Shown: positions 1 through 64,000, counted from the stretch's first letter. The stretch is 64,000 nt of DNA from Minisyncoccota bacterium (GCA_035546035.1 DASZXC010000003.1:64479-128478); one strand, 5' to 3'. Made by a program: numbers and translations. Notes: generated by a model not told the origin, from the sequence alone.

Positions 1-10
1 GGTCACGTAC

Positions 11-1102
11 GTGCCTTCGAACGCCCTCTGGATATTGACCCTCGGCATGTCGGGCCTCTTCGTCGCGGCGCTCCGGGAAGACAAGGCTCTCGCGTCGAGC
101 CACTTCTCGATCATCGGCAGGCCGGCCGCATCCTTTGTATCAGTGCTCGTCTCGGTACTCGCCCTCATCGGCGCCGTGTCGTTCGGCTACTTCGTCGCCG
201 TCAAGAGCCTCTCGAGCGTTTATTACCAGAAGGGGGTCGTCGCCCTTAACGCCTCGGGCGACCTCGACAAAGGCGAGGCTGATATATTGAACGCGATCTC
301 GCTCTCTCCGGCGCCTCTTTATTACCAGTCCGTCTCCGAGATCTATCTTGCCCGGCTCAACAACCTCTTCAACGATACCAAGATAAGCCAGACCGAAGCG
401 CAGTCGAAATTCCAGAGCCTCCTCGGCACCGCTATCCAGGCGGCGCAGGCGGCGGTCGCGGCTGATCCTACGGATTATAGGAATTATATGACGCTCGGCC
501 GCGTATTCGAGGCGGTCGTACCGCTCAACATCGAAGGCGCGTACGACAATGCTAAAAAGGCATATGAGCAGGCGCTCGCTCTCAATCCGCAGAGTCCCGA
601 GGTGTATCTCGTTATGGCCCGCCTCGAAGTCGCTAAGAAAGACAACGACGCTGCAAAAGCGGATATCGACGAGGCGCTGAAGCTCAAGAACGACTACGCC
701 GACGCGATATACCTCCTCTCGCAGATCCAGATCTCGGAGAACGACGTGGACGAAGCGATCAAGTCCGTTTCAGCGGTCGCCACGCTCTCGCCGTCGGATC
801 CGGGCATATTCTTCCAGCTCGGCCTTCTCTACTACAGCAAGAGGGATTATCAGAACTCGACCCTCGCGCTCGAGCGCGCGGTGGCCTTGAATCCGCAGTA
901 CGCGAATGCGAAGTACTTCCTCGGTCTCTCTTACTATCTGACCGGCGCCAAAGACAAGTCGCTCCAAGAGTTCCAGGACCTCGCCGCATCGAATCCTGAC
1001 AGCCAGGAAGTGAAGAGCGCGATCGCCGCCCTTGAAGCGGGCAAGTCGCCGGTTCCTGCGTCGAACGCGGTCAATCAGCCGAATCTGCCGGTTAAGCAGT
1101 AG
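11..1102 (+). CDS. TPR-repeat membrane-anchored protein (probably 5'-partial, GTG at 11 with open frame to window start)
   Basis: N-terminal hydrophobic helices followed by repeated 34-aa-like A/L/Y-rich TPR motifs (AYEQALALNPQSPEVY, LALERAVALNPQYANAKYFLG). Confidence 0.55.
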   Translation: MPSNALWILTLGMSGLFVAALREDKALASSHFSIIGRPAASFVSVLVSVLALIGAVSFGYFVAVKSLSSVYYQKGVVALNASGDLDKGEADILNAISLSPAPLYYQSVSEIYLARLNNLFNDTKISQTEAQSKFQSLLGTAIQAAQAAVAADPTDYRNYMTLGRVFEAVVPLNIEGAYDNAKKAYEQALALNPQSPEVYLVMARLEVAKKDNDAAKADIDEALKLKNDYADAIYLLSQIQISENDVDEAIKSVSAVATLSPSDPGIFFQLGLLYYSKRDYQNSTLALERAVALNPQYANAKYFLGLSYYLTGAKDKSLQEFQDLAASNPDSQEVKSAIAALEAGKSPVPASNAVNQPNLPVKQ

Positions 1103-1118
1103 GGAATAATAGGCCGGT

Positions 1119-2810
1119 ATGGTCAAAAGGATACTTTCATTCGTCGGTCGCGAGATAAGCGGTCTCCATGAGGCCGCTTATCTGCTTGCCATATCGTCTG
1201 CCGCGTCCCTGGTATTCGCGCTCGTCCGCGACAGGCTCCTGGCACATATACTCGGCGCTTCGCCCGCGCTTGATGTGTACTATGCGGCGTTCCGCGTGCC
1301 GGATTTCATCTTCGTCGCCGTCGCCTCGCTCGTCTCGACGTCCATATTGGTGCCGTTCCTGATCGAAAGCAGGGAAAAGGAAGCGGGAGGCGCGGCAGGG
1401 GAATTGAAGACATCTATCCAGAGCCTTTTCTCGGCGTTCTTCGTCCTGATCTTTGCGGTATGTGCCGCGGCGTTCTTCCTGATGCCGTGGCTCGATCGGA
1501 TGCTTTTCCCGAAGCTCTTCGGCGAAGGGCTGGGGGATACGCTCGTGACGACGTCGAGGCTCTTGCTCCTCTCGCCCGTGCTCCTGGGCTTCTCCTCGTT
1601 CTTCGCGTCGATCACCCAGATGCAGAACAGGTTCATGGTCTATGCGGTCTCGTATCCGCTCTATAACATAGGCATCATCGCCGGCATCGTATTCTTTTTA
1701 CCGCATATGGGCGTCGCGGGGCTCGCATTGGGCGTCATCCTGGGCGCATTGTTCCTGTCTTTGACACAGATACCGCTTGTCATCAAAGACGGGCTTTTCC
1801 CGCGATTGTCGGTGCGATTCGACTGGTCCAAAGTCCGCCGCGTGGCCGCACTGTCCGTGCCGAGAACGATAACGCTCTCGTCCCAGCAGCTTACGAACCT
1901 CGGTTTAGTCTCGCTCGCGTCGTTTCTGGGAGCCGGTTCGATCTCTATCTTTAACCTGGCATTGAACCTGCAGTCGGTGCCTCTTTCCATCATCGGGGCG
2001 AGCTATTCATCCGCCGCATTCCCGGTATTGGCGAAACTAATGGCGCAGAAAGAGAGGGAGGCGTTCTTGGGCAAGATGATATCGGCGGCCAAGCACGTCA
2101 TATTCTGGTCCATGCCGATCACGGTATTGTTCGTCGTCCTGCGCGCGCAGATCGTCCGTGTGGTTCTTGGATCGGGCGAATTCAGTTGGTCGGATACGAG
2201 GCTCACCGCCGCAGCATTGGCATTGTTCGTCATATCATCGTTCGGGCAGAGCCTCATGCTCCTGTTCGTGAGGTCGTTCTATGCCGAAGGCAAGACCGCT
2301 AAGCCGCTTCTGATCAATATGATAGCGACTGCGGCGACCATAGGCATGGCATTCGGCTTGATAAAGCTGTATCATGCGGCGCCGTCGTTCGCGCTCTTCG
2401 TCCAAGCCCTCCTCCGTACCGACGGCGCCGCCGACTCCGCTGTCCTGATGCTTCCGCTCGCGTTCACGCTCGGCGCACTCCTCAATCTCTGGCTCCACTG
2501 GCGATCATTTGCGCGGGAATTCCCCGGCTTCACGCGGCCCGTCATGACGACCGCCTGGCATTCCGTCGGCGCGTCCGTCGTCGGCGGATATGCGGCATAC
2601 CTGTCGCTCGGTCTCTTTGACGATATATTCGGGCTCACCACGCTCTTCGGCGTATTCATGCAGGGTTTCTGCGCCGGGCTCATCGGCATCGTCGCTATCG
2701 TCATCGTCCTCAAAGCCATGAAGTCGCCCGAAATGAAAGACATCCACGAAGCGATCGCGCACAAAGTGTGGAAAGTAGACAAGGCGAGCCTGGATCAGTT
2801 GCCGTCATAG
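1119..2810 (+). CDS. murJ: Lipid II flippase MurJ/MviN
   Basis: 563-aa polytopic membrane protein. N-terminal pattern (LLAHILGAS..DVYYAAFRVPDFI) typical of MurJ. Confidence 0.8.
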   Translation: MVKRILSFVGREISGLHEAAYLLAISSAASLVFALVRDRLLAHILGASPALDVYYAAFRVPDFIFVAVASLVSTSILVPFLIESREKEAGGAAGELKTSIQSLFSAFFVLIFAVCAAAFFLMPWLDRMLFPKLFGEGLGDTLVTTSRLLLLSPVLLGFSSFFASITQMQNRFMVYAVSYPLYNIGIIAGIVFFLPHMGVAGLALGVILGALFLSLTQIPLVIKDGLFPRLSVRFDWSKVRRVAALSVPRTITLSSQQLTNLGLVSLASFLGAGSISIFNLALNLQSVPLSIIGASYSSAAFPVLAKLMAQKEREAFLGKMISAAKHVIFWSMPITVLFVVLRAQIVRVVLGSGEFSWSDTRLTAAALALFVISSFGQSLMLLFVRSFYAEGKTAKPLLINMIATAATIGMAFGLIKLYHAAPSFALFVQALLRTDGAADSAVLMLPLAFTLGALLNLWLHWRSFAREFPGFTRPVMTTAWHSVGASVVGGYAAYLSLGLFDDIFGLTTLFGVFMQGFCAGLIGIVAIVIVLKAMKSPEMKDIHEAIAHKVWKVDKASLDQLPS

Positions 2811-3346
2811 TATTCCACATACCTCGTCGGGGTCGCTGTCTGGCCCTGCTGGGCCAGCGCTCCCGCTCGGCCCGTCGGCCTGTGCGAGACCCCTCCAAGG
2901 CATGTGGAATACCATGAAGCCAAAAAAACCCGCAGAGCGCTTGCGCGATGCGGGTTTGGAGGGTCTCGGGACCTAAATGATCCCGTCTTTCTCTGCGCGA
3001 GCCTTATCCCTCGACGTGACTTTCACCATCGCGAGGTAGAAGGGGATCATCGCAAAGAGCGAGAGGCTGAACGAGAGGTTTTCAGGGAGGACAAGGCTTA
3101 GAAACGTGTGAGCCGCCATTGACGCACCGTAACCAGTAAGCATTGCCGTGAAAACCGCCATTGCCTGACGCTTGATGTAGATGTTCTTTTTGTAAGAGTT
3201 CATGAGTATCTGTCTATATTATACACCTAAAATAGCCATATTGTCAAGTCCAGGAACGGCCTCAAATAAGGATAAAATTGGTCAAAACCCGCGAACTATG
3301 ATATTTTGGCCTCACTGGGCCGCAGGCCTCTATCGACACTCTCGCT

Positions 3347-5191
<1,845 letters not shown>

Positions 5192-5249
5192 GTTTGACGG
5201 GTTTTCAAATAAGGGTAGTATCAGGTTCGAAACTAAACCTGTTCTTACT

Positions 5250-5765
5250 ATGGAAACTAATATGCACCACACGCTCGCGGCGCTCGAAGCGCGCCGGCAG
5301 TATCATGAAAAGCGCATCAACCTCATCAGTGCCGCGCTCTTGTTTTTGACGGAGCGGGGCTCGATCTCGCAGGACGGCAGGATCGTCTTTCAACTGTACC
5401 GTCAGCAGTCGAGCCCCGAAGGCGCGGCAAGGAGATGGGAAGGCAACGACTTCCTTGAGACGCTCAGGCGCGCTCTCGCCGAAGTGGAATCGGAGAGGCG
5501 GGGTCCGAGCAGAATCTTCCGCTTTGAGCTCTTCATCCAGGTCGACGACTTCCGGGTCGCCATCGATCCGAAAGACGCTCGGGCCCTTATTCGGGAGATC
5601 GCTCCGGAAATGCCCGTTGAGAAGCGGTTCGACTTCACTCTCGATTCCCGCATCTCCGACGAGGTCGGTCCGATGGTGTTCGGTCCCGGCGACCATCCGC
5701 CGTCGGTGTGGTACGACTGGGAAGAGATCCCTCATCCCGCGGCTGCCAGTCATTGGAAGAGCTGA
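5250..5765 (+). CDS. hypothetical protein
   Basis: 171-aa ORF with a perfect-palindrome terminator immediately downstream (5771-5800). Confidence 0.4.
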   Translation: METNMHHTLAALEARRQYHEKRINLISAALLFLTERGSISQDGRIVFQLYRQQSSPEGAARRWEGNDFLETLRRALAEVESERRGPSRIFRFELFIQVDDFRVAIDPKDARALIREIAPEMPVEKRFDFTLDSRISDEVGPMVFGPGDHPPSVWYDWEEIPHPAAASHWKS

Positions 5766-5942
5766 TCTAATAAATATGCCCCGCGCACGTACGTGCGCGG
5801 GGCATTTCATTCCTCGCTAACGGTATAGAGAAGGGATGTAGAGGAGGATCATCGATACGACGATGAGGACCGCGATGGCCCCCCAGACGATGTTCAGGAT
5901 CTTCCTATGCTTCGGGTTAAGTAACATGCTATAAAGTATACC

Positions 5943-6320
5943 ATGAGGGAATTCCAGGAACGCCGCCGGATAAAAAGGCTCCTCCATTCGCGCTATGCGA
6001 TCGCCGCTCTCGCGATCATGTGCCTCTTTCTGGGTCGAGGGGTCTGGAACGTGTATGCCAAATATGAAAAAAGTCGCGACATATCGGCGCGCATGGAGAC
6101 CGAGCTCTCGGCTCTCCAGACCCGCGAGGACAGCCTGAACGGCCAGATAGTCGCATTGGGCACTCCTGAAGGCAAAGAACGGGAGATACGCGACCGATTC
6201 GGCGTCGTGAGGGCGGGGGAAAAGATGGTCGTGCTCGTGGACGAGGCTTCGAATACGGATCAGACGGCGGCCGTGGCGGAGATAAGCTGGTGGGAGAAGC
6301 TCCTAAGCCTTTTCAGATAG
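5943..6320 (+). CDS. septum formation initiator (FtsB/DivIC-like) protein
   Basis: N-terminal TM helix, then coiled-coil segment, then conserved FGVVRAGEKMVVL-type tail. Confidence 0.5.
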   Translation: MREFQERRRIKRLLHSRYAIAALAIMCLFLGRGVWNVYAKYEKSRDISARMETELSALQTREDSLNGQIVALGTPEGKEREIRDRFGVVRAGEKMVVLVDEASNTDQTAAVAEISWWEKLLSLFR

Positions 6321-6333
6321 TTTTAATGGTATA

Positions 6334-6579
6334 ATGGGCATTATGAAAAAAGTAGAGATATATTCGACCCCGGTCTGCACGTACTGCGCCGCCGCAAAAG
6401 ATTTCTTCAAGAAGAACAACGTAGAGTATACGGAATATAACGTGGCATCCGACCAGGCCAAGAGGGCAGAGATGCTCGAAAAGTCAGGCCAGATGGGCGT
6501 GCCGGTCATCGACGTAGGCGGCGACATCGTCGTCGGATATGACGAGAAAGTGCTCAAAGAGCTTCTCTCGATAGCGTAA
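6334..6579 (+). CDS. glutaredoxin/NrdH-like redoxin
   Basis: 81 aa with CTYC active-site motif and glutaredoxin-like GVPVI motif. Hairpin plus T-run terminator at 6588-6620. Confidence 0.7.
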   Translation: MGIMKKVEIYSTPVCTYCAAAKDFFKKNNVEYTEYNVASDQAKRAEMLEKSGQMGVPVIDVGGDIVVGYDEKVLKELLSIA

Positions 6580-6640
6580 GACGGATCGGCCGCGCGACCT
6601 TTGGTCGCGCGGCTTTTCGTATGCTATAGTCATTTTTGCC

Positions 6641-6712
6641 GCCTTCGTAGTTCAATGGATAGAATAGCTCACTCCTAACGAGTAGATCCAGGTTCGATTC
6701 CTGGCGAGGGCA
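6641..6712 (+). tRNA. tRNA-Arg (anticodon CCT)
   Basis: Cloverleaf folded by hand: acceptor GCCTTCG/CGAGGGC, anticodon loop CTCCTAA, T-loop TTCGATT. Confidence 0.65.
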
Positions 6713-6754
6713 CAATAGCCTTGTTTTCGAGCCTTTTTTCAGTATACTAGTCCC

Positions 6755-7003
6755 ATGACCCCTGAAGAGCGAGACCTCCTCCAAAAGACCTACGAGCTTG
6801 CACGGGAGAGCTCCGAAATACTTCGAAAGATACAGCGTTCGCAGAGGACCGCCGCGATAGCCAAGTTCATGTACTGGGCGGCCATCATCGCATTGTCTTT
6901 CGGAGCGTATTACCTCATACAGCCGTATGTCGAGACGCTCAAGGGTTCATTGAACGATATCACGGGAAACAGCGAAGTCGTATCCAGTTTCGGTCAGTTC
7001 TAA
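6755..7003 (+). CDS. hypothetical small membrane protein
   Basis: 82-aa ORF with one predicted TM helix, lying between two tRNAs. Confidence 0.3.
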   Translation: MTPEERDLLQKTYELARESSEILRKIQRSQRTAAIAKFMYWAAIIALSFGAYYLIQPYVETLKGSLNDITGNSEVVSSFGQF

Positions 7004-7018
7004 AAGTCGGTCAAATAA

Positions 7019-7094
7019 GCTTGGATAGCTCAGTTGGTAGAGCACTTCCCTGAAGAGGAAGGGGTCCCCAGTTCGAACCTGGGTCCAAGCACCA
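7019..7094 (+). tRNA. tRNA-Phe (anticodon GAA), CCA encoded
   Basis: GCTTGGATAGCTCAGTTGGTAGAGC...CTGAAGA...TTCGAAC...TCCAAGCACCA. Confidence 0.8.
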
Positions 7095-7104
7095 AAAGCA
7101 CCCT

Positions 7105-7764
7105 ATGTTTATCGAGCGCAACATCTGCAATCCCGAAGCACGAACCGGATGGATCGAGGTCATCGCAGGCTGCATGTTCTCGGGAAAGACCGAAGAGCTC
7201 ATCAGGAGGCTCAATAGGAGCGCTATCGCTCGCCAGAAGGTGGCCATATTCAAGCCCAAGGTAGACAACAGATATCATGCGGACAACGTCGTATCCCACG
7301 ACAGGCGCGTCATCGAATCGGTTGCCGTCGCATCCGCCCGCGATATACCGCCGCTCGTCGAAGGCATCGAAGTCGTCGGCATAGACGAAGCGCAATTCTT
7401 CAACGAATCGATCATAGACGTCGCGAACGAGCTTGCCAATTCGGGGAAGCGCGTCGTCATCGCCGGTCTCGATATGGATTACACTGGCAAGCCGTTCGGC
7501 CCCATGCCGTATCTTCTCGCCATCGCCGAATTCGTGACCAAGGTGAACGCTATTTGCGCGAGGACGGGCGAGATCGCTTCGTATACGTTCCGCCATCCCG
7601 GCGAAGACACGGCCCAGGTGCTCTTAGGCGAGAAGGACGTATACGAAGCCCGCGGCCGCCGCGCCTTCTACGAAGGCATGGAGAGCAGAGACACATATGC
7701 CGCGGCTCCAAAAAAGAAAGCCGCGATCAAAGGCAAGAAGGCTGCCAAGGCGAAGAAAAGATAG
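7105..7764 (+). CDS. tdk: thymidine kinase with C-terminal Lys/Ala-rich tail
   Basis: P-loop MFSGKTEEL, VIGIDEAQFF, C-terminal zinc-ribbon region. Extra C-terminal tail APKKKAAIKGKKAAKAKKR. Confidence 0.8.
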   Translation: MFIERNICNPEARTGWIEVIAGCMFSGKTEELIRRLNRSAIARQKVAIFKPKVDNRYHADNVVSHDRRVIESVAVASARDIPPLVEGIEVVGIDEAQFFNESIIDVANELANSGKRVVIAGLDMDYTGKPFGPMPYLLAIAEFVTKVNAICARTGEIASYTFRHPGEDTAQVLLGEKDVYEARGRRAFYEGMESRDTYAAAPKKKAAIKGKKAAKAKKR

Positions 7765-7773
7765 GATAAAGAG

Positions 7774-7833
7774 CATAAATATATACAAAAATCACCCCGC
7801 CAGGCCTTGGGGTGATTTTTGTATATATTTATG
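7774..7833. terminator. long palindrome (25-bp perfect arms, 10-nt loop), bidirectional terminator between convergent tdk and hsp20
   Basis: cataaatatatacaaaaatcacccc / ggggtgatttttgtatatatttatg read directly from the sequence. Confidence 0.6.
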
Positions 7834-7837
7834 TTCG

Positions 7838-8287
7838 CTATACTGACTTCACTCGCAACTTATTCTGCTTCGATTTGTCTACTTTTGGTAACTTAATCGT
7901 GAGCAACCCGTGGCGCTCGATGGCTTCCGCTTCTTCCACCTCGATCTCCTCCGGAAGCATGATCGTTCGCGAGAAAGAGCCCCAATAGAGCTCTTTATGG
8001 AAATAGTCATGATCATGGACTTCCGCCGATTCCTCGCGCTTGCCTTTGATGGTAACCATATCGCGGGTGATGTTGATGTCGAGGTCTTCGGGGCGGACGC
8101 CCGCGACCATCGTCTTCAAAACGATCTCCTCGGGGGTTTGATACACGTCGACCGTGAGCTGGCCTTCTTCTTCGGACTCATCCAAAATGCCGCGGGCGTC
8201 GGCATCCGCTTCTTCAATAGCCTCGTCTTCCTCTAGTTTGACGGTGCCGGTGAGCCTTTCGAAGAACGATTTTTTTGATGGTTGCAT
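7838..8287 (-). CDS. Hsp20/alpha-crystallin family small heat-shock protein
   Basis: Alpha-crystallin domain pattern (DVYQTPEEIVLKTMVAGVRPEDLDINI ... GLLTIKLPK). Confidence 0.8.
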   Translation of the reverse strand: MQPSKKSFFERLTGTVKLEEDEAIEEADADARGILDESEEEGQLTVDVYQTPEEIVLKTMVAGVRPEDLDINITRDMVTIKGKREESAEVHDHDYFHKELYWGSFSRTIMLPEEIEVEEAEAIERHGLLTIKLPKVDKSKQNKLRVKSV

Positions 8288-8292
8288 GCTAT

Positions 8293-8988
8293 TTAATTAT
8301 GGAGCTTCTTCGCTTTTTCAAAGAGGAGGAGTATGCCGAGAGCGGCCGCCCATACGCATCCGAAAACGAAGAATGTCTTGCTTCCGTTGTCGTATATTAT
8401 AAACAGGTTGAAGACCGCGTGCAATCCGATGGCGAGCGCCAGGCCGAGCATCCGCCATATATTCTGCGCGGCGCGGCTCTTATAGAATTCGCGGGCCATG
8501 GAATAGCCCAGGATCGCCGAGCAGACGACGTGGAGGAGGCTCGCTCCCACAAAGCGCATATTGCCCGTGACGAGGCTGCGCATCGTATCGCCGTCCACGA
8601 GCGGATTCAGTATGAAGAGCGCGTTCTCGAGCGCCGCGAAGCCGAGCGCGACCGTGATCATGTATTCCAGCGCGTCTATCGGCTCGTCGAAATCGCGGGT
8701 GCGAAGGGCGAAAAGCCACGCTGCGGAGAGCTTGAGGCACTCTTCGACGACGGCCCAGAGGAAGAAGGTCTGCGGCGCGAAGCCGTAGTGTTCGGCGATA
8801 GCCTTTTCAGGGAAATAGGCGAAGGGAACCATGGCCATGCCGCCGAGGAAGGCCGTCAGGATGCGGCTTCGAGGCTCGGGGTGGAGCTTGTCTTCCTGGG
8901 CCCAGAACCACAGCCATACCAGAGCGGGCAATATGCCGCCCAAAGCGGCATACGAGAAGCTCGGCAATGTGTTCATTATATCGGCCAT
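8293..8988 (-). CDS. PrsW-family intramembrane protease
   Basis: Polytopic membrane protein with EECLK (EExxK) and FAALEN (FxxxEN) motifs and a conserved His in a TM segment. Confidence 0.6.
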   Translation of the reverse strand: MADIMNTLPSFSYAALGGILPALVWLWFWAQEDKLHPEPRSRILTAFLGGMAMVPFAYFPEKAIAEHYGFAPQTFFLWAVVEECLKLSAAWLFALRTRDFDEPIDALEYMITVALGFAALENALFILNPLVDGDTMRSLVTGNMRFVGASLLHVVCSAILGYSMAREFYKSRAAQNIWRMLGLALAIGLHAVFNLFIIYDNGSKTFFVFGCVWAAALGILLLFEKAKKLHN

Positions 8989-11159
8989 GTTTCGATGATG
9001 AGGGGCTTCTTGTTGGCGATCGGCATGTCGGACCAGATCTCTTCGGTCACGAACGGCGTGAACGGATGGAGCGCGCGGAGCGAGCCGGCGAGGATATGGA
9101 GCAAGAGCTGCTTGCGCGACGCCTTGTCCGCGTCCGAGCCTTCAGCGAGGATCTTCTTCGAAGTCTCGATGATTATGTCCGCGAATTCATGCCAGATATA
9201 GGCATAGAGCTTCTCTGCGACGAGATAGAATTTGAGCTCGTCCATCTCTTTCGTCGCTTCCTTCAATATCTCGCGGAACTCCTCGACGATCTTCTTGTCA
9301 TCGGCGCTCCACGCGGAGAATCCGGCGTCGAGCCTTTCGTCCCCGGTCGACGAGAGCACGAAGCGGGCGATATTCCAGAGCTTGTTGGCGAAGTTCTTGT
9401 AGGCGCGGATCTTGTCTTCGGACATCTTGGTATCGCTGCCCGGGCCGATGCCGACGATAAGCGACATGCGCACGGCGTCGGTGCCGTATTTTGCTCCCAT
9501 ATCGAGAGGGTCGATGATGTTGCCGAGGGATTTCGACATCTTCTGGCCCTTCGCATCGCGCACGAGGCCGTGAAGGTAGACGGTCTTGAACGGAATATCT
9601 CCCACGAGATATGTAGACATCAATATCATGCGCGCTACCCAGAAGAATATGATGTCGTAGCCGGTCTCGAGGACGTCGGTCGGATGGTATGCCTTCAGGT
9701 CAGGGGTGTTTTCAGGCCAGCCGAGGGCCGAGAAAGTCCACAGGCCCGACGAGAACCAGGTATCGAGCGTGTCCTCGTCCTGTTTCCAGCCTTCGCCCGG
9801 CGAAGCGAGCGATACCTGCATCGCGCCGTCCTTGTACCAGACGGGGATGCGGTGGCCGAACCATATCTGGCGCGATATGCACCAGTCGCGGAGATTCGAT
9901 ATCCAGTTCACGTATACTTTCTGGAATCGATCGGGGACAAAGGCGATATTCTTGTCAGCCTCGAGCATGAGCTCCTTGAGCGACTTGTTACCCCTGGCAG
10001 GGATCTTCTTGTTCACGTCGACGAACCATTGCAATTTCGGCAATGGCTCGATGATACCGCCCGTTCGTTCGGCGGTCGCCATATTCTGAGGGATCGTCTC
10101 CGTCTTTTCGAGCAAGCCTTGCGTCGCGAGCCATTCGACGACCGCCGCGCGGGCATCGAGGACTTTCTTGTCCTTCAAGAGCGCCGAATCGGCGGTCATC
10201 TTCGCGAATTCGTTTATGACCGGTATGACGGGGAGCTTGTGCCTCTGGGCGATCTCCCAGTCTATGTGGCTATGCGCAGGAGTGACGCCGACGGCGCCGG
10301 TACCGAATTGCGGATCGACCGCATCGTCGCCGACGATCTTGATATGGATCTTCGCTCCGGCGAATTCGGCGTCGTATTCCTTGCCTATGAACTGCTTGTA
10401 CCGCGCGTCTTCAGGATGGACGGCGACGCCCGTATCGCCGACCTTGGTCTCCGGGCGGGTCGTGGCGATGGAGATAGGGAAGTCTTTGGAGTATTTGAAC
10501 GTATAGAGCTGTCCGGCGCCTTCTTTGTAGTCGATCTCGTCGTCGGAGATCGTCGTCTGGCCCTTCGGATCCCAGTTCACGATGCGATAGCCCTGATATA
10601 TCAGGGCGTCTCCGTGCATGCGCTTGAACGCCTCAAAGACCGCCTCGCCGCGCTTTTCGTCGAGCGTGTATGCTTCGCGCGACCAGTCTACGGAAGCGCC
10701 CATCTTCTTGATCTGGTTCGTAATGGTGTCATGGCTTTCCTGCGCGAACTGATTTACGCGCTTGACAAGCTCTTCGCGGCCGAGGTCCTGGCGGCGCTTG
10801 CCTTCTTTTTTATATATCTCGGTCTCGACTTTGGATTGAGTGGCGATCGCTGCGTGGTCGGTGCCCGGAAGCCAGAGCGTCTTGAATCCCTTCATGCGCT
10901 TGTAGCGGACGAGGATGTCCTGTATGACGAGCATCTCGGCGTGGCCGATATGGAGCGTGCCGGTCACGTTCGGCGGCGGCAGGACGATGGAGAAAGGCGT
11001 CGCGTGGCGCGGAGGAAGCTTGTCGGGATTGAAGTAGCCTGAATCTACCCAGGCCTTGTATACGGCATCTTCCGTAGCTGCAGGGTTATAGGGCTTCAGG
11101 AATTTGGCCGGTATGTTCGCAGGAGGATAAGGCTGCGGGAAGGGCTGCTTTGGCTCCAT
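8976..11159 (-). CDS. valS: valyl-tRNA synthetase (short form)
   Basis: PPPNVTGTLHIGHA (HIGH) and KMSKSLGN (KMSKS) class I motifs with ValRS-like context. Confidence 0.85.
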   Translation of the reverse strand: MEPKQPFPQPYPPANIPAKFLKPYNPAATEDAVYKAWVDSGYFNPDKLPPRHATPFSIVLPPPNVTGTLHIGHAEMLVIQDILVRYKRMKGFKTLWLPGTDHAAIATQSKVETEIYKKEGKRRQDLGREELVKRVNQFAQESHDTITNQIKKMGASVDWSREAYTLDEKRGEAVFEAFKRMHGDALIYQGYRIVNWDPKGQTTISDDEIDYKEGAGQLYTFKYSKDFPISIATTRPETKVGDTGVAVHPEDARYKQFIGKEYDAEFAGAKIHIKIVGDDAVDPQFGTGAVGVTPAHSHIDWEIAQRHKLPVIPVINEFAKMTADSALLKDKKVLDARAAVVEWLATQGLLEKTETIPQNMATAERTGGIIEPLPKLQWFVDVNKKIPARGNKSLKELMLEADKNIAFVPDRFQKVYVNWISNLRDWCISRQIWFGHRIPVWYKDGAMQVSLASPGEGWKQDEDTLDTWFSSGLWTFSALGWPENTPDLKAYHPTDVLETGYDIIFFWVARMILMSTYLVGDIPFKTVYLHGLVRDAKGQKMSKSLGNIIDPLDMGAKYGTDAVRMSLIVGIGPGSDTKMSEDKIRAYKNFANKLWNIARFVLSSTGDERLDAGFSAWSADDKKIVEEFREILKEATKEMDELKFYLVAEKLYAYIWHEFADIIIETSKKILAEGSDADKASRKQLLLHILAGSLRALHPFTPFVTEEIWSDMPIANKKPLIIETWPI

Positions 11160-11218
11160 AAGTATAGAAAATCATAGCAAATAAGGCCTAAAATGAAAAT
11201 TGCCTGAGCGCGTTGCTT

Positions 11219-12415
11219 TTATATCCGCGGGCCGAGAGGGAGAGTGCCGACGGCTTTAAGAGGCACGCCGGCGTCTGTAGCTTTATTCCGATTGAAATAT
11301 CCTGCCAGGGCGATCATAAGGGCGTTGTCTGTCGAATGATCGATGCGGGGCAAGAGGAGCTTGATCGAGCATTCCTGCGCGAGCGTCTCGAGCGCCGTCC
11401 GGATATGCCCATTCGCTATGACGCCACCGCCGATGACGAGCGTGCCCGGCGCATAGCCTTCAATGGCTTTTCGCATCTTGGCTATGACGATGTCGGTAAC
11501 GGAGTCTTCGATCTCGCGGGCATATGCGCGGACGAGATCGGGGGTCAGCTCTTTTTCTTTCTTCGCTGCGTATAGAACGGCGGTCTTCAGTCCCGAGAAT
11601 GAGAAATCCAACGAATCGGAATCAAGCATCGGTCTGGGTAGGGGGGTCGCAAGCTTTATGCCTTGCGCGCGAGCCTCCGCGGCGAGCGCGCCGATTCTCG
11701 GTCCGCCCGGGTACGGCAGCTTCAGGACGCGCGCGGTCTTGTCGAAGCATTCGCCGATCGCGTCATCGAGCGTCTCGCCGATGATTTTGTACGAGCCGGC
11801 CTTCTCCATGAGAACTATCTGCGTGTGGCCGCCGGAGATAAGGAGCGAGAGGGCAGGATATGCGATATTTTCTCCGAGAAGCTTGAAATGCGCGCTCGCG
11901 TCGCCTGTATTCTCAATAAGAGCCGCGAGGATATGTCCCTCCATATGGTTGCAGGGCACGATCGGTACGTTCCACAGCATCGAAAGTGCCCGCGCGAAAT
12001 TGATGCCGACCCAAAGCGCGGGCTCAAGTCCAGGACCGATAGTCACCGCGATGCGGTCTATGTCAGGGCGGGCGATGGACGGCACGGATCTCTTGAACGC
12101 TTCGAGAAGCTCCGTCTCGCGCGACAATATTTCCCCGACCGCGGCGGGGATTTTCTGCTCTTTTGTCGTCGCTGCCGCGTTCGAAATCATTCCCGCCTGT
12201 TCGAGCGTCTTCATCAGAATAGGGATCAGGTTTATCTGATGCTCGCGCTTCGCGAGCGTAGGGAAGACGCCGCCATAGGCAGCATGGACGTCTATCTGCG
12301 AATGGACGGTGTTGCCCAGCACATGCGCCGTGCCTTTCGCTTCGTCGAAACGGACGACCGACACTGCCGTCTCGTCGCACGAAGTCTCGATGCCGAGTAC
12401 CGTCAGGGTTTTCAT
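11219..12415 (-). CDS. tsaD: tRNA N6-adenosine threonylcarbamoyltransferase TsaD
   Basis: LGIETSCDETAVS start and HMEGH metal motif. The track ORF extends to 12475 through the tRNA-Val, so the true start is taken at the internal Met (MKTLTVLGIETSCDET). Confidence 0.8.
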   Translation of the reverse strand: MKTLTVLGIETSCDETAVSVVRFDEAKGTAHVLGNTVHSQIDVHAAYGGVFPTLAKREHQINLIPILMKTLEQAGMISNAAATTKEQKIPAAVGEILSRETELLEAFKRSVPSIARPDIDRIAVTIGPGLEPALWVGINFARALSMLWNVPIVPCNHMEGHILAALIENTGDASAHFKLLGENIAYPALSLLISGGHTQIVLMEKAGSYKIIGETLDDAIGECFDKTARVLKLPYPGGPRIGALAAEARAQGIKLATPLPRPMLDSDSLDFSFSGLKTAVLYAAKKEKELTPDLVRAYAREIEDSVTDIVIAKMRKAIEGYAPGTLVIGGGVIANGHIRTALETLAQECSIKLLLPRIDHSTDNALMIALAGYFNRNKATDAGVPLKAVGTLPLGPRI

Positions 12416-12490
12416 GGTGCGCGGTATAGGACTTGAACCTATGACCCTCTCAACGTCAATGAGATGCTCTACCAACTGAGCTAACCGCGC
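12416..12490 (-). tRNA. tRNA-Val (anticodon GAC)
   Basis: Reverse complement folds as GCGCGGT..GCTCAGTTGGTAGAGC..TTGACGT..GGTTCAAGTCC..ACCGCGCACC. Confidence 0.75.
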
Positions 12491-12541
12491 TTATATTCAG
12501 GCTGTAAGGCCTACTTTACACGAAATCGAGGCTTTTTCAAC

Positions 12542-12877
12542 CTATTTTGCTGCAGGCGGGTCCTTCGGCCTGTCGAACAGGTCGGCGGCCTTCTTGATGA
12601 CGAAATAGACGACGAGAGCGAGGATAAGGAAATTGACCGCGAGCGATATGAAATTGCCGTATTTGATGACCGAGCCGTCTATCGTGACTGAAAGATTGGC
12701 GAGATCGCTGAATTGACCGAATATGAGGCCGATCGTCGGATTTATGATGTCGACGACGAGAGAATTGACCAGGTCGGACATCGCTTTACCCAAAATAAAA
12801 CCGACGGCGAAACCGATGACGCCCTGGGTCCTCACGAAATGTATGAAACCTCTGAATTGTTCGCGGATGATATTCAT
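12542..12877 (-). CDS. mscL: large-conductance mechanosensitive channel MscL
   Basis: Starts MNIIREQFRGFIHFVRTQGVIGFAVGFILG and has a C-terminal helix. Internal Met taken as the start. Confidence 0.75.
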   Translation of the reverse strand: MNIIREQFRGFIHFVRTQGVIGFAVGFILGKAMSDLVNSLVVDIINPTIGLIFGQFSDLANLSVTIDGSVIKYGNFISLAVNFLILALVVYFVIKKAADLFDRPKDPPAAK

Positions 12878-13595
12878 ATGTCGATGATATTGGCGGGCTA
12901 CTCGGGTATGGTACCCACACCTCGAGGCTTTGTAAGGGTATTTTAGCACGTTTGAGCCGACCCATTTGAGGTTTGTGGGTCGGGGTCTATATTTCCGAAG
13001 TTGGCACAATTTGGCACACGAAAAGGCACTGTTTCAAACAAGCGTTCCAAAGGCACTTTGGGGTATGCCCCGCTAGGAGCCATAAGGGTATTTTGAGGAT
13101 ATTGGAACAGCACACTGTTCCGAGGGACTGTGCCAATTTGATTTGAGAGAAAAAACATAGAATTGACACAGCGTATTGGACCGCTACAATTAGGATAACT
13201 TGAGCGATCAAGTGCCGTTCATTCCAAGACAAATACGTACTTGAGAGAATTCGATACGCTCTGCTTCTGTCTTGTCGGCGCATCAAGACCTCCGCACCCA
13301 ACGTTGCAACTGGGGTGGAAGCGGACGCACGATTTCTCTCGCCATCTTCTGATGGACAGGTACTTCTCTCATACCTTCGAAGCCGTTGCAGAATCCGCAC
13401 TGTCAAAATAGCGGAAGTTAAATAAACGAATAGGAGGGGTTGAAGATTTCACTGGGGTAACAAATGACTAACGCTTTTTTGCGCGTCTTTGTTATTCAAG
13501 TGAAGCACTCGACCCTTTGAATACCAAAAGACCAGCACTTTGCGTGCTGGTCTTTTGTTTTGGATGCGGATTATTAAGTTAATCAACACGCATCC

Positions 13596-14882
13596 ATGTC
13601 CAAACAGACACCACTGGTGTGGCGCACCGAAAAACGCCGAGTAAACGATCTTCTACCCTACGAGAAGAATCCGAGAAAGATAACGGATAAGCAGATGGAA
13701 GACCTCAAAGAGAGCTTGAAGAAGTTCAACCTTGCGGAGATTCCTGCGATTAACCTAGACGGCAAGATAGTCGCTGGCCATCAGCGCATCAAAGCCCTTC
13801 AGCTCCTTGGTCGAGGAGAGGAAGAAATAGAAATCAGAATCCCTAACAGAAAGCTCTCTGCTTCAGAATTCAAGGAATACCTTCTCACCTCAAATCGCTC
13901 GGGCGGATCATGGGATTGGGAAATCCTTGCGAGCGACTTCGATATCGACACCCTGCTCGCTTCGGGATTCGACTCGACCGACCTGACCAACATCTTTGAC
14001 GATTCACTCGAAGTGACCGACGACAACTTCGACGAAGAAAAAGAGTTGGAGAAAATCAAAGAAACCGATATCAAATTCGGCGACTACTTCGCTCTTGGTC
14101 GTCACCGATTGCTCTGTGGTAACTCGATGGATCAGAATATGGTCAAGTTCCTCATGAATGGCAACGAAGCGGACTTGATCAACACCGACCCTCCGTACAA
14201 CATCGGCCTCTCATATGACAAAGGTGTCGGCAACAAGGCGAAGTATGGCGGCACAACTGATGACAACAAATCCGATGCCGAGTACCGAACCTTCCTGAAG
14301 ACCCTTATCGAAAATGCCCTCGCCGTCTCAAAGAAGGACTGTCACGTCTTCTTCTGGAACGACGAGACGCACGTATACATCCTCCAAGAGCTGTACAAGG
14401 AGCTTGGCATCGACTCCAAGCGCCTTTGCCTGTGGATCAAAGACAACGCAAATCCGACACCTGGAATCGCCTTTAACAAAGTGACCGAGTACTGCGTGTA
14501 CGGCACTCGCGGCAAACCCTATCTCTCCGACAAGGTAAAGAACTTGAATGAGATCCTCAACAAGGAAACAACTAGTGGCAACCGACTGACCGAGGATATT
14601 CTCGACCTCCTGAATATCTGGCTTGTTAAGCGTTTGCCATCACAGGAATACGCTCACCCTACGCAGAAGCCTCCGACACTTCACGAAAAGGCATTGAGGC
14701 GATGCTCTCGCCCAGGAGACATAGTCCTCGATCTCACTGGCGGATCAGGAAGCATTCTCTCTGCCTGCGAACAGCTCAAACGAACGGCCTATGTTGTCGA
14801 GATGGAGCCGATCTTCTGCCAATTGATTATTAACAGATTTAAGCAAATAGCACCCCATGAAAAAGTCACCAAACTTAATTAA
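13596..14882 (+). CDS. ParB-like nuclease domain fused to a DNA (N6-adenine/N4-cytosine) methyltransferase
   Basis: N-terminal ParB/Srx motifs (NPR, GHQRIKA). C-terminal beta-class amino-MTase with motif IV DPPY (INTDPPYN) ahead of motif I (DLTGGSGS). Confidence 0.75.
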   Translation: MSKQTPLVWRTEKRRVNDLLPYEKNPRKITDKQMEDLKESLKKFNLAEIPAINLDGKIVAGHQRIKALQLLGRGEEEIEIRIPNRKLSASEFKEYLLTSNRSGGSWDWEILASDFDIDTLLASGFDSTDLTNIFDDSLEVTDDNFDEEKELEKIKETDIKFGDYFALGRHRLLCGNSMDQNMVKFLMNGNEADLINTDPPYNIGLSYDKGVGNKAKYGGTTDDNKSDAEYRTFLKTLIENALAVSKKDCHVFFWNDETHVYILQELYKELGIDSKRLCLWIKDNANPTPGIAFNKVTEYCVYGTRGKPYLSDKVKNLNEILNKETTSGNRLTEDILDLLNIWLVKRLPSQEYAHPTQKPPTLHEKALRRCSRPGDIVLDLTGGSGSILSACEQLKRTAYVVEMEPIFCQLIINRFKQIAPHEKVTKLN

Positions 14883-15615
14883 GGCTGGAGATATCTTTCG
14901 ACTTGGAGATCACGTTATCGCTTGTGGCGATTCGAGAGACAAGGAATTTGTAGCGAGAGTCATCGGCAAGCACAAAATCAAAGCCGTCATTTCCGATCCT
15001 CCATATGGAGTGGCAGTTGCCGAGAGCAAACAAAACTTCAAAGCATTGCTTAAAGACAAGAAGATCGAGAATGATCATCTGCAAAGCGACGAGGAATATA
15101 AAAAGTTCACTGAAGATTGGCTTGGTGCTGTGACTCCGCATCTCGAAAGGAAGAACGCCATCTACATCTTCAATTCAGACAAGATGATCTTTGCATTGCG
15201 TGACGGAATGAAATCAATCGGATGCAAATTCGCACAGCTCATCGTCTGGGTGAAGACTCAGGCGGTTGTCGGACGAATGGATTATGCACCGATGCATGAA
15301 CTCATCGCATATGGGTGGTACGGAACGCACGAATTTCTGAAGTCGAAAGACAAATCAGTCATCGTGCATCCTAAGCCAACTAAAAGCCCCCTTCATCCCA
15401 CGACAAAGCCTGTGCCGCTCATCAGGCATTTGATTCTCAACAGCACTCGCATTGGCGATGTTGTCTATGACTGTTTCCTCGGCTCGGGAACGTGCCTTCT
15501 TGCGTGCGAACAGACGAAAAGAATCTGCATTGGAATCGAGCTTGATGCCGAATATGTGCAGACAGCCATACATCGCTGGGAAAAATTATCAGGACTAACC
15601 GCAATAAAGATATGA
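14857..15615 (+). CDS. DNA methyltransferase (beta-class N6A/N4C)
   Basis: ISDPPYG motif IV, HPTTKP and DCFLGSGT motif I. Overlaps the upstream MTase gene by 26 nt. Confidence 0.7.
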   Translation: MKKSPNLIKAGDIFRLGDHVIACGDSRDKEFVARVIGKHKIKAVISDPPYGVAVAESKQNFKALLKDKKIENDHLQSDEEYKKFTEDWLGAVTPHLERKNAIYIFNSDKMIFALRDGMKSIGCKFAQLIVWVKTQAVVGRMDYAPMHELIAYGWYGTHEFLKSKDKSVIVHPKPTKSPLHPTTKPVPLIRHLILNSTRIGDVVYDCFLGSGTCLLACEQTKRICIGIELDAEYVQTAIHRWEKLSGLTAIKI

Positions 15616-16004
15616 AAAGAACATCAACCATTCGCAGAAATACTGCCGAGAAGAAAGTACTTCTCGAACAGCTTAGAAAAATACCTATCGTGCAAATTGC
15701 CTGCGAGCGAGCAGACATCGGGCGCACCACGTACTACCGATGGCGACGCGAGGATGAGAAGTTCAAGAAATTGGCAGACGAAGCGATGCAGGATGGCGAG
15801 GAGATGATCAACGACTTGAGCGAATCGCAACTGATTACCCTCATCAAGGAAAAGAACTTCTCTGCGATTCAGCTCTGGCTAAGGCAACACCATCCGAAGT
15901 ACCGGACAAAGGTCGAACTTACTGCAAAGATCGAGGACGAGTCTCTCACTCCCGAAGAAGAAAACCTCGTTAGAAAAGCCTTAGGAATAGACGACCATGC
16001 ATAA
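15612..16004 (+). CDS. phage terminase small subunit-like HTH protein
   Basis: 130 aa with N-terminal HTH (GRTTYYRWRRED), directly upstream of and overlapping the large terminase gene. Confidence 0.45.
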   Translation: MKRTSTIRRNTAEKKVLLEQLRKIPIVQIACERADIGRTTYYRWRREDEKFKKLADEAMQDGEEMINDLSESQLITLIKEKNFSAIQLWLRQHHPKYRTKVELTAKIEDESLTPEEENLVRKALGIDDHA

Positions 16005-18093
16005 TCACGACACAGAGGTTTCGCTTGAGAAGATCGATGAGATCGTACAAAACCGACAGATCAGGCGAGCGATCACCAGAGCCTGCCATCACTGGTTCTT
16101 CCACATCTACTTCTCGCATTACATCAAGTACAAGACCGCAAGATTTCATAAGGAACTGTTCGAGTTGACCGAAGATACGACTCACAAGACAACCGTCATC
16201 GAGGCGTTCCGAGGATCGGGCAAGACCACGATCATGGGAACTTCCTACGCCATCTGGTCTATTCTCGGATGCCAGCAGAAGAAATTCGTGCTCATCATCG
16301 CCAAGACCGAAAGTCAGGCAAGACAGTATTTGGCAAACATAAAGCTCGAACTTGAAAACAACCGATTGCTTCGGTTGGACTTGGGACCATTCGAAGAACC
16401 GAACGACGAATGGCGAGCAGTTTCTATCGTGATCCCAAAGTACGGTGCGAGAATCACAGTGGCCTCGATAGACAACTCGATTCGAGGTATCAAGCACGGA
16501 GCGCATCGTCCTGATCTCATCATCGCAGACGACCTTGAGGACTTGGATATCGTAAAGACCCAAGAAAGCCGTGACAAGATATTTAACTGGCTCATGGGTG
16601 ACATCATTCCTCTCGGAGACAAGGATACGAGGATGATCGTTATAGGTACTAAACTCCATAACGACTCCGTCATTGCACGATTGAAGAAAGCTATTATCGA
16701 AGGACGAATGGATGGCATCGCAAAGTCATTTCCGTTCCTCCAAGAAGATGGGACCGCAACATGGCATGAGAAGTATTCGACTCAGGCAGACATAGACACG
16801 CTTCGAAAGTCCGTGCCAAGCTCGCAGGCATGGGAGCGAGAGTATATGCTCCGCATCATCGTCGATGACGATCAAGTCATACGACCCGAGTGGATTCGTT
16901 ACTATGACTCGCTTCCGTCTGATGCATACCGATTCGCGGCGACTGGCATTGACCCCGCAATCAGCGAGAAAGAAACGGCGGATTACACCTCGATGGTTTC
17001 AGGAAAGATATATGGCAGGAAGAAAAACCTAAAGATTTATATTCTGCCGAATCCTGTGAACGAGCGGATGGATTTCCCGAAGACCATCGAGCGTATCAAG
17101 TCACTTTCTCGATTGCTTGGAAACGCACACGTATGGATTGAGAACGTGGGATACCAGAAGTCGATCATAGATCATCTACGTTCAGAGAACTTTCCTGCAA
17201 AGGAATATAAGTCTCATGGATCAGACAAAAGGGCGAGACTCTCATTGGTGTCCCATCTTGTGCAGTCAGGCACGGTACTCTTCCCGAGAGTCGGCGCAGA
17301 GAAACTGATATCCCAGCTCATAGGTTTTGGAACGGAAAAGCACGACGACCTTTCCGATGCTTTCTGTATCCTTGTTTCAAGCGTCATAGATCAGGAATCG
17401 AGCGTGCCGAAGGGATATCACCGACTGTTCAGCGAGGCGGTCATAGATGCAAGCTGTAGGGGCGATGCCGCATTTGCGGGAGAGAAGCGACTCGGTATTT
17501 CTATTGCCAATGCGTATCGGCCATATTCAGCCATAGTGTTGCGGAGCGATACTACAGCAAAGGTGCTTCATCACGGCTTTATTGATCCTGTCTCATTGGC
17601 AAAGAAAACGATAGAGCTTGCGAAGGCATACGAGATACCAATTTCTGATGAGAACATATTTGTTGATAAGACAGGAGAAGGACAGGAACTGTGCAGACTA
17701 CTCCGTCAATTCGCACAGGGACAGTTCGAGATTAGAAAATATGAGACAAGACAGAGATACGGCATTGAGATGAGCGAACCTCCGCAATTCGAGAATAATC
17801 TGTTTAGCGATAATTGGGCGCGGGCATATTCAAAGCTTGTGGGCTGGATCGAGAAAGGCGGCGCATTGCTTGGCAACCACGATTTCGACGATCTTCTTTA
17901 CATCTGCTACGCAGATCAGAGTGGAAAGAGAAAACTAATCGAACGAGAAGTGCTTGCAAGCGAAGGGATCGATACTTCGATACCCGATGCGCTTGCACTT
18001 ACGATTGCAAAAGACAAACGAGTGATTAGCAGGCCAAATGAAGATGATTACTGGGAGGAGGATTCACCGCAGTATCCAACGATCGGGATATAA
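15997..18093 (+). CDS. phage terminase large subunit
   Basis: Walker A RGSGKTT, Walker B DLIIADDLED, RNase-H-like nuclease motif TGIDPA..DYTS. Confidence 0.7.
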   Translation: MHNHDTEVSLEKIDEIVQNRQIRRAITRACHHWFFHIYFSHYIKYKTARFHKELFELTEDTTHKTTVIEAFRGSGKTTIMGTSYAIWSILGCQQKKFVLIIAKTESQARQYLANIKLELENNRLLRLDLGPFEEPNDEWRAVSIVIPKYGARITVASIDNSIRGIKHGAHRPDLIIADDLEDLDIVKTQESRDKIFNWLMGDIIPLGDKDTRMIVIGTKLHNDSVIARLKKAIIEGRMDGIAKSFPFLQEDGTATWHEKYSTQADIDTLRKSVPSSQAWEREYMLRIIVDDDQVIRPEWIRYYDSLPSDAYRFAATGIDPAISEKETADYTSMVSGKIYGRKKNLKIYILPNPVNERMDFPKTIERIKSLSRLLGNAHVWIENVGYQKSIIDHLRSENFPAKEYKSHGSDKRARLSLVSHLVQSGTVLFPRVGAEKLISQLIGFGTEKHDDLSDAFCILVSSVIDQESSVPKGYHRLFSEAVIDASCRGDAAFAGEKRLGISIANAYRPYSAIVLRSDTTAKVLHHGFIDPVSLAKKTIELAKAYEIPISDENIFVDKTGEGQELCRLLRQFAQGQFEIRKYETRQRYGIEMSEPPQFENNLFSDNWARAYSKLVGWIEKGGALLGNHDFDDLLYICYADQSGKRKLIEREVLASEGIDTSIPDALALTIAKDKRVISRPNEDDYWEEDSPQYPTIGI

Positions 18094-18115
18094 ATTTATA
18101 TTCTTAGGTGCTTAC

Positions 18116-18520
18116 CTAACTGAAATTGATCAAAAAGTTATACATTCCCATACCGCACACTCCCTGCAAAGGCTCTCCAGCTTTCGGAGTTCCAATGTCA
18201 ATCGTTTCTTCTCCTGTCTGCGGAAGAATCTTCTGGTAGCCAATTGAGCGAATCGCAAGTGAGGCCGAACAGTCATAGGTGCCGTTGGTCTTCACGATGA
18301 GCTTTGTCGGGATATTGGCTTTGGCCGTAGAGATTTTTGGAGAATAACCCGCCTTCGCATCAATCGTGATGTACTGAACACCATCTCGTATCTCAACGTT
18401 TTGGGCCGCTTGCGTAGAGGCAGTTGTATTAGCCTCCTTCGACTTTGATCCACCGAGAAAAACGATGCCGAGACCGACGACAAGGGCGAATGTGATAATG
18501 ATGGAAGCGGTTTTGTTCAT
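18116..18520 (-). CDS. small secreted protein, possibly metal-binding (Cys/Met motif GVCGMGMY)
   Basis: N-terminal signal/TM segment. Convergent with the terminase and co-directional with the copper module. Confidence 0.3.
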   Translation of the reverse strand: MNKTASIIITFALVVGLGIVFLGGSKSKEANTTASTQAAQNVEIRDGVQYITIDAKAGYSPKISTAKANIPTKLIVKTNGTYDCSASLAIRSIGYQKILPQTGEETIDIGTPKAGEPLQGVCGMGMYNFLINFS

Positions 18521-18539
18521 AAAGTAATTATATTAAAAA

Positions 18540-19571
18540 TTAGATGTTGAATAAAGGACGGATGATGCCCAATCCCGCAAGACCAGCGAGAAGTGCAAAG
18601 ATACCGAGACCAATCACGACGATGCCTGCTGACTTAAAGAACAGCGGTGCATGTTTCGAATGAGCGAAAGACACTGAGCCGAAGGAAAGGAGCGCAAGCA
18701 TCGGCAGGGTTCCAAGGGCGAACGACAGCATAATCAAAAGTCCCGACATAAACGATCCGCTAGAGAGCGCGGCGACCTGCATTGCTTGGGTGAATCCACA
18801 TGGCAGGAAGAATGTGCCGATGCCGATAAGGATAGGAGCGAAGGTCGAGTGCTCCACTTTCCTGAAGTAAGCAAATATACCAGTCGGCAATGAGACTTTA
18901 TTTTTCTTGATGATGCCTACAAGATTGAGTCCGAGCAATATCATCACGGTTGATGCGATGAGTCCGAGAATCGCTGAAAACGTAAAGCTCACTCCGATTG
19001 CCTGACCGACAAGACCGAGCACACCTCCGAGAATTGCGAATCCGAAAAGTCGTCCACCGTGGAAGAGAACAAATTGTTTCTTGCTTGTTTTGGTACTTTC
19101 GTCCTGTGCGACTTTCGCCGAAAGAGAAAGGATCAGACCACCGACCACGGCGAGGCAACTTGATATCGATGCGATGAGTCCGATGACGAAACTTGTAGCC
19201 GGAGTTGTTGTACCGCCGATGCCGAGATTCAAGATGCCTGATTTTTGCAGAATGAAAAACAAGATCAGAAATGCTAGTCCAATTGGTATCGCTTTCCAAA
19301 TCACATCGTCCTGTTTTTTCTCAGCTACCTTTTTCTCTACCGAGAGCATGTAGCCGTTCTTTTTGATCTTCTCTGTAAGCTCTTTTGCCATCAGTTCAGG
19401 GTTTTGATCGCTATCGGTCTCGATGGTGACTGTCTCTTTTTTGAGATCAACTACCGACTTCTTGATGAAATCCTCCTCGCCCAAAATATCCTCAATAAGA
19501 ATCTTGCATGAGGCGCAATGGGTACCGGAAACGTGGAATGTAAGTGTCTTCATAGAATTATAATTTTGCAT
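18540..19571 (-). CDS. HMA-domain fused to CcdA/DsbD-like thiol-disulfide transmembrane protein
   Basis: N-terminal heavy-metal-associated fold (HVSGTHCASC), then a polytopic membrane domain with conserved TM cysteines (ISSCLA, FLPCGF). Confidence 0.5.
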   Translation of the reverse strand: MQNYNSMKTLTFHVSGTHCASCKILIEDILGEEDFIKKSVVDLKKETVTIETDSDQNPELMAKELTEKIKKNGYMLSVEKKVAEKKQDDVIWKAIPIGLAFLILFFILQKSGILNLGIGGTTTPATSFVIGLIASISSCLAVVGGLILSLSAKVAQDESTKTSKKQFVLFHGGRLFGFAILGGVLGLVGQAIGVSFTFSAILGLIASTVMILLGLNLVGIIKKNKVSLPTGIFAYFRKVEHSTFAPILIGIGTFFLPCGFTQAMQVAALSSGSFMSGLLIMLSFALGTLPMLALLSFGSVSFAHSKHAPLFFKSAGIVVIGLGIFALLAGLAGLGIIRPLFNI

Positions 19572-21858
19572 TCTTAAGTCTTAGCGAGTTTGCCACGACC
19601 GTAACACTCTCAAACGCCATTATTGCTCCTGCGATCGCAGGACTCAGTGTCCATCCGTAAAACGGGAACAAGATACCTGCCGCGACCGGAATACCGACCG
19701 AATTGTAGCCGAACGACCAGATGAGATTCTGCCAGACTGTTCGGTTTGTTTTCTTTGCGAGGTTTACCGCCTCCGCGACCTTTCCGATATCCCCGTTGAG
19801 TAGCACAATGTCAGAGCTTTCAATTGCGATGTCCGATCCGTCGCTCATCGAAATTGCTACATCCGCCTGTGCGAGCGCAGGTGAATCGTTCACGCCATCG
19901 CCGATCATTGCCACCTTAAGGCCCTTGGCTTGCAGATCTTTAATAATCTTGAGCTTATCCTCGGGCTTTACCTCTGCGAACACTTCGTCGATACCAAGCT
20001 CTTTTGCAACCGATTCACCGGTCTTTTTATTGTCGCCGGTAGCCATAATGATTTTGAGACCAAGCGATTTTAACTTTGCAATCTCCTGTGCCGCCGTAGA
20101 CTTTATGGTGTCGTGAATTTTAATAAGCGAGAGTACGTTCTCTGAATCGGAAAGGTATAGCTCCCGTCCGTTCTTGAACCGATCCTCATGGAAGTCATCT
20201 CTGATTTTTTGCTCTGAACGTCCTATAATCTCCGAAATATATCCAATTGAACCCAAGTAATATGTATTGCCGTCAAATTCTGCGGTTACGCCTTTGCCAG
20301 GCACCTCTTGGATATTCTTCATTTCGACCTTTTTTGCCTTAGATTCTCCGAGCCACACCGCTACACTTTGTGATACCGGATGCCTCGATGATTTAGTCAT
20401 GGAGTACGCAATAGATTGTTTGAATCTCTTATCTTCTTCATCGCACACATGATTTTTATCCTGACAAAAAATCCCTTCGATCGACAGCTTGTTTTCCGTA
20501 AGTGTGCCAGTCTTGTCGAACACGATTGCTTGCACCTTTGCTAATTTTTCAAGACTCTCCGCATTCTTGATAAGAATACCTCGGCGAGCTCCTGTACCCA
20601 CACCAGTGATGATTGCTGTTGGCGTTGCAAGACCAAGTGAGCATGGACAAGCAATGACAAGGACCGCCATTGTCGAAGAGATCGCCAGTGCGAGCGCCTT
20701 GGCAAATCCGAACGTGCCAGGAGCGAATATGAGCCATGAGGCGAAGGTGATGACCGCGAGGACGATCACGACATACACGAATACACCCGAGATCTTATCC
20801 GCAATTCGCTCAATCGGAGCCTTGGAATTTTGTGCACCCTCAACAATCTGGATGATATGTGCGAGGGCGGTATCCTTGCTATCCTTCTCTACCTTAATTT
20901 TGATTATTCCTTGAAAGTTTTGCGTTCCAGCAAACACCATGTCGCCTGACATCTTATCGACAGGCACGGACTCTCCGGTCAGATTCGATTCATCAATACT
21001 AGTGTTTCCGCTTATAATCCGGCCGTCGATAGGCACTCGTTCATTGGGCTTGATAATAACGATATCGCCGATCTCGACTTTTTCAATCGGTACCTCAACT
21101 TCCTTGCCGTCACGTTCTACCAAAGCAGACTTGCTTGAAAGCTCCGCGAGTTTTTGGAGCGCCTCATTTGTCTTTCTTTTTGCCCGAGCTTCGAGGAACT
21201 GGCCGAGTGCGATAAGACCGATGACGATAATGACTACATCATAAAAGTTTGAACTTACATCTAAAAAAGCAGACAAAGGTTTTTCAAAAGCCGTGACAGC
21301 AAAGGAATATATAAAGGCAACAATGGTGGAAATCCCGACAAGAGTATCCATGCTTGCCACACCCGTCTTTAGGAAAATCCATGTGGCGCGGATATATCTA
21401 CGCCCGATGCCAAAGAGTACGAATGAGGCGAAGATCGGCATAAGGTGATGGAATCCTTCATAAATCGTTTCTGACATCTCCGGTACTACGCCATTCTTTG
21501 CAAGCACATCCCAAATCATCATTACGAACGAGAAGATGACCATTGGAATGATGAACTTCATTTCAAAAGCCATTTTCTTTTCATCACCGCCATGATTCAT
21601 GCGAGCATGATCCATAGGCGACATGTTCATTTCAGCTGCCGATTTTGTAGTATCTTCAAACGAATATCCAAATGGGGTAATTGCGGAGTTTAATTCATTA
21701 AGACCCACTTCTTTATCCTTAAAAACAACCTTGGCTTTCTCGCTAGAAAGTCCGACAGAGACTGATTCTACACCGGAAACTTTAGCCACTTTGCTTTGAA
21801 TGAGTGAGACACAGCTCGCGCAGTGCATTCCTTTTACTTTGTAAATATTTTCTGCCAT
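19558..21858 (-). CDS. copA: copper-translocating P1B-type ATPase CopA
   Basis: HMA GMHCASC, CPC motif (IACPCSLGLATP), DKTGTLT phosphorylation site, GDGVNDSPAL hinge. Start taken at MAENIYKV. Confidence 0.85.
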   Translation of the reverse strand: MAENIYKVKGMHCASCVSLIQSKVAKVSGVESVSVGLSSEKAKVVFKDKEVGLNELNSAITPFGYSFEDTTKSAAEMNMSPMDHARMNHGGDEKKMAFEMKFIIPMVIFSFVMMIWDVLAKNGVVPEMSETIYEGFHHLMPIFASFVLFGIGRRYIRATWIFLKTGVASMDTLVGISTIVAFIYSFAVTAFEKPLSAFLDVSSNFYDVVIIVIGLIALGQFLEARAKRKTNEALQKLAELSSKSALVERDGKEVEVPIEKVEIGDIVIIKPNERVPIDGRIISGNTSIDESNLTGESVPVDKMSGDMVFAGTQNFQGIIKIKVEKDSKDTALAHIIQIVEGAQNSKAPIERIADKISGVFVYVVIVLAVITFASWLIFAPGTFGFAKALALAISSTMAVLVIACPCSLGLATPTAIITGVGTGARRGILIKNAESLEKLAKVQAIVFDKTGTLTENKLSIEGIFCQDKNHVCDEEDKRFKQSIAYSMTKSSRHPVSQSVAVWLGESKAKKVEMKNIQEVPGKGVTAEFDGNTYYLGSIGYISEIIGRSEQKIRDDFHEDRFKNGRELYLSDSENVLSLIKIHDTIKSTAAQEIAKLKSLGLKIIMATGDNKKTGESVAKELGIDEVFAEVKPEDKLKIIKDLQAKGLKVAMIGDGVNDSPALAQADVAISMSDGSDIAIESSDIVLLNGDIGKVAEAVNLAKKTNRTVWQNLIWSFGYNSVGIPVAAGILFPFYGWTLSPAIAGAIMAFESVTVVANSLRLKNAKL

Positions 21859-21862
21859 ATAT

Positions 21863-22138
21863 TTATTTTCGTTTGAGCTTATATACCCTGATAATTTCTT
21901 CCTTTGCTTTTTTAGTCTGACCAGAGTGCATCTGATGATGTACACAGTGATCCAGATGGTTTTCGAGGAGCATGTCTTCGACGTTGGACAGACCCTGCTT
22001 GACTGCCGATGTTTGGGTAATCACATCAATACAGTAGGTATCGTTTTCAACCATTTTCTGAAGTCCTCTAACCTGACCTTCTAAAAGTTTGAGACGGCGG
22101 ACTACTTTCGCCTTATTTTTGTCATCCATGTATTTCAT
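21863..22138 (-). CDS. csoR: CsoR/RcnR-family metal-sensing transcriptional repressor
   Basis: 91 aa with the conserved Cys/His metal-site arrangement (YCIDV...H..C) in a helical bundle. Confidence 0.7.
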   Translation of the reverse strand: MKYMDDKNKAKVVRRLKLLEGQVRGLQKMVENDTYCIDVITQTSAVKQGLSNVEDMLLENHLDHCVHHQMHSGQTKKAKEEIIRVYKLKRK

Positions 22139-22227
22139 ACTGAAAGTATATACCCCCTAGGGGGTATTGTAAAGCGAAGTTACCAACAGTCTGGACTCAT
22201 TTAAGGATCAGCGTCATCCATTAGTGT

Positions 22228-22563
22228 GTGAAAGATGACGATATCGAAGCAATCATAGATGCGGCAAAGCATTTCAAGTACCACGAGCCGAGTGGCACTA
22301 CGCCCTTTAACCGCATCTCAAAGCTCCCTGAATCAAAGCGTCATATGAAAATGGCGATCAAAGAAAGGATCAGGCTATTGGTCGCTTCGTACATCTCTCT
22401 AGCTTCTTTCATCGACGATGACCTCGTCGATTTTCTTGAATACGGAGACACCAAGAATCACAAGAGAAAAGTGATTCGAATATATAACAAAGTTTTTAGA
22501 GAGTTTGAAAAGTTGAGAAAAGAGATCAGTCAGTTTGATCCTTTTGAGGTTCCGAAGGAGTAG
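22228..22563 (+). CDS. hypothetical protein
   Basis: 111-aa ORF in the low-GC island. Confidence 0.3.
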   Translation: MKDDDIEAIIDAAKHFKYHEPSGTTPFNRISKLPESKRHMKMAIKERIRLLVASYISLASFIDDDLVDFLEYGDTKNHKRKVIRIYNKVFREFEKLRKEISQFDPFEVPKE

Positions 22564-23896
22564 ATCGCTTCTTTCTTTTCGGACGATTCGCTTTCATCTG
22601 CTCTCGGCGCAAGCGTCTAGCCTCGTCCTTCTTCTTTTGCTCTTCTTCGCGTGCCTTCATTTCTTCTGGAGGAACGATACGCAAATGATTCATGATCTTG
22701 TAGCCCTTGAGATGCTCGAATGGATCGATAAATTTATACCACTCCTCCATGTGATAGTAATCTTTGCCATCTTTGCCTCTCGTCTTCACTGACTGTGATT
22801 TCAGCATATCTTTCGGTGGCAAGAAGTCTTTGTTGTCCTCAATGAGGAACAGTTCGGTATGTACTCCTTTGCCGTATTGGCTCACTGTGCGAGATTTCAC
22901 GATTCCTTCCTTGACCCATTTGCGGAGCGCAGGAGAGGTGACGTTGAAATAATGATCAAAATCGTATCTGGTGTACCAACTATCCTTTTCTTTTGCCAGC
23001 GATGCAGGAATTTCTCCGTCATCAATAGCTTTCTGACAAACAAGGCACTTGATACCGTATTCGTCATACCAATTATCGCCCTCTTTGGTGTGGTCTCCAC
23101 AAATGAAGCAACCGTAACCAACACCTTCGAGATGGAATCCTTTCGGGTTTTCTTTGAGCTTCTCGTCCCTGCGTTTCTGTTCCTCCTCAAACTCCTTGCC
23201 TAGCCGTGCTAGTTGCTCCATTCTGTATTTTTCATCGCTATATTCGGCACCTTCTTCGGCGCTCATACAGAAGCGGTCTCGGTCTTTGGCGAAGTCAGGA
23301 TCAAAGTCGTCGTCTTTCTTTGAATGCCATTCGTATTCTTCTTTTTCGACATAACCACACTTCGGACACGTGAGAGTAGTGACCAATTTCTTTCCATCGT
23401 CATCCATCTTCTTATCGAGTTCGGTACTGCAATGGAGACAAAAAGTTGGCTTCACTCTCCATTCCTCGCCATCGGAGAAAAAGGCGCGGCGAGGGAGGCA
23501 TTTGTTCGGACAATCAAACATGAAAAAGACTCGATCGCCTTTCTTGTCGTCCGATTGAAGATCCTTGAAGGTTACCGTCAGCCGATTACGACATGTGAGG
23601 CAACGAATGTCTTCGGGAGGCTGGGCGTTTTCCAAAAGCTCGTCTCGTTTCTTGTCCCGATCCATCCATTCGCGGATCGTCTCGCTTTTCTTAAGGTACC
23701 TTTCGCCCATAGTGCCACGCAGGTATAACTTCTTTGCCCAAGCCTCGACTCTTTGAGCCTCTTCCTTGTCGAGCTTGCTGTCCTCGGGAAGTGGTGTTGG
23801 CTTATCGCAGATCTTCTCTATGCGACGGCAATCCTCTACGGTGCCTCGGTCATAGAGGTCGATATAGTATTGATGACTTTTGAGATGTTTCGTCAT
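22526..23896 (-). CDS. hypothetical multi-zinc-ribbon protein with basic C-terminus
   Basis: At least six CxxC pairs (CLTCRN, CPNKC, CLHCS, CPKCG, CFICGDH, CLVCQK) and a Lys/Arg-rich tail. Confidence 0.4.
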   Translation of the reverse strand: MTKHLKSHQYYIDLYDRGTVEDCRRIEKICDKPTPLPEDSKLDKEEAQRVEAWAKKLYLRGTMGERYLKKSETIREWMDRDKKRDELLENAQPPEDIRCLTCRNRLTVTFKDLQSDDKKGDRVFFMFDCPNKCLPRRAFFSDGEEWRVKPTFCLHCSTELDKKMDDDGKKLVTTLTCPKCGYVEKEEYEWHSKKDDDFDPDFAKDRDRFCMSAEEGAEYSDEKYRMEQLARLGKEFEEEQKRRDEKLKENPKGFHLEGVGYGCFICGDHTKEGDNWYDEYGIKCLVCQKAIDDGEIPASLAKEKDSWYTRYDFDHYFNVTSPALRKWVKEGIVKSRTVSQYGKGVHTELFLIEDNKDFLPPKDMLKSQSVKTRGKDGKDYYHMEEWYKFIDPFEHLKGYKIMNHLRIVPPEEMKAREEEQKKKDEARRLRREQMKANRPKRKKRSTPSEPQKDQTD

Positions 23897-23954
23897 TTAT
23901 CCACATTTTATCAATTCTAATAATAGATTTCACTTTGTTTCTCTTTCTTTTGTA

Positions 23955-24177
23955 GGTTAATTTCGTTAACCACTTTCGGTTAACCTAGTTCACCAGTTTT
24001 GGTTAACTTTCTTTACTAGGTGGATAAGTTTTCCACAGGTTGCCCTAATACTAGGTTTCTCTTTGTTTCCTTTATTTTGTGTGTCTACGTAGTAGACCGA
24101 TATCGGTCTACTTTCTAGACCACTTTTGGTCTACTAGCTAGACTAGTCTGAAATTTAGACTACTTTTTCCACAGCCA
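23955..24177. repeat. iteron/palindrome-rich regulatory region upstream of the serine recombinase gene
   Basis: GGTTAAC x4 (23955-24007). 22-bp perfect palindrome agtagaccgatatcggtctact (24091-24112). Further GGTCTAC/TAGACC copies, an agactagtct palindrome, and two TTTCCACAG copies (about 24030 and 24168). Confidence 0.5.
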
Positions 24178-24247
24178 GTTACCAACTTCGAGGGAGTATG
24201 GGACGCTCTGGACTCCTAGGGCGAGTTGCGTCATTCCTTGTGTTTGT

Positions 24248-25579
24248 ATGACAAAAATACAAACATTAGAGCCATTAGGGACTGCGGCCAAAGTAGCAAG
24301 CCCCATAAGGGTGAAATACTGCCTTTATGCAAGAAAGTCGTCAGAGTCAGAGGAAAGACAGGTTTTGAGCATCGACAGCCAGATCAAGGAAATGCTCCAA
24401 CTGGCTGAAAGAGAGGGGCTTGAGATCGTGAACATGAAGCGTGAATCGCACTCGGCTAAGGAGACTGGGCAACGACCAGTCTTCAACGAAATCGTGGATG
24501 AGATCAAGCAAGGCAAGTTCAATGGGATTTTGACGTGGGCACCTGACCGTATCTCAAGAAACGCAGGCGACCTCGGAAAGATCGTGGACTTGATGGATGC
24601 GGGAAAGCTCCATGAGATACGCACTTTCGGGCAGAGCTTCCGTAACAATCCGAACGAGAAGTTTCTCCTGATGATTCTCGGGTCACAAGCGAAGCTCGAA
24701 AACGATAATCGAGGCATCAATGTGAAGCGAGGGTTGCGAACGCGAGTGGAGATGGGATTGTGGCCAGGAATGGCACCGCTCGGATATTTGAATCAAAAGT
24801 TGATGGACAAGAAATGTCGGATAGTAATTGATCCCGAACGCGCACCGATCGTAAAGCAGATGTTCGAGAAAGTGGCATTTGATCTCTGGTCTGGTCGCAA
24901 GGTATACAACTGGCTCCGATTCGAGCTTAATTTCCACACCAGAGGAAATAGACCACTAACACTCTCTGGTGTGTACCGAATGCTTCAAATGCCGATTTAT
25001 TACGGACCCTTTGAGTATCCGAAGAATAGCGGCAACTGGTATCAAGGAACGCATGAGCCATTGATCACCGAAGAATTATTCAAGAAAGTGCAGGAACAAC
25101 TGAAGCGAGACAAAATCGTGCGCGAGAACAGAGAGTTTGCCTTCACCAAACTCTTCACTTGCGGCATGTGCGGATCGGGCATCACGGCGCAGGAAAAGTA
25201 CAAGGAACTCAAGGACGGCACGAATGCGAAATACGTCTACTACTCCTGCTCGAAAGCGAGAGACAGGAACTGCAAGAACAAATACATTCGTGAGGAAGAA
25301 TTGATTGAGGAATTGTTTAAGATCATCGACAAGCTGAACATGAATGAACTCGGAATGCGGATGAAGCTCGAAGAAGAAATAAAGCGATTCAATCGATTGC
25401 AGAGACTTGCAACTAAGGGCAAACCAAAGATGCAGATCGATGAGGACGATATTGCCACGCGCGAGTATGCGAAATACGTCCTGCGCGAGGGTACGCCGTT
25501 AGAGAAGCGAGGGCTGATGGGGCACCTGAGATCGAGGCTTGTGCTAAATGACAAGAAAATTAGCCTGATTGAAGAATAA
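24248..25579 (+). CDS. large serine recombinase (integrase)
   Basis: N-terminal resolvase catalytic domain (YARKSSESEERQ...SIDSQ, RISRN), recombinase domain, C-terminal zinc ribbon (CGMCG...C..C). Confidence 0.8.
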   Translation: MTKIQTLEPLGTAAKVASPIRVKYCLYARKSSESEERQVLSIDSQIKEMLQLAEREGLEIVNMKRESHSAKETGQRPVFNEIVDEIKQGKFNGILTWAPDRISRNAGDLGKIVDLMDAGKLHEIRTFGQSFRNNPNEKFLLMILGSQAKLENDNRGINVKRGLRTRVEMGLWPGMAPLGYLNQKLMDKKCRIVIDPERAPIVKQMFEKVAFDLWSGRKVYNWLRFELNFHTRGNRPLTLSGVYRMLQMPIYYGPFEYPKNSGNWYQGTHEPLITEELFKKVQEQLKRDKIVRENREFAFTKLFTCGMCGSGITAQEKYKELKDGTNAKYVYYSCSKARDRNCKNKYIREEELIEELFKIIDKLNMNELGMRMKLEEEIKRFNRLQRLATKGKPKMQIDEDDIATREYAKYVLREGTPLEKRGLMGHLRSRLVLNDKKISLIEE

Positions 25580-25602
25580 AAATATAAAAAGAATGAGCCT
25601 CC

Positions 25603-25632
25603 GCAAAAAATTTCGCGGAGGCTCAAGTATTC
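25603..25632. terminator. bidirectional hairpin terminator between recombinase and DGR target gene
   Basis: gagcctccgcg / cgcggaggctc 11-bp stem with A/T-rich loop. Confidence 0.55.
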
Positions 25633-25662
25633 AAGAGGGACAAGCCCTCAAGGGATCAAGAA

Positions 25663-26469
25663 TCACTTCCTGGCAGCCGACAACCCGAGGTTGTCGTGGC
25701 GGTGGTCATCCCAGTAGTAGTTGACGAAGAGCCCGCCGGAATCGAAGAGGCCGACGTAGACACGGCTACCGCCCGAGCCGAGACTGGAAGTCCGAACGTA
25801 AACGCCTTCGAAGAGTCGGACACCACGGACCTCGAAATAGGTCGTGATGAACCAACACATCTCGGCGGCGTTCGGCACCTTCTCGAGCGCGGAGAGAAGC
25901 TTGTTCTGCTCGTTCCACGTCTTGCTGGTCGAGCTCGAAACAGGCGTCTTCTTGATCAGGAGCCAGCCGAAGGACGTCTTGTCCTCGCGGGCGAACTTCT
26001 GGTCGGCATACCACCCACCCGTCTTCAAGTGGAAGTGGGCAGGCTGAATCTCCCGAACGTTGAGCGTGGACATCGCAGTGGGCGGCGCAGGCATGACGGC
26101 GTAGCCGTTTTCCTTGCACCACGTGAGCACGTCCTCCGACGGCAGACTTTCGGCCAGTGCCGTGATCTGCTCGGCGGTGTAAACGATTGCTCTGCGAGCT
26201 TTCATGACTTCTTCCGGCGTGATGAAATCCGCGCCGAGGATGGATTGCGCCAAACCGTAGTCGGGCGCTTTTGCCGAGAAGCGACGGATTCCTTCAGCGA
26301 GATACTCGGCGAAGCCGGGATGCTCGTTCAGGATCTGTGCGCTTTCGTCCTTGAGTCCCGCCTTGTTGTATTGGGCGCGGAACGTTTCGGTAGCTCTCTG
26401 TCCTTTCGGACTGTCTGCGGTTACCAGTGCAGACGTGTTCAATGATTTTTTCATCGACATCATCTCCAT
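25663..26469 (-). CDS. DGR target (variable) protein with C-terminal C-type-lectin-like variable region
   Basis: C-terminus RVYVGLFDSGGLFVNYYWDDHRHDNLGLSAARK corresponds codon-for-codon to the TR-encoded DGNRVNVGNFDSDGLNVNNYWDDNRNDNIGLSAARQ. Differences fall only at TR adenines. Confidence 0.8.
   Translation of the reverse strand: MEMMSMKKSLNTSALVTADSPKGQRATETFRAQYNKAGLKDESAQILNEHPGFAEYLAEGIRRFSAKAPDYGLAQSILGADFITPEEVMKARRAIVYTAEQITALAESLPSEDVLTWCKENGYAVMPAPPTAMSTLNVREIQPAHFHLKTGGWYADQKFAREDKTSFGWLLIKKTPVSSSTSKTWNEQNKLLSALEKVPNAAEMCWFITTYFEVRGVRLFEGVYVRTSSLGSGGSRVYVGLFDSGGLFVNYYWDDHRHDNLGLSAARK
25669..25783 (-). repeat. DGR variable repeat (VR)
   Basis: 115-nt match to the TR with 13 mismatches, all at TR adenines. 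GC-rich IMH-like 3' end gtcggctgccagg. Confidence 0.85.
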
Positions 26470-26910
26470 TTTGCTGATTTACCGAGAACGCTCGGAACGA
26501 CTTGCCTCTGATTGAGACGAGTTTTCTAAGCCCTGAATTAAGGCTCAAAAAGCTCGTCTCAACAGTGATTCTCTATCAAAGAACTACCTAGCTAGTATAG
26601 CAAAGAAATGGCTATTTGTCAATGGTTTTGGCGATCTGTCAATCTCTGCGCTATACTATCAGCATCTTGCTAATGTAGCTTGGATTACGGTTCAAGCTCG
26701 CGAGATATCTCACCTTGAGATATCGCCAGAGTACCAGTGGTTTACGGATCACGGTAGAGCGCGATTAAGGATAGAGAGAACTTCTTGTTCGCTTCTAGAG
26801 GAGATACTTTGAAAGAAGTTGCTCCCGAATAAAATTCAGAGATGGGAGGATATAGACCTGCAAAGGTAGTAAACCTCGATTCTCGGTGACACAGATGGGA
26901 GCGGGCAATA

Positions 26911-27025
26911 TCTCGACTCGGACGGTAACCGTGTCAACGTCGGCAACTTCGATTCCGACGGGCTCAACGTCAACAACTACTGGGATGACAACCGCAACGA
27001 CAACATCGGGTTGTCGGCTGCCAGG
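26911..27025 (+). repeat. DGR template repeat (TR), AAC-codon rich
   Basis: 28 adenines. 13 of them are substituted in the VR and none of the 87 non-A positions differ. Boundaries set where non-A mismatches begin. Confidence 0.85.
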
Positions 27026-27075
27026 CAGTCATAGCTCTATCCAAGGAAACTTCCGCCAAAAAGCGGAAGTTTCTG

Positions 27076-27426
27076 TTAACGATCCTTCGTTGACTTTATC
27101 CACCCTCCGAGCATTCTCCCTATTTCGTCGAGATTGGCTTCGATGATGATATATTTCTTAGCATCAATCGCTTTGACGTCTTTCATCAGGCGAATGCAGA
27201 CTCGCAGGAAATTAAGTTTAACGCTCGTCTTCTCCAAAGTCGGTAACTTCTCGGACTTGGACTGCTGACTTGCGAAAATAATACCTTCCAGTACATCAAT
27301 AAGAAGGCTTTCGCACTTTTGCCAGAGCGTATAGCGGTCTTGCTTGGGTACAGTAAGACGAAGATTATAGAAATCTTTGTAGAGGTCATAACTTTTCTTG
27401 AAAATCGGTATGTCTAAGTCATTCAT
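27076..27426 (-). CDS. avd: DGR accessory variability determinant (Avd, four-helix-bundle protein)
   Basis: 116 aa. C-terminal IIIEANLDEIGRMLGGWIKSTKDR resembles the bAvd tail (LIAEVGRILGSWIARVNRK). Helix-bundle profile. Confidence 0.75.
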   Translation of the reverse strand: MNDLDIPIFKKSYDLYKDFYNLRLTVPKQDRYTLWQKCESLLIDVLEGIIFASQQSKSEKLPTLEKTSVKLNFLRVCIRLMKDVKAIDAKKYIIIEANLDEIGRMLGGWIKSTKDR

Positions 27427-27428
27427 AT

Positions 27429-28523
27429 ATGAAAATTTATAAGGATTTATATTGGTCGATAATTTCTCCCCAATCTCTATTCAGAGCTTGGGAAGTATTT
27501 AAGTCCGACAAAAGGAATAAACCTGACGTTTCCGAGTTTGAACTCCACATCGAGCAGAATATTTTTGATCTGTACCGCGATCTGAAGAATGAGACGTATC
27601 GACACGGGCCATATAAAGGATTCTGGATACACGATCCGAAGATCAGGCGCATACATAAGGCGGTTGTCCGAGATCGGGTGCTCCATCACGCGACCTTTTC
27701 GGTGCTGAACAAAATATTTGAGCCGACTTTTATCAATGACTCGTATTCGTGCCGTATCGGCAAAGGCACTCACAAAGGCGTGGAGAAAGTTGCTGATATG
27801 CTTCGTACAGCGAGCAAGAATAATACCCGCCAATGCTATGCACTCAAATGCGATGTGAGGAAATTCTTTGACTCTGTTGACCACCAAGTGTTGAAAGACA
27901 TCCTTGGTAGGAAAATCAAGGATCAAAAGACTATTTCTCTTCTGAAAGAGGTTATTGAGAGCTACGAGAAAAGCGGCACTTGCGAGAGAGAGAGAGAGAG
28001 AGAGAGTAAAACGCTGCCGCTTTTTACTACAAATACCAACAAAGGGGTGCCCATCGGCAACCTGACTTCGCAGATTTTCGCCAATATTTACATGAATGAG
28101 TTTGACCAGTTCGTTAAGCATGGGCTTCGGGTGAAAAATTACGCGCGTTACACCGACGATTTTATGATTATATCAGAGGACAAAGAATATCTCGAAAATT
28201 TACTGCCAAAATTGCAAGACTTTTTGAGAGAAAAACTGAAACTCGAACTGCATCCGAACAAGATATCTGTTCGTAAATTTCACGAAGGCATAGACTTCCT
28301 CGGGTATGTCATATTCCCGCATTATAAGCTCCTTAGAGCGAAAACCAAAAAGAGGGTTCTGAGAAATGTACGCAAGAAGATGGCTTGCTACCAAAAAGGA
28401 TTAATTCCTGAAAATCACTTACATCAAAGCATGCAGTCATATCTTGGCGTTTTGTCTCACGCGAATACCTACGAGCTGACGGAGAATTTGAAGAATCAGT
28501 ATTGGTTTTGGATGAAAGAGTAA
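27429..28523 (+). CDS. DGR reverse transcriptase
   Basis: RDRVLHHA and SYSCRIGKGTH N-terminal motifs, DGR-specific IGNLTSQ (in place of QGxxxSP), YTDD catalytic motif (RYTDDFMII). Confidence 0.9.
   Translation: MKIYKDLYWSIISPQSLFRAWEVFKSDKRNKPDVSEFELHIEQNIFDLYRDLKNETYRHGPYKGFWIHDPKIRRIHKAVVRDRVLHHATFSVLNKIFEPTFINDSYSCRIGKGTHKGVEKVADMLRTASKNNTRQCYALKCDVRKFFDSVDHQVLKDILGRKIKDQKTISLLKEVIESYEKSGTCERERERESKTLPLFTTNTNKGVPIGNLTSQIFANIYMNEFDQFVKHGLRVKNYARYTDDFMIISEDKEYLENLLPKLQDFLREKLKLELHPNKISVRKFHEGIDFLGYVIFPHYKLLRAKTKKRVLRNVRKKMACYQKGLIPENHLHQSMQSYLGVLSHANTYELTENLKNQYWFWMKE
27984..28006 (+). repeat. (GA)11 dinucleotide microsatellite inside the RT coding sequence (encodes ERERERES)
   Basis: gagagagagagagagagagagag read directly. 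In frame with the RT. Confidence 0.9.
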
Positions 28524-28530
28524 ACTACTT

Positions 28531-29319
28531 TTAGGCAAAGTGAGCTGTGAGCTTTGTCACATAATCTGCGTATTCTGAAAATATCTGAAGGTTCGCGTAC
28601 ACAACCTTTGCATCAAGTTTCTTTCCAGTAGGATGACCAGCGTCGTTTCGGTTGAGACGGATGAAATTGAAAATACCATCAAGATAAGTTTCCCAATTAT
28701 CCTGAAGTTCTTTGGGTAGAGATCGAACATCGTTTACAAACTCCTTTTTGAATTCCTTGTACTGGGTTGAAATGAATTTTTCCTTGGTGTTCTTTTCCAA
28801 TCTAGCTTTTCTCGTGGCGTCTGTGATCGAATCTATATATGCCTCAATAAGGGAGAGCATGAGATTCTCAGATGCCACACCAAGAGTGATAGTTGCAGAG
28901 AGAAGGTGGCGACGATGATATGCGGCGATCGCCTCGCCAATGTAGGCTAACGTGACATCATCAAGGGTAGGAACCTTTGTCTTTAATGCTTTAACGTATC
29001 CTTCAGGATCATACGGTAGCCAATTTTCCTCTTTGAATGCATGTTTGCCTAATTCAGTGACAGTAAGCCAAGGATATCCGCTATTAAAGTCGCCAGCTGT
29101 GCCAGGATAGATGTATCCGACATTTATCAACTCCTGAACTATCTCTCGGGCGACTGAGTGAATCTTGGCAACTTCCCAATGAGGACCATTGCCGTGAGGG
29201 AACAAAGCATACACTTGTCCCATCTGATGCTGTTGCATCTGATTAGGATTTGTTTCAGCCCAAACAACCTGACTCTTGAAATGCTCAAATATTTTATTTT
29301 TGATTTCTTCTCGAGTCAT
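28531..29319 (-). CDS. hypothetical protein
   Basis: 262-aa low-GC ORF between the DGR RT and tRNA-Ser. Confidence 0.4.
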   Translation of the reverse strand: MTREEIKNKIFEHFKSQVVWAETNPNQMQQHQMGQVYALFPHGNGPHWEVAKIHSVAREIVQELINVGYIYPGTAGDFNSGYPWLTVTELGKHAFKEENWLPYDPEGYVKALKTKVPTLDDVTLAYIGEAIAAYHRRHLLSATITLGVASENLMLSLIEAYIDSITDATRKARLEKNTKEKFISTQYKEFKKEFVNDVRSLPKELQDNWETYLDGIFNFIRLNRNDAGHPTGKKLDAKVVYANLQIFSEYADYVTKLTAHFA

Positions 29320-29407
29320 TTATTGTGAAAGTATAGCAACCTACTAGCTTTGTGGGTCACAGCTCAAACCAGAGCATGTGGGTCATCAAAACTAACAGGT
29401 TGTCAAT

Positions 29408-29495
29408 GCGGAGAGGGGGAGATTCGAACTCCCGATGAGGTTTCCCCCATACCGCATTTCGAGTGCGGCGCATTCGACCACTCTGCCACCTCTCC
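29408..29495 (-). tRNA. tRNA-Ser (anticodon CGA), long variable arm
   Basis: Reverse complement GGAGAGGTGGCAGAGTGGTCGAATGCGCCGCACTCGAAATGCGG...GGGAGTTCGAATCTCCCCCTCTCCG. Confidence 0.75.
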
Positions 29496-29570
29496 GTGGT
29501 CTCCGAAGCCTCGATATCCTAGCATTTTTTGCCAAAATAGCAAAAAAAAGCTATATTTGAAGCCTACCGC

Positions 29571-29642
29571 GGCCCTATCGTCTAATGGTTAGGACAGGAG
29601 CTTTTCAAGCTCTAAATCGGGGTTCGATTCCCCGTAGGGTCA
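29571..29642 (+). tRNA. tRNA-Glu (anticodon TTC)
   Basis: GGCCCTATCGTCTAATGGTTAGGACAGGAGCTTTTCAAGCTCT...GGTTCGATTCCCCGTAGGGTCA. Confidence 0.7.
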
Positions 29643-29669
29643 CAACGTTCCGCAGGTTATAATAGATGC

Positions 29670-30644
29670 ATGAGAAAATTTAGCTTTTTCATGCTCTTTA
29701 CGACGAGTCTGTTTTTTGGCGTTTCCGTCATTCCTGTCCAGGCGACTACATGCCTCGACCTCCCGTACGACCTTGCCCAGGGCGACAGAGATGCCGCGAC
29801 GGGCGGCCGCGTGACGCTTTTGCAGAATTATCTGTATTCCGTCGGATATCTTTCAGCGACGCCGAACGGTAACTTCGGCCCGGCGACGTATGCCGCGGTC
29901 AAGCAATTCCAGTCTGTCTCAGGCATATCGATGACGGGCAACGTCGGACCCCTGACCCGCGTGGCGCTCAAGATTAAGACTTGTGCCTCTGCGCCGACGG
30001 CCCCTGCGACGCCGAGCGTTCCGACCTCGCCATCCGCTCCGTCTCAAACTCAACCTAATATCAGCGTAACCCTGCCGGCGTCAGGCGAGACTTTGAAGCT
30101 CGGCGCGCAATATACGATCAGGTTCGCGGCGCAGACGTCAGGTCCCTATAACTTGATCCTCGAAGACGCGACGGGTACGCGCTTCGGCTATATCGTTCCG
30201 GGAACGTATAGCAAGGAATATGTCTGGACCGTCGGAAGCGTCATAGACGCGTCGCAGCCTTCAGGTCGGACGATCGTCCCGCCGGGCACGTACCGCGTTC
30301 ATGCCGAAGGCCCGTCCGGTTCAGAGGCTTCCGACAGATTGAGCGGCGTCTTCACTATTTCCACCGACCTTATCGTCACTGATTTCATGCCGAGAACGGC
30401 GACGATCGGCTCCGGCGCGTCCATCGCCGTATTCGGAGCAGGGTTCACATCCGCTTCCGCGGTGTCGCTCTACGGATACGGCACCATACCAGCGCTCTAT
30501 GTCTCTCCTGACGGCAAGATACTCATATTCGAAGCGCCTTCGGCGACGTATCCGGGTTCGCGGCTCATCTCTGTCGTGAATAGCTACGGCTCGTCGAATA
30601 CATCGGTCGAAAGCAACCAGCTCTCGATGACGCTTATGCGCTAG
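29670..30644 (+). CDS. secreted protein with peptidoglycan-binding (PG_binding_1-like) domain
   Basis: Signal peptide, then LQNYLYSVGYL...GNFGPATYAAVKQFQ, a Pro/Ser/Thr linker, and a beta-rich C-terminal domain. Confidence 0.5.
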   Translation: MRKFSFFMLFTTSLFFGVSVIPVQATTCLDLPYDLAQGDRDAATGGRVTLLQNYLYSVGYLSATPNGNFGPATYAAVKQFQSVSGISMTGNVGPLTRVALKIKTCASAPTAPATPSVPTSPSAPSQTQPNISVTLPASGETLKLGAQYTIRFAAQTSGPYNLILEDATGTRFGYIVPGTYSKEYVWTVGSVIDASQPSGRTIVPPGTYRVHAEGPSGSEASDRLSGVFTISTDLIVTDFMPRTATIGSGASIAVFGAGFTSASAVSLYGYGTIPALYVSPDGKILIFEAPSATYPGSRLISVVNSYGSSNTSVESNQLSMTLMR

Positions 30645-30664
30645 CGGAAGCGTATAATAAGTGC

Positions 30665-31525
30665 GTGAGGACTTTTCTTTCAAAAGCGCTCAAAGGAGCG
30701 GTCATAGCCGGTTCATTCGCCATAGCTTTGCCTGTATGGGCATACGCGGCGAATATCGTCGTCCTTCCTGAAGCTCCCATCCAGGGCGACCCGATCATGG
30801 TATATGTCGAAGGCACGACCACGCTTAAATCCATGGCATTCACCGGTTCGGCGCTTAAACCTTTTATATATAAGAACAGGCCGACGGCGATATATGGATT
30901 CGATATAAATAAGAAGGCGGGGGTGTACAAAGTCTCGGCGACCCTGTCCGATGGCACGGTTTTGGAGAAAAATATCCTCGTAGACGAAAGGAAAAAGCCT
31001 GTCTTGACCTTCACCATCCCCGCGAAGCTCGGCGGTACGACGACGGCGAGCCAAAAGACGCTCGTAAGCGCGCTGGCGATCGAGAACGCGAGCCTTGTCG
31101 GTCTCAAAACCGGCACCAAGGCATACTGGACCGACTCTTTTCAACATCCCGTGCCGAATCCGATCGTGACCGACGGATACGGATATGATCGCGATACGGG
31201 CGAAGCGACCGTAACGCACAAAGGCACCGACTTCCGCGCGGCCGAAGGCACGCCCGTCGAAGCGATCAACCGAGGCGTGGTCCGCCGCGTTCAGGAGACT
31301 CGCGATTACGGCAAGACCGTCATCGTCGATCATGGGCTCGGCCTCATGAGCTTCTATATGCATCTCTCGAAGATATGGGTGAACGAAGGCGAATTGGTCC
31401 AACGCGGCCAGTATGTCGGCCTCTCCGGCCAGACGGGATACGCTCTCGCTCCGCACCTGCATCTGACCATCCGCCAGGACGATATATCCATCGATCCGGC
31501 GGTATTCCTGAAGCTATTCGAATAA
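30665..31525 (+). CDS. M23/LytM-family peptidase
   Basis: Signal peptide. HKGTDF and DHGLGLMSFYMHLS ... PHLHLTI zinc-binding motifs. Confidence 0.75.
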   Translation: MRTFLSKALKGAVIAGSFAIALPVWAYAANIVVLPEAPIQGDPIMVYVEGTTTLKSMAFTGSALKPFIYKNRPTAIYGFDINKKAGVYKVSATLSDGTVLEKNILVDERKKPVLTFTIPAKLGGTTTASQKTLVSALAIENASLVGLKTGTKAYWTDSFQHPVPNPIVTDGYGYDRDTGEATVTHKGTDFRAAEGTPVEAINRGVVRRVQETRDYGKTVIVDHGLGLMSFYMHLSKIWVNEGELVQRGQYVGLSGQTGYALAPHLHLTIRQDDISIDPAVFLKLFE

Positions 31526-31574
31526 CCCATGGAAAAGCCCGCGACGTGTCGCGGGCTTTTCCAGCTGTTCCAGG

Positions 31575-31976
31575 CTAGTTCGTATTGCCTTTGTTGACGA
31601 TCCACCACGTGTCGTTCGCGCTGTCCGCGACGAAGGTGAGGAAAGGATTCATACCGGCATTCTGGTTATATATCTCTTGGAACGATTTCGTTCCCATGTC
31701 TATCGTATCGCCGGAAGCGGCGTGGATGACCACGGTGTTGCCGTTGGCGGCTCCATACATCTTGTACGTATACGTCTGACCGTTGCGGAGCGTGGTAGAC
31801 GGTAGGTAATAATCCATGGTCTCATCCTGCTCGGCAGGATCGATGATGACGAGATGCTCTGCGGCGAGCGACAGGCTCAGATCCGACAGGATCGGGAACT
31901 GCGCGCGGGCGACATTCGCTCCGAGGACGAGCAACGCAAAAACCGACAGGCCCCAGATGAGGGCTTTCTTTTTCAT
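31575..31976 (-). CDS. hypothetical secreted small protein
   Basis: Start taken at the internal Met giving signal peptide MKKKALIWGLSVFALLVLGANVARA. The longer track ORF has an implausible Arg/His-rich N-terminus. Confidence 0.35.
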   Translation of the reverse strand: MKKKALIWGLSVFALLVLGANVARAQFPILSDLSLSLAAEHLVIIDPAEQDETMDYYLPSTTLRNGQTYTYKMYGAANGNTVVIHAASGDTIDMGTKSFQEIYNQNAGMNPFLTFVADSANDTWWIVNKGNTN

Positions 31977-32155
31977 ATCTATGCTTTTTAAAGTGCTTTT
32001 AATAACGAGAGAAGCACCAAGTGAGGCTTTAATCATACGCCAACCGCTATCTCGCGTCGTCGAACGTCTGTTAATAAAATCGGGGAAAAGCTCAGGATAG
32101 CTTTGGGATAAGTCGGGGAAAAAGCGTGTATAAACAGGGGACTGGCTGTGGAAAC

Positions 32156-32572
32156 CTATGCCAACTGGCGCTTTTTGCTCATATCCGCGAATACCATGGC
32201 CGCGACGGCGATGATGAGGACGTTTTTGATGATGTATTGGCCTTCTATCGTCGGAACGAACATGCTTTGCCACGTCATGCCTTTCAGAAGGAAGAGGGGA
32301 AGCGTCGTCACGATGACGTGGGGAACGAGCAGTATGAACGCGTATCTTTCCTTGCGCGGGATGAGGAACAGAAGGCCGATGAGCACTTCGTATGCGCCTA
32401 ATATCAGATTGAACGTATGGAACGTGATGAACGGCATCGTCTGATGAAGGAGCGCGTCCACCAGAGGATTGGCAGGGGAGTAGCCGAACAATTTCACCGC
32501 GCCGAACCATACATAGACGATGAAGAGCGCGATGTGGGCGAAGACGAATGCGCGGTATTCGGTGCTTTTCAT
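32156..32572 (-). CDS. DoxX-like membrane protein
   Basis: 138 aa with four predicted TM helices. Confidence 0.35.
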   Translation of the reverse strand: MKSTEYRAFVFAHIALFIVYVWFGAVKLFGYSPANPLVDALLHQTMPFITFHTFNLILGAYEVLIGLLFLIPRKERYAFILLVPHVIVTTLPLFLLKGMTWQSMFVPTIEGQYIIKNVLIIAVAAMVFADMSKKRQLA

Positions 32573-32590
32573 ATGTATATTGTACCGCGA

Positions 32591-33514
32591 TTACTTGGCG
32601 TGGATGTACACGTAGATATCCTCGAGCGCCTTTATGGCGTCCCCTGCGGCGATATTGTTCTGATGATAGAGGCCGTCGGTCGAGTCTCCGGCAGCCCAGA
32701 CGCCTTCGACGGAGGTCGCCTGCGTCTTTGGATCGACGGCGATGCGTCCGAACGCGTCTATGGCGACGAGGCTCTTCGCGAAATCGGTCGCGGGGATCGA
32801 GCCGATCTCGACGAATATGCCGGTGACGGCGAGCTCTTTCTGTTCATTCGAATCCTTGTCTTTGTAGGCGAGGGCCGATACGAATTTATTGCCCTTCACT
32901 TCCGAAGGGATCGCGCCCGTAAGCGCGTGCATCTTCGGGTTAGAGAGCACTTTCTTGACCGTCACGGGATCGGCCTTGAATTCGTCGCTTCGGTTGAGGA
33001 GCGTCACCGATCTGCAATAGGCGAGGAGCTGCGCGGCGCTTTCGAATGCGGCATTGCCGCCGCCGATGACCGCGACGTCTTGATCCGCGAATATCGGCCC
33101 GTCGCAGGATGCGCAATAGGTGATGCCTTTGTGCTCGAACTGGGCCGCGCCGGGGACGTCGAGCTTCCTGCGGGCGCTTCCAGTTGCTATGAGCACCGTC
33201 TTAGCTTTGTACGAAGCCGTATCGGTCGTCACCGTGAACGTTCCATCGGCGGTTTTTTCGATGTTCTTGCACGTTTCGCCCGCTTTTATGTCGACGACGT
33301 CTGCCGCGTATGCGCGCAGGTGGCCTTCAAGCGCCTTGGCGAAGTCGAGCCCCGATATCTTGACCGTGCCGATCCAATTTTCGATGCCCTCGGACACCGT
33401 GGACTGGCTGTTCCAGTCTTTCGTTATGAAAACGGTCTTCAGGCGCTTGCGCGAAGCATACACTCCGGCCGCAACGCCCGCCGGGCCGCCTCCTATAATC
33501 ACGAGATCGTACAT
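32591..33514 (-). CDS. trxB: thioredoxin reductase
   Basis: FAD motif DLVIIGGGPAG, redox-active CASCDG, NADPH motif VIGGGNAAFESA. Confidence 0.85.
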   Translation of the reverse strand: MYDLVIIGGGPAGVAAGVYASRKRLKTVFITKDWNSQSTVSEGIENWIGTVKISGLDFAKALEGHLRAYAADVVDIKAGETCKNIEKTADGTFTVTTDTASYKAKTVLIATGSARRKLDVPGAAQFEHKGITYCASCDGPIFADQDVAVIGGGNAAFESAAQLLAYCRSVTLLNRSDEFKADPVTVKKVLSNPKMHALTGAIPSEVKGNKFVSALAYKDKDSNEQKELAVTGIFVEIGSIPATDFAKSLVAIDAFGRIAVDPKTQATSVEGVWAAGDSTDGLYHQNNIAAGDAIKALEDIYVYIHAK

Positions 33515-33535
33515 AGTGGAGATATTATAGCAGAC

Positions 33536-33697
33536 CTATTTCGCTTTCTTGCTCTTGAAATCTTTCAGAATCGCTTTGTAACACGATATGCAAAGGTGAT
33601 ATTTACGGACCATATCTTTTTTTGGAGGGGAGAACAGAATACCGCCGAATTCCATGAGTTCCCGACCGCATTCATCGCATTTCGGCTGTATCGCCAT
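33536..33697 (-). CDS. small zinc-ribbon protein
   Basis: 53 aa with two CxxC pairs (CDECG, CISCYK). Confidence 0.35.
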   Translation of the reverse strand: MAIQPKCDECGRELMEFGGILFSPPKKDMVRKYHLCISCYKAILKDFKSKKAK

Positions 33698-33713
33698 AGA
33701 AAGATTATATAGC

Positions 33714-33774
33714 ACATATTCTGCATACAAAAAGTACCCCAGGGCCTGGGGTACTTTTTGTATGCAGAATATGT
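33714..33774. repeat. 61-bp palindrome with 30-bp perfect arms, downstream of ftsZ
   Basis: acatattctgcatacaaaaagtaccccagg g cctggggtactttttgtatgcagaatatgt read directly. Confidence 0.85.
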
Positions 33775-33779
33775 CCTGC

Positions 33780-34940
33780 TTACTTCTTCCTGCGCAAGAA
33801 AGCCGGAACCGCGCCCCAATCGTCGTCATCGTGGCTAATGGTAGGGATAGCCTTATCTTCTTTTTTTGGCTCCTCTTCCTTCTTTGCCGGAGCGATCACG
33901 TTATGTATCTGCTTCTTGGCCTCTTCCTTCGCTTCGGCAGGACCGGAAAAGAGGGACTTCGCCTTGATGCCCGGGTGGACAGGGAGCTCGCCGAAGCCGG
34001 TAGCGATGACGGTGACTTTGACTTCGCCTTTCTTGATCTTCTCGTCGCGGACGGTACCGAAGATGACCTTGGCGTTCGGGTCTATAGATTCGGTGATGAC
34101 CTTCGCGGCGTCCTGGATCTCGAACATGGTGAGGTCGTCGCCGCCGGCGATAGAGAAGAGTACGCCTTTCGCACCCGCGATAGAGATGTCGAGGAGAGGG
34201 GATGAGATCGCCATCTTAGCGGCGTCCTCGGCGCGCTTGTCGCCCGCTGCCACGCCGATGCCCATGAGAGCCGAACCGGTGTTCTCCATAACGGATCGGA
34301 CGTCGGCGAAGTCTATATTTATAATGCCGGGGGTGGTGATGAGGTCGGAAATACCTTCTACGGCCTGCTTCAGGACCTCGTCGCACATAGCGAAGGCGTT
34401 CTTCGCGGTCGTGTTCTTGTCTACCGTCGCCAAAAGCCTGTCGTTCGGTATGATGATGATGGCGTCGACCTCTTTCTTGAGGTTCTCGAGAGCCGCTTCG
34501 GCGACCTTCATGCGCTGGGTGCCTTCGAAGAAGAACGGCTTGGTGACCACGCCGACTGTGAGGGAGCCGAGTTCTTTTGCGGTCTTGGCGACGACGGGAG
34601 CCGCGCCTGATCCGGTTCCGCCTCCCATGCCGCAGGCGACGAATACCATGTCCGCGCCTTTCAAGGATTCCTGAAGCTCTTCCTTCGTCTCTTCCACTGC
34701 GCGGCGTCCGAGCTCCGGATTCATGCCCGTGCCGAGGCCCTTGGTGAGGTTTTTGCCGATGTGGATCTTCTTTTTCGCGAGAGAGTGATGAAGGTCCTGC
34801 GCGTCCGTGTTCACGGCGATGAACTCGACTCCGCGGACCTTGGAGTTGATCATATGGTTGATGGCGTTCTTGCCGGAACCGCCTACGCCGAGGACCTTGA
34901 TGCGGGCGAACGTCTCTACTTCAGGAACGATGTTGGGCAT
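33780..34940 (-). CDS. ftsZ: cell division GTPase FtsZ
   Basis: GVGGSGKNAINHM and GGGTGSGAAPVVA tubulin-signature motifs. Confidence 0.9.
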   Translation of the reverse strand: MPNIVPEVETFARIKVLGVGGSGKNAINHMINSKVRGVEFIAVNTDAQDLHHSLAKKKIHIGKNLTKGLGTGMNPELGRRAVEETKEELQESLKGADMVFVACGMGGGTGSGAAPVVAKTAKELGSLTVGVVTKPFFFEGTQRMKVAEAALENLKKEVDAIIIIPNDRLLATVDKNTTAKNAFAMCDEVLKQAVEGISDLITTPGIINIDFADVRSVMENTGSALMGIGVAAGDKRAEDAAKMAISSPLLDISIAGAKGVLFSIAGGDDLTMFEIQDAAKVITESIDPNAKVIFGTVRDEKIKKGEVKVTVIATGFGELPVHPGIKAKSLFSGPAEAKEEAKKQIHNVIAPAKKEEEPKKEDKAIPTISHDDDDWGAVPAFLRRKK

Positions 34941-35079
34941 GGGAATGGTGATGATCTGGCTAAGGTGCGTACATCATATACAAAGGAAAATCAAAATACA
35001 ACAAAAATCTGTTGCGTAACATGGGGACGATATGGGGAAAGCAAAATGTCAAAAAAGCCTTGCGATACAAGGCTTTTTC

Positions 35080-36255
35080 CTAAGGAAGGAATTGGGCGAA
35101 CCAGCCTTTCAACGCCCGCGCGAACGACGCGCCGCCTTTGACGAGCCCCTGGTCCGCGCCCTCGTCGCTTCCGATCCCGAGGATGGTGAGCCCGTATGCG
35201 ACCGACCATGACGAATCCTTGATCCCGTTCCTTCCGTCTATGCCCAGTTTGGCGATGCGCGACGGGAGCTTGAGGGAAGCTTTGGCCAGGTCTTCGATCG
35301 TCGATATCCCGGAGCCCCCTCCGGTGATGATGATGCCCGCGGGAAGGAGCCCATTTCTGTCGATCTTCTTCAGATGCGCTTCAATGAGGTCGAAGATGTC
35401 CGAGAGCCGCGCGCCGACGATCTCGTCGAGCTTCTTCTTCGATATCTGAACGTTCGAAAGGGATCCGCGCTTGAGGCTTTCGGCGTCTTCGATCGGAAGC
35501 TTCAGGCCGAGCGCGATATCGTTCGTGATATCGTTCGAGCCTATAGGGAAGACCTCGAGAGAGATCGGCAGATTGTTCTCGTAGACGACGATCGAGACGG
35601 TCTCGGCGCCGATATTGGCGAGCAAGCAGCCCGCGACTTTCTGGTTCTTGGTCAGGGTGACGAGAGCGCCTGCGATAGGCGATGCGACGACGTCGAGGAC
35701 CTCGATCCCAGCATCCGTTATGGCGTCTATGAGGTCGTCGAGATGCTGGGAGAGGCAGGTCACGAAAAGCACTTTGGCCTCCAGCTTGCTGCCCTTCATG
35801 CCCATAGGGCGGCCGAATACCGGCTTGCCGTCGATCTTATAGGAAAGGGGAACGGTGTGGATGATGCGGCGGTTGACCGTCTGCGATGCGGGTATGTTCC
35901 GCTCCGCGGCAGACGAAGCCTTGTCTATGTCTACCTGCGATACCTCGGCGTCGCCCCTGGAGATGGCGACCGATCCTACGGATGCGACGCTTTGGAGGCT
36001 GATGCCGCCGATCGAAATGAACGCTTTTTTGATGCGCACGCCGGCTGCCTTTTCCGCCTGGGCGACGGCATGGAGGACCGACTTGGTGACGTCGCGCGAA
36101 TTGACGATATAGCCGTGGCGGAGGCCTTTCGATTCGGCGAATCCGGTACCGACGATGCGCGGCAGCTTGTCGCCCTCGTCCGGATCGGATTCGGAGACGA
36201 CCACCTTGACCTGATAGGTGCCTATATCTATGCCTGCGGCGATGTGTTTGCGCAT
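35080..36255 (-). CDS. ftsA: cell division protein FtsA
   Basis: Actin-like ATPase start AAGIDIGTYQVKVVV, SHS2 insertion, and conserved genomic position next to ftsZ. Confidence 0.85.
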   Translation of the reverse strand: MRKHIAAGIDIGTYQVKVVVSESDPDEGDKLPRIVGTGFAESKGLRHGYIVNSRDVTKSVLHAVAQAEKAAGVRIKKAFISIGGISLQSVASVGSVAISRGDAEVSQVDIDKASSAAERNIPASQTVNRRIIHTVPLSYKIDGKPVFGRPMGMKGSKLEAKVLFVTCLSQHLDDLIDAITDAGIEVLDVVASPIAGALVTLTKNQKVAGCLLANIGAETVSIVVYENNLPISLEVFPIGSNDITNDIALGLKLPIEDAESLKRGSLSNVQISKKKLDEIVGARLSDIFDLIEAHLKKIDRNGLLPAGIIITGGGSGISTIEDLAKASLKLPSRIAKLGIDGRNGIKDSSWSVAYGLTILGIGSDEGADQGLVKGGASFARALKGWFAQFLP

Positions 36256-36291
36256 GAGTAGAGACGTATGCGCGACCGGCAGTTGCCGGGG

Positions 36292-36675
36292 CTAGACCCC
36301 GAATTCCTTTCGAAATCGCGCTTCCGTTCTCTCCATTGTAGCGCCATGGTCCAATCCTTTCAAATGGCAGAGTGCGTGGATAAAGAGATAGGCGATCATA
36401 TTAGACGGCTCCCGGTCGAATTGCGGCGCCTGGCGTCCGGCCTCGAGGGGGTTGATGAATACCTCGCCCGAATCAGGGCCAAGCTCGAATGACAGCACGT
36501 TCGGTATATAGTCTTTGTTCTTGGTCCTGATGCTGATCTGGCGTGATTCCTCGTCGCCGACGAAGGCGAGGGAGAGGTCATAGTCAGGGCCCAATACGGC
36601 GTCTTTCATATCGGCAAAAGGCACGCGGGGGAGCGTGCCTTTCGTCTTGTTTATGATGGAGAGCTTTGATGCCAT
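36292..36675 (-). CDS. ybeY: rRNA maturation endoribonuclease YbeY
   Basis: HALCHLKGLDH zinc motif. Start at the internal Met MASKLSII. The track ORF 36292-36969 merges this gene with rpsU. Confidence 0.7.
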   Translation of the reverse strand: MASKLSIINKTKGTLPRVPFADMKDAVLGPDYDLSLAFVGDEESRQISIRTKNKDYIPNVLSFELGPDSGEVFINPLEAGRQAPQFDREPSNMIAYLFIHALCHLKGLDHGATMERTEARFRKEFGV

Positions 36676-36677
36676 CT

Positions 36678-36950
36678 CTATCGCTTGCCCTTGCCTCGAG
36701 GAAGGTCGGGATTGATCTTGCCGAGCTTGATCTGCTCCGCGCGGTCTTCGCGGCGCTTGATGCCTTCGAGGGTCTTCATCTTTCGCTTGTACGATGAGAG
36801 GGTGCGCTCGTGATAGCGGATGCCGCGGACGCGAGGGAGGACGCCCGAACCCTGGACGCGCTTCGTGAAGCGCCTCAAGAGGCCCAATGGGTTCTCTGTG
36901 CCGTTCCTTACGATTTCTACGTTGGTTGCCATAGACGGATAGCCTATCAC
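36678..36950 (-). CDS. rpsU: 30S ribosomal protein S21
   Basis: Basic 80-90-aa protein, VEIVRNGTENPLGLLRRFTKRVQGSGVLPRVR, similar to the S21 N-terminus. Start at 36950 or 36932. Confidence 0.55.
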   Translation of the reverse strand: MIGYPSMATNVEIVRNGTENPLGLLRRFTKRVQGSGVLPRVRGIRYHERTLSSYKRKMKTLEGIKRREDRAEQIKLGKINPDLPRGKGKR

Positions 36951-36987
36951 AGGGCCCTAAAAAGCTCAAGTTTAGGGCCTCTGAGGC

Positions 36988-38247
36988 CTATACCTTGTAT
37001 TTTTTGAGCTTCGCCGGGGCATCTCCGATGAGGACGGTGTCCTGCGAGCGGGTGGCCGAATCGCGGACGATGACGCTGCCTTCCATAGCTTCCTTTTTGC
37101 CCATGATGACGACGGCAGGGGCCTGGGTCTTTTCGGCGATGCCGACCTGGCCGGCCATCTTGTCCTTGGCGAGGGACTGGATGACGGGGATGCCCGCTTG
37201 GCGGAGCGTTTCGATCAGGCGGAGGCTCTTCAGTTTCGCTTCGAAGCCTAGCTGCATGAAGCAGATCTGCGGAGCGAGCAGTTTCGCTATCTTCGACGGC
37301 TTCAATATCTCGCCCTTCGCCGGCTTGCCGACGAAGGCCAGGGAAACGCCGACGGCAGGAAGGTCTTTCTTGTGGCCGAGCCGCTTGGCGAGCGTGTCAT
37401 AGCGGATGCCGATGGCGAGGGGGTGCGCCTTCGGGTCGCTCTTGCGGATCTCGAACACCGTTTCGCTGCAGAAATCGCGATTGGCGACCAGGGCATTCGT
37501 GATAGCGTAGGGGATCTCGAGCGTTTCGAGGTATTCCAAGACTTCCTTGAAATGTTGACGTGAGCGCTCCGAGAGGAAATTGATGGATTTAGGGCAGTCT
37601 TCGGTCAGGCGGCGGCAGGCCTCGTGATCGCAGCCGAGGAGGCTGAATACGTCCTTTTTCATCACGTCGCGGCATTTCTGCGGCAGGTTCGCCATGTTCT
37701 TGCGATAGTATGCGGTGATCTCGCGGGTGAATCGGGCGAGCGATTCCTTGTCGCCGATAGAGTTTATCTCGACGTGAAGGTCGGTTTCGCCGCGCTCCTT
37801 GAATGCGGCGAGCGCCGCCTGAATCAAGAGCGCCTCGGCGATCGATTTATTCGCGCCGACGATCTCAAGGCCGTAATGAGACTCCTTCGGATTGGCCTTG
37901 CGACGGTCGCCTACGAACGGTTTTTTATAGAAGAACATGACCGGCTGGGGCAGGGTCCACATCTTCTCCCGCTCATAGAGCCTGATGAGGGCGATCTTCT
38001 CCTCGAGGCGCACCGCCGCGCCTTCTTCGTGGTTGTCGTGGTCTACGACGATCTCGGCCTCGCTGATCTTCTTGGCCTCGGCGCTGTCTTCGGGATTGAT
38101 ATGAGGCAGGGCGAGGGGGGTGAAGCCGTAAAAGAGGGCGACTTCGCCGATCTTATCTATACCCTCATACGAGACGTATTTCGGATGGGACAATGCGGGG
38201 CGCTTGGTCTTGCGCGCAGGCTTCTTAGGGGTCGAAACGGTGCTCAT
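36988..38247 (-). CDS. hisS: histidyl-tRNA synthetase
   Basis: Class II core with GIRYDTLAKRLG and LPAVGVSLAFV motifs, and a C-terminal anticodon-binding domain. Confidence 0.7.
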   Translation of the reverse strand: MSTVSTPKKPARKTKRPALSHPKYVSYEGIDKIGEVALFYGFTPLALPHINPEDSAEAKKISEAEIVVDHDNHEEGAAVRLEEKIALIRLYEREKMWTLPQPVMFFYKKPFVGDRRKANPKESHYGLEIVGANKSIAEALLIQAALAAFKERGETDLHVEINSIGDKESLARFTREITAYYRKNMANLPQKCRDVMKKDVFSLLGCDHEACRRLTEDCPKSINFLSERSRQHFKEVLEYLETLEIPYAITNALVANRDFCSETVFEIRKSDPKAHPLAIGIRYDTLAKRLGHKKDLPAVGVSLAFVGKPAKGEILKPSKIAKLLAPQICFMQLGFEAKLKSLRLIETLRQAGIPVIQSLAKDKMAGQVGIAEKTQAPAVVIMGKKEAMEGSVIVRDSATRSQDTVLIGDAPAKLKKYKV

Positions 38248-38278
38248 ACGGGTATGATTTGAATATTAATACGGACGG

Positions 38279-38887
38279 CTACTCCTGCGCCTTCTCGAGC
38301 GTGTCGAACATGGTCGAGCTCGCCGCCTCGCCCGGCCACAGGCCGATCTTCGAGAACGGGAGCAGCCTCACGAACGGCCTGCCGATGAGGTCGCTCTTCG
38401 GCAGAGGACCCCATACGCGGGAGTCCGAGCTGACGAGTCTGTTGTCGCCCATGACGAAATACTCGTCGGGACCGAGGGTCTCCGTCAGATTGCCGAACGT
38501 GCGCGAATGTATATACGGCTCGTTCAATCGCACACCCTGCGGATTTTCCTTGTTCATGACCGTGACGGAGTCGCTTTTGACGACGATGGTTTCCCCCGGG
38601 AGGCCGATGAGCCTCTTTATGAAATATTTGGACGGATCCTGCGGATAGCGGAATATGAGGACGTCGCCGCGCGAAGGCTCGTGGAAGTGGTAGGATATCT
38701 CGTCCACGATCAGATATTCGCCGTTCGCGAACGTAGCGTCCATCGAGTCTCCGTTCACGACGAACGGCTGAGCGACCCACATGCGGACCGGGACGACGAT
38801 GACGAGGGCGAAGAGGGCGTAATAGAGGAGCTCTTTCCAAAACGAGCCTTGCTTTTGAGGTCGGGCTTGCTCGTTTTCAGGTTGCAT
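38279..38887 (-). CDS. lepB: signal peptidase I
   Basis: TM anchor, catalytic Ser box GDSMDATF, VMGDNRLVSSDSRVWG box E. Confidence 0.8.
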   Translation of the reverse strand: MQPENEQARPQKQGSFWKELLYYALFALVIVVPVRMWVAQPFVVNGDSMDATFANGEYLIVDEISYHFHEPSRGDVLIFRYPQDPSKYFIKRLIGLPGETIVVKSDSVTVMNKENPQGVRLNEPYIHSRTFGNLTETLGPDEYFVMGDNRLVSSDSRVWGPLPKSDLIGRPFVRLLPFSKIGLWPGEAASSTMFDTLEKAQE

Positions 38888-38983
38888 CGAGAGAGAAGAT
38901 TAATTGGGTTGATGTAGTTTAGTACGAAGACGGCTATGGACACAATGGCATATCGCATGTTGTGGACATGACCGCGGCCTTCC

Positions 38984-39646
38984 GTGGCATATAATGGGCG
39001 CATGATAATCATCGGACTCGGAAATCCCGGCGCTGAATACGAAGGCACGCGGCACAATGCAGGCCGCGAGGCGGTCATGGCATTCGCCAAGAAGACGGGC
39101 ATGGGCGAATTCGAAATGGACAAGAAAGCCCAGGCTCTGGTCCTGACGGGCAGCGTGGACGGCAAGGCGGGCAAGGGCAAGGCGACGCTCGTCCTCCCGG
39201 AGACCTTCATGAACAAATCCGGCGCATCAGCCGGCAGATTCGCCAAGGGCGCGAAGAAAATGAAGGACTCGCAGGGCAAGGCGATCAAGGCTTTCCCTGA
39301 AATGATCATCGTTCACGACGATCTCGACATTCCTTTAGGCAAAGCGAAGATGTCCTGGGACAAAAGCGCCGGCGGCCACAAGGGCGTCGCGTCCGTCCTG
39401 AAAGCGCTCGGCACCGAAGCCGTGTTCCGCATCAGGATCGGCATCACTCCCGCCAAAGCGTCGGGCGCATTGAAGAAGCCCGATCATGAGACGATCATAG
39501 ACAATTTCATCGTCGCCGGATTCAAAGAGAAGGAAGCGGGCGAACTGAAGAAGGTCATAAAGAAAGTCGTCGACTGTCTCGAGCTCGCCGTCACGGATTC
39601 TCCGGAGCGGGCCATGAGCGAATATAACGCCGAGTTCAATAGATAG
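38984..39646 (+). CDS. pth: peptidyl-tRNA hydrolase with Lys-rich insertion
   Basis: MIIIGLGNPGAEYEGTRHNAG catalytic motif. Hairpin plus T-run terminator at 39674-39708. Confidence 0.8.
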   Translation: MAYNGRMIIIGLGNPGAEYEGTRHNAGREAVMAFAKKTGMGEFEMDKKAQALVLTGSVDGKAGKGKATLVLPETFMNKSGASAGRFAKGAKKMKDSQGKAIKAFPEMIIVHDDLDIPLGKAKMSWDKSAGGHKGVASVLKALGTEAVFRIRIGITPAKASGALKKPDHETIIDNFIVAGFKEKEAGELKKVIKKVVDCLELAVTDSPERAMSEYNAEFNR

Positions 39647-39872
39647 CCGAAGGCGTTCCCTCCAAATAAAATGGCGTCTGTCCTTGCTAGACAGACGCCG
39701 GTTTTGGTGTCAGGTGCTTAGGGGTGTCGCACCAGGCAACAGGGCTCAGTTCGGGGGTAAAAAAGAGCCTTATTTCAGCTTTCCTTCTAATCATACACCT
39801 TAATGATCTATAAGTCAAGTAAGATGCAGACCCCGTACTTTTAATACGCCGGAGATAGAGATTTACATTCAG

Positions 39873-39933
39873 GCCAGCAAGAGCATATAAAAACACCCCA
39901 GACCCCGGGGTGTTTTTATATGCTCTTGCTGGC
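39873..39933. repeat. 61-bp palindrome with 27-bp perfect arms between convergent pth and rpsA; same family as 33714-33774
   Basis: gccagcaagagcatataaaaacacccc agacccc ggggtgtttttatatgctcttgctggc read directly. Confidence 0.85.
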
Positions 39934-39941
39934 TAAGCCCT

Positions 39942-41075
39942 CTACTTCTTCTCTCCGGCGTACGAGAGCGTCATCTTCTGATTCGCCGCGTCGAACAAGG
40001 TTATCTTGAACGGATATACCTTGCCGAGCTCGAGGTTGGCGCGGAGCTTCTCCTCGGATTCGAATTCAGAGACATGGACGAGGCCCGCAACGCCTTCTTC
40101 GATCGAAGCGAGCGCGCCGTGGCGGTTGAACTTGATCACGATGCCTTTGACGACCATATCCTTCTTGTACTTCTTGCCGGCCTCTGCCCATGGGTTCGGC
40201 TTGAGGGCCTTGATCGAGAGCGACACTTTGCCGTCCTTGACCTCGATGACCTTCACGCGGACCTTGTCGCCGACCTTGAAGCGAGTCTTCGGATCTTCGA
40301 CGAGAGCCCAGTCGATCTCCGAGATGTGGACGAGGCCTTCGAGCCCTTCGTCGATCTTGACGAAGACGCCGAAGTCGACCATGCCGGTGACCTTGCCTTC
40401 GATCTCGTCGCCGACCTTGAATTTAGCGACCGCTACCGCCTTGTCCTTGCCTTCGACGGAGTTCTTCTCCGAGAAGATGAGCTTGCCCTCCTTAGGGAAT
40501 GCGCCGATGATCGAAACGGCGATCTTAGTGCCGACGAGCTTCTTCAATTCCTCGAGAATGCGGTCCTTGTCGCCGTCCTGTACGCGAGGATAGTGCTCGG
40601 GCTTGAGCTGGGACGCAGGGAGGAAGCCCTGGATGCCCTGCCATTCGATGATGAGGCCGCCCTTGTTCGCTTCCTTGATAGGGAGCTCGAGGATGGTCTT
40701 CGCAACGATGGCCTGCTCCGCCTCGGTCCAGATCAAAGCCTGGCGAGCCTCCTTGAGGGAGAGCTCGACGTAGCCTTCCTTGTTCGAAGCGTCGACGACT
40801 TTGGCCGATACCTTGTCGCCGATGTTGATCTTCTTGATGACGTCGCGCGCGAGGATGTATTCGCGGCCGTAGATAATACCGGTACCGAACGGAGGGAGGT
40901 CTACGAAGACGCCCTTCTTGTCGATAGCGATGACGGAACCCTCCACGAGGTCTCCGACGTTAGGAGGAGTAGCCGAAGCGGCGAGCATCTTGCCCATTGC
41001 CGTCTCCGACTTCTTCTTTGCCTCGGCCTCTGCTGCGAGAACGGCCTCGGTCTTTTTGGTTGTTTCTTTTGCCAT
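39942..41075 (-). CDS. rpsA: 30S ribosomal protein S1 (four S1 domains)
   Basis: Repeated S1 OB-fold motifs (GDLVEGSV, GDKVSAKV, GDEIEGKV, GDKVRVKV). Confidence 0.8.
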   Translation of the reverse strand: MAKETTKKTEAVLAAEAEAKKKSETAMGKMLAASATPPNVGDLVEGSVIAIDKKGVFVDLPPFGTGIIYGREYILARDVIKKINIGDKVSAKVVDASNKEGYVELSLKEARQALIWTEAEQAIVAKTILELPIKEANKGGLIIEWQGIQGFLPASQLKPEHYPRVQDGDKDRILEELKKLVGTKIAVSIIGAFPKEGKLIFSEKNSVEGKDKAVAVAKFKVGDEIEGKVTGMVDFGVFVKIDEGLEGLVHISEIDWALVEDPKTRFKVGDKVRVKVIEVKDGKVSLSIKALKPNPWAEAGKKYKKDMVVKGIVIKFNRHGALASIEEGVAGLVHVSEFESEEKLRANLELGKVYPFKITLFDAANQKMTLSYAGEKK

Positions 41076-41286
41076 GAATGAAAAAGGCCTGAAATGTCTC
41101 TCCGCGCAGTTACTCGTAGCTTTGCCCTGACGGGCGCCTGCGGAAAGGGTTAATTTCGAGGTATTTTCTTGTAAATACTGATCGAAACGTAGGTTTCGGC
41201 CAGCTCGGACATACTATCAAAAGACGGAATAAAGTAAAGAAACGCGCGCCCTAGAAACAAATCGCGAAATACTCTATACTCTCCGC

Positions 41287-41919
41287 ATGGTAATAACGTA
41301 TCAAGGCGGCGCGTCCGTAAAGGTCCAGTTCGGCGATATCACGCTCGCGGTCAATCCCGTATCCAAGGACTCGAAGAAGCTCAAGCCGTCCAAATTCGGC
41401 TCTGACATCGCCCTCGTCTCCATAAACGACGTCGACTGGAACGGCGTCGACACGGTCTCGTTCGGCGAAAAGAAAGCGTTCGCCATCAGCGGTCCGGGCG
41501 AATATGAAATAAAGGGCGTATTCATCAAGGGCTTCAAGTCCGATTCGAAATACGGCGGGGAAGACAGGATCAACGCTATATATACGGTCAACCTCGAGAA
41601 TATGAATCTCTGCTTCCTCGGCGCCCACGGGGGCAAAGATCTTCCGGATGAAGCGTCGGAGGCTCTCGACGACGTTGATATCCTCTTCGTCGCCCTCGGC
41701 GCCGACGGCGTCATGTCGCCGGCCGACGCGTATAAGCTCGCGGTGAACATCGGTCCGAAGCTCATCATTCCACTCTCATTCGGCAACAGCGCGGCGCTCA
41801 AGACTTTCCTCAAAGAAGCGGGCGAAGAATCCGTTAAGCCGCAGGATAAGCTCACGCTCAAGAAAAAAGATCTCGAAGGAAAGGAAGCCGACGTCGTCCT
41901 CCTCGAACCGGCGGCATAG
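41287..41919 (+). CDS. hypothetical metallo-hydrolase-like protein
   Basis: 210 aa with beta-rich pattern. Weak resemblance to MBL-fold proteins. Confidence 0.3.
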   Translation: MVITYQGGASVKVQFGDITLAVNPVSKDSKKLKPSKFGSDIALVSINDVDWNGVDTVSFGEKKAFAISGPGEYEIKGVFIKGFKSDSKYGGEDRINAIYTVNLENMNLCFLGAHGGKDLPDEASEALDDVDILFVALGADGVMSPADAYKLAVNIGPKLIIPLSFGNSAALKTFLKEAGEESVKPQDKLTLKKKDLEGKEADVVLLEPAA

Positions 41920-41952
41920 TCAGCGTGAAAATAATAGGGCGGCGCAACGCAC

Positions 41953-42237
41953 ATGTTCGAATATTTCGAAAATCTCCGAAAGAAGCCTGAAGCCGAGAGG
42001 CGCAAGGCCGTCGTTCTCATATCGCTGGCCATCACGCTCGCGATCGGCCTTATATGGGGCGCCTTTCTCTATATGCGCATCAGCGTCACGGATTTCTCGT
42101 TCCCGAGCGACCAGGCGGCGAAAGGCATGCCGGGCTTCGGCCGAATCTTCTCTGATTTCATGAAGAATGCGGGCGTCATTTTCGGCGCCTCGGACGACGC
42201 TCAGGCGACCGATACGGGGGTGGCAGAGACGCAGTAA
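41953..42237 (+). CDS. hypothetical small membrane protein
   Basis: 94 aa with one TM helix. Confidence 0.3.
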   Translation: MFEYFENLRKKPEAERRKAVVLISLAITLAIGLIWGAFLYMRISVTDFSFPSDQAAKGMPGFGRIFSDFMKNAGVIFGASDDAQATDTGVAETQ

Positions 42238-42315
42238 AAATGCTATAATAGACGTAATAAAATCTTGCAGAAGCGCCTTTTATTTTCGCCTTAACCTAAC
42301 GCTTTAATAACCTTT

Positions 42316-44787
42316 ATGGCCGCAAAAAATCCCGCTGCTACGCCTGATCCGAAACTTCCGCTCGTCGAAAAGGGCATCGTCGGCCGCTCGATCGTGACGG
42401 AGATGCGCGAGTCGTACCTCGACTATGCGATGTCCGTCATTACGAGCCGCGCGCTTCCTGACGTGCGCGACGGCCTCAAGCCCGTCCATCGCCGCATCCT
42501 CTATGCGATGAACGAGATCGGTCTCACCGCATCCGCCAAGACGCGAAAGTCCGCGACCGTGGTCGGCGAAGTGCTCGGTAAATACCACCCGCACGGCGAC
42601 GCGGCGGTATACGAATCGATGGTCAAGATGGCGCAGGACTTCTCGATGCGCTATCCCCTCATCATCGGCCAGGGCAACTTCGGCTCGATAGACGGCGACG
42701 GCGCTGCGGCGATGCGCTATACCGAGGCGAAGATGTCGCGCATGGCGGCAGAGCTCCTTAAGGACCTCGAAAAGGAGACCGTCGAATTCCGTCCGAACTA
42801 TGACAACACTAAAAAAGAGCCTGCGGTCCTTCCGGCGGCCGTCCCTAATCTCTTATTGAATGGTACGCTTGGCATCGCCGTCGGCATGGCGACGAATATC
42901 CCTCCGCATAATCTGGGCGAAGTGATCGACGCGACCACGCACCTCATCGAGAACAAAGACGCGACGACCGAAGACCTGCTTAATTTCATAAAAGGCCCCG
43001 ACTTCCCGACGGGCGGCAACATTTTCAGCGAAAAAGACATCCAGCACGCCTATGCCACCGGCAAGGGCGGCATCCTGGCGCGCGGCGACGCCGAGATCGT
43101 CGAGAACAAGGCTGGCCAGTTCCAGATCGTCATCACGTCCATCCCATACCGCGTCGTCAAAGCCGATCTCATCATGGCGATCGCAGACCTGGTTCGCGAC
43201 AAGAAGATCGAGGGCATCAAGGGCCTCCGCGACGAATCGGCGAAGGATATCCGCGTCGTCATAGACCTCAAGCAGGGGGCTCACCCGCAGAAGGTCCTCA
43301 ACTTCCTCTATAAGCACACCCAGCTCGAGGATACGTTCCATCTGAACATCGTCGCGCTCGTGAAGGGCCGCCCGGAGACGCTCGGCCTCAAATCGATCCT
43401 CGAGAATTTCATCGAGCATCGCATAGAGGTCGTGAAGCGCCGCACGGCATACGACCTCCGCATCGCGGAAGCGCGCGAGCATATCCTGCTTGGCCTTAAG
43501 AAAGCGCTCGACCATATAGACGAGATCATCAAGCTCATCAGGAAGTCCAAGGACGTCGAAGAAGCCAAGGCGGGCCTCATGAAGACGTTCAAGTTCAGCG
43601 ACCTCCAGGCGCAGGCCATCCTCGACATGCGCCTCCAGAAGCTCGCCGGCCTCGAGCGCAAGAAGGTCGAGGACGAATTGACCGCCGTCCAGGCTCTCAT
43701 AAAAGAATTGAAGGACCTCTTGGCTTCGCCGAAGAAGATCCTCGCTGTCATCAAGAAAGAGCTTACCGATATCAAGGAAAAGTACGGCGACGAGCGCCGC
43801 ACCAAGGTCGTGAAGCACGGAGCGAAGGTCATCTCCGACGAGGATCTCATTCCGGACGTCGAGAACGTCCTCGTCCTGACCCAGGGCGGATACGTGAAGC
43901 GCACGATCCCTGACGAATATCGCAAACAGAAGCGCGGCGGCGTCGGCGTCATAGACCTCGATACCAAAGAAGAGGACTTCGTGACGAACCTCGTCACGGC
44001 CAATACGCATGCCGATATCCTGTTCTTTACCGATAAAGGCAAGGCGTATCAGATAAAGATGTACGAGCTCCCGGAGGGAAGGCGCGCTACGAAGGGCAAG
44101 GCTCTCGTGAACTTCCTTTCGCTTGCCGACAACGAGAAGGTCACGTCCATACTGCCGATGCCGAAAGAATCCAAGCAGGGCGGCCTGTCGCTCATGATGG
44201 TCACTAAGGACGGCACGGCGAAGAAGGTAAAAGCAGAAAGCTTCCACGACGTGCGCCGATCGGGCCTCATCGCTATCACGCTCGAATCGGGTGACGCCCT
44301 TATGTCCGTATCGTTCGTATCCAAGGGCGACGAGATGTCCATCGTCACCGCCGAAGGCCAGTCCATCAGGTTCAGGGAATCCGACATCCGCGAAATGGGA
44401 CGATCCGCGATGGGCGTGCGCGGCATATCGTTGGGTAAAGGAGACGCCGTCATCAGCGCCGACGTCATAAAGTCGGGCGCGAAATCCACCCGCCTCATGG
44501 TTATCTCGAAGAACGGCTACGGCAAGACGACCGAAGCGTCCGAATACAAGACCCAGAAGCGCGGCGGCTCCGGCATCCTTACTATGAACGTCACCGACAA
44601 GACCGGTCCCGTCATATCCGCCAAGGTCATCACCGAAGAGGACAGCGAGCTCGTCGCTATGTCAAAGAAATCGCAGGTCGTTCGCGTGTCGCTCGCCGAG
44701 ATACCCGTCCTCGGCCGTTCTACGCAGGGCGTGCGTGTTATGAAATTGCGCGAAGGGGATAGCCTTGCTTCGGTAGTGTGCCTATAA
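42316..44787 (+). CDS. gyrA: DNA gyrase subunit A
   Basis: [28 protein letters not shown] with the active-site Tyr region, and C-terminal beta-pinwheel repeats. Confidence 0.9.
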
Positions 44788-44794
44788 TAGGTGC

Positions 44795-45325
44795 ATGTTC
44801 TCCGACCCTCGGCACAATATCGAACAATTAGGCCTTTCTGACGGCGCGATCGTCGCCGATTTCGGCGCGGGCTCCGGCTTCTATGCGGTAGAAGCCGGGA
44901 AAGCCGTCGCTCCGAGCGGCACGGTATACGCCGTCGATATACAAAGAGAGCTTCTCGAGCGCCTGAAAAAAGAAGCGCAACGTCTCGGCGCTAAAAACAT
45001 AGAGATCATCGCAGGCAATATCGAAAAACTGGGCGGCTCTAAAATAAGGGAGGGAACGTGCGACGCTGTCATCGCTTCGAACGTGCTTTTCATGGTCGAG
45101 AACCGCAAGAACCTGATTCTCGAAGCGAAGCGAGTCCTCAAGCCGAACGGCAGGCTCCTCGTCATAGATTGGGCCGCCTCTTTTTCCCAGATGGGCCCGC
45201 ACGGCGATCATGTCATATATAAAGATGATGCCATGAATCTCGGCTTGTCCGCAGGCCTCGAATTCGAGCGCGAGATCCGCGCCGGAGCGCACCACTATGG
45301 TATAATTTTCCGCAAAAGGCAATGA
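44795..45325 (+). CDS. class I SAM-dependent methyltransferase
   Basis: Motif I VADFGAGSGFYAV and acidic motif II. Confidence 0.6.
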   Translation: MFSDPRHNIEQLGLSDGAIVADFGAGSGFYAVEAGKAVAPSGTVYAVDIQRELLERLKKEAQRLGAKNIEIIAGNIEKLGGSKIREGTCDAVIASNVLFMVENRKNLILEAKRVLKPNGRLLVIDWAASFSQMGPHGDHVIYKDDAMNLGLSAGLEFEREIRAGAHHYGIIFRKRQ

Positions 45326-46617
45326 GATCAATGTCCCGATTTCAGCTGATTTTCACCGGCATCCTCGTCATCCTCGGTATTGGCGGCGTGGTTGCTTTTG
45401 CCGTATCTAAAAACAACTCTTCGCAGGGTCCGGCAGCCGTCGTCATGTGGGGATCGCTCGGCCAGGATGCCGTCCAAGCGTTCTTGAACAAGGTTGCTCC
45501 CGACCATCAGGACACGCTTAACGTCAGCTATGTATACAAGAGCCCCGCGACGTTCGAGTCGGATCTCGTGGCCGCTCTTGCCCGCGGCGCCGGTCCCGAC
45601 ATGGTGCTCCTTCCGCAGGACCTGATACTGAAGCAGAACGATAAATTCTATGTCATCCCGTTCGACAGCTATTCCGAGCGCACCTTTAAGGATTCGTTCA
45701 TCCAGGAAGGCGAGCTCTTCCTGAACAAAGACGGCATCGTCGGCCTTCCGTTCTCGATAGACCCTCTCGTCATGTATTGGAACCGCGACATGTTCTCCGA
45801 TGCCGGCGTGTCCCAGCCGCCAGTGTCGTGGGCGCAGTTCTTCGACCTCGCGCCGAAGCTCACGACCAAGGCGTCGAACGGCGTCATAACCCAATCTGCC
45901 ATCGCCTTCGGCGAGGCGAGGAACGTCACTCATTTCAAGGACGTGCTCTCGCTCCTTTCCATCCAGGCGGGAACGCCGATCGTCGCGTATGACGCGCAAG
46001 GGAATCTGGCGAGCGTCTTCAATAGCCGCGGCAAGGGATTGGTCCCTGCCGAGGAAGCGCTTTCCTACTACACCGAATTCTCGAACCCGCTCAAGTCGTC
46101 TTATTCGTGGAACCGGTCGCTCGCCAATGACCGCACGTCGTTCATCGCCGGAACGCTCGCCGTATATTTCGGCTCCGCGAGCGAGCTCCGCGGCCTCCGT
46201 TCCGCCAATCCTAACCTCAATTTCGACGTCGCCATGGTCCCGCAGACCGAAGGCAAGAAGGCGACGTTCGGGGCGATGAATGCCATCGCCATTTTGAAGT
46301 CGTCCAAGAACATCGCCGCTTCGTTCGTCGCCGCGGCGACGCTCACGAGCCAGGCTTTAGATACCGAATGGGCGGCCGCGTCGGGATATCCGCCGGTGCA
46401 TCGCGCGCTTCTTTCGAAGACGCCGGGCGATGCCTACAACGCCGTCTTCTATCAGAGCGCGCTTGTTTCGAGCGGTTGGCTCGATCCGAACAGGGAAGCG
46501 ACGACGGAGATCTTCGGTCAATTGATAGAGAACGTCACGTCGGGCAAGCTCCGCGTATCCGAATCGGTCAATCAAGCGACCCAGGAGATAGGGACGCTTC
46601 TGCGCGCGAATCAATGA
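45322..46617 (+). CDS. signal-anchored extracellular solute-binding-like protein
   Basis: N-terminal TM anchor, then a 400-aa periplasmic-binding-protein-like domain. Confidence 0.45.
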   Translation: MRSMSRFQLIFTGILVILGIGGVVAFAVSKNNSSQGPAAVVMWGSLGQDAVQAFLNKVAPDHQDTLNVSYVYKSPATFESDLVAALARGAGPDMVLLPQDLILKQNDKFYVIPFDSYSERTFKDSFIQEGELFLNKDGIVGLPFSIDPLVMYWNRDMFSDAGVSQPPVSWAQFFDLAPKLTTKASNGVITQSAIAFGEARNVTHFKDVLSLLSIQAGTPIVAYDAQGNLASVFNSRGKGLVPAEEALSYYTEFSNPLKSSYSWNRSLANDRTSFIAGTLAVYFGSASELRGLRSANPNLNFDVAMVPQTEGKKATFGAMNAIAILKSSKNIAASFVAAATLTSQALDTEWAAASGYPPVHRALLSKTPGDAYNAVFYQSALVSSGWLDPNREATTEIFGQLIENVTSGKLRVSESVNQATQEIGTLLRANQ

Positions 46618-46618
46618 T

Positions 46619-47101
46619 ATGAAATCCCTGAACAAAATAGTGCGGGTCATGTCGGCCGCGGCGGCATCGTTCGCTCTCGCTTTCATTTTTACCGCTTCCG
46701 CTGCCCATGCCCAGGGAGTCCAGGGCAAAGTCGGCACCGACGACCCGACCAAGAGCGAATTCCAGGTCGTCTCCTGCAATCCGACCTATAACCCTGCGAC
46801 GGGGAAGCTCGATAACGACTGCGATTTCCAGCAGCTCGTCGCCACGGCGTATCGCATCGTCAAATACATGCTGTTCCTCATCATCCCGGTCGTCGCCCTC
46901 ATGATCCTCTGGACCGGCTTCAAATACATGACCGCGGGTGGCGACGCCAATGCCGTCGCCGACGCCAAGCGCATGCTGAAGCCGATCGCCGTCGGCGTAT
47001 TCCTCATATTCGCGGCATGGCTCATCGTCTATACGATACTCGACAAGTTCCTCGCTCCGGCCGTCGGCGATATCCAGAAGTCGAGCATCATAGGAAAATA
47101 A
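46619..47101 (+). CDS. pilin-like small protein paralog 1 (VirB2/TrbC-like two-helix fold, putative)
   Basis: Signal peptide, Cys-containing extracellular segment, hydrophobic helix, short charged loop AGGDANAVADAK, second hydrophobic helix. Confidence 0.4.
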   Translation: MKSLNKIVRVMSAAAASFALAFIFTASAAHAQGVQGKVGTDDPTKSEFQVVSCNPTYNPATGKLDNDCDFQQLVATAYRIVKYMLFLIIPVVALMILWTGFKYMTAGGDANAVADAKRMLKPIAVGVFLIFAAWLIVYTILDKFLAPAVGDIQKSSIIGK

Positions 47102-47110
47102 TAGAATCAC

Positions 47111-47575
47111 ATGAAAAAGATCATTTACGCGCTCGCTCTCGTTTCGGTCCTCGTTCCGGCATTGGCGCATGCCCAGCAGCTTCAGCCGGTCGGACAGACG
47201 CCGACGCAGACTCTCGGCAATGGATCTGCCGGAGTCGGCCCTGGTTCGCAGAGCGCAGGAAATAATTCTCAATCGCTGGGGGGAAGCGACGCTCCTTCCG
47301 GCTTGGCCGCTCTTCCGAATCCTCTTTCCGGGGTGAACAGCATTTCAGACCTCATATACAAAGTGATACAGGTCGTTGTAGACATAAGCTATGTCGTCGT
47401 CGCGTTCTTCCTTCTCCTTTCGGGCTTCAAATTCATCACCGCGCAGGGAAGCGACAAGAAGCTCGACGAAGCAAAAAGCACTTTCTTCTATACTATCATC
47501 GGCGCAGCGCTCGTCATCGGCGCGCAGGTCATCGTGAGCATCCTCCAGGGCATATTCAACGGATTAAATTCATAG
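47111..47575 (+). CDS. pilin-like small protein paralog 2
   Basis: Signal peptide, Gly/Ser/Gln-rich segment, helix, loop AQGSDKKLDEAK, second helix. Hairpin terminator at 47582-47610. Confidence 0.4.
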   Translation: MKKIIYALALVSVLVPALAHAQQLQPVGQTPTQTLGNGSAGVGPGSQSAGNNSQSLGGSDAPSGLAALPNPLSGVNSISDLIYKVIQVVVDISYVVVAFFLLLSGFKFITAQGSDKKLDEAKSTFFYTIIGAALVIGAQVIVSILQGIFNGLNS

Positions 47576-47620
47576 ATAAAAAGGCCGGACAGATGATGTC
47601 CGGCCTTGAGTTCCATCGAG

Positions 47621-48535
47621 CTATTTTTTGACCCGGATGGAAAAGCTGTCATTTCTCGAATAGAACGAGACTCCCGTCGCATCGGTCGGCAGCATGAAGC
47701 CTCCGCTCACGGGCACTTCGACGTCGATCGTCCTCCAGCCGGTCAGATTAAGACGGGCATAGAGGCCGTATTTCGCTGAAACGCTCACGCGTCCGGCGCG
47801 CACCTCGCGCGCCGAGAATTCGCGCGAGAGCTGTCCCGGGGCGAGCTCGTACATGACGTATTCGCTGCCTCTGGACGAAGCCGATCCGACGGCGACGGGC
47901 CGCAAGCCGTCTTCGTCATAGAGCGACGAGACCTGCGGGACCTGTTGCGCCGGAGGCCGCGCTTCGACGGCGACCTGGCGCTCTGCGCCATTCGCGACGC
48001 TCGCATTCGGAGGCGGAATGCCGGTCGTCCCTGCCGGAGCGGGTGATTCGACGCGGGAGCGGACTTCGGCGAGCCGTTTAGACAGATCATCGAGCGACTG
48101 GTTCAGGGCGGCCCGATTGCTGTCATTCGCGGCCGCAGCGTCTTGGAATCTCTTTCCTTGATCGATGACGGATTGGCGCGTCTTTTCGCCGTCGGTGACG
48201 ACGATGCCCGCGAGGCTGGTCACCGAATCGGTCAGAGCCTTGAGCTCTTTCTGCGATGTGAGCGCCGCGAGCGCCTGGCGCGTCTTTTCGCCGTCTTCGG
48301 CGATTTCCTTTTTCATCTCCGCCGCCGCTCCCGCCCCGTCGGCCTTGTTCGGCCGAAGGCCGAGAAGGGCGATGAGCGTGACGATGAGGAGGACGAGGGT
48401 CGCGGCTGAAACGCCGAGAACCGCGATCGCGATCGCCGGGGAGCCCCTGGTCTGGGGCTCGTCCGGATCGGTGGGGAGCCCGTCTCCCGATCTGGACCCT
48501 TCTTCAGGGGTTTCCGAGGAATGTGATGGTTTCAT
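47621..48535 (-). CDS. hypothetical membrane-anchored coiled-coil protein
   Basis: Acidic N-terminus, one TM helix, Ala/Glu-rich coiled-coil, beta-rich C-terminus. Confidence 0.35.
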   Translation of the reverse strand: MKPSHSSETPEEGSRSGDGLPTDPDEPQTRGSPAIAIAVLGVSAATLVLLIVTLIALLGLRPNKADGAGAAAEMKKEIAEDGEKTRQALAALTSQKELKALTDSVTSLAGIVVTDGEKTRQSVIDQGKRFQDAAAANDSNRAALNQSLDDLSKRLAEVRSRVESPAPAGTTGIPPPNASVANGAERQVAVEARPPAQQVPQVSSLYDEDGLRPVAVGSASSRGSEYVMYELAPGQLSREFSAREVRAGRVSVSAKYGLYARLNLTGWRTIDVEVPVSGGFMLPTDATGVSFYSRNDSFSIRVKK

Positions 48536-48613
48536 AAGAGTGTGCTTGTTCCGACTTTACTACGTACGGCTGTGGTATAATGTATCCACCTATTAGGAAG
48601 GAATAAAAGCACT

Positions 48614-49000
48614 ATGAAGAAAGCATTTTTGAAGCCGTCGTTGGTCCTGGGCGCGGCCCTTTCAGTCTTCGGCGCCAATGCCGCTCTTGCCGCCGACGCC
48701 TCGATATCGAGCTCGTGCAGCAACCTCGCCTCGTCGGGACTAGGCGGTCTCGTGGGCTGTATCATCGGTATCCTCGACAATATAACGGTCATCATCATCG
48801 CCGCGTCGGTCGTCTACATCATCTGGGGCGCTTTCAATATGATCAAAAGCGAGGAAAAGAGGGAATCGGGCCGCCAGACCGTCGTCTACGGCATCATCGG
48901 CCTTTTCGCTATGATCTCGATCTGGGGCTTCGTGAATATCCTCAACAATACCTTCAACCTCAAGCAGGACTACATCCAGCCTCCTAAATTCCATCCGTAA
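48614..49000 (+). CDS. pilin-like small protein paralog 3
   Basis: Signal peptide, two Cys, helix, loop KSEEKRESGRQ, second helix (IWGFVNILNNTF). Confidence 0.4.
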   Translation: MKKAFLKPSLVLGAALSVFGANAALAADASISSSCSNLASSGLGGLVGCIIGILDNITVIIIAASVVYIIWGAFNMIKSEEKRESGRQTVVYGIIGLFAMISIWGFVNILNNTFNLKQDYIQPPKFHP

Positions 49001-49099
49001 TATCCGTAGGGCGGATTATCCCCATATATCGTGTAGAGCCTTCTTTTTCCTGCTACAATAAAGGAGCAAAGCTCTTATCCGAGCGGCATTAATAGTTTT

Positions 49100-49477
49100 T
49101 TGATCACTATGAAAAAATTCAGTTACATGGCGGCTCTTTCGGCGGCGCTCCCGTTCTCGGCGGCGGCCGCTCCGATAACCGACATTTGGAGCATATTCCG
49201 TTTTGTTCAGAGCCTCCTCAACACGATCCTGCCCCTCATTATCGCAGCGGCGGTCGTATGGTTCGTATGGAGCATGTTCCAGCTCTTCCTCGCGGGCGAT
49301 GCGGAAGAGAAGAAGGAGAAGGCGAAGACCAACATCATCTACGGCGTCGTCGCTATCTTCGTGATGGTCTCCATCTGGGGCCTCGTCAACATCCTCGTCA
49401 ACACGTTCGGCTTGAGCAACCAGTCTCCGACGACGAACGGCACCAACCAGCTCCCGAACATTCCGATCAACGGCTAA
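49100..49477 (+). CDS. pilin-like small protein paralog 4
   Basis: Signal peptide, helix, loop AGDAEEKKEKAK, second helix (IWGLVNILVNTF, near-identical to paralog 3). Confidence 0.4.
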   Translation: MITMKKFSYMAALSAALPFSAAAAPITDIWSIFRFVQSLLNTILPLIIAAAVVWFVWSMFQLFLAGDAEEKKEKAKTNIIYGVVAIFVMVSIWGLVNILVNTFGLSNQSPTTNGTNQLPNIPING

Positions 49478-49493
49478 CTAGCACGAGCGGATC

Positions 49494-49742
49494 ATGGATA
49501 CGCTGAACCAGCCGATAGTCCAAAAGCTCTTCTCGCTGGTCGTCGATCCCTTGATCCAGCTCATCTTCGCCGCGGCCGTAGTCTATTTCCTCTGGGGAGT
49601 ATTCAAATACATCCAGGCGGCGGATGATCCGGACGAAAGGATACAAGGCGGCAAGCACATCATCTGGAGCGTCATAGGGCTCTTCATCATGATCTCGGTC
49701 TGGGGAATCATAGCGGTGATCAAACGGACGATAGGGGTATAG
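49494..49742 (+). CDS. pilin-like small protein paralog 5 (no signal peptide)
   Basis: Helix, loop AADDPDERIQGGK, second helix (VWGIIAVIKRTIG). Hairpin terminator at 49753-49783. Confidence 0.35.
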   Translation: MDTLNQPIVQKLFSLVVDPLIQLIFAAAVVYFLWGVFKYIQAADDPDERIQGGKHIIWSVIGLFIMISVWGIIAVIKRTIGV

Positions 49743-49794
49743 AGCAATAAAAAAGGGGCGAAGCTTACGGCTTCGCCCCTTTGAATTATCCGAA

Positions 49795-50340
49795 CTAATA
49801 GTTCGAATCGACGGTGAACGTCACATCTCCATCGGGAATGAACCTCGCATAGACCGCTTTGCGCCAGACGCGACCGGTTTGGTCGTCCAGGCGCACGAGC
49901 TTTCCGTCAGCGGAGACCTCGTAAAAGGTCTCGCTCTCGTTCCGGAACTTCCGTTTCACCCCGTTAGAGTCTTGCAACTCGTAGGTGACCTTTTCGTCCG
50001 CGGGAACGATGTGGATCCATTTTCCGACGATGCTTATCCAGGGCGACGTCGCCCCTGCCTGCACCTGGTACGGCTTGCCGATCATGAGATCGGGCATGCC
50101 GCCGACCGGGACGGGCTGGGGGATGAGGGCCGCCGGGCTTGCGCTCGTCGTCCGTTTTTCTCGCGTATCAGACATTTGTGTGTCGCCGCGCGAGCCGTGA
50201 CCTGATATTGCTACGACGCAGAACCCACCCCATAGGATAAGAAGGAAGCCTAGGAGACCGAGTGTGATCCGGTTCTTGGTCGACTTATTGCCTGAAGGAG
50301 TAGACGCCGTTTTCTGTGCGGGGCTTACTGTTGCAGCCAT
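49795..50340 (-). CDS. hypothetical membrane-anchored protein
   Basis: 181 aa with an N-terminal TM anchor. Confidence 0.3.
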   Translation of the reverse strand: MAATVSPAQKTASTPSGNKSTKNRITLGLLGFLLILWGGFCVVAISGHGSRGDTQMSDTREKRTTSASPAALIPQPVPVGGMPDLMIGKPYQVQAGATSPWISIVGKWIHIVPADEKVTYELQDSNGVKRKFRNESETFYEVSADGKLVRLDDQTGRVWRKAVYARFIPDGDVTFTVDSNY

Positions 50341-50342
50341 GT

Positions 50343-51515
50343 TTAACGGTTCCTTTTCTTTCTGTCGTTACGGTTTCCATTTCCCTGGCCTCCGCCTTGT
50401 CCGCCGCCGGCGCCGATGAAGGCGCCGGCGCCAAGAGCGACGGTTCTTGCGTGTTCCAGTCCCACGAAATGATGGACATTTTCCTGTCGGACCAACTCCA
50501 TCGCGCCGCTTATCGCCATCGCTCCTTGAAACGACAGATTAGGATCAACGCCGAGTTCTTTATATCTCCGCGTGTTCTCCTCGACAAGCTCGCCTTGAGG
50601 CTTGGCCCTTATCACTTCTTTCGCCGCGGGATCGTTACAGAGGATGCTTCGAAGCCTGGGCGAAATAACGCTTACGCCGAGCCTGTGCTCAAACTCCGTC
50701 ACCTCTCCGTCACTCTTGAAGAGTTTCCGGACCCATTGACTGACGTCCCCGGCGTGTGTGAGAAGCGTCTGGAGCTTGTACTTGCCGCCGATGATGCTCA
50801 GTCTGCTGTTCATTACCGCACGTATACGGCTTTCGCGGACTTCGGGCTTGTAGCGAAGGAAATTCCTGATCCCCTCCGCGTCTTCAAGCGGTCTCGCCAG
50901 CAATTCCCATTCCAGATCGCATTGATATGGATCGTTCGTAGAAATCCTGAGCGAAGACGTCTTTTTCTCATCCTGATCGTACATAGCAGATATCTTGATT
51001 TCGTCGTTACGGAAATCGATCGTTTGTTGGAGGCTCATCCATGGAGCGATCACGTAGAACCCGAGCTTGTAGGCAAAGAGTTCGCCCGTGAACTCGTCCA
51101 TGTAGACCTCTGCCTTCATCATGTCGACTCCGATGAGGAATCGATGGATGGTGAAGTGCATAACGATGACCGTGAGGACGAGCGTCGCCATTACGGAATG
51201 CAGAAAAACAAGTCCATAAAGGTAGCGCAAGATGCCGAACGGCACGAAGAGCACGAGCGAGACATAGATCAGGGCGATCAGAATATGATTCGTATCACCC
51301 CAACCTTTTTCGATCACCGTAACATGGACATTGTCGCCATCGGGGTCGGTTCCGGCCTTGCGGCCTTCGTCTTCCTCGATCTGGTCATAATCCGGCAGAT
51401 CGATCGCTTCTTGCGGCGTTTCCGCCGCGGGCACTATCGCTGACGTCGCTGGAGCGGCGGTCGGGGCCGCTTTCGGTTCCGTCGGTTGTTCTGGCGTTTC
51501 ATCTGGCATTTTCAA
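50343..51515 (-). CDS. SPFH/band-7 (stomatin/flotillin-like) domain protein with Gly-rich basic tail
   Basis: Acidic N-terminus, TM hairpin, SPFH-like core, C-terminal GAGGGQGGGQGNGNRNDRKKRNR. Confidence 0.45.
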   Translation of the reverse strand: MKMPDETPEQPTEPKAAPTAAPATSAIVPAAETPQEAIDLPDYDQIEEDEGRKAGTDPDGDNVHVTVIEKGWGDTNHILIALIYVSLVLFVPFGILRYLYGLVFLHSVMATLVLTVIVMHFTIHRFLIGVDMMKAEVYMDEFTGELFAYKLGFYVIAPWMSLQQTIDFRNDEIKISAMYDQDEKKTSSLRISTNDPYQCDLEWELLARPLEDAEGIRNFLRYKPEVRESRIRAVMNSRLSIIGGKYKLQTLLTHAGDVSQWVRKLFKSDGEVTEFEHRLGVSVISPRLRSILCNDPAAKEVIRAKPQGELVEENTRRYKELGVDPNLSFQGAMAISGAMELVRQENVHHFVGLEHARTVALGAGAFIGAGGGQGGGQGNGNRNDRKKRNR

Positions 51516-51689
51516 TCCTTTCGTTGAGTTTCAGTGTTGAAGATGTGGTTTCTTGTCAAAAGAGCAGGGAGGGAGACCCTCCAAACTCGAACTGGTTCGG
51601 GTATAATTATATACTATTTATTGGCAAAAGTCAAATAGTATCGAGCGCCTAGCCAGGCCGCATCCAAGCCCTATTTCGGCCTTGTTTTG

Positions 51690-51771
51690 TGGGCACGGAG
51701 AGACTCGAACTCTCAATCCGTGAGGAACCGGTTCCTAAGACCGGCGCGTATACCAATTCCGCCACGTGCCC
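51690..51771 (-). tRNA. tRNA-Leu (anticodon TAG)
   Basis: Reverse complement GGGCACGTGGCGGAATTGGTA...CTTAGGA...long variable arm...GAGTTCGAGTCTCTCCGTGCCCA. Confidence 0.75.
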
Positions 51772-52130
51772 ATGAGAAAGAGCTTAGCACACTGATTGAC
51801 GTATGCCGACGCCTGTGTAATCTGGGGTCAAACGCTCCTTATATGCATCAAAGACCACGCTGGGGAAATTGTCTTCTCATGGCACTTCTCGCATTCGCGA
51901 AGGATCCTTTCTCTTGCAGTATCTATAGGTCCGTCGACAAGAAGGGCAGATCCCATTTCTTCTGGAGAACCGGAAAAGGATTCTTCGGATTCTGCCCTCT
52001 GCGCGAGCTGCCCGATACCAAGCTCGCCAGATATTGGTATCGGGGGGAGGGAGAGGCAGATAATCGCCTTCGTCTCTCTGGCGGAATCCTCCGCGGTACA
52101 GAAGTCCTTAGAAGGACTAATGAAGGATTT

Positions 52131-52170
52131 CAACCGACACGCAGCTTGAGAGCGTGCCGGTTTTTTTTAT
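52131..52170 (+). terminator. rho-independent terminator (plus strand) ending an unassigned 390-bp segment
   Basis: ccgacacgc agcttgaga gcgtgccgg followed by tttttttt. Confidence 0.55.
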
Positions 52171-52172
52171 TG

Positions 52173-52245
52173 TCCGCCCTGTAGGGATCGAACCTACGAC
52201 CTTATCCTTAAGAGGGATCTGCTCTACCAACTGAGCTAAGGGCGG
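52173..52245 (-). tRNA. tRNA-Lys (anticodon CTT)
   Basis: Reverse complement CCGCCCTTAGCTCAGTTGGTAGAGC..CTCTTAA..GGTTCGATCCCTACAGGGCGGA. One mismatch at the top of the anticodon stem. Confidence 0.6.
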
Positions 52246-52306
52246 ATATCTGCATTCGGCGCCTGAAAAATGTAACAGAAAAAGCGCCGCATGGCAATTT
52301 TCCGGG

Positions 52307-52393
52307 TGCCTGGGGTGGGCATCGAACCCACATGCCTTGTTTAAGGGCGAGGGATTTTAAGTCCCTTGCGTATACCAATTCCGCCACCCAGGC
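52307..52393 (-). tRNA. tRNA-Leu (anticodon TAA)
   Basis: Reverse complement GCCTGGGTGGCGGAATTGGTATACGC AAGGGACTTAAAATCCCT, long variable arm, GTGGGTTCGATGCCCAC CCCAGGCA. Confidence 0.75.
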
Positions 52394-52397
52394 AGTG

Positions 52398-52469
52398 AGG
52401 CCACGGCGGGAATCGAACCCGCGCATAGCGGTTTTGCAGACCGCCGAATTACCACTTTTCTACGTGGCC
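52398..52469 (-). tRNA. tRNA-Cys (anticodon GCA)
   Basis: Reverse complement GGCCACGTAGAAAAGTGGTAATTCGGCGGTCTGCAAAACCGC..GCGGGTTCGATTCCCGCCGTGGCCT. Confidence 0.7.
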
Positions 52470-52499
52470 TGTATGAAAGCCAGTATAGGATAAAGTGGC

Positions 52500-52823
52500 C
52501 TATTTCGCTAACCCTTCGTCTATGCGCTGGCGCGCTTTTTCGCCGAAATCTATCTCGAAATCGAAGAACGGAATGCGCATGAGGCGCGCCTTCTCTTTGA
52601 CATAGTCGCGGAATTCGGAGCGATTCCGTTTCAGGAAGTCGAGCGCGGCTTCTTCCTTGTCCAAAGGCATGACGGTGAAGAATATGGTGACGCGGTTCGA
52701 GCGCTCTGCGGCTTCGACGCGGGTAACAGTGATGAGCGAGGTGCGGTTCGAATTGGCCGAGAGGAACTCTGCGGCAAGGTGGCGGACGATCTCTTCGAAA
52801 CGTTCTTTTTTGAGGTCGGGCAT
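52500..52823 (-). CDS. rbfA: ribosome-binding factor A
   Basis: 107-aa KH-like protein (RVTIFFTVMPLDKEEAAL) directly downstream of infB. Confidence 0.75.
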   Translation of the reverse strand: MPDLKKERFEEIVRHLAAEFLSANSNRTSLITVTRVEAAERSNRVTIFFTVMPLDKEEAALDFLKRNRSEFRDYVKEKARLMRIPFFDFEIDFGEKARQRIDEGLAK

Positions 52824-52838
52824 ATCTTTAATGCGGCG

Positions 52839-54392
52839 TTATTTTTCCACGACGGTGAAATCCTCGATGACGTCGCCGGGGGCGATCTCCATCTTCGCTT
52901 CGATCATGGCCCCGAATTCGAAGCCTTGCTGGACGGATGAGGTCTTCACTTTTGCCTGCTGGAGCTCGCGGATGAGGCCGTCGCCGATGACGGTCTCGCG
53001 GCGGATGATCTTTACGCGGTGGCCGAGCGCGATCTCGCGATCGATGACCTTGCCGCCGACGATCTGCTTGTCTTTGGTGCGGCTGAAGAATTTGAGGATC
53101 TTGGCGGAGCCCATAGTCTCCTCGACCTGGACCTTCGGCGCACGCTCTTTGACGCGCTCTTCGAGCCATTCGCGGAGGTCGTAGATGATGTCGAACGTCG
53201 CCTGGGCGATGCCGAGGCGCTCGATCATGGCCGCGGCCTGGCTGTCGGTTTTGACGTTGAAGCCGACGACGAGGGCCTGGCTGTTCGCGCCTGCGCCTTT
53301 GATGTCGGATTCGGTGATGTCGCCGATGGACGCGAGCACGGTCTTGAGGCTGACGCGCTCGCTCTGTATCTTGGCGATTTCGTGCTCGATCGCTTCGACC
53401 GAGCCCTGCACGTCGGCTTTGATGATGAGGGGGAGGATGAGCTTTTCGGCTTTCTCTTCGGCGGGCGCCATGCCGGGAACGGGTTTCGGCCTCTTTTCCG
53501 CCTCTGCCGCCATCTCTACGTATTCTTCGAACTCTCTTTTATTCGAGAACGATAGGAACGAAGAGCCGACCTGCGGAGCCTTGTTCCAACCGACCAATCG
53601 GATCGGTGCGGAGAACGTCGCTTCGGTTATTTTCTTGCCTGAGTGGTTCTCGAGGATACGGGTAGGGGAGAAAGCCGAGCCTGCCGCGACGAACATGCCG
53701 GGGCCGATGGAGCCGTCCTTGATGACGAGCGTCGCCGATATGCCTTTCTTCGGGTCGCGATGCGCTTCGATGACCGCGCCTTCAGCCGGTTTAGACGCGT
53801 CGCCTTTGAGGTCCGCGACATCGGCCGACAATATGATGAGGTCGAGCAGTTCGTCTACGCCCTGGCCGGTCTTTGCCGATATCGGAACGAACGATATGTC
53901 GCCGCCGTATCCTTCGACGTATATTCCCGCTTCGGCGAGAGAGACTTTGGTGCGGTCTACGTTGGCTGCGGGCTTGTCTATCTTGTTTATAGCGACGATA
54001 AAGGGAACTTTGGCTTTCTTGATCTCGTTATATGCGTCTATCGTCTGCGGCTTTACGCCGTCTTCTGCCGATACGACGAGGATAGCGACGTCTGCGGTCG
54101 TCGCGCCGCGCTCGCGCATGCCTGAAAACGCTTCGTGGCCGGGGGTGTCTATGAACGTGATCTTTTGCGCGCCGTCTTTGGTCTGACGCTCGACTTCATA
54201 TGCCGAAATGCGCTGGGTGATGCCGCCCGCTTCGTTTTCGACGATGTTCGTCTTCCTTATATAGTCGAGGAGGGTCGACTTGCCGTGGTCGATATGGCCG
54301 AGGATAGCGACGACAGGAGGGCGCTTGGAAAGAACGCCTGCAGAAGCGCCGGAAGTACCGCCTTTATTCTGCTGTGTTTTCTTTCCTGCCAT
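52839..54392 (-). CDS. infB: translation initiation factor IF-2 (short form lacking the N-terminal extension)
   Basis: G-domain AILGHIDHGKSTLLD, DTPGHEAF, NKIDK, followed by IF-2 beta-barrel domains. Confidence 0.85.
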   Translation of the reverse strand: MAGKKTQQNKGGTSGASAGVLSKRPPVVAILGHIDHGKSTLLDYIRKTNIVENEAGGITQRISAYEVERQTKDGAQKITFIDTPGHEAFSGMRERGATTADVAILVVSAEDGVKPQTIDAYNEIKKAKVPFIVAINKIDKPAANVDRTKVSLAEAGIYVEGYGGDISFVPISAKTGQGVDELLDLIILSADVADLKGDASKPAEGAVIEAHRDPKKGISATLVIKDGSIGPGMFVAAGSAFSPTRILENHSGKKITEATFSAPIRLVGWNKAPQVGSSFLSFSNKREFEEYVEMAAEAEKRPKPVPGMAPAEEKAEKLILPLIIKADVQGSVEAIEHEIAKIQSERVSLKTVLASIGDITESDIKGAGANSQALVVGFNVKTDSQAAAMIERLGIAQATFDIIYDLREWLEERVKERAPKVQVEETMGSAKILKFFSRTKDKQIVGGKVIDREIALGHRVKIIRRETVIGDGLIRELQQAKVKTSSVQQGFEFGAMIEAKMEIAPGDVIEDFTVVEK

Positions 54393-54423
54393 AGTGGTGA
54401 AAAATGATACGCCGTCATCGAAG

Positions 54424-54912
54424 TTAGGTTCGAGTGGTGAGCCTGGTTCTCGCTAACGAGACCGCGCGTCGCTCTTCTTCCGTGAGGGTATTGTCTGAAT
54501 CGAATTTCGCGAGGGGCTTCGAATACACCGATACGCGCTCGCGGGTGAATATGCTCGAGAGCACCGCGCCGTCGCCGTCCTCGTTCAGGAACGCCGTCGC
54601 GAAGCTCTGTCCGCCGCCCGTCGTGCCGCCGAGACCGTCGCCGCGGAACGCGTTGAAGCGCACGGTCTCGGTCGCCTGGGTCGATCGGCGGAGGCGCCTT
54701 TCGACGTTCTTCATGTATTCTTCGATGTCCTTTCTGAACTTCTCGAGGCCGTCTATGTCCTTGTTCAGCGTCGCGATGGCCTGGCCGAGGTCGCCGCAAT
54801 CCTTGTTCTTGAACACCTTGCGGAGCGTCCATCGGAGATGGAATATGTCCGCGACGAGGCAGAGGCTGCAAACGGCAAGGACGCCTATAAGGATGTTCGA
54901 GTCGAGAATCAT
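54424..54912 (-). CDS. hypothetical membrane-anchored protein
   Basis: 162 aa with an N-terminal TM helix and coiled-coil. Confidence 0.35.
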   Translation of the reverse strand: MILDSNILIGVLAVCSLCLVADIFHLRWTLRKVFKNKDCGDLGQAIATLNKDIDGLEKFRKDIEEYMKNVERRLRRSTQATETVRFNAFRGDGLGGTTGGGQSFATAFLNEDGDGAVLSSIFTRERVSVYSKPLAKFDSDNTLTEEERRAVSLARTRLTTRT

Positions 54913-54965
54913 GGCTCTATATTAGCCTATTTGCGGTGAATCTTCAAATGGAGTAGGTTTGAGGC

Positions 54966-56192
54966 ATGGGATTTTTCTCTAAAATATCCTCACAGAGGAT
55001 ATACGCCGACTGGGCCGCTACGACCCCTCTGCACCCGCGCGTCATACGGGCTATGGAGCGTGCTCGCGTCGCATGGGCGAATCCGAGTGCTATTCATAGT
55101 GAGGGCGTGAAGGCAAAGCACGCGCTCGAAGCTTCGCGCGTATCCCTCGCGCGCATTTTGGGCACGAAGCCCGAGGAAGTATATTTCACGTCCGGCGGTA
55201 CCGAAGCGAATGCGACGATCATTCAGGGCACGCTTCGTGCCAAGCTTGAAAAGGGCGTCAAAGACGTTCATGTCGTCACGACGGCGATCGAGCATTCGTC
55301 GGTCTTGGAAGTCGTTAAGCTTTTCGGCCAGCATGGAGTGAAGGTAACGTATGTCGCGCCGGGTGCGGACGGCGTCGTGCGCGCCGAAGACGTTTTAGCG
55401 GCTATTACGCCTGATACGGTGCTCGTCACGTGCATGTATGCGAACAATGAGATCGGTACCATACAGCCGGTTTCGAAAATAGGTGCAGGGGTGCGCAAGA
55501 TCCGCGCGGAAAGGATGGGGAAAGGGGAAGATTCGAACTTTCCGGTCTTCCATGTGGATGCTTCGCAAGCGCCATTGTGGCTTTCATGCGAGATCGAGGG
55601 CCTGCGCGCCGACGCTCTGACGCTCGACGCGCATAAAATGCAGGGTCCGAAGGGCGTCGGCGCGCTGGTCGTAAGGCGGCACGTTCATTGGGAGCCTCTT
55701 ATGGCCGGCGGCGGGCAGGAGCGTGGCAAGCGCCCGACGACGGAGTCGGTCGAGCTCATCGCCGGATTCGCCGAAGCCCTCGCCCTCGCTCATGAAGGCC
55801 GCGAAGAGCGTTCGAAAACCGCTGCCGCGGTCCGATCGTATTTTTTTGACCGCATCGCTGCTGAACTGCCGGACGCCGTTATAAACGGCTCGGTTAAAAA
55901 CCGGTTGCCGAATAACGTGAACGTCTCTATTCCCGACCTAGCTGATCCGGAATTCGCCCTACTATTCTTGGATAAAGAGGGCGTCGCGTGCTCGACCAAG
56001 AGCTCGTGCCTGAAAGGCGAAGAAGAGTCATATGTAGTGAAAGCGCTTGTCGAGGCAGGGAAGGACGCCGCGTCGAACATGTGGCGCGCCCGCAACACGC
56101 TCCGCTTCACCTTTGCACCAAACGCCGCGCGTCGGGACGTATCCTATATAGCGGAGCGACTCAAAAAACTCCCAAAAAACACCCGAAATTGA
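54966..56192 (+). CDS. cysteine desulfurase (class V aminotransferase, IscS/NifS-like)
   Basis: PLP-lysine motif LDAHKMQGPKG and the conserved C-terminal active-site Cys region (STKSSC). Confidence 0.75.
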   Translation: MGFFSKISSQRIYADWAATTPLHPRVIRAMERARVAWANPSAIHSEGVKAKHALEASRVSLARILGTKPEEVYFTSGGTEANATIIQGTLRAKLEKGVKDVHVVTTAIEHSSVLEVVKLFGQHGVKVTYVAPGADGVVRAEDVLAAITPDTVLVTCMYANNEIGTIQPVSKIGAGVRKIRAERMGKGEDSNFPVFHVDASQAPLWLSCEIEGLRADALTLDAHKMQGPKGVGALVVRRHVHWEPLMAGGGQERGKRPTTESVELIAGFAEALALAHEGREERSKTAAAVRSYFFDRIAAELPDAVINGSVKNRLPNNVNVSIPDLADPEFALLFLDKEGVACSTKSSCLKGEEESYVVKALVEAGKDAASNMWRARNTLRFTFAPNAARRDVSYIAERLKKLPKNTRN

Positions 56193-56204
56193 TACACTAA
56201 CCCT

Positions 56205-58889
56205 ATGCCACCACTTAACCATTTCACCACCAAGGCTAAAGAAGCCATCCGCCGCGCGCACGAGCTCGCGATCGAGCGCGGACAGAATCATGTAAACCCG
56301 CTTCATCTCCTTTCCGCCCTTATTTTGCAGGAGGAAAGCATGGTCCTCGCCATTCTCGAAAAGCTCGAGGTTGACGTCATCCTGCTTTCGGACTCGCTCG
56401 CCGAATCGCTCGAAGGCGCCCAGGCGGGAGCGACGCTTTCCCAGTCATATCAGATATATCTGACGCCTGAATTGGCGCAGGCTCTCGAAAACTCTGCCAA
56501 AGTCGCTGCGGGGCTCAAAGACGAATTCATCTCGACCGAGCACCTCTTCATCGCCCTTCTCGAGATCCCTGGACCTGCCGCAGAGATACTTTCGAAATTC
56601 AAGATCACCAAAGCCGGCGTCGTCCGCGTGCTCGAAGAGCTCAAAACCGCGAAGTCCGAGCCTTCGGCGCCAAAGAAACCGCGCGCGCTCGCGAAATATA
56701 CGAAGAGCCTGACCAAACTCGCCGCCGAGAACAAGCTCGACCCGGTCATCGGCCGCGACCAGGAGATCAGCCGTATCATCCAGATACTGTCCCGCCGCAC
56801 CAAGAACAACCCGATCCTTATCGGCGAAGCGGGCGTGGGCAAGACCGCCATCGTCGAAGGCCTCGCTTTGCGCATGGCACAGGGGGACGTGCCTGAATCC
56901 CTCAAGGATAAGGAACTCGTGCTCCTCGATCTCGGCCTCCTCGTCGCCGGTACGAAGTATCGCGGCGAATTCGAAGAGCGCCTCAAGAACATCATGAAAG
57001 AGATCGAGCGTTCAGACGGCAAGACGATCCTCTTCATAGACGAGATCCATACTATTGTAGGAGCCGGCGCCGCCGAAGGTTCTATGGACGCGTCGAATAT
57101 GCTCAAGCCGGCCCTTGCGCGCGGCGAGCTTCGCGCCATCGGCGCCACGACGCTGAAGGAATACCAGAAATACATCGAAAAGGACCCGGCTCTCACGCGT
57201 CGCTTCCAGCCTGTGTATGTATCCGAGCCTTCGCTCGAAGACGCGATCGCTATTTTGCGCGGCCTCAAGGAGAAGTACGAGCTCTTCCACGGCGTCCGCA
57301 TCACCGACGACGCCATCGTCGCCGCGGTGAACCTTTCGTCCCGATACATCAGCGACCGATTCCTGCCGGACAAGACCGTCGACCTCATAGACGAGGCCGC
57401 TTCTTCCCTGAAGATCTCGCTCGAATCCAAGCCGCCGCTCCTCGAAGAGACGCATCGCAAGATCATGCGCCTCGAGATAGAGAAGGAGGCATTGAAGAAA
57501 GAGGAATCCAAAGAATCAAAGGCCCGCTCCAAGGCAATCGAAAAGGAGATCGCCGATCTCAGGGAGGAGACGCAGGAGCTCGAGCTCAAATGGAAGAGCG
57601 AGAAGGAGCTCCTCACGTCCGTTAAGGCGATAAAGAAAGACCTCGAAAAATTGCGCCTCGAAGCGGAGACCGCCGAATTGCGCGCCGACCTGTCGAAGGC
57701 CGCGGAGATCCGATACGGCAAAATCCCGGCTCTCGAAAAGGACCTCGATACTAAGATGAAGAAGTTCAAGAAGATACAGTCTTCGCGCCGCGTCCTGAAA
57801 GAAGAAATCACCGAACAGGACATCGCCGATGTCGTCTCGAAATGGACGGGCATTCCGGTGACCCGCATGCTCGAAGAAGAGGCCCATAAATTGATGCGCA
57901 TGGAAGGCGAGCTCGGCAAGCGCGTCGTCGGCCAGTCCGAAGCGGTCAAAAAGATATCCGATACCATCCGCCGCGCCCGCGCGGGCATCGCTGACCCGAA
58001 CAGGCCGATCGGCTCGTTCCTATTCCTTGGTCCGACTGGCGTGGGTAAGACGGAGCTGACGAAGGCTCTCGCCGAATTCATGTTCAACGACGACAAGGCT
58101 TTGATCCGCGTAGACATGTCCGAATTCATGGAAAAGCATTCGACATCCAAACTGATCGGCGCGCCGCCGGGATATGTCGGATACGAAGAAGGCGGCTCGC
58201 TCACCGAAATGGTGCGCCATCGCCCGTATTCCGTCATCTTGTTCGACGAGATCGAGAAAGCGCACCCGGAAGTGTTCAACATATTGCTCCAGGTGCTCGA
58301 TAACGGCCGATTGACCGACACCAAGGGCCGTACGGTGAACTTCAAGAACACCGTCATCATCCTGACGTCGAATATCGGCGCGCAGTACATAGACAAGATG
58401 GAGAAGATCGGCTTCGCCGCCGATTCGTCGGAGAAGCGCAAGTATGACGACGTGAAGGACAAGGTCATGGAGAGTCTCAAAGACTACTTTAGGCCTGAAT
58501 TCCTGAATCGGCTCGATTCGATCATATTGTTCGACGTGCTTTCGCACGAAGCGATCAAGGATATCGTCAAGATCCAGGTCGGCGAGATCGTGAAGCGCCT
58601 TGCGGAGAAGGAGATCGCTCTCAATATATCGGCGCCTGTGTACGATTATCTCGCCAAGGAAGGGTACGATCCGAAATTCGGCGCGCGGCCGCTGAAGCGC
58701 CTCATTCAGGAGAAGATACTGACGCCGGTCGCCGGATTCATGATCTCGCAGGGCGTCGGCAAGGGCGGCGCCATCGCCGTTTCGATGAAGGGAAGCGAAT
58801 TCACGTTCGAGGTGAAGAAGGGCAAGAGGCCGATACCGCTCAAATCCCTGACTGACGAGATGGTCGAGGCTGAAAAAGTAGCGCAGTAA
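56205..58889 (+). CDS. clpB: ATP-dependent chaperone ClpB
   Basis: Clp N-domain, two AAA+ modules ([18 protein letters not shown]) and the long middle coiled-coil characteristic of ClpB. Terminator at 58895-58930. Confidence 0.9.
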
Positions 58890-58980
58890 AGACGGAAGGA
58901 AGCCGCGCCGGACCTTGTGTCCGGCGCGGCTTTTTCTTGAGAAAACGGCGAAATCTGGTAGAGTGTTGAGGTTCTTTCAT

Positions 58981-59064
58981 GCGTAGGTGGTAGAGTGGTC
59001 AATTACAACAGACTGTAAATCTGTCGCCCATTGGGCTACACAGGTTCGAATCCTGTCCTACGCA
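58981..59064 (+). tRNA. tRNA-Tyr (anticodon GTA), long variable arm
   Basis: GCGTAGGTGGTAGAGTGG...ACAGACTGTAAATCTGT...ACAGGTTCGAATCCTGTCCTACGCA. Confidence 0.7.
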
Positions 59065-59097
59065 CAAAATCCCCAAGCGCTCTGGTATACTGGGTCC

Positions 59098-60153
59098 ATG
59101 TCCCACGAAGTGCTCTACAGAAAATACCGTCCGCAGTCTTTTGACGAAGTCGTCGGCCAGGATTCCGTCGTAAAGGCTCTCCAGGGCGCTATTAAAAATT
59201 CCGCCGTTGCCCACGCATATCTGTTCGCCGGGTCGCGCGGCATCGGCAAGACGTCCATCGCTCGTATATTCGCGCGCGAGATCGGCACGACGCCAAATGA
59301 CATATATGAGATAGATGCCGCATCGAACCGCGGCATAGATGACATCCGCGCTCTCCGCGACGCGGTCGCGGTATTGCCGTTCGAATCGAAATTCAAGGTC
59401 TATATCATAGACGAGGTGCATATGCTCACGAAGGAAGCGTTCAACGCGCTCCTGAAGACGCTCGAAGAGCCGCCGAGGCACGTCGTATTTATCCTGGCGA
59501 CGACTGAAGTCTATAAATTACCCGAAACGATCGTGTCGCGCTGCCAGGTATTCGAATTCAAGCGCCCCACGGTGGATATACTGAAGGATACGGTCATGTC
59601 CGTCGCCAAAAAGGAGGGCTATTTGTTGGAGCCTTCTGCCGCAGAGCTCGTCGCGCTGGTCGGCGACGGATCGTTCCGCGATTCGCACGGCATTTTAGAG
59701 CGCGTCATCGCCGGGCTCGGTGCCCAGAAAGGCAAAGGCGCGGCGAAGATCATCCGCGACGACGTCGAAGAGGCGACCGGCTCGCCAAAAGCGGAATTGG
59801 TCCGAGAATTCATCGGCGCATTGGCTTCGAAAGACGCAAAATCCGCATTCGGCTCTATCGCTAAGGTAAAAGAAAAATCGTTCGATCCGAAATTGTTCCT
59901 CGAATTGTCGCTTTCGCTTGCGCGGCTCGCCCTGCTCCAAAAGATAGCGGGGGAGGAGGCGACTCAAGGCGCGTCGGACGAAGATAAAAAATTCATAGCG
60001 AAGGCGCTTGCCGAAGGCTTGGCACTCGATTCAAAATTGCTCCGCGGTCTCCTCGGCGCTTTCGATTACATAGGCTCGTCGCCGATACGCGAATTGCCGC
60101 TGGAGCTCGCTGTTTTGGATATCGTAGGAGAAGAAAAAGGCCTGTTTGTATAA
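59098..60153 (+). CDS. dnaX: DNA polymerase III subunit gamma/tau (short form)
   Basis: RPQSFDEVVGQ, GSRGIGKTS Walker A, DEVHML. The track ORF starts inside the tRNA-Tyr, so the start is taken at the internal Met MSHEVLYRKY. Confidence 0.8.
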   Translation: MSHEVLYRKYRPQSFDEVVGQDSVVKALQGAIKNSAVAHAYLFAGSRGIGKTSIARIFAREIGTTPNDIYEIDAASNRGIDDIRALRDAVAVLPFESKFKVYIIDEVHMLTKEAFNALLKTLEEPPRHVVFILATTEVYKLPETIVSRCQVFEFKRPTVDILKDTVMSVAKKEGYLLEPSAAELVALVGDGSFRDSHGILERVIAGLGAQKGKGAAKIIRDDVEEATGSPKAELVREFIGALASKDAKSAFGSIAKVKEKSFDPKLFLELSLSLARLALLQKIAGEEATQGASDEDKKFIAKALAEGLALDSKLLRGLLGAFDYIGSSPIRELPLELAVLDIVGEEKGLFV

Positions 60154-60193
60154 AAAAGAGCCTCGCACGCGCGAGGCTCTCGGAATAAGAGAT

Positions 60194-60592
60194 TTAGGCG
60201 ACGACCGCGCGGTAGCGGTTCACGAAGCGTTTAGGGATGCAGGTGCCGCCGCCGAACTGATTGACGATCGCATCCATGCCGTCCACGACATGGCCCAAGA
60301 CCACCATGCCAGGCAGGTCCTTGTGCGGCGTGCAGACGAACCAGGTGCCGATGGGGCAGGCGTAGAGGTCAACGTCTTTGCCCTTCGGGACGGCCGCCAG
60401 CTCTTCAGCTGTCAGCTTGCGTCCTGGGAAACCGGCGATCTGCTCGCGCAATTCCTGAAGGGCTTTCTGTCGCCGGCATGCGAATCCTTCGAGCCGAAGC
60501 CCGCGTTTTTCTCGCGCCTCTTTCAGGCGACGCTTGCCGAAAAGCGCCCGACCGACGAGTCGCATAATGGTTCTGATTCTCATAAAGAACAA
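60194..60592 (-). CDS. hypothetical protein
   Basis: 132-aa ORF. The C-terminal 40 aa resemble a cyclophilin C-terminus only weakly. Confidence 0.25.
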   Translation of the reverse strand: MFFMRIRTIMRLVGRALFGKRRLKEAREKRGLRLEGFACRRQKALQELREQIAGFPGRKLTAEELAAVPKGKDVDLYACPIGTWFVCTPHKDLPGMVVLGHVVDGMDAIVNQFGGGTCIPKRFVNRYRAVVA

Positions 60593-60710
60593 GGTATTGA
60601 GGGGTTATGAAGAGGTCAGTTTCGGGCAGACTATACGATTTCCTGATGACGCCGTCAATCGTTTCTTGTACAACCGAGAGCCGCACGCTACTATGTCCAA
60701 ATCGGTATAT

Positions 60711-60781
60711 TGCCGGATCGTCTAATGGTAGGACATGGGCCTTTGGAGCCTAGAATCTTGGTTCGATTCCAAGTCCGGCAA
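60711..60781 (+). tRNA. tRNA-Gln (anticodon TTG), U1-A72 pair
   Basis: TGCCGGATCGTCTAATGGTAGGACATGGGCCTTTGGAGCCTAGAATCTTGGTTCGATTCCAAGTCCGGCAA. Confidence 0.65.
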
Positions 60782-60785
60782 CACG

Positions 60786-61055
60786 ATGCGCATGTTTCGT
60801 AGTAAAATATTAGATATGTATTTCAAATCAAAAAAGGTATCGCTTCTGATCTTGGCTATAACGGCTCTCGTGTTTTCCCGAACGATGTTCGTCTTCTTCA
60901 ATGATGCCGAAGGCCCGAATCTGCTCGTGGTCGTCGTGACGGCGGCAGTCATATATTTTCCGGCTCTGGCGGTATATTTGCGCAAGCCGCGTCTTCTAGC
61001 GGCGGCCCTCGCCCAGATATTAATCGCCGCGGTTCTTTATCTTTTTCTGAAGTAG
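60786..61055 (+). CDS. hypothetical small membrane protein
   Basis: Two predicted TM helices. Start moved to the internal Met, downstream of tRNA-Gln. Confidence 0.3.
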   Translation: MRMFRSKILDMYFKSKKVSLLILAITALVFSRTMFVFFNDAEGPNLLVVVVTAAVIYFPALAVYLRKPRLLAAALAQILIAAVLYLFLK

Positions 61056-61064
61056 GCTCTGCGC

Positions 61065-61418
61065 ATGCTCAAAGAAAACCTCTACGCGACGAGCTTCTCG
61101 AAAGTCTATCCGTACTATATCGCCAAGTCGAAGAGAAAAGGCCGCACGAAGGAAGAGGTGGACGAGCTCATCCGCTGGCTGACTGGCTATACCCAAAGGC
61201 AATTCGAAGCCCAGATGGAAAAAGGAACGGATTTTAAGACTTTCTATATGAAAGCGCCCAAACCGAATCCGAAAAGGCGCTTGATAAAGGGCGTCATCTG
61301 CGGCGTTCGAATAGAGGAGATAGACGATAGGGTCATGCGGGAGATCCGCTATCTGGACAAGCTGATAGACGAGCTGGCCAAGGGCAAGCCTGTGGAGAAG
61401 ATCAAGCTCCGTGGTTAA
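61065..61418 (+). CDS. DUF2200-family protein
   Basis: [32 protein letters not shown]...[31 protein letters not shown] matches my memory of the DUF2200 consensus. Confidence 0.5.
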
Positions 61419-61426
61419 ATAGAGGC

Positions 61427-61891
61427 ATGATACAGACCACGCTCAATTTTCTCATAGAGGGCGACAAGGTCCTCCTAGCCATGAAGAAGAGGGGGTTCGG
61501 TGCGGGGAAATGGAATGGCGTCGGAGGAAAATTGCGGGCAGGCGAGAATCCGACTCAGGCGATCATCCGCGAGTCGGCCGAAGAGATCGGCGTTACGATC
61601 TCGCCGAAAGATATTGTTTCCGTCGGCGTGATGGATTTTCATTTCACCGATAGACCCGATTGGGACCAGCGGTGCCATGTATTCGTCACGCGCGCATGGC
61701 AGGGCGAGCCTGCCGAGAGCGAAGAGATGCGGCCGCAGTGGTACGGATTCGCGGACGTGCCGTATGATTCGATGTGGATAGACGACAAGCACTGGCTGCC
61801 GTTCGTGCTCCAGGGCAAAAACGTCAAAGCGACCTTCCATTTCTCGAACGGCGGGGCCGATATGGTCAGTCACGACGTAAAGACAGCCTAA
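61427..61891 (+). CDS. NUDIX hydrolase (MutT-like)
   Basis: Nudix box GGKLRAGENPTQAIIRESAEEIGV. Confidence 0.75.
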   Translation: MIQTTLNFLIEGDKVLLAMKKRGFGAGKWNGVGGKLRAGENPTQAIIRESAEEIGVTISPKDIVSVGVMDFHFTDRPDWDQRCHVFVTRAWQGEPAESEEMRPQWYGFADVPYDSMWIDDKHWLPFVLQGKNVKATFHFSNGGADMVSHDVKTA

Positions 61892-61892
61892 A

Positions 61893-62405
61893 TCAGGCTT
61901 TTCTTACGGATTTGGGCGCTTTCGGAAGCTTGAGAGGCTTCGGCGTGATCGGTTTCGCCCGATCGATATCGAGGAAAAGGATAGGTCTGCCGATGGCGCC
62001 GAGCACGAGCCGCGCGCATCCTTGGACCTTTGTCTTCACCCCTTCTTTTTTTATCTCGACGAGGCTGAATATGACGGCGCGGCCGGGCTTGCTTTCCAAT
62101 TTTTTCCAGAGATTCTGATATATGGCAGGGGTTATATCCGTGACGTCGCTCACGTTCTTCCTCCGAAGCTCGTCTCGCGCGTATCCGAGTATCGTCCGCG
62201 CCGATTCGGACGCGGCGGTCACCATTCCATCCTCTTCGAGCGACATCGCATATCTGTCCGGCGCCGAGATCTGGTCGCCGATGCCTTTGATCGTCGTGAG
62301 CCGCTTGCAGAAGCGGCATTTGAGCTCGATCTCTCCGGTCATGATGAAGCCGCGGGCAAGCAGTTTGCCGCACTCGCACCTGTAGGCATCGAGGATGTCT
62401 TTCAT
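61893..62405 (-). CDS. hypothetical protein with N-terminal Com-like zinc ribbon
   Basis: CECGKLL...CRFCKR zinc ribbon, then a 120-aa alpha/beta domain. Confidence 0.35.
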   Translation of the reverse strand: MKDILDAYRCECGKLLARGFIMTGEIELKCRFCKRLTTIKGIGDQISAPDRYAMSLEEDGMVTAASESARTILGYARDELRRKNVSDVTDITPAIYQNLWKKLESKPGRAVIFSLVEIKKEGVKTKVQGCARLVLGAIGRPILFLDIDRAKPITPKPLKLPKAPKSVRKA

Positions 62406-62533
62406 GATTTCGAAAGATTATGCCACGTTCCCTTTCTCAATACTATGGGAACGGGTTGGGGATAGGAAAGCCATTGAAAGTGCTATAATTTTCAACATAG
62501 AGAAGCTCTCGAAGCTCAAGTCGGAGGTTGCTT

Positions 62534-64000
62534 TTGAGTTTCGTGACCAATCCCTTGTCATCACGGCGTTTTCGCCCTATATTCCTGTCCTTAACCATAG
62601 GATTGACGGCGCTTTGTGCTGTATCATATCCGACCGCCGCTCTTGCGGCTGGCGTGCCTTCGACCCTTTCATACCAAGGCCGTCTCACTGACGGATCCGG
62701 AAACCTTCTCGGGGGTACGGGAACGACCTACTATTTTAAATTCTCTCTCTGGAACAATGCGACGGTCGGAAACGGCTCGCGATTGTGGCCTGCGGTCGCT
62801 CCGTCCACGTTCTCGACGACGGTCAGGCAGGGCGTTTTCAATGTGAATATCGGCGATACGCCTGCGGGGTACCCTGATGCGCTCAATTTCGATTTCAGGA
62901 CGTCTGACATATACCTTCAGGTCGAGGTTTCAGCGAACGGATCGGCGTTCGAGACGCTTTCTCCGCGCCAGCCGATCTCTTCGGCTGCATTCGCGCAGAT
63001 AGCGGGCGCGATTTCGGGCGCGGGGCAGTCGGCGATCGGCACGACGACGCCCGCGACCGACGCGGTTGCGACGATCGAGGCCACGACATCGTCCGCGGTC
63101 GCATTGGCGGTGCGCGGAACGGCGGGACAGACGGCCAAACTGCTCGATGTGAGGAATGTCCTCGGCTCATCGCTCTTTTCCGTCAATTCTGACGGCCAGA
63201 TAAACGCCGCGGCGCTCGCTACTTTGGCCGGAGGCATCATTTCCAACGCCTCTTCGACCATTTCCGGCCTGACTACGCTCAATGCGACTTCCACGAATGC
63301 CACCACGACGAGCCTGTTCGCGGGCATCATCCGCGGCGCGGGGCTCACGTCTTGCTCCGGCTCGTCCGACAAGCTTATCTGGAACTCGGCAACCGGACAA
63401 TTCGGTTGCGGAGTGGACGCCGGCGGATCGGGAAGCGGCATCTCGGGTATCGCCGCCCAGTATTCGCCTTTTCAGACGGGAGCATCGCAGACGCTCGCGA
63501 CCACGTCCGATGCAAATATCCTTTTGACAATCACGTCGTCGGGCGATACGCATACCTTCTCGCCATCATGGACCGGCACGCTATCGGCCGCTCGTGGCGG
63601 TACGGGGCTGTCTTCGATCGCGGACGGATCGCTTCTCGTCGGCGGACCGGGGAATACCATCGCACAGATCTCAACCTCGTCTCTCGGTCTGAATACGGCG
63701 AATATCGTTGAAGGAAGCAATCTGTATTACACCGACCAGCGCGCCGACGCGCGTGTGAATGCGATCATAGGTGCGACGACGTCTATCGCGTCGCTCACCG
63801 ACCTGCCGCATATCGCTCGATCTACAACGACGAGCGCTACGACTACGAACTTGGCGCTCACGTCGGTCGCGGGATCGCTATTGAAGACGAATCCTTTGGG
63901 AGGAGTGGTCGCCGCGGTACCGGGCGTTGATTATTTGGCCGCGGGGAACGGCTGGTCCACCACATCGTCGGATTATTACGCGTCAGTGAACGATTTCTTC
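62534..64000 (+). CDS. large secreted Gly/Thr/Ser/Ala-rich repetitive surface protein (3'-partial; runs off the window)
   Basis: Open frame from a TTG (62534) or GTG (62543) start, 6 nt after GGAGG, to the window end. Signal peptide RRFRPIFLSLTIGLTALCAVSYPTAALAAG. Not in the ORF track because no stop is reached. Confidence 0.55.
   Translation, partial: MSFVTNPLSSRRFRPIFLSLTIGLTALCAVSYPTAALAAGVPSTLSYQGRLTDGSGNLLGGTGTTYYFKFSLWNNATVGNGSRLWPAVAPSTFSTTVRQGVFNVNIGDTPAGYPDALNFDFRTSDIYLQVEVSANGSAFETLSPRQPISSAAFAQIAGAISGAGQSAIGTTTPATDAVATIEATTSSAVALAVRGTAGQTAKLLDVRNVLGSSLFSVNSDGQINAAALATLAGGIISNASSTISGLTTLNATSTNATTTSLFAGIIRGAGLTSCSGSSDKLIWNSATGQFGCGVDAGGSGSGISGIAAQYSPFQTGASQTLATTSDANILLTITSSGDTHTFSPSWTGTLSAARGGTGLSSIADGSLLVGGPGNTIAQISTSSLGLNTANIVEGSNLYYTDQRADARVNAIIGATTSIASLTDLPHIARSTTTSATTTNLALTSVAGSLLKTNPLGGVVAAVPGVDYLAAGNGWSTTSSDYYASVNDFF

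Follow-up and report, generated by a model that had tools for sequence, protein, structure and literature searches.

A conserved array of five VirB2-type pilin-like genes behind an orphan solute-binding protein gene in Paceibacteria

Here we describe a tandem array of five genes on the plus strand of a 64-kb stretch of DNA (the window) from a Candidatus Paceibacterota MAG, an ultra-small genome of the Patescibacteria. We read the products, which are distantly related to the subunits of conjugative pili, as VirB2-type pilins of the Patescibacteria T4SS branch, which would be served by a motor encoded elsewhere and would co-assemble in fixed roles into one filament or conduit. We give this reading a probability of roughly 0.7, and pilus formation and T4SS dependence are the parts of it that we infer. 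In the public record just two of the five carry the name “pilin”. The array belongs to a housekeeping locus of Paceibacteria, where its order is constant and where it follows a gene for a sugar-type solute-binding protein (SBP).

Five paralogs and their family

The array spans 46619-49742 and consists of five ORFs encoding proteins of 82-160 aa, here termed P1 to P5 (Table 1). The initial annotation had reported five plus-strand genes of this size and common architecture, and hydropathy profiles of all five bear it out, with two hydrophobic helices placed around each of the charged loops that it had quoted. The W/G motifs that it saw in the second helix are both there, in P3 (Table 1) and in P4 (SIWGLVNILVNTF), and the signal peptide that it called optional is of the A-x-A type in P1-P4 and absent from P5. 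Despite this shared plan, the paralogs have only 16-38% pairwise identity. P1 is deposited in NCBI as HVU06370.1 and P4, when read from its ATG, is identical to HVU06374.1, both named “pilin”, while P2, the most TrbC-like of the five, is recorded as a hypothetical protein (VHE10_01055). P4 is a member of the most conserved class (MxSxWGLVNIL), with 136 homologues at E ≤ 1e-3. In Logan, P5 is carried by one 2.4-kb contig only.

Table 1. Features of the array and its surroundings, with positions counted from the first letter of the window.
Feature	Position	Strand	Description
Methyltransferase	44795-45325	+	small class-I SAM methyltransferase; starts 7 nt past the end of gyrA and shares 4 nt with the start of the SBP gene
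SBP	45322-46617	+	membrane-anchored orphan SBP, sugar type; PF01547 SBP_bac_1, 59 bits; stop 1 nt before the P1 start
P1	46619-47101	+	160 aa; signal peptide ..AHA|QG; extracellular N-segment of ~45 aa with conserved Cys pair; two-helix hairpin
P2	47111-47575	+	154 aa; signal peptide; Gly/Ser/Gln-rich N-segment; hairpin
GC-rich hairpin	47581-47607	.	between convergent P2 and X304; 11 pairs, T-run on minus strand; terminator candidate
X304	47621-48535	-	non-pilin gene between P2 and P3; bitopic membrane protein, one TM
Candidate extended -10	48573-48581	+	TGgTATAAT; putative, read from the sequence; P3-P4-P5 unit
Candidate Shine-Dalgarno	48595-48602	+	AGGAAGGA; P3-P4-P5 unit
P3	48614-49000	+	128 aa; signal peptide ..ALA|AD; short N-segment with conserved Cys pair; hairpin with SIWGFVNILNNTF at its end
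P4	49100-49477 from TTG (125 aa); deposited start ATG 49109 (122 aa)	+	signal peptide, hairpin, uncharged C-tail
P5	49494-49742	+	82 aa; hairpin only, without signal peptide; minimal paralog
Symmetric strong hairpin	49752-49782	.	AAAGGGGCGAAGC...GCTTCGCCCCTTT; separates P5 from the convergent 181-aa gene; 13 pairs, 8 GC; candidate bidirectional terminator
181-aa gene	49795-50340	-	between P5 and the 390-aa gene; absent from the context given in the initial annotation
390-aa gene	50343-51515	-	neighbour labelled SPFH in the initial annotation

Profile searches place the whole set in one pilin family. All five pass the gathering score of PF18895 T4SS_pilin (26.6 bits; Pfam, whole-protein HMM), at 38.1 (P1), 32.0 (P2), 27.1 (P3, which clears it narrowly), 43.1 (P4) and 46.0 bits (P5), and these matches are far above chance. 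PF04956 TrbC/VirB2 (gathering 27.9 bits) is passed by P2 at 29.2 bits, followed by P1 at 26.4 and P3 at 12.0, with no match for P4 and P5. The NCBIfam model NF045849, which describes the Mbov_0395 pilin-like conjugal transfer protein, is passed by P5 (43.1 against a cut-off of 40), ahead of P4 (33.8), P3 (21.8), P1 (20.1) and P2 (9.5). When the family profile was compared with the PDB, the top sequence match was the pKM101 pilin TraM, albeit weakly (E = 0.026). VirB2/TrbC-like T4SS pilins had been the first choice of the initial annotation, and the profile searches support it. An AF2 model of P4 (pLDDT 72.9) contains helices at 26-61 and 66-99, these at pLDDT 74-87, and a Foldseek search of its hairpin against the PDB gave no significant match; because a two-helix hairpin is not discriminating, we did not use the fold search as evidence either way. 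P5 found no match by tblastn among 72,556 plasmids, so it is not directly linked to any known conjugative plasmid.

The locus in the window and in relatives

The solute-binding-like gene that had been noticed upstream of the cluster is the SBP gene, the product of which has MBP1 (4r9f; E = 2.5e-18) as its best solved relative, with further sugar SBPs next in rank. In 64 of the 69 loci with enough upstream DNA, an SBP gene immediately precedes the array. This recurrence, together with the spacing of the SBP stop and the P1 start, suggests that SBP and array form one operon. The methyltransferase gene sits immediately upstream of the SBP gene, and the pair precedes the array in nearly all loci (phmmer); its orthologues in loci L002 and L006 match Ubie_methyltran and Methyltransf_11/25 in Pfam. 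Neither an ABC permease nor an ABC ATPase was found within 10 kb of the SBP in these two loci.

Between P2 and P3 the array is interrupted on the other strand by X304, for which the earlier description of a membrane coiled-coil protein holds, with one TM and a long helical region. In its layout a disordered N-terminus is followed by the TM helix (33-57), a helical stalk (68-162), a Pro-rich linker and a small C-terminal beta domain (~222-304). The AF2 model has a pLDDT of 57 overall and ~80 in the C-terminal domain, its fold matches are weak and cupin-like (E ≥ 0.04), and X304 has no family match in Pfam or NCBIfam. Besides itself it has one database homologue, and divergent homologues (22-33% identity) occur only in loci L007, L008, L010, L011, L016 and L024, at the P2|P3 or P3|P4 junction. 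X304 is a fast-evolving, clade-specific membrane protein. The hairpin that separates it from P2 is a candidate terminator for X304 and possibly also for the unit running from gyrA to P2. The candidate extended -10 ahead of P3 was missed by a consensus promoter scan because no -35 hexamer fits, and the strong hairpin behind P5 may mark the end of the array. An SPFH-domain gene had been named as the downstream flank. Positional counterparts of the 390-aa gene do match SPFH/Band_7 in L007 (29.0 bits against a gathering score of 23.6) and faintly in L004, but the 390-aa protein itself has no such match, so the identity is unsupported for the gene in the window, and the 181-aa gene intervenes before it. 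Around the reverse transcriptase of the low-GC island, no DGR template/variable repeat was detected.

The array occupies the same position, gyrA-MTase-SBP-array...infB-clpB, in ~80 species-level genomes (MTase, the methyltransferase), and its order P1-P2-[1-4 P3/P4-like]-P5 is constant across these loci. Five genes is the commonest size (42 of 68 complete arrays, range 4-7). The initial annotation had advised checking whether paralog number varies, and it does so between species in the middle P3/P4-like copies, from one to four, while P5 closes nearly all arrays as the last gene. Each paralog finds its best match in the gene at the equal array position of other genomes: P1 in the genes that stand first in the arrays of L002 and L006, P2 in those at the P2 position of the same two loci at 42% identity, and P3 in the P3-position genes of L002, L004 and L006 at 45-67% identity. 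This position-specific orthology holds across genomes whose SBPs are only ~57% identical. In addition, adjacent members are sometimes naturally fused into a single chain with one signal peptide, P4 with P5 for example in P0169, P0184 and P0186, and the fusions yield polytopic proteins of 4-16 TM helices, or up to eight hairpins. Judged from these comparisons, the five paralogs appear to be ancient and position-specific, neither recent nor interchangeable copies, and orthology by position together with the natural fusions suggests that each has a fixed role complementing the others. That said, the polytopic fusions could also mean a membrane-resident complex and not an extruded filament.

From these features a mechanism can be proposed. 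P1-P4 would be exported by means of their signal peptides, which are evident in the sequence and presumably cleaved, and P5 would insert without one. Charge distribution and the AF2 model suggest that each protein becomes a helical hairpin in the membrane, its Lys/Glu-rich loop on the cytoplasmic side and its two ends facing out. By homology, and by what is published on other Patescibacteria, a VirB4/TrsD/VirB3/VirB6 machine whose genes lie at another chromosomal site may extract the subunits and build one surface filament or conduit that contacts the host cell needed by these reduced-genome bacteria. The paralogs most likely co-assemble in fixed roles, with P4/P5-like members as the core and P1-P3 carrying extra outward-facing N-terminal segments. 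The SBP, if co-transcribed as predicted, would probably act at the same surface structure, and host glycan binding or substrate capture may be offered as a speculative function.

Distance from the T4SS motor and alternative readings

The initial annotation saw no VirB4/VirD4 ATPase in the window, and our scan of the large ORFs agrees: VirB4, VirD4, VirB6 and VirB3 were found neither in the 46 kb upstream nor in the 14 kb downstream of the array. Likewise, in ~80 related loci the DNA within 10 kb of the array encodes no Walker-A ATPase as large as VirB4, and large unannotated ORFs near the arrays turned out to be MurJ, RelA/SpoT or TopA or had no assignment, and none was a T4SS component. Published tables show a different arrangement in many Patescibacteria, in which PF18895 genes sit 2-10 genes from VirB4/TrsD/VirB3/VirB6 (PMC12102498 Table S3). 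Most Paceibacteria do encode a T4SS by these tables; according to Table S3, the Paceibacteria T4SS cluster has one PF18895 pilin and lies 50-180 genes from a remote T_virB2/PrgF pair. This remote “T_virB2...PrgF” signature matches P2 and P5 of the array, and VirB4 is present in nine of ten Paceibacteria that carry it (PMC12102498 tables). Of three array-bearing genomes that are also in Table S1 of that study, two are scored VirB4-negative, as is one further genome with a T_virB2 match (PMC12102498 tables), scores that are confounded by incompleteness since the genomes are MAGs. T4SS genes are scattered in some genomes (PMC12102498). No pilus has been reported for Paceibacteria in the papers cited here.

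A first alternative is a T4SS-independent membrane module in which the hairpins oligomerise as a pore or platform and work with the sugar-type SBP as a new uptake or sensing system. The tight coupling of the SBP gene to P1 and its recurrence upstream of the array speak for such a module, as do the lack of transporter partners near the SBP in L002 and L006, the consistent absence of a VirB4-like ATPase from the vicinity (10 kb, ~80 loci), the VirB4-negative scores of some array-bearing genomes and the polytopic fusions. Against this stand the homology to both TrbC/VirB2 and PF18895, the latter a family that flanks VirB4 in other Patescibacteria, the presence of VirB4 in most Paceibacteria with the array signature, and the scattering of T4SS genes in some genomes; an SBP feeding a pore of VirB2-like hairpins would also be without precedent. 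We consider the module unlikely. A broader form of the idea, equally doubtful to us, is that Paceibacteria hold an anciently fixed pilin-like set (P1, P2, one to four middle copies and P5), sometimes fused, that is wired to an orphan SBP and not to T4SS genes and would form a distinct surface or membrane organelle, for instance a glycan-sensing or nutrient-capturing conduit, VirB4-independent or only loosely linked. If true, it would put the VirB2 fold to a new use and might explain how these bacteria dock to, or feed from, hosts.

The paralogs might instead take turns as the major pilin, with a single one in use at any time, and so vary the pilus surface to suit host strains or to escape the defences of the host. 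Such use has been proposed for the VirB2 paralogs of Bartonella and Anaplasma and suggested for Patescibacteria (PMC12102498), and both the low identity among the paralogs and the changing number of middle copies would suit it. However, every position keeps its own orthologue even where the SBPs have diverged, P1, P2 and P5 hold constant places with distinct architectures, adjacent members are covalently fused, and the genes are predicted to be co-transcribed, with no switching elements in the promoter/terminator scan. We therefore regard one-at-a-time use as quite improbable. Finally, although small two-TM proteins are common and convergent and the fold search does not discriminate, it is hardly credible that holins, bacteriocin immunity proteins or toxin-antitoxin-like peptides mimic the pilin topology here, given five above-threshold pilin-family matches against no Pfam or NCBIfam match to holin or immunity families at E ≤ 1, signal peptides in four of the five, and a location among housekeeping genes of the core genome, as opposed to phage or bacteriocin genes, where the array has been kept in ~80 species-level genomes.

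Comparison with known systems

Compared with the classical TrbC/VirB2 pilins from Gram-negative T4SSs (PF04956; A. tumefaciens VirB2, RP4 TrbC and pKM101 TraM), P1-P4 share the signal peptide and all five the two hydrophobic helices and the short charged loop; P2 passes PF04956, and TraM is the top, if weak, PDB match of the family profile. They differ in that only one of the five passes PF04956, the organism is monoderm, VirB5, VirB7, VirB9 and VirB10 were not seen here, and five paralogs are co-encoded where the classical systems have a single major pilin. P5 resembles Mbov_0395/MMCAP2_0565 of the Mycoplasma ICE (NF045849), likewise a two-helix protein of ~80 aa without signal peptide in a wall-less or monoderm host, but that is a single gene in a mobile conjugative element, whereas P5 closes an array of five genes on the chromosome, where no ICE features are seen nearby. 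According to PMC12102498, several divergent VirB2 genes also lie side by side in the host-dependent Bartonella and Anaplasma phagocytophilum, where they are thought to serve antigenic or host-range variation. This contrasts with the fixed complementary roles indicated for the array described here. PrgF of Enterococcus pCF10 (MPF_FATA) is another small two-TM protein from a monoderm T4SS operon, and the FATA_PrgF profile matches P5-like genes of Paceibacteria (PMC12102498 Table S3). Nevertheless, PrgF itself has no match to the PF18895 HMM and hhalign of the family alignment against it returned a probability of 0.7%, on which grounds we reject the PrgF-like relationship raised in the initial annotation.

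The closest relatives are the VirB2-like tandem arrays already published from Patescibacteria, which comprise 441 arrays of 2-11 genes with a mean paralog identity of 25% and a maximum of 54% (PMC12102498), the genes standing in tandem or with one non-pilin gene between them (PMC12102498, PMC10633639). TM7x holds another array of this kind. In Southlakia epibionticum the T4SS cluster contains a pilin array that is essential (PMC10633639, PMC12857230), and the cluster of strain ML1 (SEML1_0006-0019) includes six pilins (PMC12857230). Patescibacteria account for a large part of bacterial diversity and rely on other cells, and their T4SS with its pilin array is one of a small number of systems that have proved essential to life as an epibiont. 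Since such arrays were already described in the phylum, our finding, read as pilins, is correct but largely ordinary, and the window adds little to their bare existence. Its weight lies in Paceibacteria, the largest class, in which the core genome includes a five-gene array with fixed order, position-specific orthologues, fusions of adjacent members, a sugar-type SBP partner and a place remote from the ATPase genes, and these properties set concrete, testable constraints on heteromeric assembly, a glycan-binding accessory and possible VirB4 independence.

Like the published arrays, ours combines PF18895 with or without PF04956 at low paralog identity, fits the 2-11-gene form as five genes with one non-pilin interrupter, and is chromosomal in a monoderm lineage of reduced genomes. 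In Table S3 of PMC12102498 only two genes of the remote arrays appear to have been picked up (T_virB2 and FATA_PrgF, with “VirB4 proximity: No”), and remote Paceibacteria arrays were apparently left out of the array count. The properties of the array described here also suggest that surveys restricted to the T4SS neighbourhood under-count such arrays. The published arrays lie ~20 genes or less from virB4, mainly in Saccharimonadia and Microgenomatia, there inside the T4SS cluster, whereas the array described here belongs to Paceibacteria, occupies the gyrA...infB locus with no VirB4-like gene closer than 14-46 kb, and is coupled to an SBP with its paralogs in fixed order.

Family and architecture of the array

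From the sequence alone, the initial annotation had proposed a cluster of five plus-strand genes (P1-P5 here) for candidate VirB2/TrbC-like pilins or another family of surface appendage, each product with two hydrophobic helices and a charged loop. The cluster is confirmed: all five genes appear in the ORF listing (see table), hydropathy recovers both helices and the charged loop in every product, and HMM searches support the pilin interpretation. Every one of the five scores above the gathering threshold of PF18895, T4SS_pilin (26.6 bits; P1 38.1, P2 32.0, P3 27.1, P4 43.1, P5 46.0), P2 also exceeds that of PF04956, TrbC/VirB2 (29.2 against 27.9 bits, with P1 just below at 26.4), and P5 scores 43.1 against the NCBIfam cut-off of 40 for the pilin-like conjugal transfer protein Mbov_0395, known from Mycoplasma ICEs. 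The top PDB sequence match to a profile of P4 homologues and the four paralogs was the pKM101 pilin TraM (8cw4), a weak one at E = 0.026. An AlphaFold2 model from the same alignment predicts a helical hairpin (26-61 / 66-99) preceded by a signal helix, at a mean pLDDT of 72.9; Foldseek gave this hairpin no significant match in the PDB, a result that is uninformative because the fold is so simple. In the public record P1 and P4 already bear the name pilin, the latter, deposited in its 122-aa form, being identical to a Candidatus Paceibacterota protein on a 129,473-bp contig that carries NCBI proteins HVU06370-HVU06376, and P2, P3, P5 and the inserted 304-aa gene X304 stand as hypothetical proteins (VHE10_01055 to VHE10_01075).

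P1-P4 begin with an additional signal-peptide-like segment ending in A-x-A (AHA/Q, AHA/Q, ALA/A and AAA, respectively), at which cleavage is predicted; P5 has no such segment. Orthologues of P1 and P3 keep a Cys pair in the N-segments that would face outward. We consider it fairly probable (roughly 0.7) that P1-P5 are VirB2-type pilins, which would insert into the membrane as hairpins with both termini outside (N-out/C-out) and a lysine-rich loop obeying the positive-inside rule, and which a T4SS encoded elsewhere in the genome would build into a single heteromeric surface structure serving host contact.

Features of the pilin locus, of the rest of the window and of related loci (L-handles, array loci in other genomes)
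Feature	Position	Strand	Length	Identity to same-position gene / remark
Methyltransferase gene (MTase)	44795-45325
Solute-binding protein gene (SBP)	45322-46617
P1	46619-47101	+	160 aa	33-39%
P2	47111-47575	+	154 aa	42%
Hairpin	47581-47607			between P2 and convergent X304
X304	47621-48535	-	304 aa
Candidate extended -10, TGgTATAAT	48573-48581			candidate own promoter of P3-P4-P5, plus candidate Shine-Dalgarno
P3	48614-49000	+	128 aa	45-67%
P4	49100/49109-49477	+	125 aa from TTG, 122 aa from ATG	52-84%
P5	49494-49742	+	82 aa	55-69%
Strong symmetric hairpin	49752-49782			array end
181-aa and 390-aa genes	49795-51515	-
Their positional counterparts	L007:8019-9677, L004:2626-3795
tRNA genes Leu-tag, Lys-ctt, Leu-taa, Cys-gca	51689-52469	-
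tRNA-Val	12415-12490
Low-GC island	12500-29400			GC 0.44-0.50
Large serine recombinase	24248-25579			low-GC island
Reverse transcriptase	27429-28523			low-GC island
tRNA-Ser	29408-29495
X304 counterparts	L007:5320-6147, L008:8417-9475, L010:2321-3307, L011:8629-9747, L016:8147-9193, L024:8152-9225	-
Detached P3-like genes	L012:4695-5156, L013:4847-5317, L014:5144-5611, L017:807-1852			between gyrA and methyltransferase gene

Layout of the locus and its neighbours

The genes gyrA-MTase-SBP-P1-P2 follow one another with gaps of 7, -4, 1 and 9 nt, and MTase, which encodes a small SAM methyltransferase, and SBP are stop/start-coupled to P1. The solute-binding-like neighbour recognised earlier is indeed an SBP_bac_1 protein, an orphan of sugar type with a membrane anchor at its N-terminus, for which the closest solved structure is that of the manno-oligosaccharide-binding MBP1 (4r9f, E = 2.5e-18), ahead of other sugar-binding proteins. 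No ABC permease or ATPase lies within 10 kb in two related loci (L002 and L006), and we found no literature tie between a solute-binding protein and VirB2-like pilins in Patescibacteria. Three relatives have in common the block S1 - MBL-fold - gyrA - (variable) - MTase - SBP - five pilins - ... - rbfA - infB - aminotransferase - clpB.

With each GTDB species represented by a single genome, a scan for the motif [FA][VI]M[VI]S[VI]WG[LI] confirmed at least 584 loci, of which the best 80 all belong to Patescibacteria/Paceibacterota MAGs, two closed chromosomes among them. In these 80, a custom HMM found 4-7 tandem pilin ORFs in nearly all array-spanning contigs, on one strand everywhere except L017, and the 68 complete arrays hold four (n=8), five (n=42), six (n=16) or seven genes (n=2). 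The MTase-SBP pair stands directly upstream in 64 of the 69 loci of this set with sufficient upstream DNA; the infB-clpB block lies downstream in related loci. Some loci carry an extra P3-like pilin gene off the array; in L017 there are two, both on the other strand.

As the initial annotation had seen, the array is interrupted by X304, which separates P2 from P3. Besides itself, X304 has one database homologue only. Among the best 80 of the at least 584 loci the six closest species hold counterparts of 22-33% identity at the P2-P3 or P3-P4 junction, always on the minus strand, and the type is confined to this clade, the P4 pilins at X304-bearing loci being 49-83% identical to that of the window. 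Its N-terminus is disordered; after a single TM helix come a long helical stalk, a linker rich in Pro and a small beta domain predicted at pLDDT about 80 with weak cupin-like matches. None of the T4SS families was recognised in X304, which appears to be a surface protein that evolves fast and has lodged in the array of a single clade. The downstream neighbour described as an SPFH-domain gene holds in part: a 181-aa gene stands first and the 390-aa gene second, the latter without an SPFH match of its own, although in L007 its counterpart scores 29.0 bits for Band_7, above the threshold of 23.6. Both genes evolve so fast that their positional counterparts in close relatives are barely or not alignable. 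Four tRNA genes follow, before rbfA-infB.

The remaining window genes are housekeeping ones (murJ, lepA, leuS, tsaD, ftsZ, ftsA, hisS, rpsA, gyrA, infB, clpB, dnaX). A low-GC island (GC 0.54-0.58 elsewhere) between two tRNA genes encodes two DNA methylases (N6/N4), a 698-aa terminase-like/ResIII protein, an HMA+DsbD_2 protein, a copper P-type ATPase, a serine recombinase and a reverse transcriptase. A search near the reverse transcriptase gave no template/variable repeat of DGR type; the island probably represents an integrated mobile element or the remnant of a prophage.

Distance from the secretion motor

None of the large window ORFs scanned is VirB4, VirD4 or VirB6, in agreement with the earlier remark that the two ATPases are absent from the window. 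In about 80 loci (the best of at least 584), ORFs of at least 400 aa lying no more than 10 kb from the array showed no Walker A motif except in one unannotated 462-aa protein. Among ten large flanking ORFs sampled with Pfam, this one included, we recognised MurJ, RelA/SpoT, TopA and an SPFH protein; the rest are unknowns.

In a survey of 3,035 Patescibacteria genomes, Quinonero-Coronel et al. (2025; PMC12102498) applied CONJScan profiles, PF04956 and PF18895, and found VirB2-like pilins in 1,948 VirB4-containing assemblies. In the two parts of their Table S3 considered here, Paceibacteria genomes carry a VirB6-VirB3-TrsD-VirB4-x-PF18895 cluster and, 50-180 genes off it, T_virB2 and FATA_PrgF hits three genes apart marked "VirB4 proximity: No", a spacing that fits P2 and P5 of the window array. 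Since all PF18895 rows in those parts are flagged "Yes" for VirB4 proximity, and the arrays of their Fig. S9 are described as "near virB4", this remote array was probably missed in the 441 Patescibacteria arrays of 2-11 genes counted there; such under-counting is our deduction from the table and not a statement of the authors.

The main alternative, which we hold to be unlikely, is a T4SS-independent module acting with SBP. In its favour, three array-bearing genomes, all of them draft MAGs, were scored VirB4-negative in that study (Taylorbacteria RIFCSPHIGHO2_01_FULL_51_15, Parcubacteria Greene1014_15 and GCA_000989665.1). When Tables S1 and S3 were compared with loci L034, L055 and L061, two of the three array-bearing genomes also present in the published dataset were so scored. 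Against it, VirB4 is present in 9 of the 10 Paceibacteria with the remote T_virB2/FATA_PrgF signature in the same parts of Table S3.

Fixed positions, natural fusions and published arrays

In other genomes, the gene most similar to a given window paralog occupies the corresponding position of the array; matches between that paralog and those of its own genome are far weaker. Across the best 80 of the at least 584 loci the genes run P1-P2-[one to four P3/P4-like]-P5, so that paralog number does vary between genomes, the variation being confined to mid-array. When 1.84 billion cluster representatives were searched in full with HMMER, the family numbered 47,528 members at E <= 1e-3 and, at the stricter E <= 1e-10, 8,927; many top-scoring ones are single chains of 2-8 hairpins behind one N-terminal signal peptide, a frequency overstated by total-score ranking, which favours multi-domain proteins. 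Such chains (proteins P0123, P0127, P0133, P0165, P0169, P0184, P0186 and P0196) have up to 16 predicted TM helices, and class HMMs identify fusions of P4-P5 type and P2-P3 type, that is, of adjacent array members. Their existence argues that neighbouring members have a common topology and adjoin each other within a single assembly, and it also accounts for P5 doing without a signal peptide. We found no description of single-chain pilin-hairpin fusions in the cited literature.

The proposal in the literature that such pilins are interchangeable variants agrees poorly with this position-specific orthology and with the fusions, and we rate it as somewhat less probable still than an independent module. 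That the five are holins or immunity proteins has nothing in its favour beyond topology.

Arrays of this kind are known. The T4SS cluster of Southlakia epibionticum holds an essential run of predicted pilins (Wang et al., 2023; PMC10633639), and a 2025 review regards those six divergent VirB2-like pilins as a unique feature of the Patescibacteria T4SS (PMC12857230). From these published arrays it follows that the pilin interpretation is right and the kind of feature already described; what remains of interest is an architecture found class-wide, coupled to SBP and remote from VirB4, in which the paralogs have fixed roles. The divergence is comparable as well, with a mean identity of 25% and a maximum of 54% among paralogs of the published VirB2 arrays (PMC12102498) against 16-38% local pairwise identity within P1-P5.
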